The translations under genes and the position numbers were made by a program. The notes beneath the pieces were generated by a model that was not told the origin of the DNA, did not search any database, and saw only the letters and a list, made by a program, of their open reading frames with translations. Below are positions 1 through 64,000 of a DNA stretch of 64,000 bases, in pieces (positions within the stretch are counted from its first letter, which is position 1; every line of letters begins with the position of its first letter). This stretch comes from Squalus acanthias (taxonomy: Eukaryota): NCBI GenBank assembly GCA_030390025.1, contig CM059431.1, positions 124,002,001 through 124,066,000 on the forward strand. Reading direction: 5' to 3'.

Positions 1-75
1 GAGCCAACAGCAGGGCCGAGACCCGCCACGGACGTCACCCGCCACGGACCCGCCGAGGTAGGGAAAATCGTGGCC
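1..75. mobile_element. Right end of a non-autonomous Harbinger-like element, cut off by the window edge
   Basis: Similar to the terminus at 54961-55038 (GACCCGCCACGGAC...AGGTA.GGAAAAT..GCC). Confidence 0.45.
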
Positions 76-366
76 ACTGTGCAAGATGTACCAACTGCTT
101 CTGATCTATATAAATGACCTGGGTTAAGAACCTCAGTGTAAGTTGGTCAAATTCGCAGATGATGCTAAACTGAGTAGGGGGCATTGTAATCTGATGAAGT
201 AATTGAGAAACCATAGTGGGCAGAACTATGGCAGATTAAATTTATTACCGATAAGTGCACACATTGGAAGAAATAATGGAGAAGAGTCTTATGCAATGAA
301 GCAGCTGGACAAACGAAAGACTTAAAAAGATTCGAGAGTGACAGTATTCTCCACACTGCTCATTTC

Positions 367-1124
367 GGCCCAGAAATTCGCCTCTCCGGCTTGCCGCGGG
401 GGTAAGGATCGTGCGCGCACTTACCTACCGCGTCTGCCGTTCTGCTTCTGGCCCACGGGGACTTCAGCTCCTGGGCCTGCTCCAACTGCCGGTGCGCAGT
501 GCTTGCGTGTCCCAGGGGCATAGTTAGTGCGATGTGTCCCCTGGGATCACGTGGGCCATGGAGAGCCAATGGCAGCAGACCATCTTTCATTCATAGATTT
601 GACAGGAACCTGTCAAATCTATGAATTGAAATCGGCCCCAAAAGAACAGCTAAACTTCAAATAAATTTTAAAAAAATTACATTTTTAAAATAACTATAAG
701 TTAAATAAATTAACTACTTTAAACAAAAATTTAAATTTTGAAAAAATTAAAATACTTTTTAACAGTGCTAAAAATAAACTTACCTTTCTTTAAAGTATCT
801 AAAAAAGATAATCCTGTTGAAAAATTTTTTAAATTATAATTAATTAAGCACTTACCTTGTTGAAAACGGGTCCTGTGCCTCCTTTTTAAAAGCGCAGGTT
901 CTTCAATACTTACCCTCCTGGACATACCTGGAAAAAAACCTAAGTTTACTGCATGCGCGCAGCCTCTACCGCACGCACGGTTCACCTCTGAACCGCTCCT
1001 TCACGAGACCGGAAGTTCCGGTTTCCCGCGCATGCGCAGTGCATGCAGGAAACCGGCACTTCAGGAGGCCTTACGGGTGAGTACACAGTGCGTACTCACA
1101 CAGCAAGTGCCGAATATTTGGCCC
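367..1124. mobile_element. Non-autonomous DNA transposon (Harbinger-like MITE, about 750 bp)
   Basis: Imperfect terminal inverted repeats GGCCCAGAAATTCG / CGAATATTTGGCCC, GC-rich ends and an AT-rich core. Shares the motif CTGGGATCACGTGGGCC, inverted, with 18998-19742. Confidence 0.55.
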
Positions 1125-1551
1125 ATCAAGTCATTGCAGAACAGTAATCAACAAAGCTTATGATAAAATTCTTCTTCACCACACAAACATTTTTTCACTT
1201 GTTAACTGCTTTTTAAATAACAATTAACATGAAACCTCCAAAATTACTCATTATTTAGTTTATTCCCACATGACATTCATTTTTCCTATGTAAATCTGAT
1301 GTTGAAAGCAAGTGTTCATAACAACTTAAAAGCTATCCATCTTTTCCTGTGATCTTGTTTGCATGCCTCTACTGATTGCCATAACTGGATACTGCGTACT
1401 GGTTGCAGCCACTGCTCACCATGTAGTAAGACCATTGCGCTGCTAATGAGGTGTCTTAAGCCCACCTTGATGGCTGTCTGTAATGTGTTTCCAAGAATGT
1501 CAATAATGATCTTCATCATGTTTTGGTCTGTGGACCCCAACAAACCACATA

Positions 1552-1883
1552 CAGGAAACTTTCGTTTATCCGGCACCCAAATATCCGGAATTCTCGCTTA
1601 ACCGGCAAAAATCAGGTAAGTTTTATTATACAGACAAGACCCCGATTCTGACCTGTCGCCCCCACGAAAGGGGGGTCAACGTTCTTCCGACTCGGATCTG
1701 TCGCCGCCACGGAGGAAAAAGCCGGAGTCTCGTTTACCTTCCCTCTCCGGGTCCCAATTGTTAAGCCTGTGGCCGTGTACGGGGCTCTCGTACCTTGGTA
1801 AGTATACCTCTCTGTAATCCGGCACTTTCGATCAACCGGCACCACGCCGGTCCCGTCGGTGCCGGATAAACGAAAGTTTCCTG
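1552..1883. mobile_element. Tc1/mariner-superfamily (pogo/Tigger-like) MITE, 332 bp
   Basis: Perfect 26-bp terminal inverted repeat CAGGAAACTTTCGTTTATCCGGCACC, flanked by TA on both sides (1550-1551 and 1884-1885). Confidence 0.85.
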
Positions 1884-3022
1884 TAATTAGTAGGAGCATT
1901 CTCGAGAGATGTTCCAACAATGCCCATAGCTGTATGTCTAAGTTTTCCCTTGCAGATGGCACTGATACTATATACTGCCCTATGTCAGAATCTGTAACTC
2001 AATCCAGATCCACTTGCATGGGGGTAGATTTTCATCTTCTCTATCTGGGAGGTAATCCAGTTGGGTGGATCGCATGCCCTTTATGTAACCTAGCTAATTT
2101 CCATTTCTTATGGAGGATAATGGTCCTCAGGAGATTGGAGAACTGCACGAATCGCATGATAAGTACCATATTAATCATTTTGTGCACAAGTGCAACATAA
2201 GGAATGTAATTAAAACACAATACGGAAGTCGATAAATATGCTTCGGTACTAATCATGCTCTCTGTAGAGTTTGGTCTTCAGAATGCACAGTAGCATTCAC
2301 CATAGTACCAAGTGCAATTACCTGCACCTGAATAAAATAGCAGACCAGATACAGACAGTTTAGTCCTCATTTTAACCTAACTCGTCTGACAGGAACAGGG
2401 CAGGTTTGAGTTGGACATCTGTTATACACCCTGTCCAATTTTACTCTTAATATAATTAAACCGCAAATATGACTATGAGTGTTTAACTGAATTTTTATAT
2501 GTATTCCCCTCCTGTGCAAAACTGCTCAGGTTTCTCTTGATTGCTCTGTTAACAAGGATTTCAAAAGCATTTTTGGCCATCATTTGTAAAGCATTTTAGA
2601 ATGGAAAGAAGAATGTGTGTCTCAGTAAAAATGAGAAGAAAAGACTTTAGTCAGTTATTACCGATCTTGCTCACATCTGGTGCCAGATTCTTGGCTCTCC
2701 CAATTTTGCATGGCATCTGCAACCAATTGTCTCATTTGTGCTCCTGTCAAGCAAGACTTGGCCGCAGAAGCAGATTCTAGGAAATGTTCGCTCTAGTTTG
2801 TAAAACTTTACAGTAGTAAATAAGGCTCTATGGGATAGATTTTATGAATTTGCATTCGTGGCACAGAGCTTTGTTCACCAGCTGCACATATTAATCATTC
2901 AAGTGCAGAGGTCAGCAAGACCAGCAGGACGTTCATCCATTAATCTTAATGTGTGGAAAATCTTTCAGGACCCACTGGCCCAAATTACCAACATGAACTT
3001 TATGCTGGGACCACAAATTGGT

Positions 3023-3970
3023 AGTGTGTAGATGAAGGTAGAGCAGTTGATGTCGTATACATGGATTTTAGTAAGGCGTTTGATAAGGTTCCCCATGGTC
3101 GGCTCATGAAGAAAGTAAGGAGTTGTGGGATAGAGGGAAATTTGGCCGATTGGATAAGTAACTGGATATCTCATAGAAGGCAGAGGGTGGTGATGGATGG
3201 TAAATTTTCGGACTGGAGACCAGTTACCAGCGGTGTGCCACAGGGGTCGGTGCTGGGTCCTCTGCTGTTTGTGATTTTTATCAATGACTTGGAGGAGGGG
3301 ACTGAAGGGTGGATCAGTAAATTTGCTGATGACACCAAGATTGGTGGAGTAGTGGATGAGGTGGAGGGCTGTTGTAGGCTGCAAAGAGACACTGATAGGA
3401 TGCAGAGCTGGGCCGAAAAATGGCAGATGGAATTTAACCCTGATAAGTGCAAGGTGATTCATTTTGGTAGGGCAAATTTGAATAAGGATTACAGGGTCAA
3501 CGGCAGGGTTCTGAGGAACATGGAGGAACAGAGGGATCTGGGGGTTCATATCCACAGATCTCTGAAGGTTGCCACTCAAGTGGATAGAGCAGTAAAGAAG
3601 GCCTATAGTGTGTTAGCGTTTATTCACAAGGGGTTTGAGTTTAAGAACCGTGAGGTAATGCTACAACTGTACAGGACCTTGGTGAGACCACATTTGGAAT
3701 ATTGTGTGCAGTTCTGGTCACCTCACTATAGGAAGGATGTGGAAGCATTGGAAAGAGTGCAAAGGAGATTTACCAGGATGCTGCCTGGTTTGGGGGGGAG
3801 GTCTTATGAGGAAAGATTGAGGGAGTTAGGGCTTTTCTCTTTAGAGCGGAGGAGGATGAGAGGCGACTTAATAGAGGTTTATAAGATGATGAGGGGGATA
3901 GATAGAGTGGATGTTCAGAGACTATTTCCTCGGGTGGAGGTAGCTGTTACAAGGGGGCATAACTATAAGG
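3023..3970 (+). mobile_element. CR1 LINE ORF2 (reverse transcriptase) fragment
   Basis: Motifs [38 protein letters not shown] and RRMRGDLIE. Confidence 0.92.
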
Positions 3971-4349
3971 TGGTGGGCAAAATGCTAGAGTCCATTATAA
4001 AAAATGTAATAGCAGAGCACTTGGAAAACAGTAACAGGATCGGACAAAGTCAACATGGATTTACAAAAGGGAAATCGTGCCATGACTAATCTACTGGAAT
4101 TTTTTGAGGATGTAACTGGTGGAATAGATAAGGGAGAACCAGTGGATGTGGTGTATTTGGACTTTCAGAAGGCTTTCGATACGGTCCCGCATAAGAGATT
4201 AGCGTGCAAAGTTAAAGCACATGGGATTGGGGGTAAGGTACTCTCTTGGATAGAGAACTGGTTGGCAGACAGGAAGCAAAGAGTTGGAATAAACGGGTCT
4301 TTTTCTGAGTGGCAGGCAGTGACAAGTGGGGTACCGCAGGGATCGGTGC
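3971..4349 (+). mobile_element. CR1 LINE fragment; 5' part of the copy split by the provirus
   Basis: Reads GKMLESII...SQHGF...DFQKAFD...SGVPQGSV, stops at the LTR and resumes at 16991 with LGPQLF. Confidence 0.92.
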
Positions 4350-4924
4350 TGTAGAATTCGCAATATATCGCGATTTTATTAATAAGGAGAAAACACAGAG
4401 TTTCGTTCAAACAGCTTTTATTTCAGCAGAATGCTGGCAGGTTTAAAGTGGACACAAGCAGCCTGTAAAATGGCCGCCGCACCTCGTGACAGAACATTCT
4501 AGACTTTTCAACAGGCAGACAAGATGGCGTTCCAGTAAACATTTGTGCAAGATCGATTAAGATTCAGCACAGTGAAGATAATACACGAGACATTATGGGT
4601 TTGCAGTATACACATAGATACTGAAATCGGTCTCCCAGGTACAAAGGAAAGCCATTGTACCGAGTAATCAAGGGCCCATCCAAAAGACATTAATATGTAA
4701 AATCCCAACGACTCTACGATGAGAGAGCCGTTAGCAGGTAGTTATACAGGACACTTGGAAGCCCCAAACCCCTCCAGGGAGAACACCGACCGATTTAACA
4801 ATGGGAGAAATATTAACAGGTACTCAGACATTTACGAGTAGCCCCGAAACCCATTAAGAACGGAGATCACCCATACAAGACATTTGGGCGCCAAACCCTA
4901 AACAAAAGAATGGACATTATAGTT

Positions 4925-4955
4925 GGGCGGGAAACGGAAGATTTTGCACTATAAT
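4925..4955 (+). promoter_or_regulatory. Candidate LTR promoter (GC box plus TATA-like box)
   Basis: GGGCGG at 4925 and TATAAT at 4950, followed about 25 nt later by a pyrimidine-rich initiator-like tract. Function is inferred. Confidence 0.45.
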
Positions 4956-5154
4956 TGCAGGCTCCAAACCGTCCATTCTCTCTCTTGCTCTTGCTGCTCT
5001 TATCATCGTGGCTGCTCCTGTGTACTCGTAGTTGGGCTTCTGCTTGCCTGTTGCCTCTTCTGAAAAGACTGTTGAACTTTCTGATCCGTTCGGATCTACC
5101 TCGTGTCGCGTAACGAAGACCTATGTTGGTAACTGGCAACGGAACCGAAGGCCC

Positions 5155-5183
5155 GAGATGAGATGAGATGAGATGAGATGAGA
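5155..5183 (+). repeat. (GAGAT)n microsatellite inside the LTR (second copy at 16170-16198)
   Basis: Five full GAGAT units plus GAGA in both LTRs. Confidence 0.9.
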
Positions 5184-5979
5184 AGAGAGGAAGACCATAT
5201 CCATCGCCACGGTCAGTAAATCCCGACCGCGCCTGTAGGTCGACTGTCCAAGTTTTCCTCGCCAGGAAGACTTCTTTGAACTTGCAAGGAAACATATCGT
5301 ATCGACGATATCGATAACTGTGCTCGAAGAGTACCTGTTAAACCAACCAACACAGGTCTTCATCACAGCAGACGGTCCAGCCTGCTAGCCGGAGCAGCAG
5401 AAGCAAGTAAACAAGTGGGACCAGGAGATCTCCTGACCGACACGTGGGTGCTGCGGTGAAAAACATCCGATCAGCTATTCGGAATTTCTCCGAGTTATCA
5501 CGAGTGGTGAGCATGAGTCTCGAAATCCTACGAATCTAGTTTAGGATAGATATTGATAGGGGAGGGTTTAAGGATTAAGGATATTTGTAATGTGTGCCCC
5601 TATTTACTTTGTGCCGTTCGTTCCTCGTTTCCCTAAGATCGACTATATAACTGTTTGTAAGATTGTACTGTCATTAATCTGTGCTTATGACATGTATTTC
5701 ATAATCTTAAGTATCATGCAATAAAGATTTTCCATTTCGTACCATTCAAACCGAGTCTACATGAGTTTCATCTCCATTACTGCTCTCGCATCTAAGTCCA
5801 GTGTCTAGAACCGTAAGGGAGAGTGATTCGAACCACTCACAGGTGTGTCTAGTGTTCCCAGACTGGCTGGAGACCAGAACAGGCAACAAGGCCTAGACCC
5901 GCACTGACATACAGGCTGCAGAGAGCCGCGTGAATCTCACAGGCTGCGAGACACGCAGGGTCAGAATCCCTTACAGAAA

Positions 5980-7792
5980 ATGGCGACCGCGGCAGGACAC
6001 TGGCAGCGAGAGGGTAGTGTGTTAGATTTTGGAATGACTGTACGAAATGTTATGCAGGAAAAGATAGCGGATTATGTGTTTGGAAAGGTTAATCTAACTA
6101 AGAAATGGATAAGTGAATTGTTAGCGGATAAGAGCCCACTAGAGGCAGCTGAAAGGTGGACAGATAGTAAAGAACATAAAAAGACACTTGAGAAAGCAGT
6201 CTGGCTTATGTGTTACAAAAGGCAGGTTCAGATTTCAAACCAGACCATTACAGCGCTAGTAGCTCGAATCAGTCATTTAGAGGGAGAAATGGAGGAGAAG
6301 GTTTCTGGAGGGGAGGTGCTCATTAAGAATTTAAATGAGTTACACCAAGAAAGCCAGGAAGTCTCCAGTCACCTTAAAACAAGGATAGATTATCTCGAGT
6401 GCCAGGTCACTGAGGCAAAATTGAATGAGAGCAGGTTAAAGGAAAGATGTAACCGCCAAGCTGCCCAGATAAGAACTCAAGAAGAGAGCTTGACGGGGGT
6501 TAGGGCGGCATATAAGTTGGCCCTTGAGGATAAGTTTCAGGGAGCCGATCATAGCGCCTGCCAAAGGGAGATAGAGCACCTCAAAAAGGCCGTGAACAAT
6601 GCGAACGGCATGGTGTGCCTTATCGATCCGTCGGCGCATCAGCCGCTAGTAAATGAGAGATTTAGAAAATCCCCACCAAATAAAGCAGAAGAAGTAGTAG
6701 CCACTGCGCCCTCCGCGCCACCCAGCTATTCAGAAACCTGGGTTAGGGGGGAAGCAATGGAAGAAACAAAAGAGCCCATTGAAAAAGAAGTAGGAAAGGG
6801 ATCGTTATATCCAGTAACGGGTATTAAAAGGGGCCCAAGCAGAAACGGTGGGGAAGAACCGGGGGATCTCCTCGGACAGCTGGTGTTGCCTCACAGTTCA
6901 CATCAGCTGAGAGCTATGATAAATCACGTACGGAAGCTGACCGAGGCAGACGACCCTTCCGTACATTTCAGAGAAGTTGAGCAAGCCGCAGCCATTAACG
7001 GCTGCGATGATGGGGAGACAGCAAAAATGCTGCTGTTCTCATTAGACAGCTCGGTCCTTCAGTGTCTCTCAGGCGAGAGCAAGAGGGGAACCAAGAGTTA
7101 TGAGGAATTAAAGAATGAGGTCCTGGAAGTGTTGGGGGGCGAACGATGAAGGTCCGTTTGCTAGAGTGGGACAGACAGTGCAGATGGAGGGAGAACCCCC
7201 GAAGGTTTTTGCCGACAGGCTGTGGCCAGTATATGAGCGCAGCTGCCTAGGTGCGCCCGAGCGCGAAGATGTGGAAGGTTTAGCTTTAACTCATTGGCTT
7301 AGGTGCATAATAGCCAACAGTTTACCAGCCGTCAGAGAGCAGGCAAAAGCATGGTTTGATCCCAATGACCCCAACATTACGGAAGAGTCGGTCTTGAATC
7401 GACTCACGTTAGGTTATCGCAATATAAGGGGTATGGCAACACGTCCCCTTAAGGGAAGAGTACATGAGGTACGACCCGCAGCCCCGTATCAAAGAGAGTG
7501 GCATCAGGAGGGTAATCGCGCCCCACAGGCAGGTAATGCTTGTTACGGGTGTGGGAAGACAGGGCACTGGCGCAAGCATTGCAGGAACCCTTGGAAGGAT
7601 TCCAAGGATAAAAATCCCGCGGTCCGAGCCCAGGCGCCTGTCCCGGCTAAGGAAGCCAAGGCACCCACCCCTCCCGACGACCTTGAAGCAGTGTTAGGAG
7701 CCATGCGCAAGCTGGTCTTGAATGCGCGTGGACAGGTGGCGGTCGCAACCGGCCCCGTAGGTGCCGCAGGACCATCTAATAGTACCCCATGA
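5980..7792 (+). CDS. gag: Gag polyprotein, split by a 1-nt frameshift in a G run near 7134-7139
   Basis: ORF 5980-7149 (coiled-coil-like region, PSAPPSY) plus ORF 7115-7792 (CCHC knuckle CYGCGKTGHWRKHC). Removing one G joins them as ...EVLGANDEGPF... Confidence 0.85.
5981..5998 (+). other. Primer-binding site, tRNA-Arg(TCG)
   Basis: TGGCGACCGCGGCAGGAC, 5 nt after the LTR, is complementary to the vertebrate tRNA-Arg(TCG) 3' end ...GTCCTGCCGCGGTCG-CCA (tRNA sequence recalled, not searched). Confidence 0.85.
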
Positions 7793-8266
7793 CTAGAACC
7801 GGCGCAGCCCGTCTACCTGTGTCCGCTTAACTATGATGCGTGGAGGCGACCTGTGGTGGAGATGGAGGTAGAGAAACAGAAGGGTAGTTATTTGTTGGAC
7901 ACGGGAGCTTCTTGCACCATAATCCATACAGATAACCCTTTTGACTCGCCGCTATCTACCAAGGTCCCATTCACGTTAGCAGGGTTCACAGGAAAAGAAC
8001 AGGCTGGCACGTTTTCCCTTCCGCTATCCATTCGTTTAGGAACACTTCGCCTTATTTGGAAGTGTATACTGATGGCATGGCAAAAGGGGGGTAGAAGAGG
8101 TATTCTCGGGTCCGATCTCCTAGCGGGACACGGGATCCTCGTGGACCTCAGAAATCACTGTCTCTGGGGGGCTAAAGGTGAAAAAGGCGAGGTAATAGTG
8201 ATTCCGGGGGAGGAAGAAACAGGGGTCCTGTGTACCAACGGACATGCAAACGTACGTGTCAGATAA
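7793..8266 (+). CDS. pro: Aspartyl protease, in frame with gag after the TGA
   Basis: LLDTGAS catalytic motif and GILGSDLL; the frame is open from the codon after the gag stop. Confidence 0.9.
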   Translation, partial: LEPAQPVYLCPLNYDAWRRPVVEMEVEKQKGSYLLDTGASCTIIHTDNPFDSPLSTKVPFTLAGFTGKEQAGTFSLPLSIRLGTLRLIWKCILMAWQKGGRRGILGSDLLAGHGILVDLRNHCLWGAKGEKGEVIVIPGEEETGVLCTNGHANVRVR

Positions 8267-11200
8267 TATGCACGCGTTTGCAACCCACAAGCACGATTGT
8301 GGGAGAGTGGTCGGGTTTGAGGTCAGCGTAGATGGGGACCCCATGACCCGACCCCAAAAGCAGTATAACTTCCCCAAAGAAGCAGAACCCGATATGGAGA
8401 CAGCAATGTCTTCCTTGGTGCAGCAGGGCGTGTTGAGGCCAATAGCCACACACGTGAACTCCCCATTATGGCCGGTTAGGAAGCCGGATAATTCGTGGAG
8501 GGCCACGGTGGACTACAGAGTCCTTAACAGTAACATTCCCGCCTGCGCGCCCACAGTAGCAGCAGTTGCTGACCTAATAGGGAGCATCCCAGCGTCCGCG
8601 ACCACGTTCACGGTGCTGGATATCTCGAACGGTTTTTGGTCCATCCCGCTGCGGCGAGAGGACCAGTACAAGTTTGCCTTTACTTTCAAAGGGCAACAGT
8701 ACACGTGGAACTGTCTGCCACAGGGTTTCCACAATAGCCCCAGTATTTTTCATCAGTGTATGGCAGGAAGTTTAAAGGAGTTTAGTCAGCCCAATCAGAT
8801 AGTACAGTATGTGGATGATTTGCTCCTATTTACGGACTCAAGGGAGGAGCACGGACCACTACTGGACGAGTTATTGGAGCTGTTAGCGAGAAAGGGTTTT
8901 AAAATAAACCCTAAGAAAGCACGTATCGGTCAGCGGGAAGTAAAATTCCTGGGACTGACCATACGCGCTGGGGAAAGAGCCATAGACAAAGCAAGGAGGG
9001 AGTCGGTGCAAGAATTACCGATTCCCAACAACGTAAGGGGTGTGAGGTCCTTCTTGGGACTGACCGGTTACTGCAGGGATTTTATCGAAGATTATGCGGC
9101 CACAGCAGCGCCGCTCCTCCGACTCCTCCATAAGGGGGTGGAGTGGCTTTGGGACGAGGGCTGCCAAGCAGCCTTCGAGAAGTTAAAAAGGGATCTGCAG
9201 ACCGCGCCAGCCTTAGGGGCCATAGATGGGGGGAAGGAGTTTTTCCTGGAGGTAGCTGCCAGCGGAGACAGCTTAAGCGCCGTACTGCTCCAAGAGCGTC
9301 ACGGCAAGCTGAGGCCGGTTGTCTATTCATCCAGGGTGTTAACGGATGTGGAGAGAAGTTTCTCCAATTGCGAAAGGCACCTTTTAGCCACGCATTGGGC
9401 TGTGAAAAGATCAGCGATCTTCACAGGGCTCTCTCCCATCACTCTCCTCACACATCACACACCAACTAAGATGCTTCTGGATGGGAGGATTAAAGACGGG
9501 ACCGTAAGCAGCGCACGCATTGCGCGTTGGACCCTTCTTCTCTCCCAGTTGGATCTTAGAGTAAAAGGTCTTTGCGAGCCAAGGCTTGCGGCCAATCTGG
9601 TATACCCCGGTACAGCCCACCGGTGTTCGGTGGAAGGGGTGTGGGACGTCAACATAGGTTTACGGGCCGGGATACATCCCACTGGGCGCGAGATTTATGT
9701 TGATGGGTCTAGCACAGTATCTGCTGGCGAACGACTCACAGGGTGTGGAGTTTATGACCCTGCGGCAGACCTTGCCCTGGCGATCAAGCTCCCTAGCACC
9801 ATGAGCGCGCAGCAGGCTGAGCTGTCTGCCGTGGTGTACGTTGTTACCCACCCAGACATTTTCCCAACCCCATACACGATTTGCTCGGACAGTATGTTCA
9901 CCTGCAATTCGTGTACGGAATACCTGGCCATTTGGTCCCGCCGCGGATACACCTCCGCGGACGGGCGACCTTTAACGGTGAAGCCCTTGCTGGAAAAGAT
10001 CTTAGCAGCAGCAGTAGGGGAGGAAGGAGAGATTTTCATCCATAAGGTGAAAGCTCACTCCTCCACAATGCCCCGTGGGGAGGGCAACCGGCAGGCGGAT
10101 GCGCTAGCCAGGGAGGGTGCCCGCGACGGCACTTTCTGGAACCCCTATAGGACCGGACCCATAGCAGCGGTCCGAGGCGGGGACGGGAATCCCGGGAACA
10201 CCAGGGTAGCATTGCCCCTAGACCTCAAGACCGTCCAAACCCAGGATCCCGCCCTAAAAGCAGTCCTAAAAACGATTGCTGAGGGGAGGCAGGTAGAAGG
10301 TCCGTACAGTACGGCAACCCTCTCAGTTAAGGAAGGCATGCTGTTCCGCGAGGAGCAGTGGGTTGTGCCGCAGCAGCACAGGAGGGAATTCCTCCAGTTG
10401 GCTCACGAGGGACCAGGGGCAGGGCACCCCGGGCCCGAGGTTACCTGGCAACGGGTAGAGCAAGCGGGATGGTGGCCAGGACTCAGGGAACAAGTCCGCG
10501 AGTTCTGCGCAAACTGTCTTGTGTGCGCTGCAAACAACCCAGACCCCCAGAAAAGGAAGGTGCCCATGGGACACGTAAGAAGGGTAGAGGGACCATGGCA
10601 GTCGATACAGATCGACTATATAGGACCCCTGCCCACCACCCAGGGAGGTTATAAGTACTGCCTCGTCCTGGTGGATGTGTTTTCCAAGTGGGTGGAAGCC
10701 TTCCCTTGTCGAACAGCTACGGCACTGGGTACAGCAAAAATCTTGGTCCGGGAAGTGTTCTCGCGGTGGGGACTCCCCCGTTTTGTGGAGTCAGACCAAG
10801 GGAGTCATTTCACCGGCCAGGTGATGCAGAACACCCTCATGCTTTTGGGCATTGAAGGGAAGTGGCACGTAGCACACAATCCCCAGTCATCCGGGATTGT
10901 TGAACGTATGAACCGGACCCTGAAGGAGAAATTGAGGAAAGAGACTAGGAACTCGCCCCAAAAATGGGCGGAAGTTCTGCCTTTAGTCCTCATGGGGGTC
11001 CGGGCCAGTCAGTCAAAAAGTACGGGGTACTCCCCGCACGAGGTAATGACCGGCAGGCTCATGCGAACCCCCACCCATGTGCTAGCGCCGGTGCTCACTG
11101 AGGGTCAGCTCCAGGAGATAAGCAGGGACAAGTTCGCCCAGACTCTCTTGGAGCGCCTGAAGCAAGTTTATGAGCAGGCGGCTGGGAACATGGGAAGGCA

Positions 11201-12278
11201 GCATCAGGGCAATCGCTTGTTGCTGGAACCCCGCAAAACGCGGGAGTGGGAAGTAGGAGACCAGGTCATGGTCAGAAACTACGCCAGAGTAGGGAGTCTG
11301 GAACCACTGTATATGGGACCCTACAACATTGTCGACAAGGCGAGTCCCATGGTTTACGCCGTAAAAGTACCACGGCGCACTAAGTGGTTCCACATAAACC
11401 AATGCAAACTGTACCAGCCAGGTGTGCAGGGGAAAACTACAGGGGTAAATCCCGCCAATGGGAAAGCACAGCCCCAGGTAGGACCACAAGGCACACAGGC
11501 AGGCATAGCAGCTTGCATCAGGGGAAGGGACATCCCGGACGATCATGCAGCGTTTTTCTGGAATTGGGGGTTAGATGAGGAAGAATTCAGGGTACCCGGG
11601 TCAGATGAGGATAGTGCAGATGAGGATAGTGATGACGACGGGTGGTTTCGGAGGAACGGTCCCTTTTACGATATGGAGGGGACGGGGGCTGCAGGTAGAG
11701 ATCCACACAGGGTGGACACACGAGCTGCAGGTCCCGAAGACAGGAGGGAGGAGCTAGAGGAGGCAGGGCCAGCCGCTATGGGAGCACAGAGAGTACCGGT
11801 GTGGCTCCCAGAGATGTGGCCGCCCGCTTTGAACGTCCAGTCCTCAGGGGAGGCAGAGATCACGAGTGAAGGGCCGCCTGCTGGGCCGAGCAGGGCGGAG
11901 CCACGAACTGCCAGCCCCGAGGTTAGGGAGGCGGAGTCAGCGGAGGCGGAGCCGGCGACTGTGATGGAACCCCAGGTCACCCCGATGGAAGTCTCGGAAC
12001 CCGGTCCGTCCGTCACGGAAACCCCGCCCATAGCAACTCCCCGTAGGTCAAGTAGAGAACCCCAGCCCAGGAGGATGTGGTCATGTCCCCAGACTGCCCC
12101 AAGGCGGAAATTTAAGGTTAAGATAACCCAGGTACAGACCGGCCACATCGCAGCAGTAACAGGCTGCGGCAGATCAGAGGGAAGGGTCAGCGCAGCAACA
12201 GGCTGCGGCAGATCAGAGGGAAGGGTCAGTGCCCTCCCACCGTCGGGAAGAGCTCGCAGCAGCCTTCTCAGAATTTAA
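8244..12278 (+). CDS. pol: Pol: reverse transcriptase, degenerate RNase H (tether), RNase H, integrase and an acidic/proline-rich tail
   Basis: RT motifs NSPLWPVRK, LDISNGFW, LPQGF, YVDD (8808-8819). First RNase H FFLEVAAS..LSAVLLQ; second RNase H YVDGS/SAQQAEL/SDS/HKVKAH/GNRQADALA. Integrase HHCC, IDYIGP, SDQG, GIVERMNRTLK, GPY. Out of frame with pro. Confidence 0.95.
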   Translation: MQTYVSDNMHAFATHKHDCGRVVGFEVSVDGDPMTRPQKQYNFPKEAEPDMETAMSSLVQQGVLRPIATHVNSPLWPVRKPDNSWRATVDYRVLNSNIPACAPTVAAVADLIGSIPASATTFTVLDISNGFWSIPLRREDQYKFAFTFKGQQYTWNCLPQGFHNSPSIFHQCMAGSLKEFSQPNQIVQYVDDLLLFTDSREEHGPLLDELLELLARKGFKINPKKARIGQREVKFLGLTIRAGERAIDKARRESVQELPIPNNVRGVRSFLGLTGYCRDFIEDYAATAAPLLRLLHKGVEWLWDEGCQAAFEKLKRDLQTAPALGAIDGGKEFFLEVAASGDSLSAVLLQERHGKLRPVVYSSRVLTDVERSFSNCERHLLATHWAVKRSAIFTGLSPITLLTHHTPTKMLLDGRIKDGTVSSARIARWTLLLSQLDLRVKGLCEPRLAANLVYPGTAHRCSVEGVWDVNIGLRAGIHPTGREIYVDGSSTVSAGERLTGCGVYDPAADLALAIKLPSTMSAQQAELSAVVYVVTHPDIFPTPYTICSDSMFTCNSCTEYLAIWSRRGYTSADGRPLTVKPLLEKILAAAVGEEGEIFIHKVKAHSSTMPRGEGNRQADALAREGARDGTFWNPYRTGPIAAVRGGDGNPGNTRVALPLDLKTVQTQDPALKAVLKTIAEGRQVEGPYSTATLSVKEGMLFREEQWVVPQQHRREFLQLAHEGPGAGHPGPEVTWQRVEQAGWWPGLREQVREFCANCLVCAANNPDPQKRKVPMGHVRRVEGPWQSIQIDYIGPLPTTQGGYKYCLVLVDVFSKWVEAFPCRTATALGTAKILVREVFSRWGLPRFVESDQGSHFTGQVMQNTLMLLGIEGKWHVAHNPQSSGIVERMNRTLKEKLRKETRNSPQKWAEVLPLVLMGVRASQSKSTGYSPHEVMTGRLMRTPTHVLAPVLTEGQLQEISRDKFAQTLLERLKQVYEQAAGNMGRQHQGNRLLLEPRKTREWEVGDQVMVRNYARVGSLEPLYMGPYNIVDKASPMVYAVKVPRRTKWFHINQCKLYQPGVQGKTTGVNPANGKAQPQVGPQGTQAGIAACIRGRDIPDDHAAFFWNWGLDEEEFRVPGSDEDSADEDSDDDGWFRRNGPFYDMEGTGAAGRDPHRVDTRAAGPEDRREELEEAGPAAMGAQRVPVWLPEMWPPALNVQSSGEAEITSEGPPAGPSRAEPRTASPEVREAESAEAEPATVMEPQVTPMEVSEPGPSVTETPPIATPRRSSREPQPRRMWSCPQTAPRRKFKVKITQVQTGHIAAVTGCGRSEGRVSAATGCGRSEGRVSALPPSGRARSSLLRI

Positions 12279-12564
12279 AGGGGCCGCCCTGAGAACGGGC
12301 GGCACTGTATAGTAAGTAGTAATAAGTTTTAAGTTTATAGTTCAAGGTTGAGTTTTATGTTTTATTAAGGTTAAGTTTATAGTGTTTTTAAAAGAAAACG
12401 ACAAAATGATGGGAGCTTTAAAGATAGGTTTAGTTGAAGTTTATTCAGCGAACGTTGAAGTTTACGTGAGGCGAGGTCAGGGGACCCGCTCACCCTTCAC
12501 AAAAGCCAGAGACTCTTGCGAGGCTGGCTACCTCATTCTATCTGATCACAGGAACCAAGGAAGG

Positions 12565-14916
12565 ATGGAACGAATTCTAGTATTGCTCGTGGCAATCGGA
12601 TGTGGATTGGCCTATCGAGGCCGCACCAAGGATGTCGTGGTGTTTGGATGTTCCGGGGACACGGCCCCCATCGCGGTGGATGGGACCGGAAGACGGGAGG
12701 CAGAGGAGACCAGCACCTATTTCCACAAGGGAAGGTGGCCAGGATGGCTGGGAACGAACTCAACGGAGTATTCCAGCACATCGGGGTTTGCCTACCAAGA
12801 GACTTCTTTACTGTGCCCCAAAGTAAGGATCATCGCACCCAGGATCAGCGTCACCGTCGGCAAACGGATTTGTTTGACTTGTAGTGGGAAGGTCCCATTG
12901 AGCCGATGGTGGTGGCTGCGAAAGCTGAGCAAAACTATGAGGAACTCTTCGGTCGAGTGGGAACGACTGGGTAATAATACCCATCGGACAATTACGGGGA
13001 CAGACGGACAAGTGAAAGTCTGGTGGGACAAATGGTGGGAACCGGATGAGGGAATTTATGTATGTATGTGGGGGTCAAAGTACGTTTGCCCCAAAGGCAT
13101 CTCCATATTTTTTATTAATCAATGGCAGGATAACGGTCAGGGGATGAGGTGGGATGCGAGCACCAGGGGGTGCGGAGCCCCATTCTCCCCGATCCCAGTA
13201 AATGCCACTGAGCTCATTACGCGCCCACGCAAAGCCCCGCCCACGATTCCGGTGGTTCTAGCTGAGGAAGAAGGGTGCCCTAAAACTAGTAAGGGACCCG
13301 GGAATGGTTTGGTACTGGTCCCCACAGACCAGATACTATTTCAAGGGGTACATTACGCGGTGGCCTCGGTGATTTTAAATCTTACTGAGGTGCGGTTACC
13401 AGAGTGGTGCCCCAAAAAGACGGAACAGTTGTACCAGGTCCTGTTGACCAAGATGTTCAGACAATTTTACGAATTCGATTTCGCGGAAATTGATAAAACA
13501 AGTTTGTACACCGCACCACAGGAAGTTTTGGATCAAGTAGGGAGGCAAAGAAGGGGTTTGGTGAACGATGCGTTCACTGCTTTTAACACAGGTACATCTG
13601 TGGTCAACGCTCTAGACAGTGTGGAGCTGCAGACCCAGATTAATGGTTTAAAGACACAATTAAAGGACATTCTAACAGATGAGAATAAAGTGGTAGGGTC
13701 GGGTTTACACGAGGACCAAGCCATGACCCTCCATTTAAAGGAAATTATAGCAGAGTTGGAGAAACATGCAAAGACGGTAAATGCCCTGATTAGGGAAGAT
13801 CGGAATGCATCCGATCAGGCTGCGCAGAACGAGGTGTGCGTGCTTTACGGGGCGTGGTTACTGGGCGAGGGCCGCAGTAATTTGGAGGATTTAAAACAAG
13901 GTTTGGTCCCGTCCTGGATAAGTAACAAACACCTGCAGGCGCTCCACCCTTTTCAGAACACATTAAACCCGTGCCAGCTCAGGCTAGCTTCAGAAGCTTA
14001 CCCAGTCCCCGTGGACTGTGGACGATCAAACCATACCATCATGGGTATAGTTTTACGTATGCCGGTTTTGGGCGACACAGCAAAGCCCGCCCCGGTGTAT
14101 CGGGTAGAGAACATTGGTGTCATTCAGGGGGGAGCCCACATTCGCTATGCAGCGGTTCCACCTTACGTCATCCGCTGGGAGCAAACGATGACAGGTACAG
14201 ATCTCTCTGGTTGTCGTGGCAGGGGAGCACACATAATACTGTGTCCCCAGCACTTGAATGCCTTTTTAACACCACAGTGCGGGTTCAGAACGACTGGCGC
14301 CAAGTCCATGAATTGCACCATGGAGGCAATGGCACAAGATCATGTGCCTCCGCAGGTAGCATACATCGGGGGTGGAACATATTGTGTTACCACTGCAGCG
14401 CAACACTACCAGCATGGAAACCGTAGCCGGTGTCCGGTGAGTGACAGCAGTTTCTGTTTTAAACCCAGGGCGGAAGTTCAAGTTGCACAACAGCGAATTA
14501 TCCCAATCCCTGAACCATCCACTGTTCATCTCACAGTAAAAGAGAATTTCACCGACTTGCAGCGATTCGTCGCGCATTTTGGATACACCATTCCCCCTCT
14601 CCCTGAACACCTCACCAAGCTTTTGAAAGCCGTCGCGGTGTCACAGAAACATTTTTATACATTAGAGCAGAAAACTGTCGAAATAGGAACAGACATTCTG
14701 GATATAGTAGTTCCACCGTGGTGGAATCTGTTCACAAATATTGAAGTGCCTTCATGGATTAGAATAGCCTCCCACATTTTAGTCGTATGCCAAGTGTTTA
14801 TCGTAGTGTACCTATTGGTCGTACATTGTAAAAGAGGCAAACGCCTCACCAAGCATGAAAACACGGGAGAGTGGCGAGAACGTTACGTGCGCGTGCACGA
14901 TGAGAGCACCGTGTAA
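12565..14916 (+). CDS. env: Envelope glycoprotein: signal peptide, Ig-like domain, class I fusion (F-like) module and transmembrane anchor
   Basis: Signal-like MERILVLLVAIGCGLA; LTC..W..DEGIYVC; furin site RQRR (13543-13554) followed by a heptad repeat; Cys-rich region; hydrophobic anchor IASHILVVCQVFIVVYLLVV; several N-X-S/T sequons. The ORF is open from 12382. Confidence 0.88.
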   Translation: MERILVLLVAIGCGLAYRGRTKDVVVFGCSGDTAPIAVDGTGRREAEETSTYFHKGRWPGWLGTNSTEYSSTSGFAYQETSLLCPKVRIIAPRISVTVGKRICLTCSGKVPLSRWWWLRKLSKTMRNSSVEWERLGNNTHRTITGTDGQVKVWWDKWWEPDEGIYVCMWGSKYVCPKGISIFFINQWQDNGQGMRWDASTRGCGAPFSPIPVNATELITRPRKAPPTIPVVLAEEEGCPKTSKGPGNGLVLVPTDQILFQGVHYAVASVILNLTEVRLPEWCPKKTEQLYQVLLTKMFRQFYEFDFAEIDKTSLYTAPQEVLDQVGRQRRGLVNDAFTAFNTGTSVVNALDSVELQTQINGLKTQLKDILTDENKVVGSGLHEDQAMTLHLKEIIAELEKHAKTVNALIREDRNASDQAAQNEVCVLYGAWLLGEGRSNLEDLKQGLVPSWISNKHLQALHPFQNTLNPCQLRLASEAYPVPVDCGRSNHTIMGIVLRMPVLGDTAKPAPVYRVENIGVIQGGAHIRYAAVPPYVIRWEQTMTGTDLSGCRGRGAHIILCPQHLNAFLTPQCGFRTTGAKSMNCTMEAMAQDHVPPQVAYIGGGTYCVTTAAQHYQHGNRSRCPVSDSSFCFKPRAEVQVAQQRIIPIPEPSTVHLTVKENFTDLQRFVAHFGYTIPPLPEHLTKLLKAVAVSQKHFYTLEQKTVEIGTDILDIVVPPWWNLFTNIEVPSWIRIASHILVVCQVFIVVYLLVVHCKRGKRLTKHENTGEWRERYVRVHDESTV

Positions 14917-15352
14917 TCGGAAAATGGCGTCACTCCCGCTCGCCACGTGCGCCGCGGAAGCCTGTACTCATATAAGATTTTCAGAGATTGTAAATACGTT
15001 GGAAACTCGACATGTTAAGAGTTGGTGTTGATTATTTTGGTGATGGTGTTACAGTTAAAAATGATTGTTTGGTTTTGGGTTTTGTTTTTCCTTACCCTGA
15101 ATAAAAGATGAATATACAGGTGATACGAGAGGCATCGGCCTGGTTACGCCGGGAAGGAAAACAAGTGGTGTAAGTTTAAGGGCAAATAATGCCTACGGTG
15201 ATATAAAATGTAATTTTCTTGGGAAATGAGGACGACACAGAGACCCTAGCTAAGTTAAAATTATGGGATTAATTTACTGGATTCGGAGAGAAATCGAGAT
15301 AATATTGCTCACCACTATGATTTTTGATACGATAAGCGGAGTTATTCGCATC

Positions 15353-15364
15353 AACAGGAGGGAC
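15353..15364 (+). other. Polypurine tract
   Basis: AACAGGAGGGAC lies immediately before the 3' LTR; short and imperfect. Confidence 0.6.
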
Positions 15365-16990
15365 TGTAGAATTCGCAATATATCGCGATTTTATTAATAA
15401 GGAGAAAACACAGAGTTTCGTTCAAACAGCTTTTATTTCAGCAGAATGCTGGCAGGTTTAAAGTGGACACAAGCAGCCTGTAAAATGGCCGCCGCACCTC
15501 GTGACAGAACATTCTAGACTTTTCAACAGGCAGACAAGATGGCGTTCCAGTAAACATTTGTGCAAGATCGATTAAGATTCAGCACAGTGAAGATAATACA
15601 CGAGACATTATGGGTTTGCAGTATACACATAGATACTGAAATCGGTCTCCCAGGTACAAAGGAAAGCCATTGTACCGAGTAATCAAGGGCCCATCCAAAA
15701 GACATTAATATGTAAAATCCCAACGACTCTACGATGAGAGAGCCGTTAGCAGGTAGTTATACAGGACACTTGGAAGCCCCAAACCCCTCCAGGGAGAACA
15801 CCGACCGATTTAACAATGGGAGAAATATTAACAGGTACTCAGACATTTACGAGTAGCCCCGAAACCCATTAAGAACGGAGATCACCCATACAAGACATTT
15901 GGGCGCCAAACCCTAAACAAAAGAATGGACATTATAGTTGGGCGGGAAACGGAAGATTTTGCACTATAATTGCAGGCTCCAAACCGTCCATTCTCTCTCT
16001 TGCTCTTGCTGCTCTTATCATCGTGGCTGCTCCTGTGTACTCGTAGTTGGGCTTCTGCTTGCCTGTTGCCTCTTCTGAAAAGACTGTTGAACTTTCTGAT
16101 CCGTTCGGATCTACCTCGTGTCGCGTAACGAAGACCTATGTTGGTAACTGGCAACGGAACCGAAGGCCCGAGATGAGATGAGATGAGATGAGATGAGAAG
16201 AGAGGAAGACCATATCCATCGCCACGGTCAGTAAATCCCGACCGCGCCTGTAGGTCGACTGTCCAAGTTTTCCTCGCCAGGAAGACTTCTTTGAACTTGC
16301 AAGGAAACATATCGTATCGACGATATCGATAACTGTGCTCGAAGAGTACCTGTTAAACCAACCAACACAGGTCTTCATCACAGCAGACGGTCCAGCCTGC
16401 TAGCCGGAGCAGCAGAAGCAAGTAAACAAGTGGGACCAGGAGATCTCCTGACCGACACGTGGGTGCTGCGGTGAAAAACATCCGATCAGCTATTCGGAAT
16501 TTCTCCGAGTTATCACGAGTGGTGAGCATGAGTCTCGAAATCCTACGAATCTAGTTTAGGATAGATATTGATAGGGGAGGGTTTAAGGATTAAGGATATT
16601 TGTAATGTGTGCCCCTATTTACTTTGTGCCGTTCGTTCCTCGTTTCCCTAAGATCGACTATATAACTGTTTGTAAGATTGTACTGTCATTAATCTGTGCT
16701 TATGACATGTATTTCATAATCTTAAGTATCATGCAATAAAGATTTTCCATTTCGTACCATTCAAACCGAGTCTACATGAGTTTCATCTCCATTACTGCTC
16801 TCGCATCTAAGTCCAGTGTCTAGAACCGTAAGGGAGAGTGATTCGAACCACTCACAGGTGTGTCTAGTGTTCCCAGACTGGCTGGAGACCAGAACAGGCA
16901 ACAAGGCCTAGACCCGCACTGACATACAGGCTGCACAGAGCCGCGTGAATCTCACAGGCTGCGAGACACGCAGGGTCAGAATCCCTTACA
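15365..16990 (+). repeat. 3' LTR (1,626 bp)
   Basis: Direct repeat of 4350-5975 at offset 11015; I noticed one mismatch (G5921 versus C16936). Confidence 0.97.
16735..16740 (+). terminator. Candidate polyadenylation signal in the LTR (also 5720-5725)
   Basis: AATAAA 250 nt from the LTR end. Confidence 0.55.
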
Positions 16991-17917
16991 GTGCTAGGAC
17001 CCCAGCTATTCACAATATATATTAATGATCTAGACGAGGGAACTAGATGTAATATCTCTAACTTTGCAGACGACACAAAGCTGGGTGGGCGTGTGTGCTG
17101 TGAGGAGGATGCAGAGAAACTCCAGTATGATTTGGACAGGTTGGGTGATTGGGCAGATGCATGGCAGATGCAGTATAATGTGGATAAATGCGAGGTTATC
17201 CACTTTGGTGGCAAAAACAGGACGACAGGTTATTATCTGAACGGCAATAGATTGGGAAAAGGGGAAGTGCAACGAGATCTGGGAGTCCTTGTGCAACAGT
17301 CGCTGAAGGTAAGCATGCAGGTGCAGCAGGTGGTTAAGAAGGCAAATGGTATGTTGGCCTTCATAGCGAGAGGATTCGCGTACAGGAGCAAGTATGTCTT
17401 GCTGCAGTTATACAAGGCCTTGGTGAGACCACACCTTGAGTATTGTGTGCAGGTTTGCTCGCCTTATCTGAGGAAGGATGTTCTTGCCATGGAGGGAGTG
17501 CAGCGAAGATTTACCAGACTGATACCAGGGGTGGCAGGAATGAAGTATGAAGAGAGATTGGGTCGATAGGCTTATATTCGCTAGAGTTTAGAAGAATGAG
17601 AGGGGATCTCATTGAAACTTATAAAATTCTAACAGGACTAGACAGACTAGATGCAGGAAGGATGTTCCCGATGGTGGGGGAGTCCAGAACCAGAGGTCAC
17701 AGTCTAAGGATAAGGGGTAAGCCATTTAGGACTGAGATGAGGAGGAATTTCTTCACCCAGAGAGTGGTGAACCTGTGGAATTCTCTACCACAGAAGGCAG
17801 TTGAGGCCAATTCATTAAATATATTCAAGAAGGAGATCAGCCATGATCTCATTAAATGGCGGAGCAGGCTCGAGGGGCCGAATGGCCTACTCCTGCTCCT
17901 ATCTTCTATGCTTCTAT
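16991..17917 (+). mobile_element. CR1 LINE; 3' part of the copy split by the provirus
   Basis: LGPQLFTIYIND, FADDTK, RPHLEYC, RGDLIETYK and a CR1 3' UTR; highly similar to the copy at 56581-58302. Confidence 0.92.
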
Positions 17918-18997
17918 GCAAGTCATTGCTGTTGTTGATATTACAAGAGATCTAAGTGGGTGAATTTCAGCAGGGTTCTTGAGAAATCATGTAAAAGGCA
18001 TTCATATTCTGAAATAGTTGAAAGTAAATTAGCGAAACAACATAAAGCCGCAATAATTGTAAAAGACCTGTTAAGGAGTGTGAAGACTTTTTTTAAATCC
18101 CACATGAGAAAATTGTGCAGAATTACATTGGGTAGGAATGCAAAAGAAAAGTGAATCCCAAACTCTGGTACAGAGCGAGGGTTCGTCATATAAAGATTTG
18201 AATTTATCGGAGCAGCATTGTTAAAAAAGATGTGTAGAGTGGACTTTTCAGCCACACAGAATGAGTGCAGTAGCGTTGTGGCTGAGATGGATCATCTGCT
18301 CCATGGGGGCCTGCAGGCACAGTCAACATCTGCACTTCACTAGCATTGCCATTGAAGGTCACTGTTACCCTCAACCATTATGCCATAGAGACTTTCCAGG
18401 CATGCACAGAGGACATGGCAAGAGTCAGTTGCTATACATCCATCACTGCATTAAAGACAAACTTAAGTCCCAGATTTGAACATAGGTAGTTTGAGTAATT
18501 GAAATTTACAAGATTGGTCTTCTAGCCTATTGAGCTGCATTAGAGCATGAAGACCGCGAAGACTATAAAGTATAAAATACTGAAGTGTTAAGGGCTTCTA
18601 AGGTTAATAACAAAGATCTGTAATTTTCTACAATTAGTGCTCTGAGTTTTCACCAATGATTTCTTTCTCTCTGCAAAAATATCAATATTCTTCAATTTTC
18701 CCACTCTAACTTAAGCTGACACACTGAGGGATTGTGGGATAAGTGTAAGCAAGGAAAAGATTTCATGAGATCTTTTCACAGAGCACAGTAAGATATATTT
18801 AGAAGCAAACCCCTGATGGCTGCTTCCAATACCTTATTTTTATTATTTCAAATCGCTTTTGAATATTTGGGTTACATCTTGTTTAATTATAATCTATAAA
18901 CAGGAAATTTCAGTTAATGAAGCCAATTTGTTAAATTAAAACATGTTAAGAGAAGAAAATATGTATTGGCCCAAAAGAGAGACTTTCGTAAAACAAT

Positions 18998-19742
18998 GGG
19001 CCGTAATTTGCGGCGCCTACGGGTGCGAACGCAGTGCTCATGCGTCCGTAAGGGCCGCGCAAGTTCCGGGATTAGGTATGCGCTAAAACCCGGAACTTGC
19101 GATCTGTCACGAATCTTCTGACAGATCCTCCACATCCCCGAGAGAAGGGCATCCACGGGTGGAGAGTTGGGCTATTTGCCCAACTTCTGCCCAGCGAATG
19201 TCTGTGAAATTCTTACACCTGGTAAAAGCAAGCGTAAGGCTTGCTTTTACCAGCGTAAGAGTCTTAAAAAACAGAAAATTACATTTTATCAATAATTTAT
19301 ACATTTAAAAACTTGTGAAATAAGGTAAATTTATTTTTAGCCCCTTTAATACATGAAAATTTATTTTTCAAAAAATTACATTTTTGTTTTAAATATTTAA
19401 TTAAATGCCATTTTAAATATGTGATTTTTTTTTAATTTATTTGAAGTGTAGATGTATTTTTTGGGGTATTCCCATTCATACTTACGGGGTTTCCGTACAT
19501 ACGGAATTCCCATAAGCATGAATGGGGATTCCCTTCTGCCATTCGTTGGTCCGGCCCATGTGATCCCAGGGGCGCTTGCGAACCGTGTGCACCCTGGGAT
19601 ACGTGGGCCTCTTCCCACATGTACCCAGAGAGGCCTAGGACCGCGAGGCTCCGTACCTCCCGGACCACCAGGTAGGCGCGGATTTTATTTGCGGATCGGA
19701 GGCATTTCCCCGCGGGAAGCCTCCGACCGCAAATTCAGGGCC
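18998..19742. mobile_element. Harbinger-like MITE
   Basis: Terminal inverted repeats GGGCCGTAATTTGCGG / CCGCAAATTCAGGGCC with a 3-bp AAT duplication; related to 367-1124. Confidence 0.7.
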
Positions 19743-20251
19743 AATGACTTTTACACAACTTGGACATTCCCAGGAGGATGGGGACTAAATTGGGCCATGT
19801 AATGCCCATTTTTTAGGTACTACGTGGCCAACTAAGGCTCAATAATAGGGTCTGAGATGCACGTGCACACTTCTGACGGGAAGTGCACATCTTGGTAAAG
19901 GAGTTTACTCGTGCGCCTAACGACCGCCGGCAGCATGCAGAGCAGCGAGATCATGATGGAAACTAGTGTGCAATGCTGCTTTGAAGCCACTACTGGCATC
20001 TTGCAACTCCCCACTCCAGCGAACACCCTGTCTTAACCTCGCACAGCTGAACACAGCATTAAACGAATGAAGGACCCCCACCAGTGCTATTTAAAGGGAT
20101 CTTGAAGTACTTACAGGTAAGCTGTGCAAACTTTTTGGAGATTTCCTATACTTGGCTAAAGTTTGAGTACTCTACAGGGAGTCTTCTGACTGGTCTTGCA
20201 GTACATATTTTGTCGTATAAAATATTGTGCTGAAAGAGGTTCCTTCCAGAC

Positions 20252-21240
20252 ATGGATGGCCTGGTAGGGCTTCCTCTGGGAAGTGAGCCTGACTGGCAGC
20301 ATGAAGAGAGGCCATGCAGAGCAGGGCAAGCTGCTAGAAGATGGAGGAGTAGGAGAGAGAAGGGGACTCAGCAGGAGGCCATATATGCCAAGGGTCTTCA
20401 GGCAGCAATTTTCTTACCTCAACTTCAGCGAGGTCCAATGCATGAGACGTCTTCACTTCACAAAACAGGTCATGAGTGAAATCTGTCAACTGCTGCAGCC
20501 ACAACTACAACCTTAAAGCAGGGCAAGGACAGCATTACCCGTGGCTATTAAGGTGACCGTGGCTCTTAGTTTTTATGCATCTGGCTCCTTTCAGGCTGCT
20601 GCTGGAGACATAAGCAACACCTCGCAGTTTTCAGTGCACTGCTGTATAAGGGAGGTCAGTAAGGCTCTCTATACAAAGAGAAACACATTCATCTCATTCC
20701 CTCATGCCAGAGGCAAGCAGGAGGAACGAGCATGAGGTTTTGTATGGATTGCAGGCTTCCCCATGGTGCAGGGAGCTATTAGACTGCACGCACATTGCCT
20801 TGCGTGCTCCACATCTGAACTCGGTCATTTTCATCAACCAAAAGGGATTCCACTTCCTCAATGTGCAGCTGGTGTGTGATCACAGGCGGCACATCATGTA
20901 GGTAAATGCCCATTATCCTCGTAGCAGTCGTGATTGTTTTATTCTGCGGCAGTCCTCTGTGCGATCTGTATTTGAACCGCCACGGCAAGTCAAAGGCTGG
21001 CTACTGGGTGACAAGGGTTATCCTCGCTTGACATGGCTCGTTACTCCTCTCCGGAATCCACACAAACATGCACAGCAGGCATACAATGAGAGCCATGCTA
21101 CCACAAGGAACATTATAGTGCACAGCATCGGCATCCTCAAGCAATGATTCTGCTGCCTGGACCGCTCTGGAGGAGCGCTGCAGTACCCAACTGAGCAGGT
21201 ATGAAGATTTGTGGTGGTCTGCTGCATGCTGCACAGCCTG
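20252..21240 (+). pseudogene. Harbinger DDE transposase pseudogene
   Basis: VALSFYASGSFQ, DCTHIALRAP, KGFHFLNVQLVCD, WLLGDKGY, YNESHATTRNII; contains stops and frameshifts. Confidence 0.88.
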
Positions 21241-23353
21241 GCAATTATGGCAAGTGGAAGTGGAGGAAGAGGAAGAGAGGCTACAACGTAGGCAGCCCCT
21301 TTCAGCCCGGGCCCTTTGTGATCAGATTATTCATGAGCGATACCAGTAACCTCAACCACACCTCCCCATTCACCAACAGCTCCACACTCTTTACCTTTCC
21401 TCTACCACTGACCATCACATTTTCCTCTTTCTGACAACACACAAATAAAAAGCAGAAAATGTCAATTAATTTCCAATTTTATAAATTCACTCATTAAATA
21501 AAGCATACAAAATTAACTAATCACCCTGTGCATTCCCTTAGTGCCTGTCTTCCTTGTGTCTTTGTCAATCCTAGTGCTCCTACGAGATGTTTCCCCAGTG
21601 GTGGAAGGCTGCTGACCTTCAATTGAGAAGACTGCAGATCGCCTATAAGAATGAACTCGAACAGCACTGGGCCTGGAGCACCCGGCTTCCGACTGCACTA
21701 TCTCAGCCTGAGCTGCAGCAGTCTGGGCTGGCTGGCTGACAGACAACAGCAAGGGCACTGGCCGAGTGGCAGGGGTAGGAGCAGGAATGCTGTCATCCTG
21801 AGAGAGGACAGCATGTTTGTATTCCATGGAGCCACTGCCACTTTCCTGGGGCAGCGTCTCAGCAATCCTGCTGATCTGTTGGAGAACTGATTGGAGAACT
21901 GCTGTGATGCCCTGGAAGCCCCTTTGAAGAGTGATATTTAGAGCCACAATAGCAACTTGCAAGGTAGCAGTCTGAGCTTTCAATGCAGCACTCAGATCTT
22001 CGATGGAAGTTGTTTGTGCTGCAATGGAAGCTGTGACATTGGCCATCAGGTGGTGCATCAGGTGTGCTGATGGAGGTGACCACCTGTTCCATGTTGGAAA
22101 GGATGGGCTCCAAGGTCTGTACAAATCCCTTTGCCAAGTTGGAGCTGGACACCTCCATGCTTTTGGACATTGTGCGTAGCTTTTTGGCAGGCAGTTCAGT
22201 TCACCACAGCTACCTGGACTACACTTCCTCCCACCCCGCCTCCTGTAAGGACTCTATTCCATTCTCCCAGTTTCTCCGTCTCCGCCGCATCTGCTCTGAT
22301 GATGCCACCTTCCATACCAGTGCTTCCGACATGTCTTCCTTTTTCCTCAACCGAGGATTCCCCTCTACCGTGGTCGACACGGCCCTCGACCGTGTCCGTT
22401 CTATCTCCCGCACATCTGCCCTCACCCCTGCCCCTCCCTCCCGGAACCACGATAGGGTTCCCCTTGTCCTCACCTTTCACCCCACCAGCCTCCACATTCA
22501 ACGGATCATCCTCCGCCATTTCCGCCACCTCCAGCGTGATCCCACCACCAAACACATCTTCCCCTCACCTCCCCTTTCAGCATTCCGCAGGGACCGCTCC
22601 CTCCGCGACACCCTAGTCCACTCCTCTACCACCCCCAGCACCCCTTCCCCTTCGCCCGGCACCTTCCCGTGCACGCGCAGGAGATGCAACACATGCCCTT
22701 ATACCTCCCCTCTTCCCACTGTCCAGGGCCCCAAACACCCCTTCCAGGTGAAACAGCGATTTACTTGTACTTCCTGCAATTTAGTATACTGTATTCGCTG
22801 CTCACGATGTGGACTCCTCTACATTGGGGAGACCAAACGCAGATTGGGTGACCGCTTTGCGGAACACCTCCGTTCAGTCCGTAAGGGGGACCCCGAGCTC
22901 CCGGTGGCCTGTCACTTTAATTCACCGCTTCACTCCCACTCTGACCTCACCGTCCTCGGCCTATTACACTGTTCCACGGAAGCTCAGCGTAAGCTCGAGG
23001 AACAGCACCTCATCTTTCGTTTAGGCACGCTACAGCCCTCTGGACTCAATATCGAGTTCAACAATTTTAGATCATAACCTCAGCTCCAATCACATTTATA
23101 TTTTATTTTATCCACCCTTTTATTTGTCCCCCCCACCTTTTTTTTCCTCCTAGAAGCTGGCAGCTGTCCTTCATTCTGCCAGTGGATTTCACACTTCATT
23201 CAGCCTTAATCTGTCACATTAACACCACCTCTAGCCTTGCATATCTCTTAATGTCTCTTAATGTCTCTTCATCTCCTCCTTTGTTCCTTTATCCCCTCCC
23301 CCTTTTCCCAGCTTTACCCTGGCCTTAAATCTATTTGATTTCCAGCTCTTCCC

Positions 23354-23390
23354 AGTTCTGATGAAAGGTCATCGACCTGAAACGTCAACT
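23354..23390 (+). ncRNA. Minimal type I hammerhead ribozyme
   Basis: AGTT-CTGATGA-A-AGGTC-ATC-GACCT-GAAAC-GTC-AACT: catalytic core boxes, stem II hairpin and stem I pairing AGTT/AACT. Confidence 0.85.
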
Positions 23391-26276
23391 CTCTTTCTCT
23401 CTCCACGGATGCTGCCTGGCCTGCTGAGTTTTTCCAGCGTTTTCTGTTGTTATTTCGGATTTCCAGCATCCGCAGTATTTTGCTATCGTATTAGTGTTTG
23501 GTTCACTGCCACCTCTCTTCTTGGAATGCCTACCTTGAAGAAGTTCTGCTCTTCTCTTCGACGGGATTTCCGTTTGGCTCTTCAACCTTGTTCATCTTCA
23601 TTGATTTCAGTTTCCCTTCTCGTGTTTGATCAGGTATCTGCCAAGACTCGGTTTCACAGCCACATTACTTTCCTCAGCAACTGTCTCCGGTTCCGACTTA
23701 TCCCACGTGGATTCCAACTAAACTTCCACCCTTCGTGTTTCGGATCCACCCAGGATTACAAATATCTCCAAGATATTCATCGTTCCTCGAACTACTGCTC
23801 TCGCCGCATCTTGAGATCCACGCTCAATGCCATGCGGCGCCACATGAACACTCTCGACATCTCTCTTCAGCAGCACCGACGCACTCTATCTCAAAGCTGT
23901 CCGGGTCCACAGTTCCATTTCATCCTTAGACTCATCCGACGCTTCAACAAAAAACTTTTCTTCTTCCTTTCCGATGTCAAGGATCGCAAGCTTCAACAAC
24001 TCTTGGACACTAAAGCCCCTCCGGAACCTTCTTCCCCTTCACTTTCCTCTGACCCCCCTTCTCCCAATCTCACCCCCTGCCGCGTTTTCACTATCCCCTC
24101 TGACCTTCCCCTCTCTGACTCCGAACGATCAGTCCTCAGCAAAGGCCTGAGCTTCATCCCCTTACGCCCCCATCTCAATGAATTTCGAGCTCGGCACGAT
24201 GCTGAGCTCTTTTTCCGCCGCCTCCGTCTCCGTGCCCACTTCTCTGGCCAGGAGTCTTCCCCCCGCACGGCTGACCCTTTCTCCCGCTTTCAGAATTCTC
24301 GTTCCACCTGGACCCCTCCCTCTGGCCTCTTACCCTCTCTTGATCTTTTCATTGCTAACTGCCGCCGTGACATCGGCCAGCTCAATTTCTCTGCTCCCCT
24401 CACTCACTCCAACCTACCTCCCTCTGAACTTGCAGCACTCCATTCTCTCCGATCCAACCCTGACATTGTCATTAAACCTGCTGACAAGGGTGGCGCTGTT
24501 GTTGTTTGGCGTACCGACCTCTACCTAGCGGAAGTTGAACGCCAACTCTCTGACACCTCCTCCTACCTCCACCTGGACCATGACCCCACTACCGAACATC
24601 AAGCCACCGTGTCCAAGACTGTCACTGACCTCATCTCCTCTGGAGATCTTCCCCCCACGGCCGCCAACCTCATAGTTCCCCAACCCCGCACAGCCCGCTT
24701 CTACCTCCTTCCCAAGATCCACAAACAGGACTGCCCCGGTAGACCCATCGTTTCAGCCTGTTCTTGCCCCACGGAACTTATCTCTTCCTATCTCGACTCT
24801 ATTTTTTCTCCCCTTGTCCAGTCTCTTCCCACCTACATCCGCGACTCTTCCGATGCCCTCCACCATTTTAACAGTTTCCAGTTTCCCGGCCCCAACCGTC
24901 TCCTCTTCACTATGGACGTACAATCCCTCTACACCTCCATTCCCCACCAGGATGGCCTGAGGGCGCTCCGCTTCTTCCTTGAACAGAGGCCCAACCAGTC
25001 CCCATCCACCACCACCCTCCTCCGCCTGGCTGAACTTGTTCTCACATTGAACAACTTCTCCTTTGACTCTACCCATTTCCTCCAAATTAAAGGTGTTGCT
25101 ATGGGTACCCGCATGGGTCCTAGCTATGCCTGCCTTTTCGTGGGATATGTGGAACACTCTTTGTTCCAGTCCTACTCGGGTCCCCTCCCTCACCTCTTTT
25201 TCCGGTACATTGATGACTGTATCGGTGCCGTCTCCTGCTCTCGCCCTGAACTAGAACATTTCATTCACTATGCTTCCAATTTCCACCCTTCCCTCACCTT
25301 CACATGGTCCATCTCCGACTCTTCCCTTCCCTTCCTCGACTTCTCCATCTCCATCTCTGGGGATAGGTTATTGACTAACATTCACTACAAGCCCACCGAC
25401 TCCCACAGCTACCTGGACTACACTTCCTCCCACCCCGCCTCCTGTAAGGACTCTATTCCATTCTCCCAGTTTCTCCGTCTCCGCCGCATCTGCTCTGATG
25501 ATGCCACCTTCCATACCAGTGCTTCCGACATGTCTTCCTTTTTCCTCAACCGAGGATTCCCCTCTACCGTGGTCGACACGGCCCTCGACCGTGTCCGTTC
25601 TATCTCCCGCACATCTGCCCTCACCCCTGCCCCTCCCTCCCGGAACCACGATAGGGTTCCCCTTGTCCTCACCTTTCACCCCACCAGCCTCCACATTCAA
25701 CGGATCATCCTCCGCCATTTCCGCCACCTCCAGCGTGATCCCACCACCAAACACATCTTCCCCTCACCTCCCCTTTCAGCATTCCGCAGGGACCGCTCCC
25801 TCCGCGACACCCTAGTCCACTCCTCTACCACCCCCAGCACCCCTTCCCCTTCGCCCGGCACCTTCCCGTGCACGCGCAGGAGATGCAACACATGCCCTTA
25901 TACCTCCCCTCTTCCCACTGTCCAGGGCCCCAAACACCCCTTCCAGGTGAAACAGCGATTTACTTGTACTTCCTGCAATTTAGTATACTGTATTCGCTGC
26001 TCACGATGTGGACTCCTCTACATTGGGGAGACCAAACGCAGATTGGGTGACCGCTTTGCGGAACACCTCCGTTCAGTCCGTAAGGGGGACCCCGAGCTCC
26101 CGGTGGCCTGTCACTTTAATTCACCGCTTCACTCCCACTCTGACCTCACCGTCCTCGGCCTATTACACTGTTCCACGGAAGCTCAGCGTAAGCTCGAGGA
26201 ACAGCACCTCATCTTTCGTTTAGGCACGCTACAGCCCTCTGGACTCAATATCGAGTTCAACAATTTTAGATCATAA
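23361..26276 (+). CDS. Penelope-like RT plus GIY-YIG endonuclease, uninterrupted ORF (start may be the ATG at 23526)
   Basis: KPADKG, FYLLPKIHK, GRPIVS, DVQSLYTSI, GVAMG, RYIDD, a CxxxxCxxC linker and VYCIRCSRCGLLYIGET. Confidence 0.93.
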   Translation: MKGHRPETSTLFLSPRMLPGLLSFSSVFCCYFGFPASAVFCYRISVWFTATSLLGMPTLKKFCSSLRRDFRLALQPCSSSLISVSLLVFDQVSAKTRFHSHITFLSNCLRFRLIPRGFQLNFHPSCFGSTQDYKYLQDIHRSSNYCSRRILRSTLNAMRRHMNTLDISLQQHRRTLSQSCPGPQFHFILRLIRRFNKKLFFFLSDVKDRKLQQLLDTKAPPEPSSPSLSSDPPSPNLTPCRVFTIPSDLPLSDSERSVLSKGLSFIPLRPHLNEFRARHDAELFFRRLRLRAHFSGQESSPRTADPFSRFQNSRSTWTPPSGLLPSLDLFIANCRRDIGQLNFSAPLTHSNLPPSELAALHSLRSNPDIVIKPADKGGAVVVWRTDLYLAEVERQLSDTSSYLHLDHDPTTEHQATVSKTVTDLISSGDLPPTAANLIVPQPRTARFYLLPKIHKQDCPGRPIVSACSCPTELISSYLDSIFSPLVQSLPTYIRDSSDALHHFNSFQFPGPNRLLFTMDVQSLYTSIPHQDGLRALRFFLEQRPNQSPSTTTLLRLAELVLTLNNFSFDSTHFLQIKGVAMGTRMGPSYACLFVGYVEHSLFQSYSGPLPHLFFRYIDDCIGAVSCSRPELEHFIHYASNFHPSLTFTWSISDSSLPFLDFSISISGDRLLTNIHYKPTDSHSYLDYTSSHPASCKDSIPFSQFLRLRRICSDDATFHTSASDMSSFFLNRGFPSTVVDTALDRVRSISRTSALTPAPPSRNHDRVPLVLTFHPTSLHIQRIILRHFRHLQRDPTTKHIFPSPPLSAFRRDRSLRDTLVHSSTTPSTPSPSPGTFPCTRRRCNTCPYTSPLPTVQGPKHPFQVKQRFTCTSCNLVYCIRCSRCGLLYIGETKRRLGDRFAEHLRSVRKGDPELPVACHFNSPLHSHSDLTVLGLLHCSTEAQRKLEEQHLIFRLGTLQPSGLNIEFNNFRS

Positions 26277-26552
26277 CCTCAGCTCCAATCACATTTATAT
26301 TTTATTTTATCCACCCTTTTATTTGTCCCCCCCACCTTTTTTTTCCTCCTAGAAGCTGGCAGCTGTCCTTCATTCTGCCAGTGGATTTCACACTTCATTC
26401 AGCCTTAATCTGTCACATTAACACCACCTCTAGCCTTGCATATCTCTTAATGTCTCTTAATGTCTCTTCATCTCCTCCTTTGTTCCTTTATCCCCTCCCC
26501 CTTTTCCCAGCTTTACCCTGGCCTTAAATCTATTTGATTTCCAGCTCTTCCC

Positions 26553-26589
26553 AGTTCTGATGAAAGGTCATCGACCTGAAACGTCAACT
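26553..26589 (+). ncRNA. Minimal type I hammerhead ribozyme (second pseudo-LTR copy)
   Basis: Identical to 23354-23390. Confidence 0.85.
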
Positions 26590-28259
26590 CTCTTTCTCTC
26601 TCCACGGATGCTGCCTGGCCTGCTGAGTTTTTCCAGCGTTTTCTGTTGTTATTTCGGATTTCCAGCATCCGCAGTATTTTGCTATCGTATCAGTTCACCA
26701 AGCATTTGGTTCTGTACACCCATCAGCCTTCTTCTGCAGCTTGGCTCATCAAAGTCCTCATCTGACTCCCCAAGCAGAACTAGTGTGCAACCTTGCCTTC
26801 TGGTGAGCTGGCACCTGCGCACTGGTGCCCGGTGTCTCACCACGTGCAGACCCCTCCTCTATCCTAGCCTCTAAAATACGCACAGTGTCAGTCTCTAAGC
26901 TGGTGTCTGTGAGTGTAAGATTGAGTGACAATGTCCTGTCAGCTACATTGTCTTCTTCCACTAACTGGGAAGGTTTCAGTTCTTGGGTATCTGAAATGAA
27001 AAAGTCAAGGGTTGGTTTGTGGAGGGGGGAGGGGAGAAAGTAAGAAGTGTGTGCTTACATCCTCTGCAGCTTGTGAGTCAGAAAAGATTGTGGGATGAGG
27101 AAGAAGTGGGAAGAGAGAAGGAGGATTAGGTATGCAGATACCCTCATCATCAATCGCTTCAGCAATGCCAGTGGCCACGGCCTCAGCGATGCCCCTTCCC
27201 ATGATGGTCAGCACTGTCTCCTCCATGGGGGTTAACACATGCAGCCACACTTTCCAGTTCATTCCTTTCCTGCTGCCTCCTGTTATGTGGCACCTTCTCC
27301 TGCAAGAGGGAAGTGTGTCAGTGAGTGTCCTGCAATATGCTTGGGTGATGTGGCTGTCATGGTTGAATAGCTGTTAGTGTGTGTGAGCTGTGAGTTGTGG
27401 GTGTGAGGTTTGCAACAGTGCTAAGTGTGTGAGGATGAGGTAAACCATATGAATTGATAGGTTGAGTACTGATTGATAGAGATTGTTGTTAGGTGGGTGA
27501 TGGGGGTGTCGTGAATTGAGCAGTCGATGAGGCTAGTGGTGCAGTTGGTAGGATACACCATTTAAAGATTGAACTCATTCACCTTAACAACTCGTTAAAC
27601 TTCTCCCTGCACTGCATCCATGTTCATGGAGCAACACTCCTGGCATTGGTCTCCACCACTACTTGTCCCCACTGCCTCATGAGCATATGTCTGAAGAGCT
27701 TCCTGCCCCCCTGCAGATACAGGATGTCTCACCTTCTCTCCACTTCTTGCATCAAGACCTTCAGCCATTCTTCAAACTTTTACAACACAGGTTCAGTTCA
27801 CAAAGCACTCCCACCACTTCTTGCAGCCAGAATGCAGCTCCCCTTTAAAAGGTGCAAGCTGTTTTTATGCAGTGCTAGCTACCCACGATACCGGGCCCCC
27901 TGGTGATGTGTGCAGCCAATGAACAGCATGAGTAGCAATGGCTGCACACAGCATAACAGCAGGCAATCACAAATTTAACGTGCTGCCTGCAACACAGTGA
28001 ACGGGCACAGGTTAATCGCGTATCCCCATACTCTCCTTTTTAGGGCGCACCATCATGTCAAGCGCACCCTCTGCAGAATTCTATTCCTACAATAGCACCA
28101 GCTAGCATAATATAATGATTAGGTTTTGATTACTTATTAGAGCTGGTAATGTGATCTTCGACACCTGTTGTACTGCTGCAAATCAGACACTGGCTCTACG
28201 CATTATGGATGCCCACATGAAGTGCCCGTGTGCACAGTGATGAAAGCAAATTATAAAAG

Positions 28260-28711
28260 AGAGTTTGCTTAGATTAACTGGAAGGAAATATTGACAATCA
28301 GGACCATAGATGCACACTGGGAAATATTTGAACAGCAGATAGAAATTACAAAACACTATATTCCATAAGGGAAAAATGGAATATAGCAAAGGCTAGGATT
28401 CCAAGGATGAATCAGATCAAACTTAAAACTAAAAATGCATTTAGTGCTTAAAGAACAAATAATATAAATGAAAGCCAGGACAAATATAGAGAATATAAAG
28501 GAAACCTACTAAAAAAGAGGTTAGAAAGGCTGATGGAATATGAGAGAAAATAGCAACAAAAAAAAGTGAAGAGGAAAAATAGGGTTTTTATAAGTACATT
28601 AGTAGTAATGGGATAGTCAGCAAGGGGTAGGACTACGAAGAGATGAAGTAGGGAAGATTGTAGAGACAATTGAGAGAGAGGCAGAGATGTTAAATAAATG
28701 CTTTGGTCTCA
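28260..28711 (+). mobile_element. Old, degenerate CR1-like fragment; appears to continue at about 31216-31510, 37100-37700 and 38480-38937
   Basis: Degenerate ORF2 motifs in colinear order: AEMLNKCF, a DKPGNYR-like segment, an SQ.GF-like segment, KFADDTK and TQRVVG. Confidence 0.55.
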
Positions 28712-28744
28712 AAAAAATATATTCCAATGAGAAAGAAAGATTTT

Positions 28745-30793
28745 AAGAGAAGGGAGCACCATCCGTGGCTAACTAAGGAAGTAAAGGATGGTATCAAGTT
28801 GAAAACGAAGGCATACAATGTTGCCAAGATTGGTGGGAGACCAGAGGATTGGGAAATTTTTTAAAACCAGTAAAGGATGACTAAAAAAGTAATAAAGAGA
28901 GAGAAGATGAATTATGAGAGTAAGCTGGCAAGAAACATTAAAACAGATAGTAAGAGCTTCTACAGGTATATAAAAAGGAAGAGGATAGCTAAACTAAACG
29001 TTGGTACCTTAGAGGATGAGACTGGGGAATTAATAATGGGGACGGGGAAATGGCAGAGACTCTGAACAAATATTTTGCATCTATCTTCACTGTAGAAGAC
29101 ACTAACAACATCCCAATAATGGATAATCAAGGGGCCACAGGGAGTGGGGAACTAAAGACAATCACTATCACTAAGGAAATAGTACTCGGTAAAATAATGG
29201 GACTAAAAGACGACAAGTCCCCTGGACCAGATGGCCTGCATCCCAGGGTCTTAAAAGAAGTGGCTGCAGAGATAGTGGATGCATTGATTGCAATATACCA
29301 AAATTCCCTGGACTCTGGAGAGGTCCCAGCGGATTGGAAAACCGTTAATGTAACACTCCTATTTAAGAAAGGAGGGAGACAGAAAGCAGGAAACTATAGA
29401 CCAGTTAGCCTAACATCTGTCGTTGGGAAAATGCTGGAGTCCTTCATTAAGGAAGTAGTAGCAGGGCATTTAGAAAAACATACTGCAGTCAAACAGAGTC
29501 AGCATGGTTTTATGAAAGGGAAATCATATTTAACAAATTTGCTGGAGTTCTTTGAGGATGAAACAAGCAGGGTGGACAAGAGTGAGCCAGTGGATGTGGT
29601 GTATTTGGATTTCCAGAAGGCATTCGATAAGGTGCCACATAAAAGGTTACTGCATAAGATAAGAGCTCATGGAGTTGGGGGTAATATATTAGCATGGATA
29701 GAGAATTGGCTAACTAACAGAAAGCAGAGAGTCGGGATAAATGGATCATTTTCTGGTTGGCAAACGGTAACTAGTGGGGTGCCACAAGGATCGGTGCTGG
29801 GGCCACAACTATTTACAATCTACATTAATGACTTGGATGAAGGGATTGAGTGTAATGTAGCCAAGTTTGCAGATGATACAAAGATGGGTGGGAAAGCAAG
29901 TTGTGCAGAGGACTCAAAGAATCTGCAAAGGGATATAGACAGGCTCGGTGAGTGGGCAAACATTTGGCAGATGGAGTATAATGTGGGAAAGTGCAAGGTT
30001 ATCCACTTTGGCAGGAAAAAAGCAAACTATTATTTAAATGGAGAGAGATTACAAAATGCTACAGTTCAGAGGGACTTGGGGGTCCTTGTGCATGAAACAC
30101 AAAAAGTTAGCATGCAGGTACAGCAAGTAATCAAAAAGGCAAATGGAATGTTGGCCTTTATTTCAAGGGGGTTGGAGTATAAAAGCAGGGAGGTCCTGCT
30201 ACAACTGTACAAGGTATTGGTGAGACCACACCTTGAGTACTGCGTACAGTTTTGGTCTCCTTATTTAAAGAAGGATATACTTGCATTGGAGGCAGTTCAG
30301 AGACGATTCACTAGGTTAATTCCAGAGATGAGGGGTTTGACTTATTAGGAAAGGTTGAGCAGGCTGGGCCTATACTCATTGGAATTTAGAAGAATGAGAG
30401 GTGATCTTATCGAAACGTATAAGTTACTGAGGGGGCTCGACAACGTAGATGCAGAGAGGATGTTTCCCCTCATGGGGAAATCTAGAACTCAGGAGCACAG
30501 TCTCAGAATAAAGGGTTGCCCTTTCAGAACTGAGATGAGGAGGAACTTCTTCTCTCAGAGGGTCGTAAATTTGTGGAATTCTCTGCCCCAGAGAGCTGTG
30601 AGGCTGGGTCATTAAATACATTTAAAGTGGAGATAGACAAATTTTTGCAAGATAAGGGAGTGAAGGGTTATGGGGAGCGGGCTGGGAAGTGGCTTTGAGC
30701 CCAAGGTCAGCCATGATCTTATTGAATGGCGGAGCAGGCTCGAGGGGCCAAGTGGCCTATTCCTGCTCCTATTTCTTATGTACTTATGTTCTT
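28745..30793 (+). mobile_element. CR1 LINE, 5'-truncated
   Basis: 432-aa RT ORF (KSPGPDG, NYRPVSLTS, FADDTK), CR1 3' UTR and CTTATGT tail. Confidence 0.95.
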
Positions 30794-30811
30794 GAATTTC
30801 CTTTGAATTTG

Positions 30812-31216
30812 TGCCCAAGGACATTCCCAGTCATGGCATAAAGCCTATTTGTGGCTTAAAATTGAGGAAATTCAGGCATAAATGTGTTATGCACTTACTT
30901 ACGATATGCCTGAATTTCCTCTTTGTTTTATGCCCATTCACCGATATGTATTGTGGCTTATTATCATGGCTCCACCCCCTCCCCCCCATGGAAAAGAATG
31001 GTACACGTGAATTTCATGCAATTACACAGGTTCAAAATGGGTGTAAAGTTATATCCAAAATGTTATTTTATTTCCACCTGTTGATGCTGATTTTTGGATA
31101 TGCCATTGAGTTCGGCAGGAAATTTTGTGTAAATTGCTGTCGGCAAAATGGGTGAAACAACAGACAAAACCTTCGGCAAGACTTTCCAATAACACCGCCA
31201 CAGGAAATTCTGGGCC
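30812..31216. mobile_element. Probable Harbinger-like MITE
   Basis: Weak inverted termini (GCCCAAGGACATTCCC / GGAAATTCTGGGCC) and an internal inverted repeat (AGGAAATTCAGGCATA / TATGCCTGAATTTCCT). Confidence 0.4.
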
Positions 31217-32203
31217 TTTGTCTCATTCTTCACAGACATGGATATTGGACATGTAGAACCAACAGAGTTGGGTGCAGAACAAGTAGTGTAGGTTATTATT
31301 CAAAGAGAGATGGTACTAAAGAACTTACTGAAGCTAAAGATAAACAAATCGCTGTGACCTCATGGTTTATATCTGAGCATCCTGATGAAAACTAGGGAAG
31401 AAATAACCGAGGATCTGACAATAAATTCCTGGAATTCCGTGGAAAGCAAAATTGTACCAGATTACCCTCATCAGAAAAGCAGAAAGGGATAAGCCAGGAA
31501 ATTATAGGTGAGGTATTCTTATTTTGTAAACTACTAGGCCCAGATTTCCCTTAGCAGAAGCCTTGCCACCGGATGCATAGTGAATTGTGCTTTCCACCCA
31601 CTGATTCATTGAATTCTGACCCTGCCAAAATTCACTGGGATTAACCTAATTTGCATGGTTTAATCAAGCTCAAGGTTGCTTTCCTACCTTCACAGGGGAG
31701 ACTACCTCAGGGTGGGTGTAAAATGGCTGCTACAGGCCTCAGACGACTGTGGGGGGAGGGCCAGTGTAAGCAGATGGGCCTTGGCTCTCTAAAATTTCAG
31801 AATCATGGCCTGAACTAATGCCTTGGGGCAGAAATTCGGTATCGCCCCGTTTGGGGCGCAATTATCGGCCGGGCGCAAAGTTTAGCGCCTGGCGCTAATT
31901 ATCGCCTCCGACTGCAAACTTGGCTTTTATCGCCCCTGGAGGTGATTGGAGCGCTAAATCAGGTGCTGCACACCTGTTTGAAGGCGCAAAGGCCGAGGAG
32001 CGAGGCGCTAACTCAGAGCGAGGCGCTAACTCAGAGCGCGGGCGCAGCGTAGGTGCTGTCAGTTAGCGATGGAACACAGACAGACTGGCGCTGGCCAGTT
32101 CTTAAAGGGGAGGGTCGATCTTGCTCTCCAGCCACACCCTGCTCATTGGAGCCTTGAATCTCAGCCTGGAGAGACCTGTGACTACATTTTCCAGCCAAGG
32201 ACT

Positions 32204-34773
32204 ATGGAGAGGGTGAGAGAACGAGCTCAGCGCTTCAGTGAGTGGGCCTTGGAGGCTCTGGTTGGTGCGGTGGAGGGCAGAAGATCTATACTCTACCCTG
32301 AGAGTGGCAGGAGGCCTTTGTCGCGCGGCTACAGAAGAGTGTGAAGGGATGTGGCTGAGCACGTCTCCTCCAGGAGCATGGTGCCCAGGACCCATACTCA
32401 ATGTCGCGAACAGTTCAATGACCTCACTCGGGTTGTCAGGGTGAGTGGCTTTTTTTCCAATATCTCTCCATCCCTCCATTTCAACCTCACTCTATGGCCA
32501 GAGGGTCTTAAAACCCCAATGCCCAACACTCATCTAACACCTATGGCCCTCTCATGAAACACTCACGCGCATTCCACATATTGCATACAGTAAGGGCTAT
32601 TCAACTATGGGAGGCACATCAGGCAAGACCATGACTGTATATTTACTCAGTTGCCGTCCTTTTTCTTGCAGGCCAAGCTATCTTATAATATGAGACAGCA
32701 GCAACGGACGGGTGAAGGGCGGCCTCAGGTGCAACCCCTCAGCGATCTTGAGGCGCGCGTCCACAGGATTGTGGCAAGCCAGGTGCTTGGTCCCTTCACC
32801 CCTGGAGAGGTCGACCCCGTTCGGGACAGCAATGGTAAGGTCATCAGCTTTCTCTCCTCTCTCATTCCACTTGTCCCTCACAACACCAGCCTTTGACACT
32901 TTCAATCCAACTTACTAAATCGCTGCACTCCTTCCTCCCTTACTGCCCCCCTGTCCTCACGCTAAAGCCACTCTTGTACCTCCTTGCTTTCAGATGTTGA
33001 TTCACCAGCTGAGGAGACAGGCCCTCAAGTTGCCAGTGGGAGGGAAGCAGCAGGAGAGGAGGAAGAGGAAGCCGGAGCATCAGGGCCACCCTCTCCCGAG
33101 GAAGCCCATGCCCACATTGGGACCACGTCTTCCCTGGAGGGGAGCAGGGGTGAAGGGTCTGATGAGGGTGAAGCTCCGGGACCCAGCGGGCTGCAGCAAC
33201 ACGATGTGGCTAGGGAAGCTCGGGGGCCTCCTCCCCAGAGGGAGAGTCGGCCAGCGAGTCCTGCTGCACTGGACGCAGAGGAGGAGCAGCTCATCGCTGA
33301 AATGAACACCCAGGTGGTGGACATGCACATTGAGCTCATGGGTGCAGTGGGAAGGGTGCCCGAATGCATTGATGCACTGGCAAGGAGTGTGGAGCACTTC
33401 GCTGTAGCACAGGAAGATGCCACGCAAATGCTTAGTGCTGCAATTCAGTCACTGGCTGCCGTGATCCCATCTCTGACTGCTCTCATGCAGATTCAGATTG
33501 AGGCCACGCGAGCACTGCCTGCTGCCATCGTCGCTGGTTCGGACACATTTCTGCGGGGCTCTCACCGTGCCGCAGCAGGCCAGCAATCTGTGCTCCAGCA
33601 GATTGCTCTGGATGCTGATGTGCTGCCCCGTGGGAGTGCCAGTGAGTCGGTCGAGCAGGGAGTTGCTGTCCTCTCTCAAGATGACAGCATTCCTACTGCC
33701 ACCACTGTCACTTCCCCATTGCACTTGCCACCACCTGTAGCCCAGACTGCTGCCAGCAGCAAGTGATTAAGAAGGCAAATGGAATGTTGGCTTTCATTGC
33801 TAGGGGGATAGAATATAAAAATAGGGAGGTATTGCTTCAGTTGTACAAGGTATTGGTGAGACCGCACCTGGAATACTGCATACAGTTTTGGTGTCCTTAC
33901 TTAAGGAAAGACATCCTTGCTCTCGAGGCAGTGCAAAAAAGGTTCACTCGGTTAATCCCGGGGATGAGGGGGTGGTCATATGAGGAGAGGTTGGGTAGAT
34001 TGGGACTCTACTCATTGGAGTTCAGAAGAATGAGAGGCGATCTTATTGAAACATATAAGATTGTGAAGGGGTTGGATCGGGTGGATGCGGGGAGGATGTT
34101 CCCGATGACGGGTGAGACGAGAACTAGGGGACATAGTCTTAGAATAAGGGGCTGCTCTTTCAAAACTGAGATGAGGAGGAACTACTTCACTCAGAGGGTG
34201 GTAGGTCCATGGAATATGCTGCCACAAAAAGCTGTAGAAGCTACAACATTAATTAAATTTAAAACAGAAATAGACAGTTTCCTAGAAGTAAAGGGCATTA
34301 AGGGTTACGGGGAGCGGGCAGGAATTTGGACATGAGTCTAGGTTCGGATCGGTCATGGCCCTGTGGGTAGTGGAGCGGGCCCAGGGACTGTGTAGCCTGA
34401 TTCTGCTCCTATTTCGTGTGTGCAATTCTGTTAGATGCAGGAGATGGTTCTGTGATAGATAGTAGATTGGCGGTTAGGATCAGATCAGCCATGATCTTAT
34501 TGAATGGCGGAGCAGGCTCGAGGGGCCGATTGGCCTACTCCTGCTCCTATTTCTTATGTTCTTATGTTCTTATGTTCTTATGCCGCCCATGCAGAGTTGG
34601 TGCAGTCTGCAGCCGGGCCCTCCAGGCCCAGAGCTGGTCAAGGCCGTCCTTCAAGGGCATCTATAGTCTCAGGTTCTGACAATCAGCAGCCTTCCACCAG
34701 CCTTGCTGCAGCCACTGGGGTCCCATTACGGAGGAGCAGTAGGGTGGGAAGGGGGAAGTGCGCAAGGGAATGA
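32204..34773 (+). pseudogene. Harbinger Myb/SANT-like gene, three exons (32204-32440, 32672-32834, 32994-34773), with a CR1 insertion in exon 3
   Basis: RAQRFSEWALEALV...(W to stop)...RTHTQCREQFNDL; canonical GT-AG junctions. Confidence 0.78.
33756..34580 (+). mobile_element. CR1 3' fragment inserted in the Myb-like gene
   Basis: KKANGMLAFI...RPHLEYC, (CTTATGTT)n tail and TGCC on both flanks. Confidence 0.92.
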
Positions 34774-35230
34774 GATCACCCTCGAAGGGCAAAAAGTAGG
34801 AGGAGTGACAAAATGTTGGGAATTTTTTTATTAAAGGCCGAGGTTTGTGTTCAAACTTTTGTTTAGTGTTTTGAACATTATCTCCAGGTTGTGAGAACCA
34901 GTTATGTTAATTAATGATTTTTTGTGTTTGTTTCTGTTAGATTGTCATGAAGAAATGACACACACAGAGTTTGTAAAAAAAAAAAGTTTTTGTATTCAAA
35001 ATGTTCAGGTTTGGCCTTTGGAATCATTGCTGCCTTGGCCGGCTTTGGGGTTGCGGGTTGCTTTCATTCATGTTGTTCTCCATGCCAGAAGCCATTTCCT
35101 CAGTAGGGGCCTAGAAGTGGCTTGTTATCAACCATTGATGGACGGCCCTTGCAGTTTCAACATTGTGGGCCTCCCTCCCGCCTTGGTACTGCTGCTGATC
35201 ATCCTCCTCCTCTTCCTCCTCCTCTTTCTC

Positions 35231-36270
35231 CTACTCTGGTGGTGCTCCAAGGCCTGGTGGCATTGGCTGGGTCCTGAGGATTGCCAGGTTATGAAGAATG
35301 CAGCACACAACTATGAAGAGGGAGACTCGCTCAGGCGAGTACTGCAGGACTCCTCCTGAGTGGTCCAGACAGCGGAACCGTTGCTTGAGCACGCTGATCG
35401 TCTGCTCAATGATGTTCCTGGTGGCGAGATGGCTCTCGTTGTACCGCAGCTCAGCAGGGGTGTTGGGTTTATGGAGCGGTGTCATCAGCCAGGTGCACGG
35501 TGAGAACCCTTGTCCCCGAGGAGCCAACCACTTGGCTGATGCGGTGCCTGGAAAAGTTCTGGCACACCAGCCTGGCGCAGGATGAAAGCATCGTGGCTGC
35601 TGCCAGGATAGCGGGCATTGACAGCGAGTATCAGCTGTCTGTGGTCACAGACCAACTGGACGTTTAAGGAGTGGAACCCCTTGCGGTTTTGGAAAACCTC
35701 TGCATTCTCATGCGGTGCCCGCAATGTCACATGCGTGCAGTCAATGGCGCCCTGCACCATGGGGAAGCCCGCTATCCTTGCAAAGCCCAATGCGTGTTCA
35801 TGCTGTTTGGCCCGGGTCATCGGGAAAGCGATGTACTGGCGTCTCCTTTTATAGAGGGCATTTGTGACCTGACGGATACAGCAATGGACCGCGAACTGGG
35901 AGATATTGGCAATGTCCCCAGTGGCTGCTTGAAAGGAGCCGGTGGCATAAAAATTCAGAGCCACTGTAACCTTCACTGCCACCGACAGAGACGTCGTGGT
36001 CCTCAGTTGAGGCGGCAGATTTGGCTGCAGCAGGTGGCAGAGCTCAGTGACCACCTCCTTGCTGAAGCGCAGCCTGCGCAAACACTACTCCTCAGACAAA
36101 TTAATGTAGGAGAATTGTTCCCGGAATACCGTGGGAGGATAAGGTCTCCTGTGCAGAGGCGTGTTGGCCCTCCTCCGTCTGGCCACTGATTGCCACTCTC
36201 TCTCTGCGTCTCTGTTGCCTCCAATTCTGCAGGTGCAGGACGACGCCCAGAATCAGTGCAGCCCCCATAG
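35231..36270 (-). pseudogene. Harbinger DDE transposase, frameshifted
   Basis: GAIDCTH, NRKGFHSLNVQLVCD, PGSSHDAFIL, LLGDKG, RNIIEQTISVLKQRFRCL. Confidence 0.92.
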
Positions 36271-37756
36271 ACTCTTGGCAATCGAAGTAATGAAGATCAA
36301 ATCCAAAAGTACCTGCAAAGTAATGCTCGGTAGCCAAAACTACTTCACACAGCGTTGACTCTATGCAGAAGTCTCTGTATTTCTTTCTCAGAATCTCTCT
36401 ATCAGAATGAGTGGTGCAAAAATGTCTACCACAGAAAAAGCCAGGAAGAGGCCACCTTTAAATAGCGCCCCCCCCCAGACCCTCACTGACTGGGAAACGT
36501 TCCAGTCTCCCTGTCATTGCTTGCACCAGGCGGAAAGGAGGGAGGCGCCACTAAATATCCGGTCTGGAGCGCCACCAGGGCATTGCACGCTCGACTGATG
36601 TCATGATCTGCGGGTGCAGGCGATCGGGGCGGTAAACTTTTGCGCCACCGCAAAAACTCTAGTCAATTTCGGGAGCGGCGCAAACATCGCTGCGCCCGGG
36701 TGCTGGTTGCTTTGGGCTCCATTAGCGCCTTCTTAGGACGCTAATGGGAGGCGCAAACCACCAAAATTTCCCCCCTTAATCTCTTCTCAATTGATTCCAC
36801 TCCTTGGGGTGGGGTGAAGTTTAAAATTTAAGGTGCCTTCCACCAGCCTTTAGCATTGCAGGACACCATGCTGGTATTATTTGCATCCAGCATTGCTGTG
36901 GTGGTAATGACTGATAATGTAATGTTTTCTATCATTAATGCCTACTTTGAATTTTCAATGTCCATTGTCACTTTTGGCAGAGAATCCCAGAAGTTGCTGC
37001 AACCAGGGAGGATGTGGTGGAATAGCTCCCCAGTACCATCTAAAACCAGCAGTCAAATTGAGGACATTTCTAGATTTTAGAGTCTCTCATATGGAATGAA
37101 ATCAAACATCAATTAATCAGAGTCAGTCAGTCTGGATTTCTAAAAGACATTCTGTCCTTAACCAACCTTATAGAATTCTTTTTAAAAAATAACAGGATAA
37201 TGGAAATGCAATGGATATGGTTGATAGGGATTTTCAAAAAACATTTGATAGAGTACTGCAAAGGAGGCAAAGAAAATATCTCATGGAATTAGGAGAAATG
37301 TGAGCACAAGGATAGAGAGATAGTTGAAAGGCAGAAAGCAAAGAGTAGGGGTAAAATAAAGTTCCTCTAACTGGGAAATTATGGAGACTGGTGTTCCAGA
37401 GGTCTGTGTTGGAGCCAATCTCGTGTCTCTCTGTATATATATGAATTGAGGGAACAATATTAAAATTTGCTGATGACACCAAAATTGTGGCATGGCCAAT
37501 TGGGAGGACGATTGTGAAAAACAGTAGGAGAATCTAGATAGGCTGGTGGGTTAGGCAGATAGGTGACAGATGCCATTTCATTTAAAAAAGTTTGAAGTAA
37601 TACCTTTTGGAAGTAAAACTAGGTGAAAGGAAATACACCTTAAATGGTAAGATTTTAAACGAAGTAGAGGACCAAAGGGACCTTGGTGTACAGGTACGCA
37701 ATTAATTAAAAGAAAATACTGCAGATGCTGGAAATCTGAAATAAAAACAGAAAATG

Positions 37757-38360
37757 TGAAGCTGTCAAACACTGACAATCTGTCTTCTAACTGAGTCCTT
37801 CTACTCAGACTCAGTTAGAGAGCTCTCCAGATCAGAAAGCAGAGGCTGCAGCTTTTGACAACTCAGTGGCCATTCTGCTTTCTGTGCCAGTGAGCTGAGG
37901 GACTCCCGAGAACTGAAGGGAGGAAGCCTGGAGGAGAAAGTAAAGGTAAGTAAAACTTATTAAAACACTTTATACACACCAAACACACTTATCTCTGCAC
38001 TCATGCACCCATCACTCACCTGTACACCGGACATCTCGACCCCTCCAAGCCCTGCAGACCGACGGTCCGCCTCACTAACTTGGCGTTGTTTGGAGCCGTC
38101 GGGCAGCCCACACTTCAGGGCTAAAAATAGGGATTAGCCAAAAAACTGCCTGTTAACTACCTGTTAACAGGCAGTTAATTGGCACTAATCCCCTTCCTGC
38201 CTCGGGGATGCGGCTCCCAGCACAGGTCGGGTACCCGCCTCCTGGGACATTGGCATGGAGGCGGGTTGGGGGCGGGATGGGTATGTGCCCCCCGAATCTG
38301 CAATTTTCCCACCACTCCCGCCTCCAAACCCGCCTCCACGGGGCTTGGAAATTCAAGCCC
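37757..38360. mobile_element. Partial MITE of the same family as 58436-59261, inverted
   Basis: Shares TGTGAAGCTGTCAAACACTGACAATC and CTGCCTGTTAAC..GTTAACAGGCAG. Confidence 0.65.
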
Positions 38361-38470
38361 AACGTTTCAGTTCTGATGAAAGGTCATCGACCTGAAACGT
38401 TAACTCTGTTTCTCTCTTCACAGATGCTGCCTGACCTGCTGAGTTTCTCCAGCATTTTCTGTTTTTATTT
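38361..38470 (+). repeat. Penelope terminal relic with a hammerhead motif (inverted arm at about 37710-37756)
   Basis: AGTTCTGATGAAAGGTCATCGACCTGAAACGTTAACT plus downstream sequence matching 23390-23460. Confidence 0.8.
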
Positions 38471-38937
38471 ACGCAGTTAATTAAGTGTGGCAACGCAAGT
38501 AGATAAGACCACTGGAAGACAAACAGAACTCTTGGTTTTGTGTTTGGGGGCATGGATACAAAAACAAGGAGGTAATGTTTAACTGTACAAGATCTTAGGC
38601 CAAATTTGATGCGTTTGTTGTGACTTTGCAACATTTCCTCTATTGTGTGCAGTTTTGGGCACCTCATTAAAAGAAGGATATAAAAGCAATAGGAAAAGTG
38701 CAATGTAGAGTCAATAGGAGGTTAGCAGGCGAGAGTTACAGTTATGAAGAGCGACTTGAGAAGTTAGGGATTTTTTTCACTGCTACTGTGAAGGTTGAGG
38801 TTACGATGAGGTAAATTGTGGCAGAGTGTTTCCACTAGTCCGTGAGATAGCAATGAAAGGGCACAAATTTAAGATAATCACAAAGAAGCAAAAAGGAGTG
38901 GTTAAAATCACTTTGTTTACACAGAGGGTGGTTGGAA

Positions 38938-39830
38938 TAAGAACATAAGAACATAAGAAACAGGAGCAGGAGTAGCCCAAATGCCCCTCGAGCCTGCTCC
39001 GCCATTCAATTAGATCATGGCTGATCCAATCTTGGCCTCAACACCACTTTCCCGCTCTCTCCCCATACCCCTTGACTCCCTTGTAGTTCAAATGTCTGTC
39101 AATCTCCGCCTTGAATATATTCAATGACCCAGCCTCCACAGCTCTCTGGGGTAGAGAATTCCAAAGATTCACGACCCTCTGAGAGAAGAAATTCCTCCTC
39201 ATCTCCGTCTTAAATGGGCGACCCCTTATTCTGAAACTATGCCCCCTAGTTCTAGATACCCCCACTAGGCGTAACATCCTCTCAGCATCCACCCTGTCAA
39301 TCCCCCTCAGAATCTTATATGTTTCAATAAGATCACCTCTCATTCTTCTAAACTCCAATGAGTATAGGCCCAACCTGCTCAACCTTTCATCATATGTCAA
39401 CCCCTTCATCCCAGGAATCAACCGAGTGAACCTTCTCTGCACTGCCTCCAATTCAAGTATATCCTTCCTTAAATATGGAGACCAAAACTGTATGCAGTAC
39501 TCCAGGTGCGGTCTCACCAGCGCCCTGTAAAGTTGCATCAAAACTTCCCTACTTTTATACTCCATACCCCTTGCAATAAAGGTCAACATTCCATTAGCCT
39601 TCCTAATTACATGCTGTACCTGCATGCTAACTTTTTGTGCTTCATGGGCTAGGACCCCCAGATCCCTTTGTACCGCAGCATTTTGTAGTCTCACTCCACT
39701 TAAATAATAATTTGCTTTTTCATTCTTCCTTCCAAAGCGGATAACCTCACATTTTCCCACATTATACTGTACTCCATCTGCCAAATTTTTGCCCACTCAC
39801 TTAACCTATCTATATCCCTTTGCAGACTCT
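38938..39830 (-). mobile_element. CR1 LINE 3' fragment
   Basis: 252-aa ORF2 C-terminus, 3' UTR and tail. Confidence 0.93.
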
Positions 39831-39989
39831 ATGGGGGTGATTTTGCCAATGGGGGCGCGTTGGAGGCGGGACTGCTGCTTGTCGGGTTTTATTCCCGCCT
39901 CCATCAACTTGTGGCCAACCCACACTATTTTCCCTTGATTGACCTTGTTAAGCCCGCCAGCGGGCTTAGCAGGCCAATTAAGGGGAAGC

Positions 39990-41718
39990 CGGTTACAGAG
40001 AACGTCAGCGTATGATGTTTCATCTGTCTGCCACCAACATCCCTTTCATGGGTCAGCCCCACTTCAGAGCTAGCAAGTGACGTGACAGCACCTTGCTGCA
40101 CTTCAGGGGGGCCATGAGGATCCGTTTCTGCACTGGCAGTCCTACTCCAGAGGACTTCCATGAAGGTCTGGTTTCTCTGCTCAATAGCTGACCACCGCTC
40201 CTCTAGAGATGTCATTCTATTCTGAACAATGACCATGTTTTCAATACCCTGGCGACTTAGCTCCTCCATGGCCGTCGCCATTCTCTCCTCTATGGTAGCC
40301 AGCCTTACCACGGAGGTAGCCATCCTTTCCACGGAGGTTGCCATCCTTTCCGTGGTGATGCGTTCATGTGCCAATGCCTCCACAAAGGCTCTGCTCATGT
40401 TCGCGATGGACTCCTCCATTCGCTCCACACTCGCAGCGACCCTGGAGACAAAACCTGCCAGAGACTCCTGCACCTGTTCCTGGAGTTCCAGCACCGCTCT
40501 CCTTCTGGGTGGACCCGGAGGCATAGGGTCGACATGCAACTGAGCCGAGCTGGGAGAGTCCTGCGCCCTCCAACGAGGACTGTCCACTGCTGTCCCTGTC
40601 TCCACCATCTGCTGATGCTCACTTGTGAGCTGTGATACACCAGGTGCCAACACTAATCTATGTCCCAAAGGTCCCACCGAGGTGTGAGTGTCTGCGCTGG
40701 TGCTGGGTGCGCTTAATTCTGCTGATGCTGTGCCCTCAGAGGTTGCAGCTTCCTCTGAGGAGTCTGGTGGCTCAGGCTGTTCTTCCTGGACAGTGGGGAG
40801 GGGGGCTGTTGATGGTCCTGTGGGGGAGTAAAGGAAAGAGTTCGACATGTGAGATAAACATTGCTTGCACATTGAATTGTGCAGATGATCATAAGTTAAT
40901 CTGCTAAGAGCATTAGAATCAAGATCAGTCACTCATGCATGTCAATGAGAGAGAGATGAAAAACTATTCTGTCACCAGCTTGCTCTGATGCGCCCATCTG
41001 TCCGTCCCCCACTTGCGCATCCTCCTCGACTCTCATGATTTCCAGGGCCGCTTCCTCTGCACTGGTGAGCTGGGCTATTGAGGGTGGCCCTCCTCCTGTC
41101 TTCACCCTTTCCCTCTTATGTTGGGCTCACTTTTCCTGCAATGAGGGACACAAGTGGAGTTTGAGTGAGAATGATGGAGTGAGTGTAGAGAATCCATAGC
41201 ATAGATGCTTAGAAGGAGACAACGATGGAGTGAGATCCCAAGACCAAGGGCCCTCCCTGTGTGTTGTAATTTGTTGTCATAGCATAACAGTGATAGGGAG
41301 TGTGAGGGCTGCATAGTCGAATAGTTAAGTGAATGTGTACATATAGAGAGAGGGCATGGTTAAGGGAGCAGGGATGTAAGGGTCAAGTCGGATGTGGAGG
41401 AGGAGGTTGACAATGAAGAGTGCTGGTGATGAGAGGCGATGGAGAGCAGATTGAGGGTCATGGTGATGTAATACTCACTTTTCCTGTGCGGAGAAGGTCA
41501 TGAAACCTCTTTTTACACTGCAGCCAGGTTCTGCTGCACATTGAGATGGCATTCACCTCCTGTGCCACTTGTAGCCACACAGCTTTGGTCTGCTGGAGAG
41601 GTTTCTTCCTACCAGAAGAAGGAAACGGCACTTCCTTATTAGCTCTTGCTCCCTCCACCAGAGCTTGGACGGAGTCCTCATCAAAGCGGGGTGCGCATTT
41701 CAGCCTTGAGCTTGCCAT
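39990..41718 (-). pseudogene. Harbinger-derived Myb/SANT-like gene without a neighbouring transposase (exons 41718-41479, 41134-40976, 40817-about 40020)
   Basis: APRFDEDSVQALVE...WLQVAQEVNA...RTWLQCKKRFHDL trihelix/Myb motif; GT-AG introns; in-frame TGA early in exon 2. Confidence 0.8.
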
Positions 41719-44700
41719 GGTTGCACCAAAATCCTTTAGAAGTCTCAGTAACAAAGTAGTTAGGCAGAAAATGAACCAAGGCTGCTTGCAGGCCTTAAAT
41801 GCAGCTGCATAGATGACGTCATCAGTGGCGTGTTTCAGGACCAAAAGACTCATTGGGCCAGGGGTTCCCACACACTGGAAATCAAGTGCCCAATTGGGGC
41901 AAAATCGCTCAATTGTCCCGCCTCACATTGGAGGCGGGGGCAGGACCCACCGACCACCTGACCCGACCCCAACCCGCCCCAAATGACAAAATCCAGCCCT
42001 CACTGTACAAAGGTGAACTCTTGCACGCAGGCTCTCCAATGACTCCCTCCATATGCTGGAATAGATGGCAGCTGCAGGTGAGGTGCAGAAGCAATCTGTC
42101 ACTGGTGAGAGAGGATCTCCAAATGAGGTGACACTGGACATGCAGTTGGATTTAAAAACTGGTAAGCTAAACAAATCTGTAAATGTATTAAAAATGCAGT
42201 ACCCAACATTTTCTTTCCTCTGAGTCTCATCATATGCAACATTGGATCCTTCACACCGCTTCTGCAGCTGCCATCTTTTCACAAACATTACAGCAGACTC
42301 ACAACACGCCACACTTACCTGGCGTGGTGTCCGGACGTCGGGAAACCCGAACCAGAAGCGGCAAAATCCAAAAACAGGCTGAAAACTTCTGACAACTACC
42401 TGTTAATAGGCAGGTAAGAGCCTTTAATCCACTTCCCGCCGCTAGGTGTCGGGTCCATTCGCAAATCGGGGACCCGACACTTGGGAAAGCTGTTTGGAGG
42501 CGGGTTGACGACGGGATCAGAACCCGCCGTCAATCAAATCGAATTTAACCTCTGACCCACCGCCAAACCCGCCCTCTGAGCGCTGGCAAAATCGCGGCCC
42601 AAGGGTTGGATTGGACTTGATGGCTAATGTGGAGAAAATCACTGGTGCAACCTAATGGAGAATAGCCGGGTTTTGTGCTGTAATATTCTATAGTTCTTTA
42701 ATTTGAATGGAATAAAAAACTAGAAACAGTGGGTGATCTGCTCCACCAGATTACTGCTCACGTGGCGAAGAACAATATCACGAGTGCAACCTCTTCCACC
42801 ACAGGTGTGCACAGCACCCAACACAGAGCAATCCTGGAGCCACTGCATAGGCCCGTATTGTCAGTCCAATAATCTAAACCAATAATGAAAAAATCAACAC
42901 ACAAAGATTTTGAAATTAACTTTGGTCGTTACAGGAATTTTTTCTGCATTAGCATGCATAATGTCAGAATTTCATCGCAATAAACGTTTAACTGCTCATA
43001 GCAGATGCATTAAAATTGGTGAAGTCCCTTTTCTGTTATTTCTCCAAAGGAATGTTTTACCAGAAAGACTTTTACCAGAAAATTGCTTATTATCAACCTT
43101 TAACAGCACGTATCACCATCTTCCAAAAGTAAACTTAAATCAAAGAATTTATGAATTATGTTAAATTAATTGAAGTATTAAATGCGCAATTTGACTAAAT
43201 TATGAAATACATGCTTCGAGATTAATATAGCAGTGTTCTTCAACGGATTTAACAAATCTTTGATAACTTTGACAAGGTTAAACTGATTTTATTTACATAA
43301 ACACACTGAATAATTAGATGTCAGCTACAATAGCTAGCTGGCTCTCATGAAATCAAATTTTGCAATGCAATAATGCACACAGGTTTATTCAATAACCAAG
43401 TGCTATCACTAAGCAACACAAAAACAAATCACTTTCCAATTAGATTTGATCTTGGACAAATGAACCTGATTCTTGTAATCTCTAGTCTTACATGAATCCT
43501 TTTTCTTTAGTCAGTCATATTAGGCATGTCACAAAGGGACAAGTACAAAAATCAGAAAGATAATGGAGACTGAGATAGTTTGTAGATTTACTAATAGTTT
43601 TTATGCTTCAATGTCTATGGGGCATATTTCACAATATTCCATCCACATATGTAAAACACCTAACTGCTGCTTAACTGATATAGCTGATGAACAATCTGGT
43701 ATTCCAGCTGTGGATTGCACAATACTTGTGCATAACAGCTTCACAAAAAGGAAGAAAATCCCAATCTAGCCACAAGGCTCTGCATCAGTGCCAGAACTGC
43801 CAATAAAATTATGCTCAGAACACTGAAGCTTATGTCACATATGCATGTCAGGAGACAAAACCAGTTTATTAACTCACTGACAGTTTCTTCAAACTATTCC
43901 ACCAATGAGTTATTAATTTTTCATTACAATACCATATATACTTGCATTTATGCCAAGAAATTGTTGTCACTGTTTGAGGCTTGAAAGCACGCTGCCCATC
44001 GGCACATAGGGATTAAGGGAGTTTTCGGAGTCATCATGCATGAATTAAAATTGAAATATTCAAATTTTCCATGCTCCAGGGAGCATAGTGACTGATGTGG
44101 CAGTACTTTGGAGTGTAGGAAATATGAATCTGTTGTTGTTTCAACGAGCTGAGCAGTTTGTTACGAATGCAAACTCCAATCTCACAACACAGCTCAACTT
44201 AGGACACTGTCGTTGGAGCCAGGAATCTGAACTATTGACAGAAGCCAGGGGTCGGAGGGAAAGAAGCCAGTAATCAAAGAGAGAGGAGCACTGGAAACTA
44301 CAACACCTTGAGCAGTGCAGACAACTGGTAGAGCCCAACTGGCCACACTAGTGGTATTATATCTGCTCCTCAAAATAGTCAGATTTGTTTTAAGTTTTCT
44401 TACAGTTGAATAAATTCTACTTTCTGTTTATGCTTTTTTTTGCTTTTAAAACATTAACATTATTATTATTCCTTTAAAATAAGTTATAAAAAATTTAGAA
44501 TTGTGTTCTTAAATATCTTTTGTTTCGGCATCAGGGGATTAATTTGAGTAAATGGCTGGGACTGTCAAAGTGACTGATAGAAATTAATTGTTATGAATTT
44601 TTTATCTAAGATACAACCAGACTTAAAACATCTCTGAAACAAGGACATGAATAAACATGGAACCACTGTGAACAGAAAAGATTAAGGTTTGGTGTTTGTT

Positions 44701-45311
44701 TTATTGTGGGAACCAGGATCAGGTCAACTTAGTATAAGACAGCCAGGATGCATTGATATATTTTCTTTAAATAAGTTATAAGTGGAATTTTTTTACAGTG
44801 TATTGGGTACATTAAAAGTGCACTGCATGTTTAATCAAATTTTACCATTAAACTATTTTGTTTCTATTATGGCATTTAAAAAAACACATCTATAGCTTGG
44901 TTAGAAGTAATGGATGATAATTATGAGGGCTGTGAATTGGGCACACCTTATTTTCCACTGTGTTCACATTGCGCCCAGTTGTGTGCTGGGAGGACTAAAA
45001 GTAAGGATATACCCTATAGCCCTAAGAACTTTGAGCTTAGGATTTTAAAATAGTGGAAGTAAGTGAACAGATTATAGTGCTAAGAGGGGGTTGAAGTAGT
45101 TATATCCTGCTTTATACACAGATGAAGTATGGGGTTAATTTGAACTGCTGTAGGGCACATTTTCAACTTGCAACTTGAAGTTAATGGAAAGGAAATTGGG
45201 CAGGGTGTGAAATGGACAGCCAAACCACTGCCACCCATTTCCCCCCCGGCAGGAACAGTTAAAATCAACCCCATGGAAACAAACTTCCATCACTTCACTA
45301 GTTGAGATACT

Positions 45312-45497
45312 GGGGGTAGACTTTCAACTTGCTGTTTGAACATAAAACTGGCATTGCGGATTGGGCGCCTGTTATAGAAACCGCCCGATATTTATTTCCA
45401 TTGAAATCAATGGTTATGAAAGTTGGGCGGTTTCTATAATGGGCATCCAATCCACATTGCCAGTTTTACACTTGAACGGCAAGTTGAAAATCTACCC
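45312..45497. mobile_element. Palindromic (fold-back) MITE
   Basis: Arms are complementary over nearly the full length (GGGTAGACTTTCAACTTGC... / ...GCAAGTTGAAAATCTACCC). A smaller relative lies at 45130-45272. Confidence 0.75.
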
Positions 45498-46623
45498 TGC
45501 TGTTTTCCATTTTTACTAGAAACAATACAGAAAAAAATAGTACTTTGAGAGCAAAGTAACGAATAAAGTGCGAGTTAAAATGGAGTAAAGTAAATTGAAA
45601 AACAGATCTTGTTAATTCAGCATGTGATAAAGGCTGTGAAATAATTAATGAAACAATTATCAGGTTAGTAATAAAACATTAATTCAGAAGTGTTGTTTTA
45701 ACACTTTTACAATAAATTAAACAAGCCATGCGTAATGCTCTTCCTCTTTTATGCAATACCTACCCAATGAAGGCTTGTAGAGAGGACGTTTTAAAACTAT
45801 TAACCAGCAAGGTGTATGCAACATGTTCTTTCAATCATCTTAGTCTTTCAATTAAGTTTGAGATTTATATTAAATTGTTACATTGCCATAAAGAGACTGA
45901 TTTACTTTACCTAAACTTCTGAACCTATCCATTACCTGATGCAGTACATGGGAGCTTCTCAGTGTACTTACAATTACAGGTGATTAATTTCATTATAATG
46001 TAATGCAAGAGGCTTAAAATGCTGCCAAAAAGAGTAGTAAGCCTGAGAATTGGAAGGATTTTAGAATTCAGCAAAGGAGGACCAAGAAATTGATAAAGAA
46101 AGAGAAGATAGAATATGAGAGTAAACTAGCAAGAGACATAAAAACAGATTGTAAAAGCTTCTATAGATATGTAAAAAGGAAGAGATTAGTGAAAGTAAAC
46201 ATGGGTCCCTTACAGGCAGACACAGGAGAAATTATAATGGGGAATAAGGAAATGGCAGAGACATTAAACAAATACATGTATCTGTCTTCACAGAAGAAGA
46301 CACAAAAAAGATTCCGGAAATAGTGGGGAACCAAGGGTCTAGTGAGAATGAGTATTAGTAATGAAATAGTACTGGAGAAATTAATGAGACTAAAAGCCAA
46401 CAAATCCCCTGGACTTGATGGCCTACATTCTAGGGTTTTAAAAGAGGTGGCTACAGAGATAGTGGATGCATTGGTTTTGATCTTCCAGAATTCTCTTGAT
46501 TCTAGAACGGTTCCCACAGAAGGTAGCCAATGTAACCCTGCTGTTCAAGAAAGGAGGGAACGAGAAAACAGGGAAGTACAGGCCAGTTATTCTGACATTA
46601 ATAGTTGGGAAAATGCTAGAATC

Positions 46624-48484
46624 TTCTTCTCTTCTTAGGCAGTCCCTCGGAACCGAGGATGACTTGCTTCCACACTAAAAATGAGTTCTCAGGTGACTGA
46701 TGAGTCCAATGCAGGACCTACAGTCTCTGTCACAGGTGGAGCAGACGTTGGTTGAAGGGGCGGGTGGGTGGGGTGCTTGGGTTGACGTCCGCTCCTTCCG
46801 CTGCTTGCGCTTGGCTTCCGCCTGCTCCCGGCGAAGAGACTCAAGGTGTTCGGAGCCTTCCAGGATGCTTCTCCTCCACTTTGTGCGGTCTTGGGCCAGG
46901 GATTCCCAGGTGTCGGTGGGGATGTTGCACTTTTTCAAGGAGGCTTTGAGGGTGTCCTTGAAGCGTTTCCTCAGCCCAACTGGGGCTCTCTTGCCGTGTC
47001 GGAGCTCCGAGTAGAGCGCTTGTTTTGGGAGTCTCGTATCGGGCATGCAGACGATGTGGCCCGTCCATCGGAGCTGATCGAGAGTGGTCAAAGCTTCGAT
47101 GCTGGGGATGTTGGCCTGAGCGAGAACACTGACATTGGTGCACCTATCCTGCCAATGGATTTTCAGGATCTTGCGAAGGCAGCGTTGGTGGTACCTCTCC
47201 AGTGCTTTGAGGTGTCTGCTGTACAAGGTCCATGTCTCTGAAGCATACAGGAGGGCGGGTATCATTACTGCTCTGTAGACCATGAGCTTGGTGCTGGGTT
47301 TGAGGTCCTGGTCTTCAAACACTCTTCCTCAGGCGACCGAAGGCTGCACTGGCACACTGAAGGCGGTGTTGGACTTCGTCATCGACATCTGCCCTTGTTG
47401 ACAGTAGGCTCCCAAGGTATGGAAAGTGGTTCACATTGTCCAAGGCCTTGTCATGGATTTTGATAATCGGGGAGCAGTACTGTGTGGCGGGGGCAGGTTG
47501 GTAGAGGACCTTTTTCTTACGAATGTTTAGTGTAAGGCCCATGCTCTCATACACGTCGATGAAGGTGTTGACCATGGTTTGGAGTTCGACCTCAGAGTGT
47601 GCGCAGACGCAAGCGTCATCTGCATACTGTAATTCGATGACAGAGGATGGGATGACCTTGGATCTGGACTGGAGGCAACCGAGGTTGAACAGTTTCCCGT
47701 TTGTTCTGTAGATTAGCTCCACTCCAGCGGGGAGCTTACTGAGGGTGAGATGGAGCATTGCAGCCAGGAAGATCGAGAAGAGCATTGGTGCGATGACACA
47801 GCCTTGCTTGACCCCGGTCCGTACATGAGTTGGGTCTGTGGTGGATCCGTTGGTCAGGATCACGGCTTGCATGTCATCGTGAAGCAGGCGGAGGATAGTG
47901 ACAAACTTTTGAGAGCAGCCGAAATTGAGGAGGTCACTCCATAATCCCTCACGGTCGATGGTGTCGAAGGTATTTGTGAGGTCAAAGAAGGCCATGTACA
48001 GCGGTTGGTGCTGTTCCCTGCATTTCTCTTGTAGTTGACTCGTGGTGAAGATCATGTCCATTGTGCCCCTTAGTGGGCGGAATCCGCATTGTGACTCTGG
48101 GAGGAGCTCTTCAGCTACTGGGAGAAGGCAATTGAGGAGGATTCTTGCGATGACTTTCCCTGTGGCAGACAGCAGGGATACTCCTCTGTAATTATCGCAA
48201 TCGAACTTGTCACCTTTCCTGAAGATGGTCATGTTTATGGCATCTCTGAGATCCCCTGGCATGCTCTCCTCCTTCCAAATAAGAGAAATGAGTTCATGTA
48301 TTCGCGCCAATAGTGCTTCTCCGCCATGTTTTAGCGCCTCGGCGGGGATTTCATCTGCTCCTGAGGCCTTGTTGTTCTTCAGTTGTCAGATGGCCTTTTC
48401 AACCTCATGCCGGGCTGGGGTTGTGCTGAGGTGGTGGCGGGTAGCATGCTGTGGGATGGAGTTGAGGACACTCGCGCCAAAGAC
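46624..48484 (-). mobile_element. RTE-clade (BovB-like) LINE, 5'-truncated, copy 1
   Basis: NYRGVSLLS, LPESQCGFR, GVKQGCVIAP, LQYADD, LRWTGH and a C-terminal CxxC..SHLRTH; (GAA)n-like tail. Confidence 0.9.
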
Positions 48485-48848
48485 GTCCCTAATATATTAT
48501 TAGGGACATGGTAGCAAGGCACTTAGAAAATCCTAATATGATTGGGCAGAGTCAACACGGATTTATGAAAGGGAAATCATGTTTGATAAATCTATTAGAG
48601 ATTTGTTTAGATAAGAGGGAACCAGTGGACATAGTATATTTGGATTTACAAAAAGCATTTGATAAGGTGCCACACAAGAGGTTATTACACAAAATTAGGG
48701 TTCTTGGGATTGGGGGTAATACATTAGCAAGGATTGAGGGTTGGTTAATGGACAAAAAACAGAGAGTAGGAATAAACGGGTCATTTTCGGGTTGGCAGTC
48801 TGTAACTAGTCGGGTACCGATGGATCAGTGCTTGGGCCTCAGCTATTT

Positions 48849-51208
48849 CTTCTTAGGCAGTCCCTCGGAACCGAGGATGACTTGCTTCCACATTAAAAAT
48901 GAGTTATCAGGTGACTGATGAGTCCAATGTGGGACCTACAGTCTCTGTCACAGGTGGGGCAGATGGCGGGTGGGTGGGGTGCTTGGGTTGATGTGCGCTC
49001 CTTGCGCTCCTTGCGCTTGCTCCTGGCGAAGAGACTCGAGGTGTTCGGCGCCTTCCCGGATGCTTCTCCTCCACTTTGTGCAGTCTTAGGCCAGGGATTC
49101 CCAGGTGTCAGTGGGGATGTTGCACTTTTTCAAGGAGGCTTTGAGGGGATCCTTGAAGCATTTCCTCTGTCCAACTGGGGCTCTCTTGCCGTGTTGGAGC
49201 TCCGAGTAGAGCGTTTGTTTTGGGAGTCTCGTATCGGGCATGCGGACGATGTGACCCATCCATCGGAGCTGATCGAGCGTGGTCAAAGCTTCGATGCTGG
49301 CGATGTTGGCCTGAGCGAGAACACTGACGTTGGTGTGCCTATCCTGTCAATGCATTTGCAGGATCTTGCGTCGGCAGCATTGATGGTACCTCTCCAGTGC
49401 TTTGAGCTGCCTGCTGTACATGGTCCATGTCTCTGAGGCATACAGCAGGGCTGGTTACATTGCTTCTCTGTAGACCATGAGCTTAGTGCCAGGTTTGAGG
49501 TCCTGGTCTTCAAACACTCTCTTCCTCAGGCGACCGAAGGCTGCACTGGCACACTGAAGGCGGTGTTGGACGTCGTTATCGATGTCTGCCCTTGTTGACA
49601 GTAGGCTCCCGAGGTATGGAAACTGGTCCACGTTGTCCAAGGCCTCGTCATGGATTTTGATAATCGGGGGGCAGTACTATGTGGCGGGGGCAGGTTGGTA
49701 GAGGACTTTTGTCTTACGGATGTTTAGTGTAAGGCCCATGCTCTCGTACGCTTCGATGAAGGAGTTCGACCTCCGAGTGAGCGCAGACGCAAGCGTCGTC
49801 TGCATACTGTAATTCAACGACAGAGGATGGGATGACCTTGGATCTGGGCTGGAGGCGACGGAGGTTGAACAGTTTCCCGTTTGCTCTGTAAATTAGCTCC
49901 ACTCCAGCGGGGAGCTTACTGAGGGTGAGATGGAGCATTGCAGCAAGGAAGATTGAGAAGAACGTTGGTGCGATGACACAGCCTTGCTTGTCCCCGGTCC
50001 ATATGTGAATTGGGTCTGTGGTGGTCAGGATCACGGCTTGCATGTCGTCGTGAAGCAGGCGGAAGATGGTGACAAACTTTCGAGGGCAGCCGAATTTGAG
50101 GTGGACACTCCATAATCCCTCATGGTTGACAGTGTCGAAGGCCTTTGTGAGATCAAAGAAGGCCATGTAAAGCAGTTGGTGCTGTTCCCTGCATTTCTCT
50201 TATAATTGACGCGTGGTGAAGATCATGTCCATTGTGCCCCTTAGTGGGCAGAATCCACATTGCGACTCTGGGAGGAGCCCTTCAGCCACTGGGAGAAGGC
50301 AATTGAGGAGGATTCTTGCGATGACTTTCCCTGTGGCAGACAGCAGGGAAACTCTTCTGTAATTACCGCAATCAGACTTGTCACCTTTCTTGAAGATGGT
50401 CACAATTACGGCATCTCTGAGATCCCCTGGCATGCTCTCCTCCTTCCAGATAAGAGAAATGAGTTCATCAATTCACGCCAGTAGTGCTTCTCCGCCATGC
50501 TTTAGTGCCTCGGCAGGGATTCCATCTGCTCCTGAGGCCTTGTTGTTCTTCAGTTGTCGGATGGCCTTTTCAACCTCATGCCGGGCTGGGGTTGTGCTGA
50601 GATGGTGGTGGGTAGCATGCTGTGGGATGGAGTTGAGGACAATCGCGTCGAAGACAGAGTCTCGGTTAAGGAGATTTTCTAAGTGCTCCTTCCAGCGGAC
50701 ACTGACTACCTCTCTGTCCTTGATGAGTACCTCTCCATTCTTGGCCCACAGTGGGGTAGGACCTTGGGTGCTTGGGCCGTAGATGGTCTTGACTGCGCTA
50801 AAGAATCCACGCACGTCGTGGTTGTGGGCTAGCTGCTGGATCTCCTGCGCTTTCTGCACCCGCCATCTGTTCTTTAGGTTTCGAGTTTTTTGTTGGACCT
50901 CGGCCTTCAGGCGTCTGTAGAGCTGCTTTCTTGCTCTTGAGTTGTGTTGCTGTTTCCAGATCAGGAATGCCTTGCGCTTGCGGCTTATTAGCTCCTGGAT
51001 CTCCTGGTCGTTCTCGCCGAACCAGTCTTGGTGTTTCCTGGTCGAGTGACCGAGCGTCTCTTCACAGGTGCTGATTATGGAGGCCTTGAGTGCAGACCAG
51101 GCACTGTGGACACTCTGTGTCTCTGCATCACTGGGAGTCATCAGGTTGTTTGTGAGGCGCAGGCTGAATAGGGCTTTCTTAGTGGGGTCTTTGAGTGCTC
51201 CAGCGTTG
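48849..51208 (-). mobile_element. RTE-clade (BovB-like) LINE, 5'-truncated, copy 2
   Basis: Same motifs and 3' end as copy 1; ATTT on both flanks. Confidence 0.9.
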
Positions 51209-52949
51209 ATTTAAAATCTATATCAATGACATAGATGAGGAGACCAAGTGTAATGTATCCAAGTTTGCTGATGATACAAAGCTAGGTGAGAAAGTAAGTT
51301 GTGAGGAGGACGCAAAGAGGCTGCAAAGAGATATAACCAGGTTAAGTGAGTGGGCAAGAACATGGCAGATGGAATATAAAGTGGAGAAATGTGAAGTTAT
51401 CGACTATGGTAGAAAAAATAGAAAAGCAGAATATTTTTTAAATGGTGAGAGATTGGGAAACGTTGGTCTTCAAAGGGACTTGCATGTCCTTTTACACAAA
51501 TCACTGAAAGGTTAACATGCAGGTACAGCAAGCAATTACGAAAGCAAATGGTACGTTGTCCTTTATTACAAAAGTATTGGAGTAGAAGAGCAAAGAAGTC
51601 TTACTGCAAATATATAGGGCCTTGGTGAGACCACACCTGGAGTACTGTGTTCAGTTTTGGTCTCCTTACCTAAGGAAGGACATACTTGCCTTAGAAGGAG
51701 AGCAATGAAGGTTCACCAGACTGATTCCTGGAATGGGGGTGATTGTCCCATGAGGAGAGATTGAAGAGACTAGGCCCATATTCCCTAGAGTTTAGAAGAA
51801 TTGAGAGGTGATCTCATTGAAACGTATATAATTCTTAAGGGTCTTGACAGGGTAGATGCAGGGAGGATGTTTCCCCTGGCTTGGGAGTCCAGAACTAGGG
51901 GTCACATTCTTAGAATAAGGGGTCAGCCATTTAGGACTGAGATGAGGAGAAATTTCTTCACTCAAAGGGTTGTGAATCTATGGATCCTCAGTCATTGAGT
52001 ATATTCAAGTCAGAGATCGATAGATTTTTGGATATTAAGGGAATATAGGGATATGGGGATAGTGCGGGAAAGTGGAGTTGAGGTAGAAGATCAGCCATGA
52101 TCTTATTGAATGACGGAGAAGGCTCGAAGGGCCGAATGGCCTACTCCTGCTCCTAATTCTTATGTATTTATGCATTGCTCTCTCAATCCTTTCTCCGGCA
52201 TTGTGCGAAAATACTTCTGGGATAATTTGACTGCCTGAAGTTTTTGTCAGCTTCTTACAAGCAGTAAGTATATCCTTATAATAATTACATGGAAATCCTT
52301 TATGAGGCAGTGTATCCATAGTATTCTTGTAATCTGTATATTTTTATGTCATCAGATGTAAATGGTTTTCTTTATACTACTGAGGCAGATAGTAAAATTT
52401 ATGGAGTACAAACCATAAATTCCTGATTGTTCTTTGAAGATAGAATAACACATTAATGGTGACTATGTTGGTTTCTATTACTAAAATGTTGAGCAATCTT
52501 ATCAAAATTTCTTAAGCGAAGAGTTAGATTTAAGAATTTAGGCTGTTTCTAACTCTAAATACAACATATGTACAATTGGTCACAGAGCAATGTTTTATCT
52601 CCATCGCTGAATAGTAAGTTCAATATTTTATTCTATTATTCATCCACATTCAGTTGAATGTTGTGCTTTTCAAGTTTACAGATGTTCTGGGAACAGAATA
52701 TTTTTTCACTATTTGCACCCAGTGTCAAAATCAAACAAAATTACCACTTTGCTATCCCAAACAGGCGCTTTAATCCTAACTTCATGAGAAACCATCAATT
52801 GCATCTGTCATCCTTGTGATCTCTCTGAATGATTCTGCTAGTTCCAAATACTATTTATTGCAGACTTATGAAAAATATTCCCTTCTTAAAGCTTCAAAAT
52901 CATTTATTTACCATATCTCCTATTGAGTAAGACAGATTCTCTATTCTCT

Positions 52950-53182
52950 ATTCTCTCAATTTCTCTCAATCTCTCCTGCTTTCTATCCTATCACTGACCT
53001 TCCCTTTTGTTCTTTCATCCCCTCCACCTTTTCCCAGCCCCTAAACCTGCTTTAAAATCTATTCCATTTCCTGCTTTTTTCCAGATCTGACGAAAGGTCT
53101 TCGACCTGAAACGTTAACTCTGTTTCTCTCTCCACGGATGCTGCCTGGCCTGCTGAGTTTTTCCAGCGTTTTCTGTTGTTAT
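52950..53182 (+). repeat. Penelope terminal relic with a hammerhead motif (53083-53119)
   Basis: CTGACGA-A-AGGTC-TTC-GACCT-GAAACGTT-AACT, followed by sequence nearly identical to 23390-23452. Confidence 0.8.
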
Positions 53183-53470
53183 CTCTATTTTGGTAGCCAG
53201 AAAACAGTCTGTGGACTGATCTCTAGTTGGAAGCAACTTAGTTGGATGGCACATTCAGCAGCGATGCCATTAATCAGGTTCTATTACGCTTGGCATTCTT
53301 CTAATCCTTAATACTGATACTGGTGCAACAACACAAGCGGAAAGTTCAATGCCAATCAGAACTCAAGATCAGACACAACTTTACTTTTTAATAAAACATG
53401 TTTCTCAGGCTATAAACCAACAGACAATTTATTTAACATTAAAACGGTAAACAAACAAGACTCAGCATAA

Positions 53471-55038
53471 AGGGCTGAATTTTCCGGGGTGGTAGTGGGC
53501 AAGTTCGGTGGCGGGTTGGGTGGGAAAGTTGTTATTTTTGACCGCGGGTCGGGAACCCTCTGTCATCTCGCTCCCACGCGCCTTTCCCCCAGGAGCGTCT
53601 GTCATCGCAGAGCCGACCTGACCAGCAGCGGCGGGGGACCCAATTGAGATGATTATCAAGTAGTTTACAGGCACTTAAGAGCCTTTTTTCACTTCCTTTT
53701 TTAATTTCCCTGCATGGCCACAGGGTTCACGCAGCTCGGGAACCATGTCTGTCAACCTGAGGCGGGAGTTCAGTGGCCATTGTTCCAGCTGATTACTTGA
53801 CAGCATGGAAAACAAACCAAAATAAAAACATGTTGATTACATCAGCTAACAGATTGATGGAGATTCTGTTCTACTTGAAAAGCTACTGGCAAGTGTTAAT
53901 TCAGAAATTCCTGAAGGGATGTGCGTGCGGAAGGCTCCCATCCTATCCTGGATGGTGAGGGAAATACATTTTTCACTGGCCATTTGTGGATGTTGCCTTC
54001 CAATTCAACAGTAATTGCAGTGAATTGATCTGCACTATAAAAAATGACATATACCTTTTAAATAAATGTTTGTGTTGTTTCTGGTCAGGTTTTTCTCACA
54101 GTATACTGTAAGGGTTTCTGGACCTGTGTGGCTCTGTGCTCAGCCTGGGTGCTAGTGCGGGGTTAGGCCTTGTTGCCTGTTCTGGTCTCCAGCCAGTCTG
54201 GGAGCACTAGACACCTGTGAGTGGTTCGACCCACTGGTCAGGTTTTTCTCACAGTATACTGTGATTGTCCAGTTACAGATTAAATCAAGTCATCAACTGT
54301 AACAATTTCATTTTCATCACTCATTCCACTGGTTCAATTTGCTTTCAGTCCCTGAATATAACGAATGTAATTTTTCACTCTGAGACTTTAAGGTGAATTT
54401 CTGCAGAGGCTCTCTCACTTGTCCATTGTTAACTTCAATGGAGGAGCTGCAGAAATCCCAAAAACACATAAGCACCACTTACACTGTTTGTCAGGGGTTC
54501 CTCAACTCTTCCGCTGAACTTGCCTAAGATTGTAAATTCACCCTTTTACAATTACATTTAAAATCTGCTTAATTTTATATATTACCTATACACACACATC
54601 TTTTATTTGTACCTGTTACTGATACAAAAGTCTATAGATTTGTGACTACAGCACCAATAACTTCCCAATTAATGTACTTTTTAAATTATGTTCTTGATTG
54701 TATTTGTCGATGGCATCACATTACTTAATGATAATATTATTTAAATCTTTCTTTGTCACTCATATAACTTTTATTATATTATTGCAGAGTAAAGAGTTAG
54801 ATTAAATGTCAAATGTAATGTGGCCAGGGTCCCTTTAAGGATCCCGGCTGAAAACGCGTCATGAATGACGTTACCAGACCCGCTCCATCTCATTGGGCCG
54901 GGTAATGCGCTGGGTGGGTTTAATAGGCACCATTAAGGTAAGTTCATTTTCAGCAGCGGGAAGAAGCCAGCAGCGGGGTTGGGACCCGCCACGGACTCCA
55001 CCCGCACTGGAACCACCAAGGTAAGGAAAATTCCGACC
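53471..55038. mobile_element. Non-autonomous Harbinger-like element
   Basis: Termini GGGCTGAATTTTCC / GGAAAATTCCGACC with GC-rich subterminal arms. Confidence 0.55.
54107..54235 (-). repeat. Orphan LTR 3'-end (U5) fragment related to the provirus LTR
   Basis: The reverse complement aligns to 5822-5975, including CCCAGACTGGCTGGAGACCAGAACAGGCAACAAGGCCTA, and ends in CCCTTACA. Confidence 0.9.
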
Positions 55039-55046
55039 AATCAGTA

Positions 55047-55779
55047 GGATAGAATTTCCGTTCGGTTGCGCTGGTTTACTCAGCGCAATTCACCCGAAAT
55101 TAGCGTGAACCATGCAAGATATCACGGAATTTTAAACGCAAATTATGTTCAGCGCAAATCGGGTTTCCACGATCCTTGGCGCTAGTTTAAAAAACATTGC
55201 ACTAGAAACCAACCCTGCCCACAAAACTGGCCAGGTCCCAGGATGAATTAATCACCATTGTGAGTTTCATCTAATGGCACTCGTTTGCAGGCCATCAAGA
55301 AGGCTCTTTAAAATTAAGCTGGTTCTTTTGGGTGCCAGGACACCAAGAGACATGGTTTGAAAGCTTTTGAATGCAATTTTTTTAAATTTACAAAGCAACT
55401 AATTACTGTACCCCAATCTAACGAGCCAATATTTTGGTATATTTATTTTAATTCATTTTCAGTCATTTAAAAACGGCTTACTCACAGGTGGTGGATTGAC
55501 ACTGTAATTAAAAATGCTTATTTTTTGTGATAAATGCATTTTCAGTTGCATTAATCAAACTGCACCAAGTTACCACTCTTAAATATATCAAGGAATATTT
55601 TTTAAAGCAAAGCTGTTTTTTTTTAATTACATTTTAAAACGCTGCCCGATTGTGCTGGTTCATGGCAGAATTTACTTTCGGCGATACGCAAATGAGTTTG
55701 AGCGGAAACTCGAGAAAAGAAACACTTCTCAGAACGGGCACCAATTTTTGCATTGCACCCAAAGCGGGAACTCTATCCC
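55047..55779. mobile_element. MITE (Harbinger-like)
   Basis: Termini GGATAGAATTTCCG / CGGGAACTCTATCCC. Confidence 0.55.
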
Positions 55780-56580
55780 AGTATATTTACAGCGGGGGTA
55801 ATTTTGATTTTGGCCAATAGTTTTTTAATGGGCATCTGAAGAGCTACTTAGAACATATAGAAGGATACATCAGCTATTGGAATGAGGCATTCTTTTCTCA
55901 ATCCCCTCCCAAATCATACCAAGAGACAAAAAAATACAGAAATAAGAGGCGTATGAACACAGACATGGAATATGTTATGTATGCAGTAAATATGCCTTCA
56001 TACAGCTGAGTAATAATGCAGCATTCGTACATCAAAGTGTGCCACTAGGCTACATTTGATTAGCTGAGCAGCTTGACTCAATAGTCAATCAACTGGCACT
56101 CGACATTGCATCATCTCCAGAGGCAACCTACGGGTAAATATGTGCTGAAATTAAACCACAAATGATGATCCAGGCAAAGGAGACCATGGGCTAATAATTT
56201 ATATGCCCCCGAAAACAGGCGCAGGGATCGCAATGCACAATCAACCCGTGCCCGTTCAAAGTAATGCAGGCAGCACACTAACTTCGTGCTGCCTGCTGAT
56301 TAACATGACTGTAGCATGCAGCCCAGTGCTGAACGTGCTGCTGAGTGGCTGCACACTCAACAAAGGGCCCAAGTTCCTGCGAGGCTAGCACCAATTAAAG
56401 CTAGCCTCCACTTCTTAAAGGCAGTCTGCATCTCTGCAACAGGTCATTCAACTGGCTGGGGAAGAGTGAGAGGAGGGAAAAACAACATTGATGTCACAAC
56501 AGGGGAGAAAGCTTGCGCCAAGGTTCTCCGATGTAACACTGGAGGCCTTGGTGCAGGAGGTGAACATGAGGAGAGAGGTC

Positions 56581-58302
56581 ATAGAAACATAGAAACATAG
56601 AAGATAGGAGCAGGAGTAGGCCATTCGGCCCCTCGAGCCTGTTCTGCCATTTAATGAGATCATGGCTGATCATCCAAATTCAGTACCCTGTCCCTGCTTT
56701 CTCCCCATATCCCTTGATCCCTTTAACCTTAAGAAATATATCTAACTCCTTCTTGAATATATTTAATGAATTGGCCTCAACTGCCTTCTGTGGTAGAGAA
56801 TTCCACAGGTTCACCACTCTCTGGGTGAAGAAATTCTTCCTCATCTCAGTCCTAAATGGCTTACCCCTTATCCTTAGACTGTGACCCCTGGTTCTGGACT
56901 TCCCGGCCATCGGGAACATCCTTCCTGCATCTAGTCTGTCTAGTCCTGTTAGAATTTTATAAGTTTCAATGAGATCCCCTCTCATTCTTCTAAACTCTAG
57001 CGAATATAAGCCTAATCGACCCAATCTCTCCTCATACATCATTCCTGCCATCCCAGGTATCAGTCTGGTGAATCTTCGCTGCACTCTCTCCATGGCAAGA
57101 ACATCCTTCGTCAGATAAGGTGACCAAAACTGCACAAAATACTCAAGGTGTTGTCTCACCAAGGCCCTGTACAACTGCAGCAAGACATCCTTGCTCCTGT
57201 ACTCGAAGCCTCTCACTATGAAGGCCAATATACCATTTGCCTTCTTAACCGCCTGCTGCACCTGCATGCTTACCTTCAGCGACTGGTGCACAAGGACACC
57301 CAGGTCTCGTTACACTTCCCGTTTTCCCAATCTATTGCCATTCAGATAATAATCTGTCTTCCTGTTTTTGCCACCAAAGTGGATAACCTCGCATTTATCC
57401 ACATTATACTGCATTTGCCATGCATCTGCCCAATCACCCAACCTGTCGAAATCATACTGGAGTTTCTCTGCATCCTCCTCACAGCACACACGCCCACCCA
57501 ACTTTGTGTCATCTGCAAACTTGGAGACATTACATCTAGTTCCCTCATCTAGATCATTTATACATATTGTGAATAGCTGGGGTCCTAGCACCGATCCCTG
57601 CGGTACCCCACTAGTCACTGCCTGCCACTTGGAAAAAGACCCGTTTATTCCAACTCTTTGCTTCCTGTCTGCCAACCAGTTCTCTATCCAAGACAGTACC
57701 TTACCCCCAATCCCATGTGCTTTAACTTTGCATGCTAATCTCTTATGCGGGACCATATTGAAAGCCTTCTGAAAGTCCAAATACACCACATCCACTGGTT
57801 CTCCCTTATCTATTTTACCAGTTACATCCTCAAAAAATTCCAGTAGATTAGACAAGCATGATTTACCTTTTGTAAATCCATGTTGACTTTGTCCGATCCA
57901 AGTGCTCTGCTATTACATCTTTTATAATGGACTCTAGCATTTTCCCCACTACCGATGTCAGACTTACCGGTCTATAATTCCCCGTTTTCTCTCTACCACC
58001 TTTTTTAAATAGTGGGGTTACATTAGCTACCCTCCAATCCATGGGAACTGTTCCAGAGTCTATAGAATTTTGGAAGATGACCAGCAATGCATCTACTATT
58101 TCTAGGGCCACTTCCTTAAGTACCCTAGGATGTAGATTATCAGACCCTGGGGATTTATCGGCCTTCAATCCCGTCAATTTCCCTAACACCATTTCCCTAC
58201 AAATACTGATTTCATTCAATTCCTCCCTCTCATTAGACCCTATGTTCCCCGACATCTCTGGGAGGTTATTTGTGTCCTCCTTTGTGAAGACAGAACCAAA
58301 GT
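56581..58302 (-). mobile_element. CR1 LINE, 5'-truncated
   Basis: ORF2 RT motifs, 3' UTR and (TTTCTATG)n tail. Confidence 0.94.
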
Positions 58303-58436
58303 AGCTCTTGTTTCCACAGGGGGTTTGGAGGACCTCCTGGCAAATGTGTAAAATGCAATGGGAGGAGATAGCCATTGTTGCTGAATGGCAGCAATAAAAC
58401 CCCGAGGACCTGTATGCAGTGCAGGAAAAAGATAAT

Positions 58437-59261
58437 GGGGGCGATTTTGCCAGCCCTGGGGAGGCGGATATGGAGTTGGGACTGCCGGGAAATGGCAGAA
58501 TTTGGGGGCGGGTGCCCAACCCTCCTCCATGCCATCTTCCTAGGAGGCGGGTAGTCGTCCCGCGCCGGGTCCCGTCTCCTTGGAGGCGGGAAGGGATTAA
58601 AGACTATTAACTGCCTGTTAACAGGTAGTTAACAGGCAGAAAATAGGATTATCCCCTTTTTGCCCTCACAAGTGCGGGCTTCCCGAAGGCTCCAAAACCC
58701 GCCAGCTCAGCGAGGCGAGTAGGGGGTCTGCGGGGGTCGGGGGGGTGCAAAAGTGTGGTTTGAAGGTAAGTGATGGGTGCAAGTGTGTTGAGGTGAGTAT
58801 CTGAGGTAAGTGCAAAGTGTTCATAAAAGTGTACTTACCTTTGTTTCTTCCTGCAGGCTTCAGTCGGTTTGTATGCAGAGAGTCTCGGACCTCCGTGTTG
58901 CAGATGACAGATGGCCGTTGCATTCTCAGATGCAACAACCGACTCATTTCTGTAAAAGAAAGAGGTTTGATGAGGTCTTGAATTCAAGACCTCATCAAAC
59001 TACAGAGATTGTCAGTGTTTGACAGCTTCACAGAGCTGTCAAACGATGACAATTCATCCGTCAAAAATTTTTGACAGATGAAACGTCATGCGTTGACGTT
59101 CTCTGCAATCGGCTTTCCCTTAATTGGCCTGCTAAGCCCGCTGGGTGGGCTTAAGAAGGTCAATCAAGGGAAAATAGCGTGGGTTGGCCACGAAGGCGGG
59201 ACATCGACCCGCCAAGCAGCAGTCCCGCCTCCAACGCGCCCCCATTAACAAAATTGCCCCC
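58437..59261. mobile_element. MITE (about 825 bp) inserted in Myb-like exon 1
   Basis: Terminal inverted repeats GGGGGCGATTTTG / CAAAATTGCCCCC; the same terminus occurs at 39833-40020. Confidence 0.75.
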
Positions 59262-59868
59262 AGTGACTGCACACGAGTGGTCAAGGTCAGTGAATTCATC
59301 TTCAAATGCCATATCTCACCATCTGCACCATTAGCCTCACATACTGCTCAATGGACCACAACCCCATCCCTCACTTACCAACAATCTCTACCAAGCATGA
59401 CTCACACCTAACATTCATAGCTTCACCGCACCCTCACACACTTACCACTGCTACACGCCTCACACAGACATCTCATAGCTTGCACACAGTATCAGTTATT
59501 CAACCATGGCAGGAATATCACCAAAACATATTGCACCACACTCACTGACACAGTTCCCTTTCTCTTGCAGAACAAGGTGGCAAACAACCAGCGCCATCAG
59601 GACCTAACCAGCGGAGGTGAGGCACGCCTGCATAGCCTGACCCACATGGAAGAGATGCTGCTGGCCATTAGTGGGAGGGCCATCGCTGAGGCTGTGGCCG
59701 GCAGTGGGGCTGAAAGAATACAAGATGCTGGTACCCTCATACATAATCCTCCTTCTCACATCCCACTTCCCCCTCATCCCACAATCTCTTCTGATTTACA
59801 AGCTGCACATGGTGTAAGCATGTACCTTGTACATTTCCCCCGTCCCGTCACCACAACCTTACCCTTGT

Positions 59869-60431
59869 GCCTGGAGTACTGTACACACTTTTGGTCTCCT
59901 TATCTAAGGAAGGATATACTTGCCTTGGAGGCGGTGCAACAAAGGTTCACTAGATTGATTCCTGGGATGAGAGAGCTGTCCTATGATGAGAGATTGTGTA
60001 GAATGGGCCTATACTCTCTGGAGTTTAGAAGAATGCGAGGTGATCTCATTGAAGCATACAAGATTCTGAAGGGGATTGACAGGGTAGATGCTGAGAGGTT
60101 GTTTCCCCTGGCTGGACTGTCTAGAACTAGGGGGCATAGTCTCAGAATAAGGGGTAGGCTATTTAAGACTGAGATTAGGAGGAATTTCTTCACTCAGAGG
60201 GTTGTAAATCTTTGGAATTCTCTGCCCCAGAGGGCTGTGAATGCTCAGTCTTTGTGTATATTCAATGCTGAGATAGATAGATTTTTGGACTCTAGGGGAA
60301 TCAAGGGATAAGGAGATCGTGCGGGAAAGTGGAGTTGAGGTCGATAATCAGCCATGATCTTATTGAATGGTGGAGTAGGCTCAAGGGGCTATATGGCCTA
60401 CTCCTGCTCTTATTTCTTATGTTCTTATGTA
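59869..60431 (+). mobile_element. CR1 3' fragment in an intron of the Myb-like gene
   Basis: [13 protein letters not shown]...RGDLIE and a CTTATGTT tail. Confidence 0.92.
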
Positions 60432-61840
60432 CCTTTCTCCTTTCAGATAACCAAGAACTGATGCCTGGCCAGGCACTGGTGGAGGAGCACGAAATAGAAG
60501 AGCACCAAACACTGATGATGAAGACACAGCACCGTCACTCGATTTCACACTCGCAGCCACCAGCTAAGATAATGACACTCAGCGTAGTTTCGAGGATAGG
60601 TTAGAGGTGAGATCTGCATGTGGTGAGACACCGGGCACGTATGGCCTGCAGCCAGGGCAGGGGGAAAGATTAGCGCAGGTGCCAGTTCCCCAGAGGAAAA
60701 GGTTAACACGAGTTTTGCGAAAGTGGACTCAGATGAGGACTTTGATGGGGCGGCCTAAGAAGAATTTTGATGGATATGCACAATTAAATATTTGGTGCTT
60801 TGGAAGGCCTGCCAGAAAGCCTGAGTGCAATATCAAGGAGCATGGGAGAGTCTGGCACCAACCTTGAACAGGGCTTTGCGCAGAACTTGGAGCCCATGAT
60901 TTCCAGCATGGAAGTGATGGGCAACTCCATTAGCCCACTTGTGGACCCAACCATGATGCAACATCTGATGGCCGATGGCTCAGCTTCCGTGACAGCACTA
61001 GAAGCCACCCAATATCTGGGTGATGCAGTGGAAGCTCAGACTTCTGTCATGCAAGCTCAGACTGCTCTCATGCCGGCTCAGATTGCTGCCATGCAAGCTT
61101 AGATTGATGCCATCATGGCTGTGTTTACCAGTGTGGAAAGGGGCTTGCAGGGTGTCACAGCTGTCCAGTAATCTGTCCTCCAACAGATTACTAGGAGTGC
61201 TGAGGCGCCGCCTTGGGGGAGTGGCAGTGGCTCCATGGACCTTGAACCTGCTGGCCTCTCTCAGGATGACAGCATTTGTCCTCCCACCACTGCCATTCCG
61301 TCAGTGCCCTTGCTGTTGCCTGTCGACCAGCCAGCCCAGACTGCTGCCGCCCATGCGGAGGTGGAGCAGTCCGCAGCCGGGCCTTCTAGGCCCAGAGCTG
61401 CTCGAGTTCATCCTCCAAGGCCATCTGCAATCTCCTCCACTGAAATTCACCAGCCTTCCACCAGCCATGCTGCAGCCACTGGGGTAGCACTTCGTAGGAG
61501 CAGTAGGGCATGCAAAGGCACATGGAAGACAGGCACTAAGGGAATGCACAAGGGTGATTAGTTGACTTTGTTATGTAATATTGGATGGATTGATATATAT
61601 ATAGTTGGATTGGAATGTTTGTTTTGTGGTGGATTTTATTTCAGTATTGTGGCCAAGAGGACACTGTGATGGTCAGTAACAGAGGGGGTAAGGTGTGCAA
61701 CTATTGTTGAATGGAGAATTGGTGTTGCAATCATGGTACCGCAGTCAGATGAGTCGATCACGGATAGCCCGGGCAGAAAGGGACTGTCTGGGTTGCCTCC
61801 TCCCTTCCGCTTCATCCTCTTACACTTCCTCCTCTTCCCG

Positions 61841-61871
<31 letters not shown>

Positions 61872-61879
61872 AGCTGGTC

Positions 61880-62907
61880 GCTGTATGCCCCGTGGCAAGG
61901 GCTGTGCCCTCATGATTGTGAGGTTGTGGAGCATGCAGCAGACCACGACGAATCTTGAGACGCACTTTGGTGAGTACTGCAAGTCTCCTCCAGAGCGGTC
62001 CAGGCAGCAGAAGCGTTGTCTAAGGGTGCCAATGTTCTGCTCTATCAGATTCCATGTGGCAGCATTGCTTTTCTAATAAACATGCTGACCACATGTGCGC
62101 GGGTTGCGGAGCAGAGTCATGAGCCAGGTGGTCAGCATATGGCCCTTGTTGCCCAGTAGCCACCCTCTGGTTTGTCGTGGTGGCTCAAAGACTGAGGGAA
62201 CAGCGGACTGGCGTAGAATAAAAGCATCACAACTGCTGCCAAGATACCAGGCATTCATCATCATGATGTGCTGAGCATGGTCGCACACCAACTGCACATT
62301 CAGCAAGTGGAAACCTTTGCAGTTGCGGTACATCTCAGTATTTAGATGTGGCGCCCGTGAAGCTACGTGCATGTAGTCGATGGCGCCTGCACCATGGGGA
62401 AGCTCGCTATTCTGGCAAAGCCACGTGCACGCTCCGCCTGCTTCTCTCTGGTCAGTGAAAAGACAATGAAGTCCCCTCTCCTGGCATAAAGAACATCTGT
62501 CACTTCTCTTATGCAGCAGTGGATGGCAAACTGGGAGATGTTACAGATGTTACCTGCTCCAGCCTGGAAGGATCCCGACGCGAGGAAATTCAAGGCCACA
62601 GTCACCTTCACAGCCACTGGCAGCGCTGTCCTTGCCCTGGAGTGAGGCTGCAGGTCTGGTTGAAAGAGTTGATAGAGTTCTGTGAGCACCTCCTTCGTAA
62701 AGCACAGACACCTCACACACTGCTCCGGGCTCAGGCTAAGGTAAGAGAATTGCTCCCCGAAGACCCTAGGTGGGTAAGGCCTACTGCTGAGAGCCATTCT
62801 CCCCCCCTCCTCCTCCCTCTGCGAGCATCATGTTCTCTTCTTTGCTGTCTCTGCTCCATCTCCCTCTCATGCTGCAGGCCAAGGGAGATGACAACTACAG
62901 CACCCAT
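61880..62907 (-). pseudogene. Harbinger DDE transposase pseudogene
   Basis: VAVKVTVALNFLASGSFQ, KGFHLLNVQLVCD, DAFILRQS, GWLLGNKG; contains frameshifts and stops. Confidence 0.88.
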
Positions 62908-64000
62908 GACTGGTAGCAAGTGATCTGACCAGAAACCTTGAAGTCAGAACCAAGGCCTTCTTTACTTGCAGCACTCCTCTCTGTCACCTCACCAACTTTA
63001 AGCAACGCTGGAGAGCTCAAAACACTTCCACAAACTCACACAGAGTCAGTAAAAATTAATCAGCAACTCACTTGGGAGTGGTTGCTGACCCCTTTAAATA
63101 GCACTGTTGGAAGTCTTTGGTGCTGCTGCATGCCTGTTCAGCTGTGCGAGGTTAGGACAGGGCGTTAGCTCCAGCATTGAGGACAAAAATGGCAGCATTG
63201 GCATCAAATCAGCCCATTCACCATATTTCCGGTGCACGCTCCTAACCCCTGCCCTACCACCCTCACCAAGATGCCGTCCGGCGTGGCATGCACCAGAAGT
63301 GCGCGCGCACGGTGCGGACGCCATTTTCGTCACAAAACAGCACATGTAACACCGAAAAATCGTCCGCTACGGAACCGAATTTCTAGTTCCATCTTTCTTG
63401 TCTGTCCATTTGGCACACCGACAGCTCACAGCGTTTTTCAACTATTTAATCCAAACCACTGAGGGAGGAGTGATCATGTGTGGAACTTTGGTAAACTAAA
63501 TCCTTTACTATGAAATATTAATTCAGTAAAATGTTATGAAATTTAATAATGATGATGAGACAGCAGAAGACAGGAAGTACCAAAGGGACACAAGTATGGA
63601 ATACATTATGGAGCCAATAGAGTCTGCCTTAGATAAGCAGCGACAGTGTATGCAAAATTCTATTTCCTCTCTTCTAATTTACAGCATAATCCTTACCTTT
63701 GGATAGTCTGAAGGCTTCTATGTTGAAACTAGCTATTATAAATATCATTACTGTGTCAGGTCACATACTCATCTTTACTCATTATTTAGGGATGGTGTTT
63801 ACTGCTTGTGTCGACAAACTCTTAAGTGTTAGTCAATTGTATCAGAAAAAGAATTAGGACTTCAATGTTCCAATGTGAGAAACTGTATTTCATTAATAAA
63901 GAAGCTGTGAGCAACAGAGATAAAACTAATTCATATGGCATTAATTGAGGTTTACAGATAAAGTGTATTTATATTACCAAGTTCTGCCCATAATCTTTAT

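Follow-up and report, generated by a model that had tools for sequence, protein, structure and literature searches.

A recently integrated endogenous retrovirus of an abundant elasmobranch family probably lies among canonical retroviruses, beside SnRV and foamy viruses

The provirus described here was found in a 64,000-nucleotide stretch of Squalus acanthias DNA (the window). We consider it probable that the element, one copy of a very abundant elasmobranch endogenous retrovirus (ERV) family, integrated recently, and that its place is among the canonical Retroviridae, where it forms a clade with relatives from frogs and the coelacanth (clade A) beside SnRV and the foamy viruses, and not among the lokiretroviruses, which were reportedly described by Wang and Han in 2020 with the proposed name Lokiorterviridae. 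This reading is built on what was observed of the anatomy and domains of the element, its catalytic residues and tRNA match, the Env fold, the position in trees and the number of copies. Since published ERVs of cartilaginous fishes already include SnRV-like and foamy-like ones, the element is a further member of a known sort, to which it adds chimeric features.

Structure and genes of the provirus

The complete LTR-gag-pro-pol-env-LTR structure reported in a first-pass annotation of the window was confirmed by the LTRs, the 4-bp target-site duplication, the primer binding site (PBS), the open reading frames, the Pfam domains and the polypurine tract (Table 1). The order LTR-PBS-gag-pro-pol-env-PPT-LTR with a short target duplication is that of canonical Retroviridae. 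A single mismatch was found in the 1626 bases of the LTR pair (5921 versus 16936; K2P 0.0006). The provirus interrupts a LINE reverse transcriptase (RT) gene, both sides of which match Pfam RVT_1 (3025-4086, E 4e-27; 16949-17566, E 7e-6). Contigs joining the flanks without the provirus were also encountered; the position of the joint varied, their source was many LINE paralogues, and they are uninformative on insertion polymorphism. When the PBS complement was extended into the T-arm, the resulting 22-mer occurred exactly in host tRNA arrays, and ARAGORN called tRNA-Arg(tcg) at all three scanned loci carrying it. Transcription would start within the 1.6-kb LTR, and reverse transcription would be primed at the PBS by host tRNA-Arg(TCG).

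The putative gag gene is divided by a frame break inside the overlap 7112-7149 of two stop-to-stop frames (5908-7149 and 7112-7792). Neither piece matched a Pfam family in a scan of five pieces, and the first part also gave no PDB match with phmmer. BLASTP detected a weak match of the first part to SnRV Gag (E 0.021) and matches of the second part to the Gag nucleocapsid regions of L013 (E 5e-4) and WDSV (E 1e-3). Residues 132-162 of the second part gave weak matches to retroviral nucleocapsids, the best being HIV-1 NC (E 0.028), with cellular CCHC proteins as the top rows. The gag assignment is based on position, the CCHC knuckle and these weak similarities, without a family-level match; the product would have a coiled-coil N-terminal part and a single nucleocapsid knuckle of CCHC type. 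UGA CUA is a listed type II readthrough motif in the available part of PMC13517186, and Gag-Pro-Pol would be made by readthrough of the UGA-CUAG stop, as in SnRV and the gamma- and epsilonretroviruses. Another frame change lies inside 8202-8266 at the pro/pol junction, which is about 15 residues short of the 88%-identical relative P0004. Because of the frame changes in gag and at this junction, Gag-Pro-Pol could not be produced by this copy as it stands. The earlier description of the provirus as near-intact has to be qualified by these frame breaks.

PDB matches of Pol included Ty3, MLV, foamy RT-RH and PFV integrase. The YVDD motif and the two RNase H domains seen in the first pass were both recovered, the latter as Pfam matches to a degenerate tether and an acquired RNase H. 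Since three catalytic residues kept in 13 of 13 Gypsy rows are lost from it, the first RNase H is a tether. The second keeps D501, E540, D563 and D633 (DEDD). In Pol, RT is followed by an inactive tether derived from RNase H, by an RNase H that would be active and by an integrase of H2C2/DDE type giving 4-bp duplications. The element contains no chromodomain, and the approximately 450 bp that separate the env stop (14916) from the 3' LTR (15365) contain no ORF of at least 100 aa.

Table 1. Features of the provirus and its insertion site, in positions of the window
Feature	Position	Strand	Basis
LINE reverse transcriptase ORF split by the provirus	left half 3025..4349; right half 16991-17566	+	Pfam RVT_1
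5' target-site duplication copy, GTGC (4 bp)	4346..4349	+	identical 4 bases directly 3' of the 3' LTR
Provirus, LTR-gag-pro-pol-env-LTR	4350-16990	+	read from sequence
5' LTR, 1626 bp, TG...CA; TATA-like TATATA at 5644, AATAAA at 5720	4350..5975	+	
PBS, 18 nt, complement of host tRNA-Arg(TCG) 3' end including CCA	5981..5998	+	tRNA-array match and ARAGORN
Putative gag, first part; N-terminal region rich in coiled coil	6031..7149	+	ORF open from 5908; 6031 is the first Met clear of the PBS
Putative gag, second part, other frame; one CCHC zinc knuckle ~7538-7579	7112..7789	+	ORF; weak nucleocapsid matches
Predicted readthrough site: gag stop TGA (7790-7792) then CTAG, pro in same frame	7790..7796	+	
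Protease; DTG at 7898-7906	7793..8266	+	Pfam RVP, E 3e-5
pol ORF, third frame, different from pro	8202..12278	+	Pfam, PDB matches, catalytic residues, P0004 frame comparison
RT; YVDD 8808-8819	~8349-9131	+	Pfam RVT_1, E 4e-36
Tether	~9150-9548	+	Pfam RT_RNaseH_2/RT_RNaseH
RNase H	~9690-10121	+	Pfam RNase_H, E 2e-19
Integrase zinc domain (Integrase_H2C2); core (rve)	~10365-10541; ~10593-10883	+	Pfam
SH3; low-complexity tail of ~290 aa	~11286-11414; from ~11415	+	Pfam SH3
env ORF, open; signal-peptide Met 12565; furin-type RQRR 13543-13554; membrane anchor ~14758-14835	12352..14916	+	
Predicted F-like body of env	~13297-14529	+	AF2 model, Foldseek, VIA
Polypurine tract AACAGGAGGGA, 1 base 5' of the 3' LTR	15353..15363	+	read from sequence
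3' LTR, 1626 bp, TG...CA	15365..16990	+	
3' target-site duplication copy, GTGC	16991..16994	+	read from sequence

Fold and relatives of the envelope protein

The first-pass annotation had described env as unlike standard retroviral SU/TM and as resembling Mononegavirales fusion proteins. In agreement with the former statement, none of 22 Env-family proteins matched a retroviral Env family of Pfam even at E<=1. The same 22 proteins, the one in the window included, gave no match to PF00523 (fusion glycoprotein F0) at E<=1; one family member gave a weak Baculo_F match (E 0.0011, below cutoff). The resemblance to F was recovered at the level of fold. The AF2 model of Env was confident over residues 240-310 and 400-650, with low confidence in the N-terminal domain of about 225 aa. 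Foldseek returned hPIV3 F as the best match of this model (E 3e-11, probability 1.0), and VIA aligned 332 of 418 residues to F with a Z of 12.7. The Env body in this model has a paramyxovirus/pneumovirus F-like fold. The likeness extends over residues 245-655 and includes the F2-like strand region before the furin site, the heptad-repeat helices and the beta-rich domains. In contrast to F, sequence identity is 8-15% with no sequence-level match, an N-terminal domain of about 225 residues is added, and the protein is carried by a reverse-transcribing virus. Env would be a class I fusion protein cleaved by furin, and its extra N-terminal domain probably binds the receptor.

Relatives of Env were detected with the family profile. 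Using hhalign, this profile matched SnRV Env with a probability of 91.8% (E 7.5e-7, 352 columns) and a set of 12 foamy Envs with a probability of 92.6% (E 4.5e-7, 153 columns), and the best hit of an hmmsearch of PDB was foamy Env (E 8.8e-5). The relationship is seen by the family profile only, as pairwise BLASTP of Env against SnRV Env was not significant (E 0.56). Single-sequence phmmer searches of PDB returned nothing significant for either this Env or SnRV Env, and the best ESM Atlas cluster (score 0.84) consisted of chordate proteins and was uninformative. At profile level, Env is homologous both to that of SnRV and to the TM region of the foamy virus protein. All named relatives of Env with more than 60% identity came from sharks or skates, which indirectly supports the chondrichthyan host guessed in the first pass. 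As a check of whether clade A Pol and this Env family are linked in frogs, the C-terminal tail of frog Pol P0006 was compared with frog Env P0103 and showed no similarity (E 0.68).

Phylogenetic placement and competing identities

An RT tree of 52 rows and 261 columns was obtained with a careful search. Thirty-seven rows (24 vertebrate, 13 Gypsy) were chosen as group representatives from 85 and 94 database matches, and 14 of 37 viral loci were used; the references were without ERV-L, lenti-, alpha- and betaretroviruses, fish or shark foamy-like ERVs and published shark ERVs. Word-index protein searches returned no SnRV or foamy proteins by name; SnRV Pol was present as P0155. SnRV (L001) was recognized by its 10,688 nt and gag stop TAGGGC, as given in the available parts of PMC12193657 and PMC13517186, and its RT sequence is the same as that shown for SnRV in the RT alignment in the accessible part of the PMC7947760 supplement. 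Labels came from Pfam Gag/Env families for the foamy, gamma and delta genomes, and WDSV and MoMLV were labelled by length and stop context, and L026 (foamy) and L037 (delta) from genome layout and 100% grouping with Pfam-labelled genomes. The lokiretroviruses were represented by two rows only, P0013 and P0014, both from one eel species; peptides from their RT, RNase H and integrase are contained in the consensus Pol published for Loki-Aro.

The RT of the element fell inside a canonical retrovirus clade containing gamma, epsilon, delta, foamy and SnRV sequences, with the lokiretroviruses outside (100/98). Clade A was supported at 95/86, and the Gypsy outgroup (13 rows) split off at 100/99. Within the canonical clade, clade A was part of a polytomy with SnRV, the foamy viruses and a group of epsilon, gamma and delta sequences. 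A quick tree of Pol from RT to integrase (33 rows, 869 columns) likewise placed the element in the canonical clade (SH-aLRT 98), with SnRV on the epsilon/gamma side, apart from clade A, and Gypsy (six rows) separated at SH-aLRT 100. An AU test rejected the union of clade A with the lokiretroviruses (p-AU 0.0019, lnL lower by 29.1), a grouping set by the first-pass hypothesis and tested after the tree had been seen. Unions of clade A with SnRV (p 0.378) and with the foamy viruses (p-AU 0.285, lnL lower by 2.1) were not rejected.

The integrase gave a different picture. In careful integrase trees, from which six rows had been dropped for a short integrase and four for long branches and which did not include CGIN1/NYNRIN, lokiretrovirus integrase nested inside clade A (95/93 in a 7-row set, 93/92 in a 12-row set) and Gypsy (nine rows) was separated at 98/95. 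RT lies within the canonical retroviruses and integrase with the lokiretroviruses, both apart from Gypsy, and this conflict is direct evidence that modules were exchanged between lokiretroviruses and canonical retroviruses. In a quick RNase H tree the element grouped with lokiretrovirus, foamy and SnRV RNase H (SH-aLRT 85). NCBI names clade A relatives 'NYNRIN-like', and we take CGIN1 and NYNRIN to be the same gene. Lokiretrovirus integrase has been placed next to CGIN1 (PMC7947760).

These integrase and RNase H groupings, the NYNRIN-like names and the F-like fold of Env, whose counterpart in lokiretroviruses resembles F at the sequence level (PMC7947760), favour the view that a cartilaginous fish here carries a lokiretrovirus or some new offshoot of the lokiretrovirus lineage. 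We regard this identity as very unlikely. Lokiretroviruses are defined by RT branching outside all other retroviruses (PMC7947760), and with the references used the tree and AU test rule out that identity for RT, the defining marker, placing the element across the deepest retroviral split. In addition, Env similarity to PF00523, reported at 2.2e-7 for lokiretrovirus Env (PMC7947760), is lacking throughout the 22 Env-family proteins. Chiloscyllium punctatum and Scyliorhinus torazame both carry this Env family and were scored lokiretrovirus-negative in PMC7947760, and the accessible part of its supplement table lists six chondrichthyan genomes with no positives. Published lokiretrovirus, foamy-like ERV and SnRV sequences in that supplement, as far as it was available, were compared with the element by eye only. 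In this comparison P0152, an Env relative from Xenopus, differed from the Loki-Xtr Env consensus, and P0009, a Pol relative from Latimeria, from the Loki-Lch Pol consensus, each consensus having been published for the host species in question. What the element shares with lokiretroviruses is the integrase type, dual RNase H, the non-exclusive F-like Env class and the character of young multi-copy ERVs of aquatic vertebrates. Such loki-like features are not exclusive, dual RNase H being common to all retroviruses and F-like Env being found in foamy viruses (PMC11468914, in its accessible part) and, by the profile comparison above, in SnRV. Dual RNase H, F-like Env and CGIN1-type integrase are not diagnostic of lokiretroviruses without an RT tree.

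The first-pass annotation had assigned the element to the lokiretrovirus lineage or a related one; relatedness stands for the integrase module only, and membership was not upheld. It had named firm grouping of RT inside an ordinary Gypsy clade or inside the epsilon/spumaretroviruses as evidence against its proposal, and the canonical placement amounts to that in spirit. Because RT is canonical and joining with lokiretroviruses was rejected, the suggested extension of their host range does not follow. A false lead is thereby removed, as there is no lokiretrovirus in cartilaginous fish at this locus.

Within the canonical retroviruses, the element has several features in common with SnRV. RT is canonical and 44% identical over the RT domain with a common core motif, pro-pol is in frame for predicted readthrough of the gag stop, and Env is homologous, at profile level, across the whole F-like body. 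The hosts of SnRV-like ERVs are likewise cartilaginous fish, frogs and coelacanth. These ERVs are said to comprise clade Huo (Xu et al. 2018), CmiERV lineage I of the elephant shark (Han 2015) and Xenopus elements (Grau et al. 2014). Unlike SnRV, the element has a 783-aa Env (versus 1134 aa), a UGA-CUAG gag stop (versus UAG-GGC) and an integrase that groups with that of lokiretroviruses, far from the long-branched SnRV integrase. The accessory ORFs of the complex SnRV genome (ORF1-3 and 3'ORF; PMC12193657) are also absent. Clade A and SnRV were not joined as sisters in the RT or Pol tree, and the name SnRV-like refers to the homologous Env, the use of readthrough and the core motif of RT and does not imply a resolved sister relation. 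The complement of the PBS-like 18-mer of SnRV occurred 108 times in the host genome, with a tRNA at none of three sampled loci.

It is unlikely that the element is instead a foamy-like ERV ('ERV-Spuma' or FLERV of cartilaginous fish) whose sister group would be Spumaretrovirinae rather than SnRV. The AU result for foamy viruses, the RNase H grouping, the Env profile match to the foamy TM region and PFV integrase as the best match among solved structures (E 5e-34) are compatible with it, as are the deep retroviral position, the broad integrase group and the conserved cysteines of the F-like fusion core. On the other side, Pfam spumavirus Gag, protease A9 and Foamy_virus_ENV are all absent, whereas true foamy genomes score 1498-1688 bits for Env. 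Foamy viruses are not known to have Cys-His boxes, and their Pol is translated from a separate mRNA, whereas the element has a CCHC knuckle in Gag and pro in frame after the gag stop. No tas/bet region or other ORF follows env, the PBS is that of tRNA-Arg whereas foamy genome L018 has a different TGG-initiated 18-mer, and the Env alignment covers 352 columns with SnRV versus 153 with foamy. The RT core motif (LDISNGFWSI...QYVDDLLL) is also closer to the SnRV row than to foamy (37/47 versus 24/47, counted by eye in the accessible part of the alignment). Catshark and other cartilaginous-fish foamy-like ERVs are in print in the available part of PMC10699275, and endogenous foamy viruses of cartilaginous fish were described by Wang, Chen and Cui in 2023 (as cited in the accessible part of PMC11468914).

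The chance that the element belongs to Ty3/Gypsy, as an errantivirus-like retrotransposon whose env gene encodes an F-type protein, is negligible. F-type Env is common in invertebrate env-carrying Gypsy elements, but the available part of the same report found no vertebrate ERV homologous to them (bioRxiv 10.1101/2023.10.26.564294). Likewise, the Gypsy-type Pfam matches (RT_RNaseH_2, Integrase_H2C2, Tf2 SH3), Ty3 as the top PDB match by summed score and the weak Baculo_F match are set against a catalytically dead Gypsy-type RNase H with a second RNase H added, where Gypsy would have a single active one, and the missing chromodomain. The RT, integrase and Pol trees, all of which separate the element from Gypsy, rule out this identity.

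Beyond placement beside SnRV and the foamy viruses, it is possible, though we hold it only tentatively, that clade A is a not yet recognized deep canonical lineage in which a canonical RT occurs together with an integrase of lokiretrovirus/NYNRIN type and with the F-like Env that SnRV and foamy viruses also have. In that case, F-like Env would not be a private lokiretrovirus capture from negative-strand RNA viruses. It would be an ancestral or widely exchanged envelope of a basal retroviral grade comprising lokiretroviruses, foamy and SnRV-like viruses. Integrase modules would also have been swapped between lokiretroviruses and clade A. A non-foamy canonical lineage with an F-like Env homologous to those of SnRV and foamy viruses bears on whether retroviruses gained env once or repeatedly (scenarios in PMC9040795).

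Abundance of the family

The first-pass annotation had proposed a search for further copies, and these were found. The 15-mer of the PBS occurred 3,425 times in the 3.7-Gb host genome, versus 0 for a control pattern. Among 30 sampled sites, 25 matched the LTR/gag junction of the element, 22 of them at 85-99% over the full 1 kb and three at about 73-74%. All 57 env matches scored in the host genome were full length, 99% identical and stop-free. At least 53% of the sampled 31-mers were present in 20 public runs from eight studies, labelled with five organisms, and the listed runs include no RNA run. The family may have been amplified by reinfection. If the deep-lineage reading of clade A is true, infectious members of the family could still be in circulation among elasmobranchs, the signs being copies in the thousands, env genes that are uniformly open and sequences that are nearly identical in runs labelled with five organisms. 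The family size and the uniformly open env genes recommend this host for work on germline invasion as it proceeds in a vertebrate of an early-branching lineage. Among the Pro-Pol matches scored, 35 of 40 were free of stops and in one frame.

Structure and integrity of the provirus

The provirus is real, very young and nearly complete. Its direct repeats, open reading frames and Pfam domains give the LTR-gag-pro-pol-env-LTR structure described in the first-pass annotation, and the YVDD motif reported there is present in the reverse transcriptase (RT) of pol. The LTRs differ by a single mismatch, and GTGC is found on either side of the element. LTR divergence (K2P 0.0006) gave an age of ~0.14-1.4 million years using two neutral rates quoted in the available portion of Han 2015 (PMC4422223). 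Both RNase H domains that had been noticed were recovered. In the first RNase H-like domain, A, H and H occupy the positions that are D, E and D in 13/13 rows of the Ty3/Gypsy outgroup, and the second retains D501, E540, D563 and D633. Judged by these residues, the pair shows the tether-and-RNase H layout of retroviruses.

The description of the provirus as near-intact held for the LTRs, gene order and domains, but not for the reading frames, which change in gag (within 7112-7149) and at pro/pol. Here pro and pol occupy separate frames and ~15 residues are absent compared to P0004, an 88%-identical database protein in which protease through integrase is readable in a single frame. As family contigs from public sequencing runs differ in length from the window copy within the gag overlap, and 35 of 40 scored Pro-Pol matches in the host genome are in one frame without a stop, both breaks look private to the window copy, or like assembly errors. 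No family match was obtained in a Pfam scan of env and both gag pieces. Beyond the integrase SH3 domain, the pol ORF continues for ~290 low-complexity, G+C-rich residues with a direct 15-aa duplication near the end.

Features of the provirus and of the surrounding window
Feature	Position	Description	Basis
LINE reverse-transcriptase ORF	3025-4349 and 16991-17566	split by the provirus	
5' LTR	4350-5975	1626 bp, TG...CA	direct repeat
gag	5908-7149, then other frame 7112-7792		ORF analysis
Primer-binding site (PBS)	5981-5998	18 nt complementary to 3' end of host tRNA	
gag stop		in-frame TGA, then pro in frame	
pro	7793-8266		Pfam RVP
pol	8202-12278		Pfam RVT_1, RT_RNaseH_2/RT_RNaseH, RNase_H, Integrase_H2C2, rve, SH3
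pol tail	11415-12278	no family match	Pfam
env	12352-14916		ORF; no Pfam match
Lone C	15364	between polypurine tract and 3' LTR	
3' LTR	15365-16990	1626 bp, TG...CA	direct repeat
Open frame	23262-26273 (+)	1004 aa	weak RVT_1 match, E 2.6e-5
Harbinger-type transposase fragments and Myb/SANT-like ORF	35488-36084 (-), 62076-62540 (-), 41461-41922 (-)		DDE_Tnp_4

The polypurine tract ends one base 5' of the 3' LTR, and the LTR contains a TATA-like box and AATAAA. The gag stop UGA is followed by CUAG. The accessible text of PMC13517186 lists UGA CUA among readthrough motifs and states that gag stops are also read through in snakehead retrovirus (SnRV), WDSV and MoMLV. When the PBS complement was extended into the T-arm, exact matches were found within tandem tRNA arrays of the host, and ARAGORN identified tRNA-Arg(TCG) at 3/3 such loci. 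One host contig (C26, loci L069-L073) carries long tandem arrays of ~1.6-kb period with tRNA-Arg(TCG) beside tRNA-Ser(GCT), and a 22-mer of the tRNA-Arg 3' part has 589 host genome matches at ≤2 mismatches.

Phylogenetic position

SnRV and lokiretrovirus references were identified with the help of an RT alignment and lokiretrovirus consensus proteins printed in the available part of the Wang and Han 2020 supplement (PMC7947760). In that material, a text search with the window RT motif matched the SnRV row only. The RT text of database protein P0155 is identical to this row, and P0155 is 99.4% identical to Pol of L001, a viral locus of 10,688 nt with gag stop TAGGGC, which are the SnRV length and stop given in the accessible portions of PMC12193657 and PMC13517186. 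The eel proteins P0013 and P0014 share RT, RNase H and integrase peptides with the Loki-Aro consensus Pol of the same partial supplement, and part of these also occur in 14-15 further lokiretrovirus consensus Pols. A viral contig scan yielded 37 retroviral loci, and Pfam was run on 30 of their ORFs. Labels were assigned from spumavirus Gag domains and Foamy_virus_ENV (foamy viruses), Gag_p30 and TLV_coat (gammaretroviruses) and Gag_p19 (deltaretroviruses); WDSV and MoMLV identity was confirmed from length and stop context.

A careful RT tree search (52 rows x 261 columns) set the Gypsy rows apart at 100/99 and recovered 37 rows, the window among them, as a canonical retrovirus clade (100/98), with two lokiretrovirus rows as its sister. 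The window paired with P0004 (100/100) within clade A (95/86), which also holds database protein P0005, three frog proteins, one Xenopus protein and three Latimeria proteins. Clade A, SnRV, foamy viruses (100/100) and an epsilon/gamma/delta group (96/98) formed a polytomy. Approximately unbiased (AU) tests on the RT alignment rejected grouping of clade A with lokiretroviruses (p-AU 0.0019, lnL lower by 29.1), whereas groupings with foamy viruses (p-AU 0.285, lnL lower by 2.1) or SnRV (p-AU 0.378, lnL lower by 1.8) were not rejected. A quick RT-to-integrase tree (33 rows x 869 columns) also placed lokiretroviruses outside (SH-aLRT 98), leaving a trichotomy of foamy viruses, clade A (94) and an SnRV plus epsilon/gamma side (96). 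From these data we conclude that the element belongs to a canonical retrovirus lineage beside SnRV and foamy viruses. The earlier assignment to lokiretroviruses is not supported, nor is the proposed extension of their host range to a shark or ray.

Integrase gave a different picture. A careful search (42 rows x 238 columns) placed the lokiretrovirus sequences within clade A, with support of 95/93 for a 7-row set and 93/92 for all 12. A quick tree of RNase H joined foamy viruses, SnRV, lokiretroviruses and clade A in one group (85). Both trees agree with PMC7947760, which states that lokiretroviruses group with foamy viruses by RNase H and with CGIN1 by integrase. Of the RT and integrase phylogeny proposed as a check, RT spoke against the lokiretrovirus reading and integrase for it: the element carries a lokiretrovirus-type integrase. 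The clear conflict, in which lokiretrovirus integrase lies inside clade A (frog, coelacanth, elasmobranch) but lokiretrovirus RT outside all canonical retroviruses, points to module exchange.

SnRV-like and foamy-like ERVs of cartilaginous fish are already known; the element adds one more. A J Virol 2023 paper reportedly concerns endogenous foamy viruses of cartilaginous fish. In the accessible parts of the respective papers, SnRV-related ERVs with env are described from elephant shark (PMC4422223), SnRV-like elements from Xenopus (PMC4131045), 'ERV-Spuma' elements from catshark (PMC10699275), and an SnRV-related clade, 'Huo', from all vertebrate classes (PMC6001957). Among the papers listed in literature searches on lokiretroviruses, with or without shark terms, none reported a chondrichthyan lokiretrovirus. 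The Wang and Han lokiretrovirus screen was positive in 0/6 chondrichthyan genomes (available part of the PMC7947760 supplement), which fits the present result because two of the six species carry this Env family.

An F-like envelope protein

Counted from the signal-peptide Met, Env is 783 aa long. It has a furin-type RQRR motif (327-330), ten N-glycosylation sequons and, close to the C-terminus, a single membrane anchor. Exhaustive searching with HMMER identified 51 relatives; those named are from one skate (Rhinoraja longicauda), six sharks (Pristiophorus japonicus, Scyliorhinus torazame, Mustelus asterias, Chiloscyllium punctatum, Heterodontus francisci and Heptranchias perlo) and three frogs (Pelodytes ibericus, Mantella aurantiaca and Xenopus tropicalis). 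Above 60% identity, the named relatives are all from cartilaginous fish, which indirectly supports the suspected host. The impression that env is unlike standard retroviral SU/TM was also borne out, as 0/22 family members matched any Pfam Env family at E≤1.

Against solved structures, the best match of an Env profile (26 members) was foamy virus Env (E 8.8e-5). This profile aligned with a 12-foamy-Env profile over 153 columns (probability 92.6%, E 4.5e-7) and with SnRV Env over 352 columns (probability 91.8%, E 7.5e-7), the latter covering the pre-cleavage strand region, cleavage site, helices and cysteine-rich domains. An AlphaFold model had a mean pLDDT of 59.6, rising to 70-93 over residues 240-310 and 400-650. 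It matched paramyxovirus/pneumovirus F proteins (Foldseek E 3e-11, probability 1.0; VIA Z 12.7, with 332/418 residues aligned over model range 245-651); the first ~240 residues form an additional domain, modelled at low confidence. The element carries an F-like Env. This fold also occurs in foamy Env (PMC11468914, available portion); we found no statement that SnRV-type Env is F-like in the accessible parts of the literature consulted, although one may be published. The more interesting leads are the mosaic history of RT and integrase and how F-like Env has spread over basal retroviral lineages.

Segments 31-66% identical to Env occur in P0002, P0003, P0095 and P0123, database gene models of Pristiophorus japonicus and Heterodontus francisci that bear the names Niban 1-like, ZFP2-like, cadherin-related 5-like and fbxo15 isoform X3. 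Annotation chimeras carrying ERV insertions are the probable explanation, with exaptation a less likely one.

Abundance and surroundings

The family is highly amplified in this elasmobranch genome (3.71 Gb, 3,882 contigs). For the LTR, at least 43 matches were obtained, with identities of 84-100%, or 95-100% in 41 cases (40 scored out of 3,383 first-look candidates). Of the env matches, 57 were scored, and every one is full length, 99% identical and stop-free, a sample biased towards good copies because the best of 12,929 candidates were chosen. In the host genome, 3,425 sites match a 15-mer complement of the PBS, versus 0 for the reversed control; among 30 sampled sites none was a tRNA and 25 matched the window LTR/gag junction, 22 of these at 85-99% over 1 kb. 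Twenty public runs (8 studies, five organism labels) contained 53-76% of the provirus's sampled 31-mers, and therefore near-identical copies in several labelled taxa; contigs from four runs span the entire element, with identities of 95-99+%. Another Env family, related to this one, has many copies on many host contigs (at least 104 matches, from 12,734 first-look candidates); its open frames are mostly of 789 aa and share 77-79% identity with a protein of Rhinoraja longicauda.

A Pfam scan of ORFs recognised no host gene within the 64-kb window. Outside the provirus the window is rich in repeats, and at least seven further ORFs match RVT_1. The 1004-aa open frame, which may be another retroelement, lies in a region (22-26 kb) of strongly negative GC and AT skew.

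What the first reader, a model, noticed from the sequence alone, without database searches (positions are those of the whole stretch)
13270..14830. Env core has paramyxo/pneumovirus F-protein architecture
The furin site RQRR is about 400 aa upstream of the membrane anchor, far longer than a typical retroviral TM ectodomain and similar to F1. It is followed directly by a small-residue fusion-peptide-like stretch (GLVNDAFTAFNTGTSVVNAL) and a heptad repeat (VELQTQINGLKTQLKDIL). A Cys-rich block (DLSGC...ILCP...QC...NCT...GGGTYCV...C...FCF) and a second helical segment come before the anchor. The segment before the cleavage site (GLVLVP...VILNL...C...LYQVLL) reads like F2. I did not see a gamma-type immunosuppressive domain or CX6CC motif.
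Basis: partly seen in the sequence, partly recalled or inferred. Interest (0 to 1): 0.8.

Follow-up and report, generated by a model that had tools for sequence, protein, structure and literature searches.

The report
Retroviral envelope with F-type fusion core
The envelope gene of this very young, many-copy endogenous retrovirus, likely of a cartilaginous fish, is predicted to fold like the F fusion proteins of measles-type viruses; that layout is already published for lokiretroviruses and foamy viruses, so this is a new member of a known kind.

Summary
Window 13270-14830 is an open 520-residue part of an 854-codon env frame. It has RQRR about 400 residues before the membrane anchor, then a small-residue segment, long helices, a 10-Cys beta-rich block, a second helix and the anchor. 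No Pfam Fusion_gly or PDB F match appeared with single sequences or profiles. An AlphaFold2 model from a 44-row alignment (pLDDT 72) matches paramyxo-/pneumovirus F first in PDB (Foldseek E 1.9e-11; VIA Z 12.5). In an unbiased scan of 48,161 chains the top 16 are 14 F proteins and 2 foamy-virus Env entries. Among predicted viral structures, arthropod mononegavirus glycoproteins and baculovirus F score as well as paramyxovirus F, so the nearest branch of the F superfamily is unresolved. The gene lies in a 12.6-kb provirus whose LTRs differ at 1 of 1,626 bases. The genome holds at least 83 near-identical env copies, and their differences are mostly silent. F-like Env is published for lokiretroviruses (2020) and foamy viruses (2024). 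Lokiretroviruses were reported in 0 of 6 cartilaginous-fish genomes. Lokiretrovirus membership could not be tested against named references. This scan already noted the same family about 30 times elsewhere in this genome.

The parts
4350..5975 (+). 5' LTR (TG...CA), 1,626 bp
   Evidence: Direct repeat at spacing 11,015 with one mismatch, at 5921. The ends were read.
15365..16990 (+). 3' LTR
   Evidence: The 4-bp target duplication GTGC lies at 4346-4349 and 16991-16994, and the flanks join into one LINE RT reading frame.
5908..7792 (+). gag (coiled-coil N part, capsid-like part, CCHC knuckle); its frame is interrupted in this copy within 7112-7149
   Evidence: Two overlapping frames and a weak zf-CCHC match. 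Of 5 aligned sibling copies, 4 have one gag frame of 609-626 codons and the fifth carries a break of its own. All 5 differ from the window by one base in length near 7134.
7793..12278 (+). pro-pol: protease, RT, tether (degenerate RNase H), RNase H, integrase and a long acidic tail; the frame is broken near 8234 in this copy
   Evidence: Pfam matches RVP, RVT_1, RT_RNaseH_2/RT_RNaseH, RNase_H, Integrase_H2C2 and rve. The window lacks 50 bases that 5 of 5 siblings have at 8234. The closest solved RTs are MLV/XMRV at about 240 bits, foamy virus at 203-222 and Ty3 at 142-147.
12565..14916 (+). env coding sequence from Met72 to the stop (783 codons)
   Evidence: Open frame. Upstream of Met72 the sibling differences look neutral (21 N: 6 S) and downstream they look constrained. 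MERILVLLVAIGCGLA is a signal-like hydrophobic start.
12616..13248 (+). extra N-terminal module (Env about 89-299) in front of the F-like core, with a possible Ig-like domain
   Evidence: It was left out of the fold model. Matches are weak only: Ig_3 (E 0.06-0.3) and CD8 alpha V domains (E 0.012-0.015). A Chiloscyllium relative is named 'Ig-like domain-containing protein' by UniRef.
13249..13554 (+). F2-like segment (Env 300-401): beta hairpin plus HRC-like helix, ending in the RQRR site (13543-13554)
   Evidence: Model residues 13-44 are strands and 56-78 a helix, with pLDDT 84-94 in that span. They align to the N-terminal residues of F chains, model 17 onward against chain 26-38 onward.
13555..13614 (+). 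fusion-peptide-like segment (Env 402-421)
   Evidence: It follows the cleavage motif directly. The pattern x-N-D-x-x-T-x-x-N-T-G-x-S-x-x-N-x-L-D is conserved among relatives. It is only weakly hydrophobic and has low pLDDT (38-49), so its role is inferred.
13603..13896 (+). HRA-like long helix (Env 418-515)
   Evidence: Model helices 119-147 and 154-216 align to the central helix of post-fusion F and foamy-virus Env.
13993..14499 (+). beta-rich, Cys-rich domains I/II (Env 548-716)
   Evidence: Model strands 249-417, with pLDDT mostly 84-96. This is the core of the F matches. A weak profile match to foamy-virus Env 8rm1_D falls here, E 0.023.
14602..14697 (+). HRB-like helix (Env 751-782), followed by the conserved PPWW motif
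   Evidence: Model helix 452-483, pLDDT about 45-60. The WW motif is conserved in relatives.
14758..14829 (+). transmembrane anchor (Env about 803-826), then a 28-residue tail to 14913
   Evidence: Highest Kyte-Doolittle window.

Best explanation
Window 12565-14916 is the intact env gene of a very young LTR-flanked provirus, and its core (Env residues about 300-830) is predicted to fold as an F-type class I viral fusion protein and would work like one. Shown directly: the gene sits after gag and pro-pol between near-identical LTRs. It is open in this copy and in at least 83 near-identical copies. Its Cys pattern and multibasic site are conserved in relatives from sharks, a skate and frogs. Differences among copies are mostly silent. 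Predicted: the fold has an F2-like hairpin and HRC helix, an HRA helix, beta-rich domains I/II and an HRB helix, as in paramyxo-/pneumovirus F and foamy-virus Env. Inferred mechanism: the precursor enters the ER through the signal peptide after Met72, trimerises, and is cut by a furin-type protease after RQRR. That cut frees the small-residue segment at Gly402 as a fusion peptide. A disulfide likely holds the two chains together (candidates Cys353 and Cys496). On triggering, HRA would extend, insert the peptide into the target membrane, and HRB would pack back on the HRA coiled coil to merge the membranes. The roughly 225 extra residues in front of the core, possibly Ig-like, would supply receptor binding, since no separate attachment gene is present. 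By lineage the element is most likely a lokiretrovirus-type retrovirus or a close sister of that group. That placement is inferred and was not tested against named references.
For: Gene context: LTRs 4350-5975 and 15365-16990 differ at 1 of 1,626 bases, have TG..CA ends and a 4-bp target duplication. Pfam finds protease, RT, tether, RNase H and integrase upstream.
Anatomy.
Copies: 83 of 83 scored matches are 99-100% identical over 520 residues with no internal stop, out of 12,068 first-look candidates. Further families at 56-63% identity keep GRQRRG or GRYKRG, and the one aligned by eye (L048) keeps all 12 Cys.
Selection: about 0.04 (8 N / 63 S) in the F1-like part, about 0.12 in the part before the cleavage site, and about 1.0 upstream of Met72.
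Relatives: 47 representatives at E 1e-3 or better, 2 of them bacterial false positives. Named ones come from Mustelus, Chiloscyllium, Heterodontus and Pristiophorus, Rhinoraja, and the frogs Pelodytes, Mantella and Xenopus tropicalis. RSKR or RRKR sits at the aligned site.
Fold: AlphaFold2 on 44 rows gives pLDDT 72.4 and pTM 0.58, with 289 of 506 residues at 70 or above. Foldseek against PDB gives 251 matches at E 1e-3 or better, and all rows shown (ranks 1-49) are paramyxo-/pneumovirus F, best 1.9e-11. VIA second look: all top 50 entries are F, with Langya F at Z 12.5 (331 aligned, 6.0 A), hPIV3 F at 12.4, Nipah F at 12.3 and RSV F at 11.2. VIA wide: ranks 1-16 are 14 F plus foamy-virus Env 8rm1 (Z 8.5, 272 aligned) and 8rm0 (Z 8.2). 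The next rows are unrelated helical proteins at Z 5.5 or less. BFVD gives 53 matches at E 1e-3 or better, nearly all F-type glycoproteins.
Language-model features: the nearest clusters are Fusion_gly and Baculo_F, score 0.93 with 204 of 256 features shared.
Literature: lokiretrovirus Env resembles PF00523 and has an RXKR site (PMC7947760, abstract and section 5 read). Foamy-virus Env is F-like (PMC11468914, passages read).
Against: No sequence-level link to F was found.
- hmmscan of the whole Env and five pieces at E up to 10 gives no PF00523 hit.
- Two divergent own-genome copies give none either, and 0 of 20 relatives hit it.
- phmmer and profiles of 4, 7 and 44 rows against all PDB sequences give no significant F match. 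Langya F reaches only E 3.2.
- A PF00523 search of the own genome found nothing, but that search's controls rang nowhere either.
The model is a monomer of middling confidence. The cleavage and fusion-peptide region and HRB are below pLDDT 60, and global TM-scores are only 0.24-0.45. A single-sequence fold was useless (pLDDT 34). The putative fusion peptide is polar for its role. There are no expression or functional data. The specific branch is unresolved: BFVD ranks arthropod mononegavirus glycoproteins and baculovirus F at or above paramyxovirus F0. This copy's gag and pro-pol frames are interrupted, so this locus alone would not make particles.
Confidence: 0.85

Rival explanations
1. The env core belongs to the baculovirus-F / errantivirus / arthropod-mononegavirus branch of the F superfamily rather than the paramyxo-/pneumovirus branch. 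On this reading the retrovirus captured it from an invertebrate-type virus or retroelement.
For: In BFVD the best matches are Sanxia water strider virus 4 glycoprotein (E 6.8e-15), Canya virus, arli- and lispivirus glycoproteins, and a baculovirus Ld130/F (1.6e-11, rank 5). The first paramyxovirus F0 is at rank 14 (8.7e-10). One shark relative, P0072, has a sub-threshold Baculo_F match (E 1.1e-3, 18.1 bits against a cut-off of 24.1). The ESM Atlas lists 12 Baculo_F-type clusters beside 12 Fusion_gly ones.
Against: TM-scores are no better for these than for paramyxovirus F (0.36-0.45 against 0.41-0.42), and E-values within about 5 orders of magnitude on predicted models do not resolve branches. 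The window's own Env has no Baculo_F Pfam match. A preprint that screened vertebrate genomes found no intact ERVs homologous to the invertebrate F-type elements (10.1101/2023.10.26.564294, passages read). None of the PDB rows returned to me was a baculovirus F, so the Z-scores cannot be compared.
Confidence: 0.2
2. The nearest true relative is the foamy-virus (spumaretrovirus) Env. On this reading the F-type core is an old retroviral inheritance shared with foamy viruses, not a capture from a negative-strand RNA virus.
For: The only near-significant sequence-profile match to any solved glycoprotein is foamy-virus post-fusion Env 8rm1_D. It scores E 0.023 (16.4 bits) over the Cys-rich domain, with 5 Cys and a v-e-N-I-G motif aligned, against E 3.2 for the best F. 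Fold matches are Z 8.5 and 8.2, and feline foamy virus gp130 appears in BFVD at 5.3e-5. The RT-RNase H of the element scores about as well to foamy virus as to MLV. Wang and Han group lokiretrovirus and foamy RNase H together (PMC7947760, passage).
Against: E 0.023 is not significant. Z is lower than for paramyxovirus F (12.5). Foamy Env has its receptor-binding domain inserted between the HRC helix and the furin site (PMC11468914). Here only about 25 residues separate the HRC-like helix from RQRR, and the extra module is N-terminal.
Confidence: 0.25
3. It is an ordinary orthoretroviral (gamma-type or other) SU/TM envelope, and the F likeness is a generic class I resemblance of coiled coil plus anchor.
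For: All class I fusogens share a cleavage site, fusion peptide, two heptad repeats and an anchor. The low-confidence long helices in the model attract unrelated coiled-coil matches at Z 4-5.5.
Against: The matches run through the beta-rich domains I/II and the F2-like hairpin (model 15-434), not just the helices. The sequence has no CX6CC. The ectodomain after cleavage is about 400 residues long.
Confidence: 0.02
4. The open frame is a domesticated host gene (syncytin-like) and not a working viral env.
For: Env-derived fragments are fused into host gene models in Pristiophorus and Heterodontus: Niban-like, cadherin-related and fbxo15. P0049 in Chiloscyllium is annotated as a single gene.
Against: This copy lies inside a provirus with near-identical LTRs. 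At least 83 copies at 99% identity are scattered over many contigs. The fused models look like annotation chimeras, since the alignment breaks off at the junctions.
Confidence: 0.03

Closest known systems
Lokiretrovirus Env and genome plan (Wang and Han 2020, Mol Biol Evol, PMC7947760; Wang and Han 2022, mBio, PMC9040795)
   Same: The layout is gag-pol-env between LTRs, with RT, tether, RNase H and integrase. Env has a signal peptide, an R-x-K/R-R cleavage site, a fusion peptide, coiled coils and an anchor, and resembles Mononegavirales F rather than orthoretroviral Env. Env relatives occur in Xenopus tropicalis. Pol relatives occur in Aquarana (Rana) catesbeiana and Latimeria. All three species are starred as lokiretrovirus-positive in the paper's supplement.
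   Different: The paper's Loki-Str Env matches PF00523 at E 2.2e-7, whereas this Env and 20 relatives give no PF00523 match. The paper found lokiretroviruses in 0 of 6 cartilaginous-fish genomes, including Chiloscyllium punctatum, yet an Env relative comes from that species. No smc gene was seen here. The papers read do not describe the roughly 225-residue N-terminal module in front of the F-like core.
Paramyxovirus and pneumovirus F (hPIV3 1ztm, NDV 3maw/1g5g, Langya 8tve/8tvg, Nipah 8dmj, RSV 3rki, hMPV 7lze)
   Same: The predicted fold and the order of elements match: an F2 hairpin and HRC, a multibasic site, fusion peptide, HRA, domains I/II, HRB and anchor. Z is 10.5-12.5 over 290-363 residues. 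F1 ectodomain length is similar, at about 400 residues.
   Different: Identity is 6-15% and there is no sequence-profile match. The gene is encoded by a reverse-transcribing provirus. There are about 225 extra residues at the N-terminus and no separate attachment protein gene. The fusion peptide is more polar.
Foamy-virus Env gp130 (8RM0/8RM1; Fernandez et al. 2024, Sci Adv, PMC11468914)
   Same: It is a retroviral Env with an F-type core ('subclass Ib'). Z is 8.2-8.5 over 272-274 residues, and there is a weak profile match in the Cys-rich domain.
   Different: The foamy receptor-binding domain is inserted just upstream of the furin site, and a membrane-spanning leader peptide stays in the complex. 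Here the extra module is N-terminal, as that paper describes for coronavirus spike.
Baculovirus F (Ld130) and F-type ENV of errantiviruses and other invertebrate retroelements (preprint 10.1101/2023.10.26.564294)
   Same: It is an F-type fusogen carried by non-paramyxoviral elements, with a furin site and a hydrophobic peptide. BFVD matches are E 1.6e-11 to 1.1e-8.
   Different: Those are invertebrate hosts and Ty3/gypsy or DNA-virus backbones. This element's RT is retrovirus-like: it scores about 240 bits to MLV against 142-147 to Ty3, and it lies in the retrovirus-like clade of the Pol tree.

Membership tests
Paramyxo-/pneumovirus fusion glycoprotein F0 (Pfam PF00523 Fusion_gly) | Sequence match to the family profile at or above its gathering score | tested here: not met
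   There was no PF00523 hit at E up to 10 for the whole Env, five pieces and two divergent copies. Of 20 relatives, 0 hit it at E 0.01 or better. No significant F chain was found by phmmer or by profiles against PDB.
Paramyxo-/pneumovirus fusion glycoprotein F0 (Pfam PF00523 Fusion_gly) | F fold: domain III hairpin/HRC, HRA, beta domains I and II, HRB in that order | tested here: met
   The test used a predicted model (pLDDT 72.4). Foldseek E is 1.9e-11. Z is 12.5 over 331 residues at 6.0 A, with all top 50 entries F. F entries fill 14 of the top 16 in the wide scan.
Paramyxo-/pneumovirus fusion glycoprotein F0 (Pfam PF00523 Fusion_gly) | Multibasic cleavage site immediately before the fusion peptide, about 400 residues before the anchor | tested here: met
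   RQRR is at 398-401 and the anchor at about 803-826. R-x-x-R is kept in 20 of the 27 other aligned rows. Cleavage itself is untested.
Paramyxo-/pneumovirus fusion glycoprotein F0 (Pfam PF00523 Fusion_gly) | Gene of a non-segmented negative-strand RNA virus, paired with a separate attachment protein | tested here: not met
   The gene lies between LTRs after gag and pro-pol. No attachment gene is present. The extra N-terminal module is part of the same frame.
Paramyxo-/pneumovirus fusion glycoprotein F0 (Pfam PF00523 Fusion_gly) | Homotrimer that refolds into a six-helix bundle of HRA and HRB | not testable with these tools
   The complex prediction queue was full at every try. Only a monomer model exists.
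Lokiretroviruses | LTR-gag-pol-env-LTR with a dual RNase H (tether plus RNase H) | tested here: met
   LTRs. Pfam finds RT_RNaseH_2/RT_RNaseH at Pol 317-449 and RNase_H at 497-640.
Lokiretroviruses | Env related to Mononegavirales F, with an RXKR-type site | tested here: met
   The site is RQRR here and RSKR, RRKR or RTKR in relatives. The sequence-level PF00523 match reported for Loki-Str was not reproduced for this Env.
Lokiretroviruses | RT groups with named lokiretroviruses, outside canonical retroviruses | tested here: inconclusive
   No named lokiretrovirus sequence was available, and the supplement PDF held no matching protein text. In a quick tree of 38 Pol rows the element sits in an 11-row retrovirus-like clade (SH-aLRT 100). 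In that clade its neighbours are frog and coelacanth rows, apart from a 4-row clade that includes two members carrying Gag_p30 or MLVIN_C. That is compatible with membership but not decisive.
Lokiretroviruses | Known host range (lampreys, ray- and lobe-finned fishes, amphibians, reptiles) | tested here: not met
   The nearest Env and Pol relatives are from sharks and a skate. The paper's supplement lists 0 of 6 chondrichthyan genomes as positive.
Foamy-virus Env | F-type core with the receptor-binding domain inserted between HRC and the furin site | tested here: not met
   The core fold matches at Z 8.2-8.5. However, only about 25 residues lie between the HRC-like helix (Env 355-377) and RQRR, and the extra module is N-terminal.
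Gamma-type retroviral TM | CX6CC motif and immunosuppressive domain after the first heptad repeat | tested here: not met
   No two adjacent Cys occur anywhere in Env. The immunosuppressive domain was not tested with a profile.
Baculovirus F (Pfam PF12259 Baculo_F) | Profile match, or fold match to predicted baculovirus F | tested here: inconclusive
   The window's Env has no Pfam match. Relative P0072 is sub-threshold at 18.1 bits. BFVD fold matches are E 1.6e-11 to 1.1e-8, comparable to paramyxovirus F0.

The most novel reading that the evidence does not exclude
This is a recently or still active, env-dependent retrovirus lineage of cartilaginous fishes, either a lokiretrovirus in a host class where none was reported or a sister group of lokiretroviruses. 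Its F-type Env shares ancestry with foamy-virus Env and apparently with epsilonretrovirus Env. If so, the F-type (subclass Ib) fusogen, here with a built-in N-terminal Ig-like receptor binder, was the ancestral retroviral envelope rather than a one-off capture from a negative-strand RNA virus.
Probability: 0.2. Interest if true: 0.75.

Novelty: new member of a known kind. Interest (0 to 1): 0.45.

Why it matters
F-like envelopes on retroviruses are already in print. Lokiretroviruses were linked to F by sequence in 2020 and foamy viruses by cryo-EM in 2024, so the central claim is not new.

This locus adds three things:
- A fold-level confirmation for a very divergent branch that sequence profiles miss.
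- A host class, cartilaginous fishes, in which the 2020 survey found no lokiretroviruses.
- An unusually good natural data set. It has dozens of intact, near-identical env copies, older families at 56-63% identity in the same genome, and relatives in sharks, a skate and frogs.

That data set could be used to ask whether F-type Env is ancestral in retroviruses, and how an F scaffold acquires its own receptor-binding head.

Tried and rejected
- **Single-sequence AlphaFold2** of the 520-residue stretch gave pLDDT 34 and was unusable.
- **Word-indexed protein searches** with Env found only two or three chimeric gene models.
- **The search for related loci** in viral and metagenome contigs found nothing.
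- **PF00523 search of the own genome** gave 0 matches. Its controls rang in none of 14 genomes, so this says nothing.
- **Weak Pfam DUF6360 matches** in the HRA region (E 0.005-0.05) and KIP1 or AAA_13 matches were treated as coiled-coil noise.
- **Second ESM Atlas call**, on the Chiloscyllium relative, gave a best score of 0.82 with no named family and no structure search.
- **Complex prediction** for an HRA/HRB six-helix bundle was not available.
- **Sequencing runs:** no RNA holder was listed.
  - The one raw-read RNA run laid gave 0 reads, which is no test.
  - Two small runs guessed to be RNA show contig depth several-fold higher over env and the LTR than over pol. No splice joint was seen, and their nature is a guess, so I draw nothing from it.
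- **Orthoretroviral TM and coronavirus spike:** no orthoretroviral TM appears in the rows shown by the PDB fold searches. Coronavirus spike is absent from those PDB rows as well, while nidovirus spike-type proteins do appear in BFVD. These absences are not evidence that the folds differ.
- **Supplement of PMC7947760** was searched for five short peptide motifs to find lokiretrovirus protein text, with no occurrence.
- **Literature searches** for 'lokiretrovirus' with 'cartilaginous' found nothing that reports this element. The same holds for 'endogenous retrovirus', 'fusion glycoprotein', 'paramyxovirus' and 'shark' together, and for 'lokiretrovirus', 'foamy virus' and 'paramyxo' from 2023 on. 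Subscription papers and bioRxiv supplements were not searchable.


Full report
**What is at the coordinates.** It is the larger part of a stop-to-stop frame, 12352-14916, of 854 codons. In that numbering:
- RQRR is residues 398-401.
- GLVNDAFTAFNTGTSVVNAL follows directly, then VELQTQINGLKTQLKDIL.
- Cys residues lie at 309 and 353 before the site, and at 496, 541, 556, 621, 631, 643, 655, 678, 694 and 702 after it.
- The strongest hydrophobic stretch is about 803-826, followed by a 28-residue tail.

The basic site is therefore about 400 residues before the anchor, as stated. No two Cys are adjacent, so there is no CX6CC. Met72 (MERILVLLVAIGCGLA...) is the likely start. Among 11 sibling copies the variant sites upstream of it are 21 non-synonymous to 6 synonymous (ratio about 1.0). 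Between Met72 and the cleavage site they are 11 to 27 (about 0.12), and after the cleavage site 8 to 63 (about 0.04). Those siblings were chosen by protein similarity to residues 307-826, which biases the last figure downward.

**Context.** The gene is the third gene of a 12,641-bp provirus, 4350-16990.
- The LTRs, 4350-5975 and 15365-16990, differ at one base of 1,626 and begin TG and end CA.
- They are flanked by a GTGC duplication, and the two flanks join into one LINE reverse-transcriptase frame.
- Upstream lie gag (a weak CCHC match), a protease, RT, a degenerate RNase H 'tether', RNase H and integrase.
- RT-RNase H scores about 240 bits to MLV/XMRV RT, 203-222 to foamy-virus PR-RT, 142-147 to Ty3 and about 60 to HIV.

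In this copy gag is split over two frames within 7112-7149, and protease and RT are in different frames. Five aligned sibling copies all differ from the window by one base in length near 7134 and carry 50 bases at 8234 that the window lacks. Four of the five have a single gag frame of 609-626 codons, a stop, and then a continuous pro-pol frame; the fifth has a further break of its own in gag. This locus therefore has an intact env but interrupted gag and pro-pol.

**Abundance and diversity.** A six-frame search of the window's own 3.7-Gb genome scored 83 matches out of 12,068 first-look candidates. All 83 are 99-100% identical over the 520 residues with no internal stop. Two motif patterns, built to skip the window's own codon choice, found 510 and 176 further sites, against 0 for the reversed controls. 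These include families only 56-63% identical in protein (L048, L065). Both keep a multibasic site (GRQRRG or GRYKRG), and L048, aligned by eye, keeps all 12 core Cys. Public runs under six coded organism labels in seven studies hold half or so of the env's sampled words.

**Sequence-level tests of the F hypothesis fail.**
- hmmscan against Pfam found no Fusion_gly (PF00523) match at E up to 10 for the whole Env, five pieces of it, or two divergent copies.
- phmmer against all PDB chain sequences found nothing relevant.
- Shallow profiles of 4 and 7 rows found nothing for the core. They found only weak CD8-alpha V-domain matches (E 0.012-0.015) for the N-terminal module.
- An exhaustive phmmer scan of 1.84 billion representatives gave 47 proteins at E 1e-3 or better. 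Two are bacterial repeat proteins.
- Named relatives come from the sharks Mustelus, Chiloscyllium, Heterodontus and Pristiophorus, the skate Rhinoraja, and the frogs Pelodytes, Mantella and Xenopus tropicalis.
- None of 20 relatives scanned matches PF00523. One has a sub-threshold Baculo_F match.
- A 44-row profile against PDB gave no significant F match; Langya F scored E 3.2. Its best glycoprotein match was foamy-virus post-fusion Env 8rm1_D, at E 0.023 over the Cys-rich domain with five Cys aligned.

In the 44-row alignment the 12 Cys are kept in 13/24 to 27/28 of covering rows, and R-x-x-R is kept in 20 of the 27 other rows at the site.

**Fold-level tests succeed.** With the 44-row alignment AlphaFold2 gave mean pLDDT 72.4 and pTM 0.58, with 289 of 506 residues at 70 or above. 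Model residue n corresponds to Env n+299. The elements are:

| Model residues | Element | pLDDT |
|---|---|---|
| 13-44 | beta hairpin | 84-94 |
| 56-78 | helix | 84-94 |
| 86-124 | cleavage site and fusion-peptide-like segment | below 50 |
| 119-147 and 154-216 | long helices | rising from about 50 to 90 |
| 249-417 | beta-rich block | mostly 84-96 |
| 452-483 | helix | about 45-60 |

- Foldseek against PDB returned 251 matches at E 1e-3 or better. Every row shown (ranks 1-49) is a paramyxo- or pneumovirus F. The best is hPIV3 F 1ztm at 1.9e-11 over 486-500 columns, at 10-16% identity.
- VIA-align on Foldseek's top chains gave 201 chains at Z 8 or above, and the top 50 entries are all F. Langya post-fusion F scores Z 12.5 (331 residues, 6.0 A), hPIV3 12.4, Nipah 12.3, NDV 12.0, RSV 11.2 and hMPV 10.5.
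- The Foldseek-independent scan of 48,161 representative chains put 14 F entries and the two foamy-virus Env entries (8rm1 Z 8.5, 8rm0 Z 8.2) in ranks 1-16. Below that are unrelated helical proteins at Z 5.5 or less.
- The matches span model 15-434. They cover the F2-like piece, HRA and domains I/II, not only the coiled coil.
- ESM Atlas features had pointed the same way: Fusion_gly and Baculo_F clusters at 0.93 with 204 of 256 features shared, though recognition was below the tool's trust level.

**Which branch of the F superfamily?** Against predicted viral structures (BFVD) 53 matches reach E 1e-3 or better. The best are:
- Glycoproteins of arthropod mononegaviruses (Sanxia water strider virus 4 at 6.8e-15, Canya virus, arli- and lispiviruses).
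- A fish filovirus-like glycoprotein (1.3e-12).
- Baculovirus F/Ld130 (1.6e-11).
- Paramyxovirus F0, from 8.7e-10.

The Env of walleye epidermal hyperplasia virus 1 (2.3e-8), a torovirus S and feline foamy virus gp130 (5.3e-5) also appear. TM-scores are alike (0.34-0.45). The core is therefore an F-type fusogen, but paramyxo-/pneumovirus F is not shown to be its nearest kin.

**What is known.**
- Wang and Han (2020, PMC7947760; abstract, section 5, passages and supplement tables read) described lokiretroviruses. These have gag-pol-env between LTRs, a tether plus RNase H, and an Env with signal peptide, RXKR site, fusion peptide, coiled coil and anchor that matches PF00523 at E 2.2e-7. Hosts are lampreys, bony fishes, amphibians and reptiles.
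- Their supplement lists 6 cartilaginous-fish genomes screened and 0 positive, among them Chiloscyllium punctatum. An Env relative (P0049, E 1.7e-50) comes from that species.
- Xenopus tropicalis, Rana catesbeiana and Latimeria are starred as positive. They supply Env relatives (Xenopus) or Pol relatives (the other two, at 40-43% identity).
- Fernandez et al. (2024, PMC11468914; passages read) showed by cryo-EM that foamy-virus Env has the F core. They grouped F, coronavirus spike and foamy Env as 'subclass Ib', with receptor-binding modules added at the N-terminus or inserted before the furin site.
- A preprint on invertebrate F-type ENV (10.1101/2023.10.26.564294; passages read) cites lokiretrovirus Env as F-like.
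- Searches of the held library found no report of such an element in cartilaginous fishes and no paper that links lokiretrovirus and foamy Env.

**Lineage.** I could not obtain named lokiretrovirus sequences. A quick tree of 38 Pol rows places the element, with an 89%-identical Logan protein, in an 11-row retrovirus-like clade (SH-aLRT 100). In that clade its neighbours are frog and coelacanth rows. A 4-row clade, which includes two members carrying Gag_p30 or MLVIN_C, and 27 Ty3/gypsy rows lie apart. This fits a lokiretrovirus or a sister lineage but does not prove either.

**How it most likely works.** Everything here is inferred, except the gene structure and conservation, which are shown, and the fold, which is predicted. 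The precursor is made from Met72 with a signal peptide and trimerises. A furin-type protease cuts it after RQRR. The F2-like chain, with its roughly 225-residue N-terminal module, would stay attached to the anchored F1-like chain, likely through a Cys353-Cys496-type disulfide. The N-terminal module, possibly Ig-like, would bind the receptor, since the provirus has no attachment gene. Triggering would let HRA extend and insert the Gly402 segment into the target membrane. HRB would then fold back into a six-helix bundle. The excess of silent changes among copies argues that env was needed while the family spread, which points to reinfection rather than purely intracellular copying.

**Verdict.** The finding is a new member of a known kind. 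The same family was noted about 30 times elsewhere in this genome by this scan. Those notes agree with mine but were not used as evidence.

Noticed in passing
window 7112-7149 and about 8234: This provirus copy has interrupted gag and pro-pol frames although its LTRs are 99.9% identical. All five aligned siblings differ by one base in length near 7134 and carry 50 bases at 8234 that the window lacks. Four of the five have one gag frame, a stop, and then a continuous pro-pol frame in the same frame (gamma-/epsilon-like read-through layout).
   Followed up: partly
window 12616-13248 (Env about 89-299): The F-like core is preceded by about 225 extra residues with weak Ig-type signals: Pfam Ig_3 at E 0.06-0.3 and CD8-alpha V domains at E 0.012-0.015 with a 7-row profile. 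Earlier notes of this scan read it as an Ig-like receptor-binding head. I did not fold it.
   Followed up: partly
window 4320-4349 and 16991-17569; also 3025-4089: The provirus sits inside a LINE-type reverse-transcriptase frame. The flanks read ...GVPQGSVLGPQLFTIYINDL... across the insertion, with a GTGC target duplication.
   Followed up: yes
window 23262-26276 (+): An open 1,004-codon frame has RT motifs (YIDD) and a C-terminal GIY-YIG-like motif. It looks like a Penelope-like element (recognised by eye) and lies in a stretch of strongly negative GC skew. Pfam gave no match at E 1e-5.
   Followed up: no
window 29020-30348 (+) and 47315-48385 (-): Two further reverse-transcriptase frames (RVT_1, E 2e-31 and 5e-32), presumably LINEs.
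   Followed up: no
BFVD hit Q9WHI8: The 1,317-residue Env of walleye epidermal hyperplasia virus 1, an epsilonretrovirus, matches the model at Foldseek E 2.3e-8. F-type cores may therefore also occur in canonical fish retroviruses. I did not check whether this is in print.
   Followed up: no
protein P0049 (Chiloscyllium punctatum): A 739-residue Env relative (28% identity, RRKR site, same Cys pattern) comes from a species whose genome was screened in the 2020 lokiretrovirus survey and scored negative. Either that survey missed the lineage or its RT falls outside lokiretroviruses.
   Followed up: partly
window 5976-5997: Directly after the 5' LTR comes AAAA TGGCGACCGCGG..., a primer-binding-site-like TGG start that overlaps the first ATG of the gag frame. 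The tRNA was not identified.
   Followed up: no
proteins P0004, P0005, P0072: Env fragments of this family are fused into host gene models (Niban-like, cadherin-related 5-like, fbxo15) in Pristiophorus and Heterodontus annotations. These are probably annotation chimeras.
   Followed up: partly
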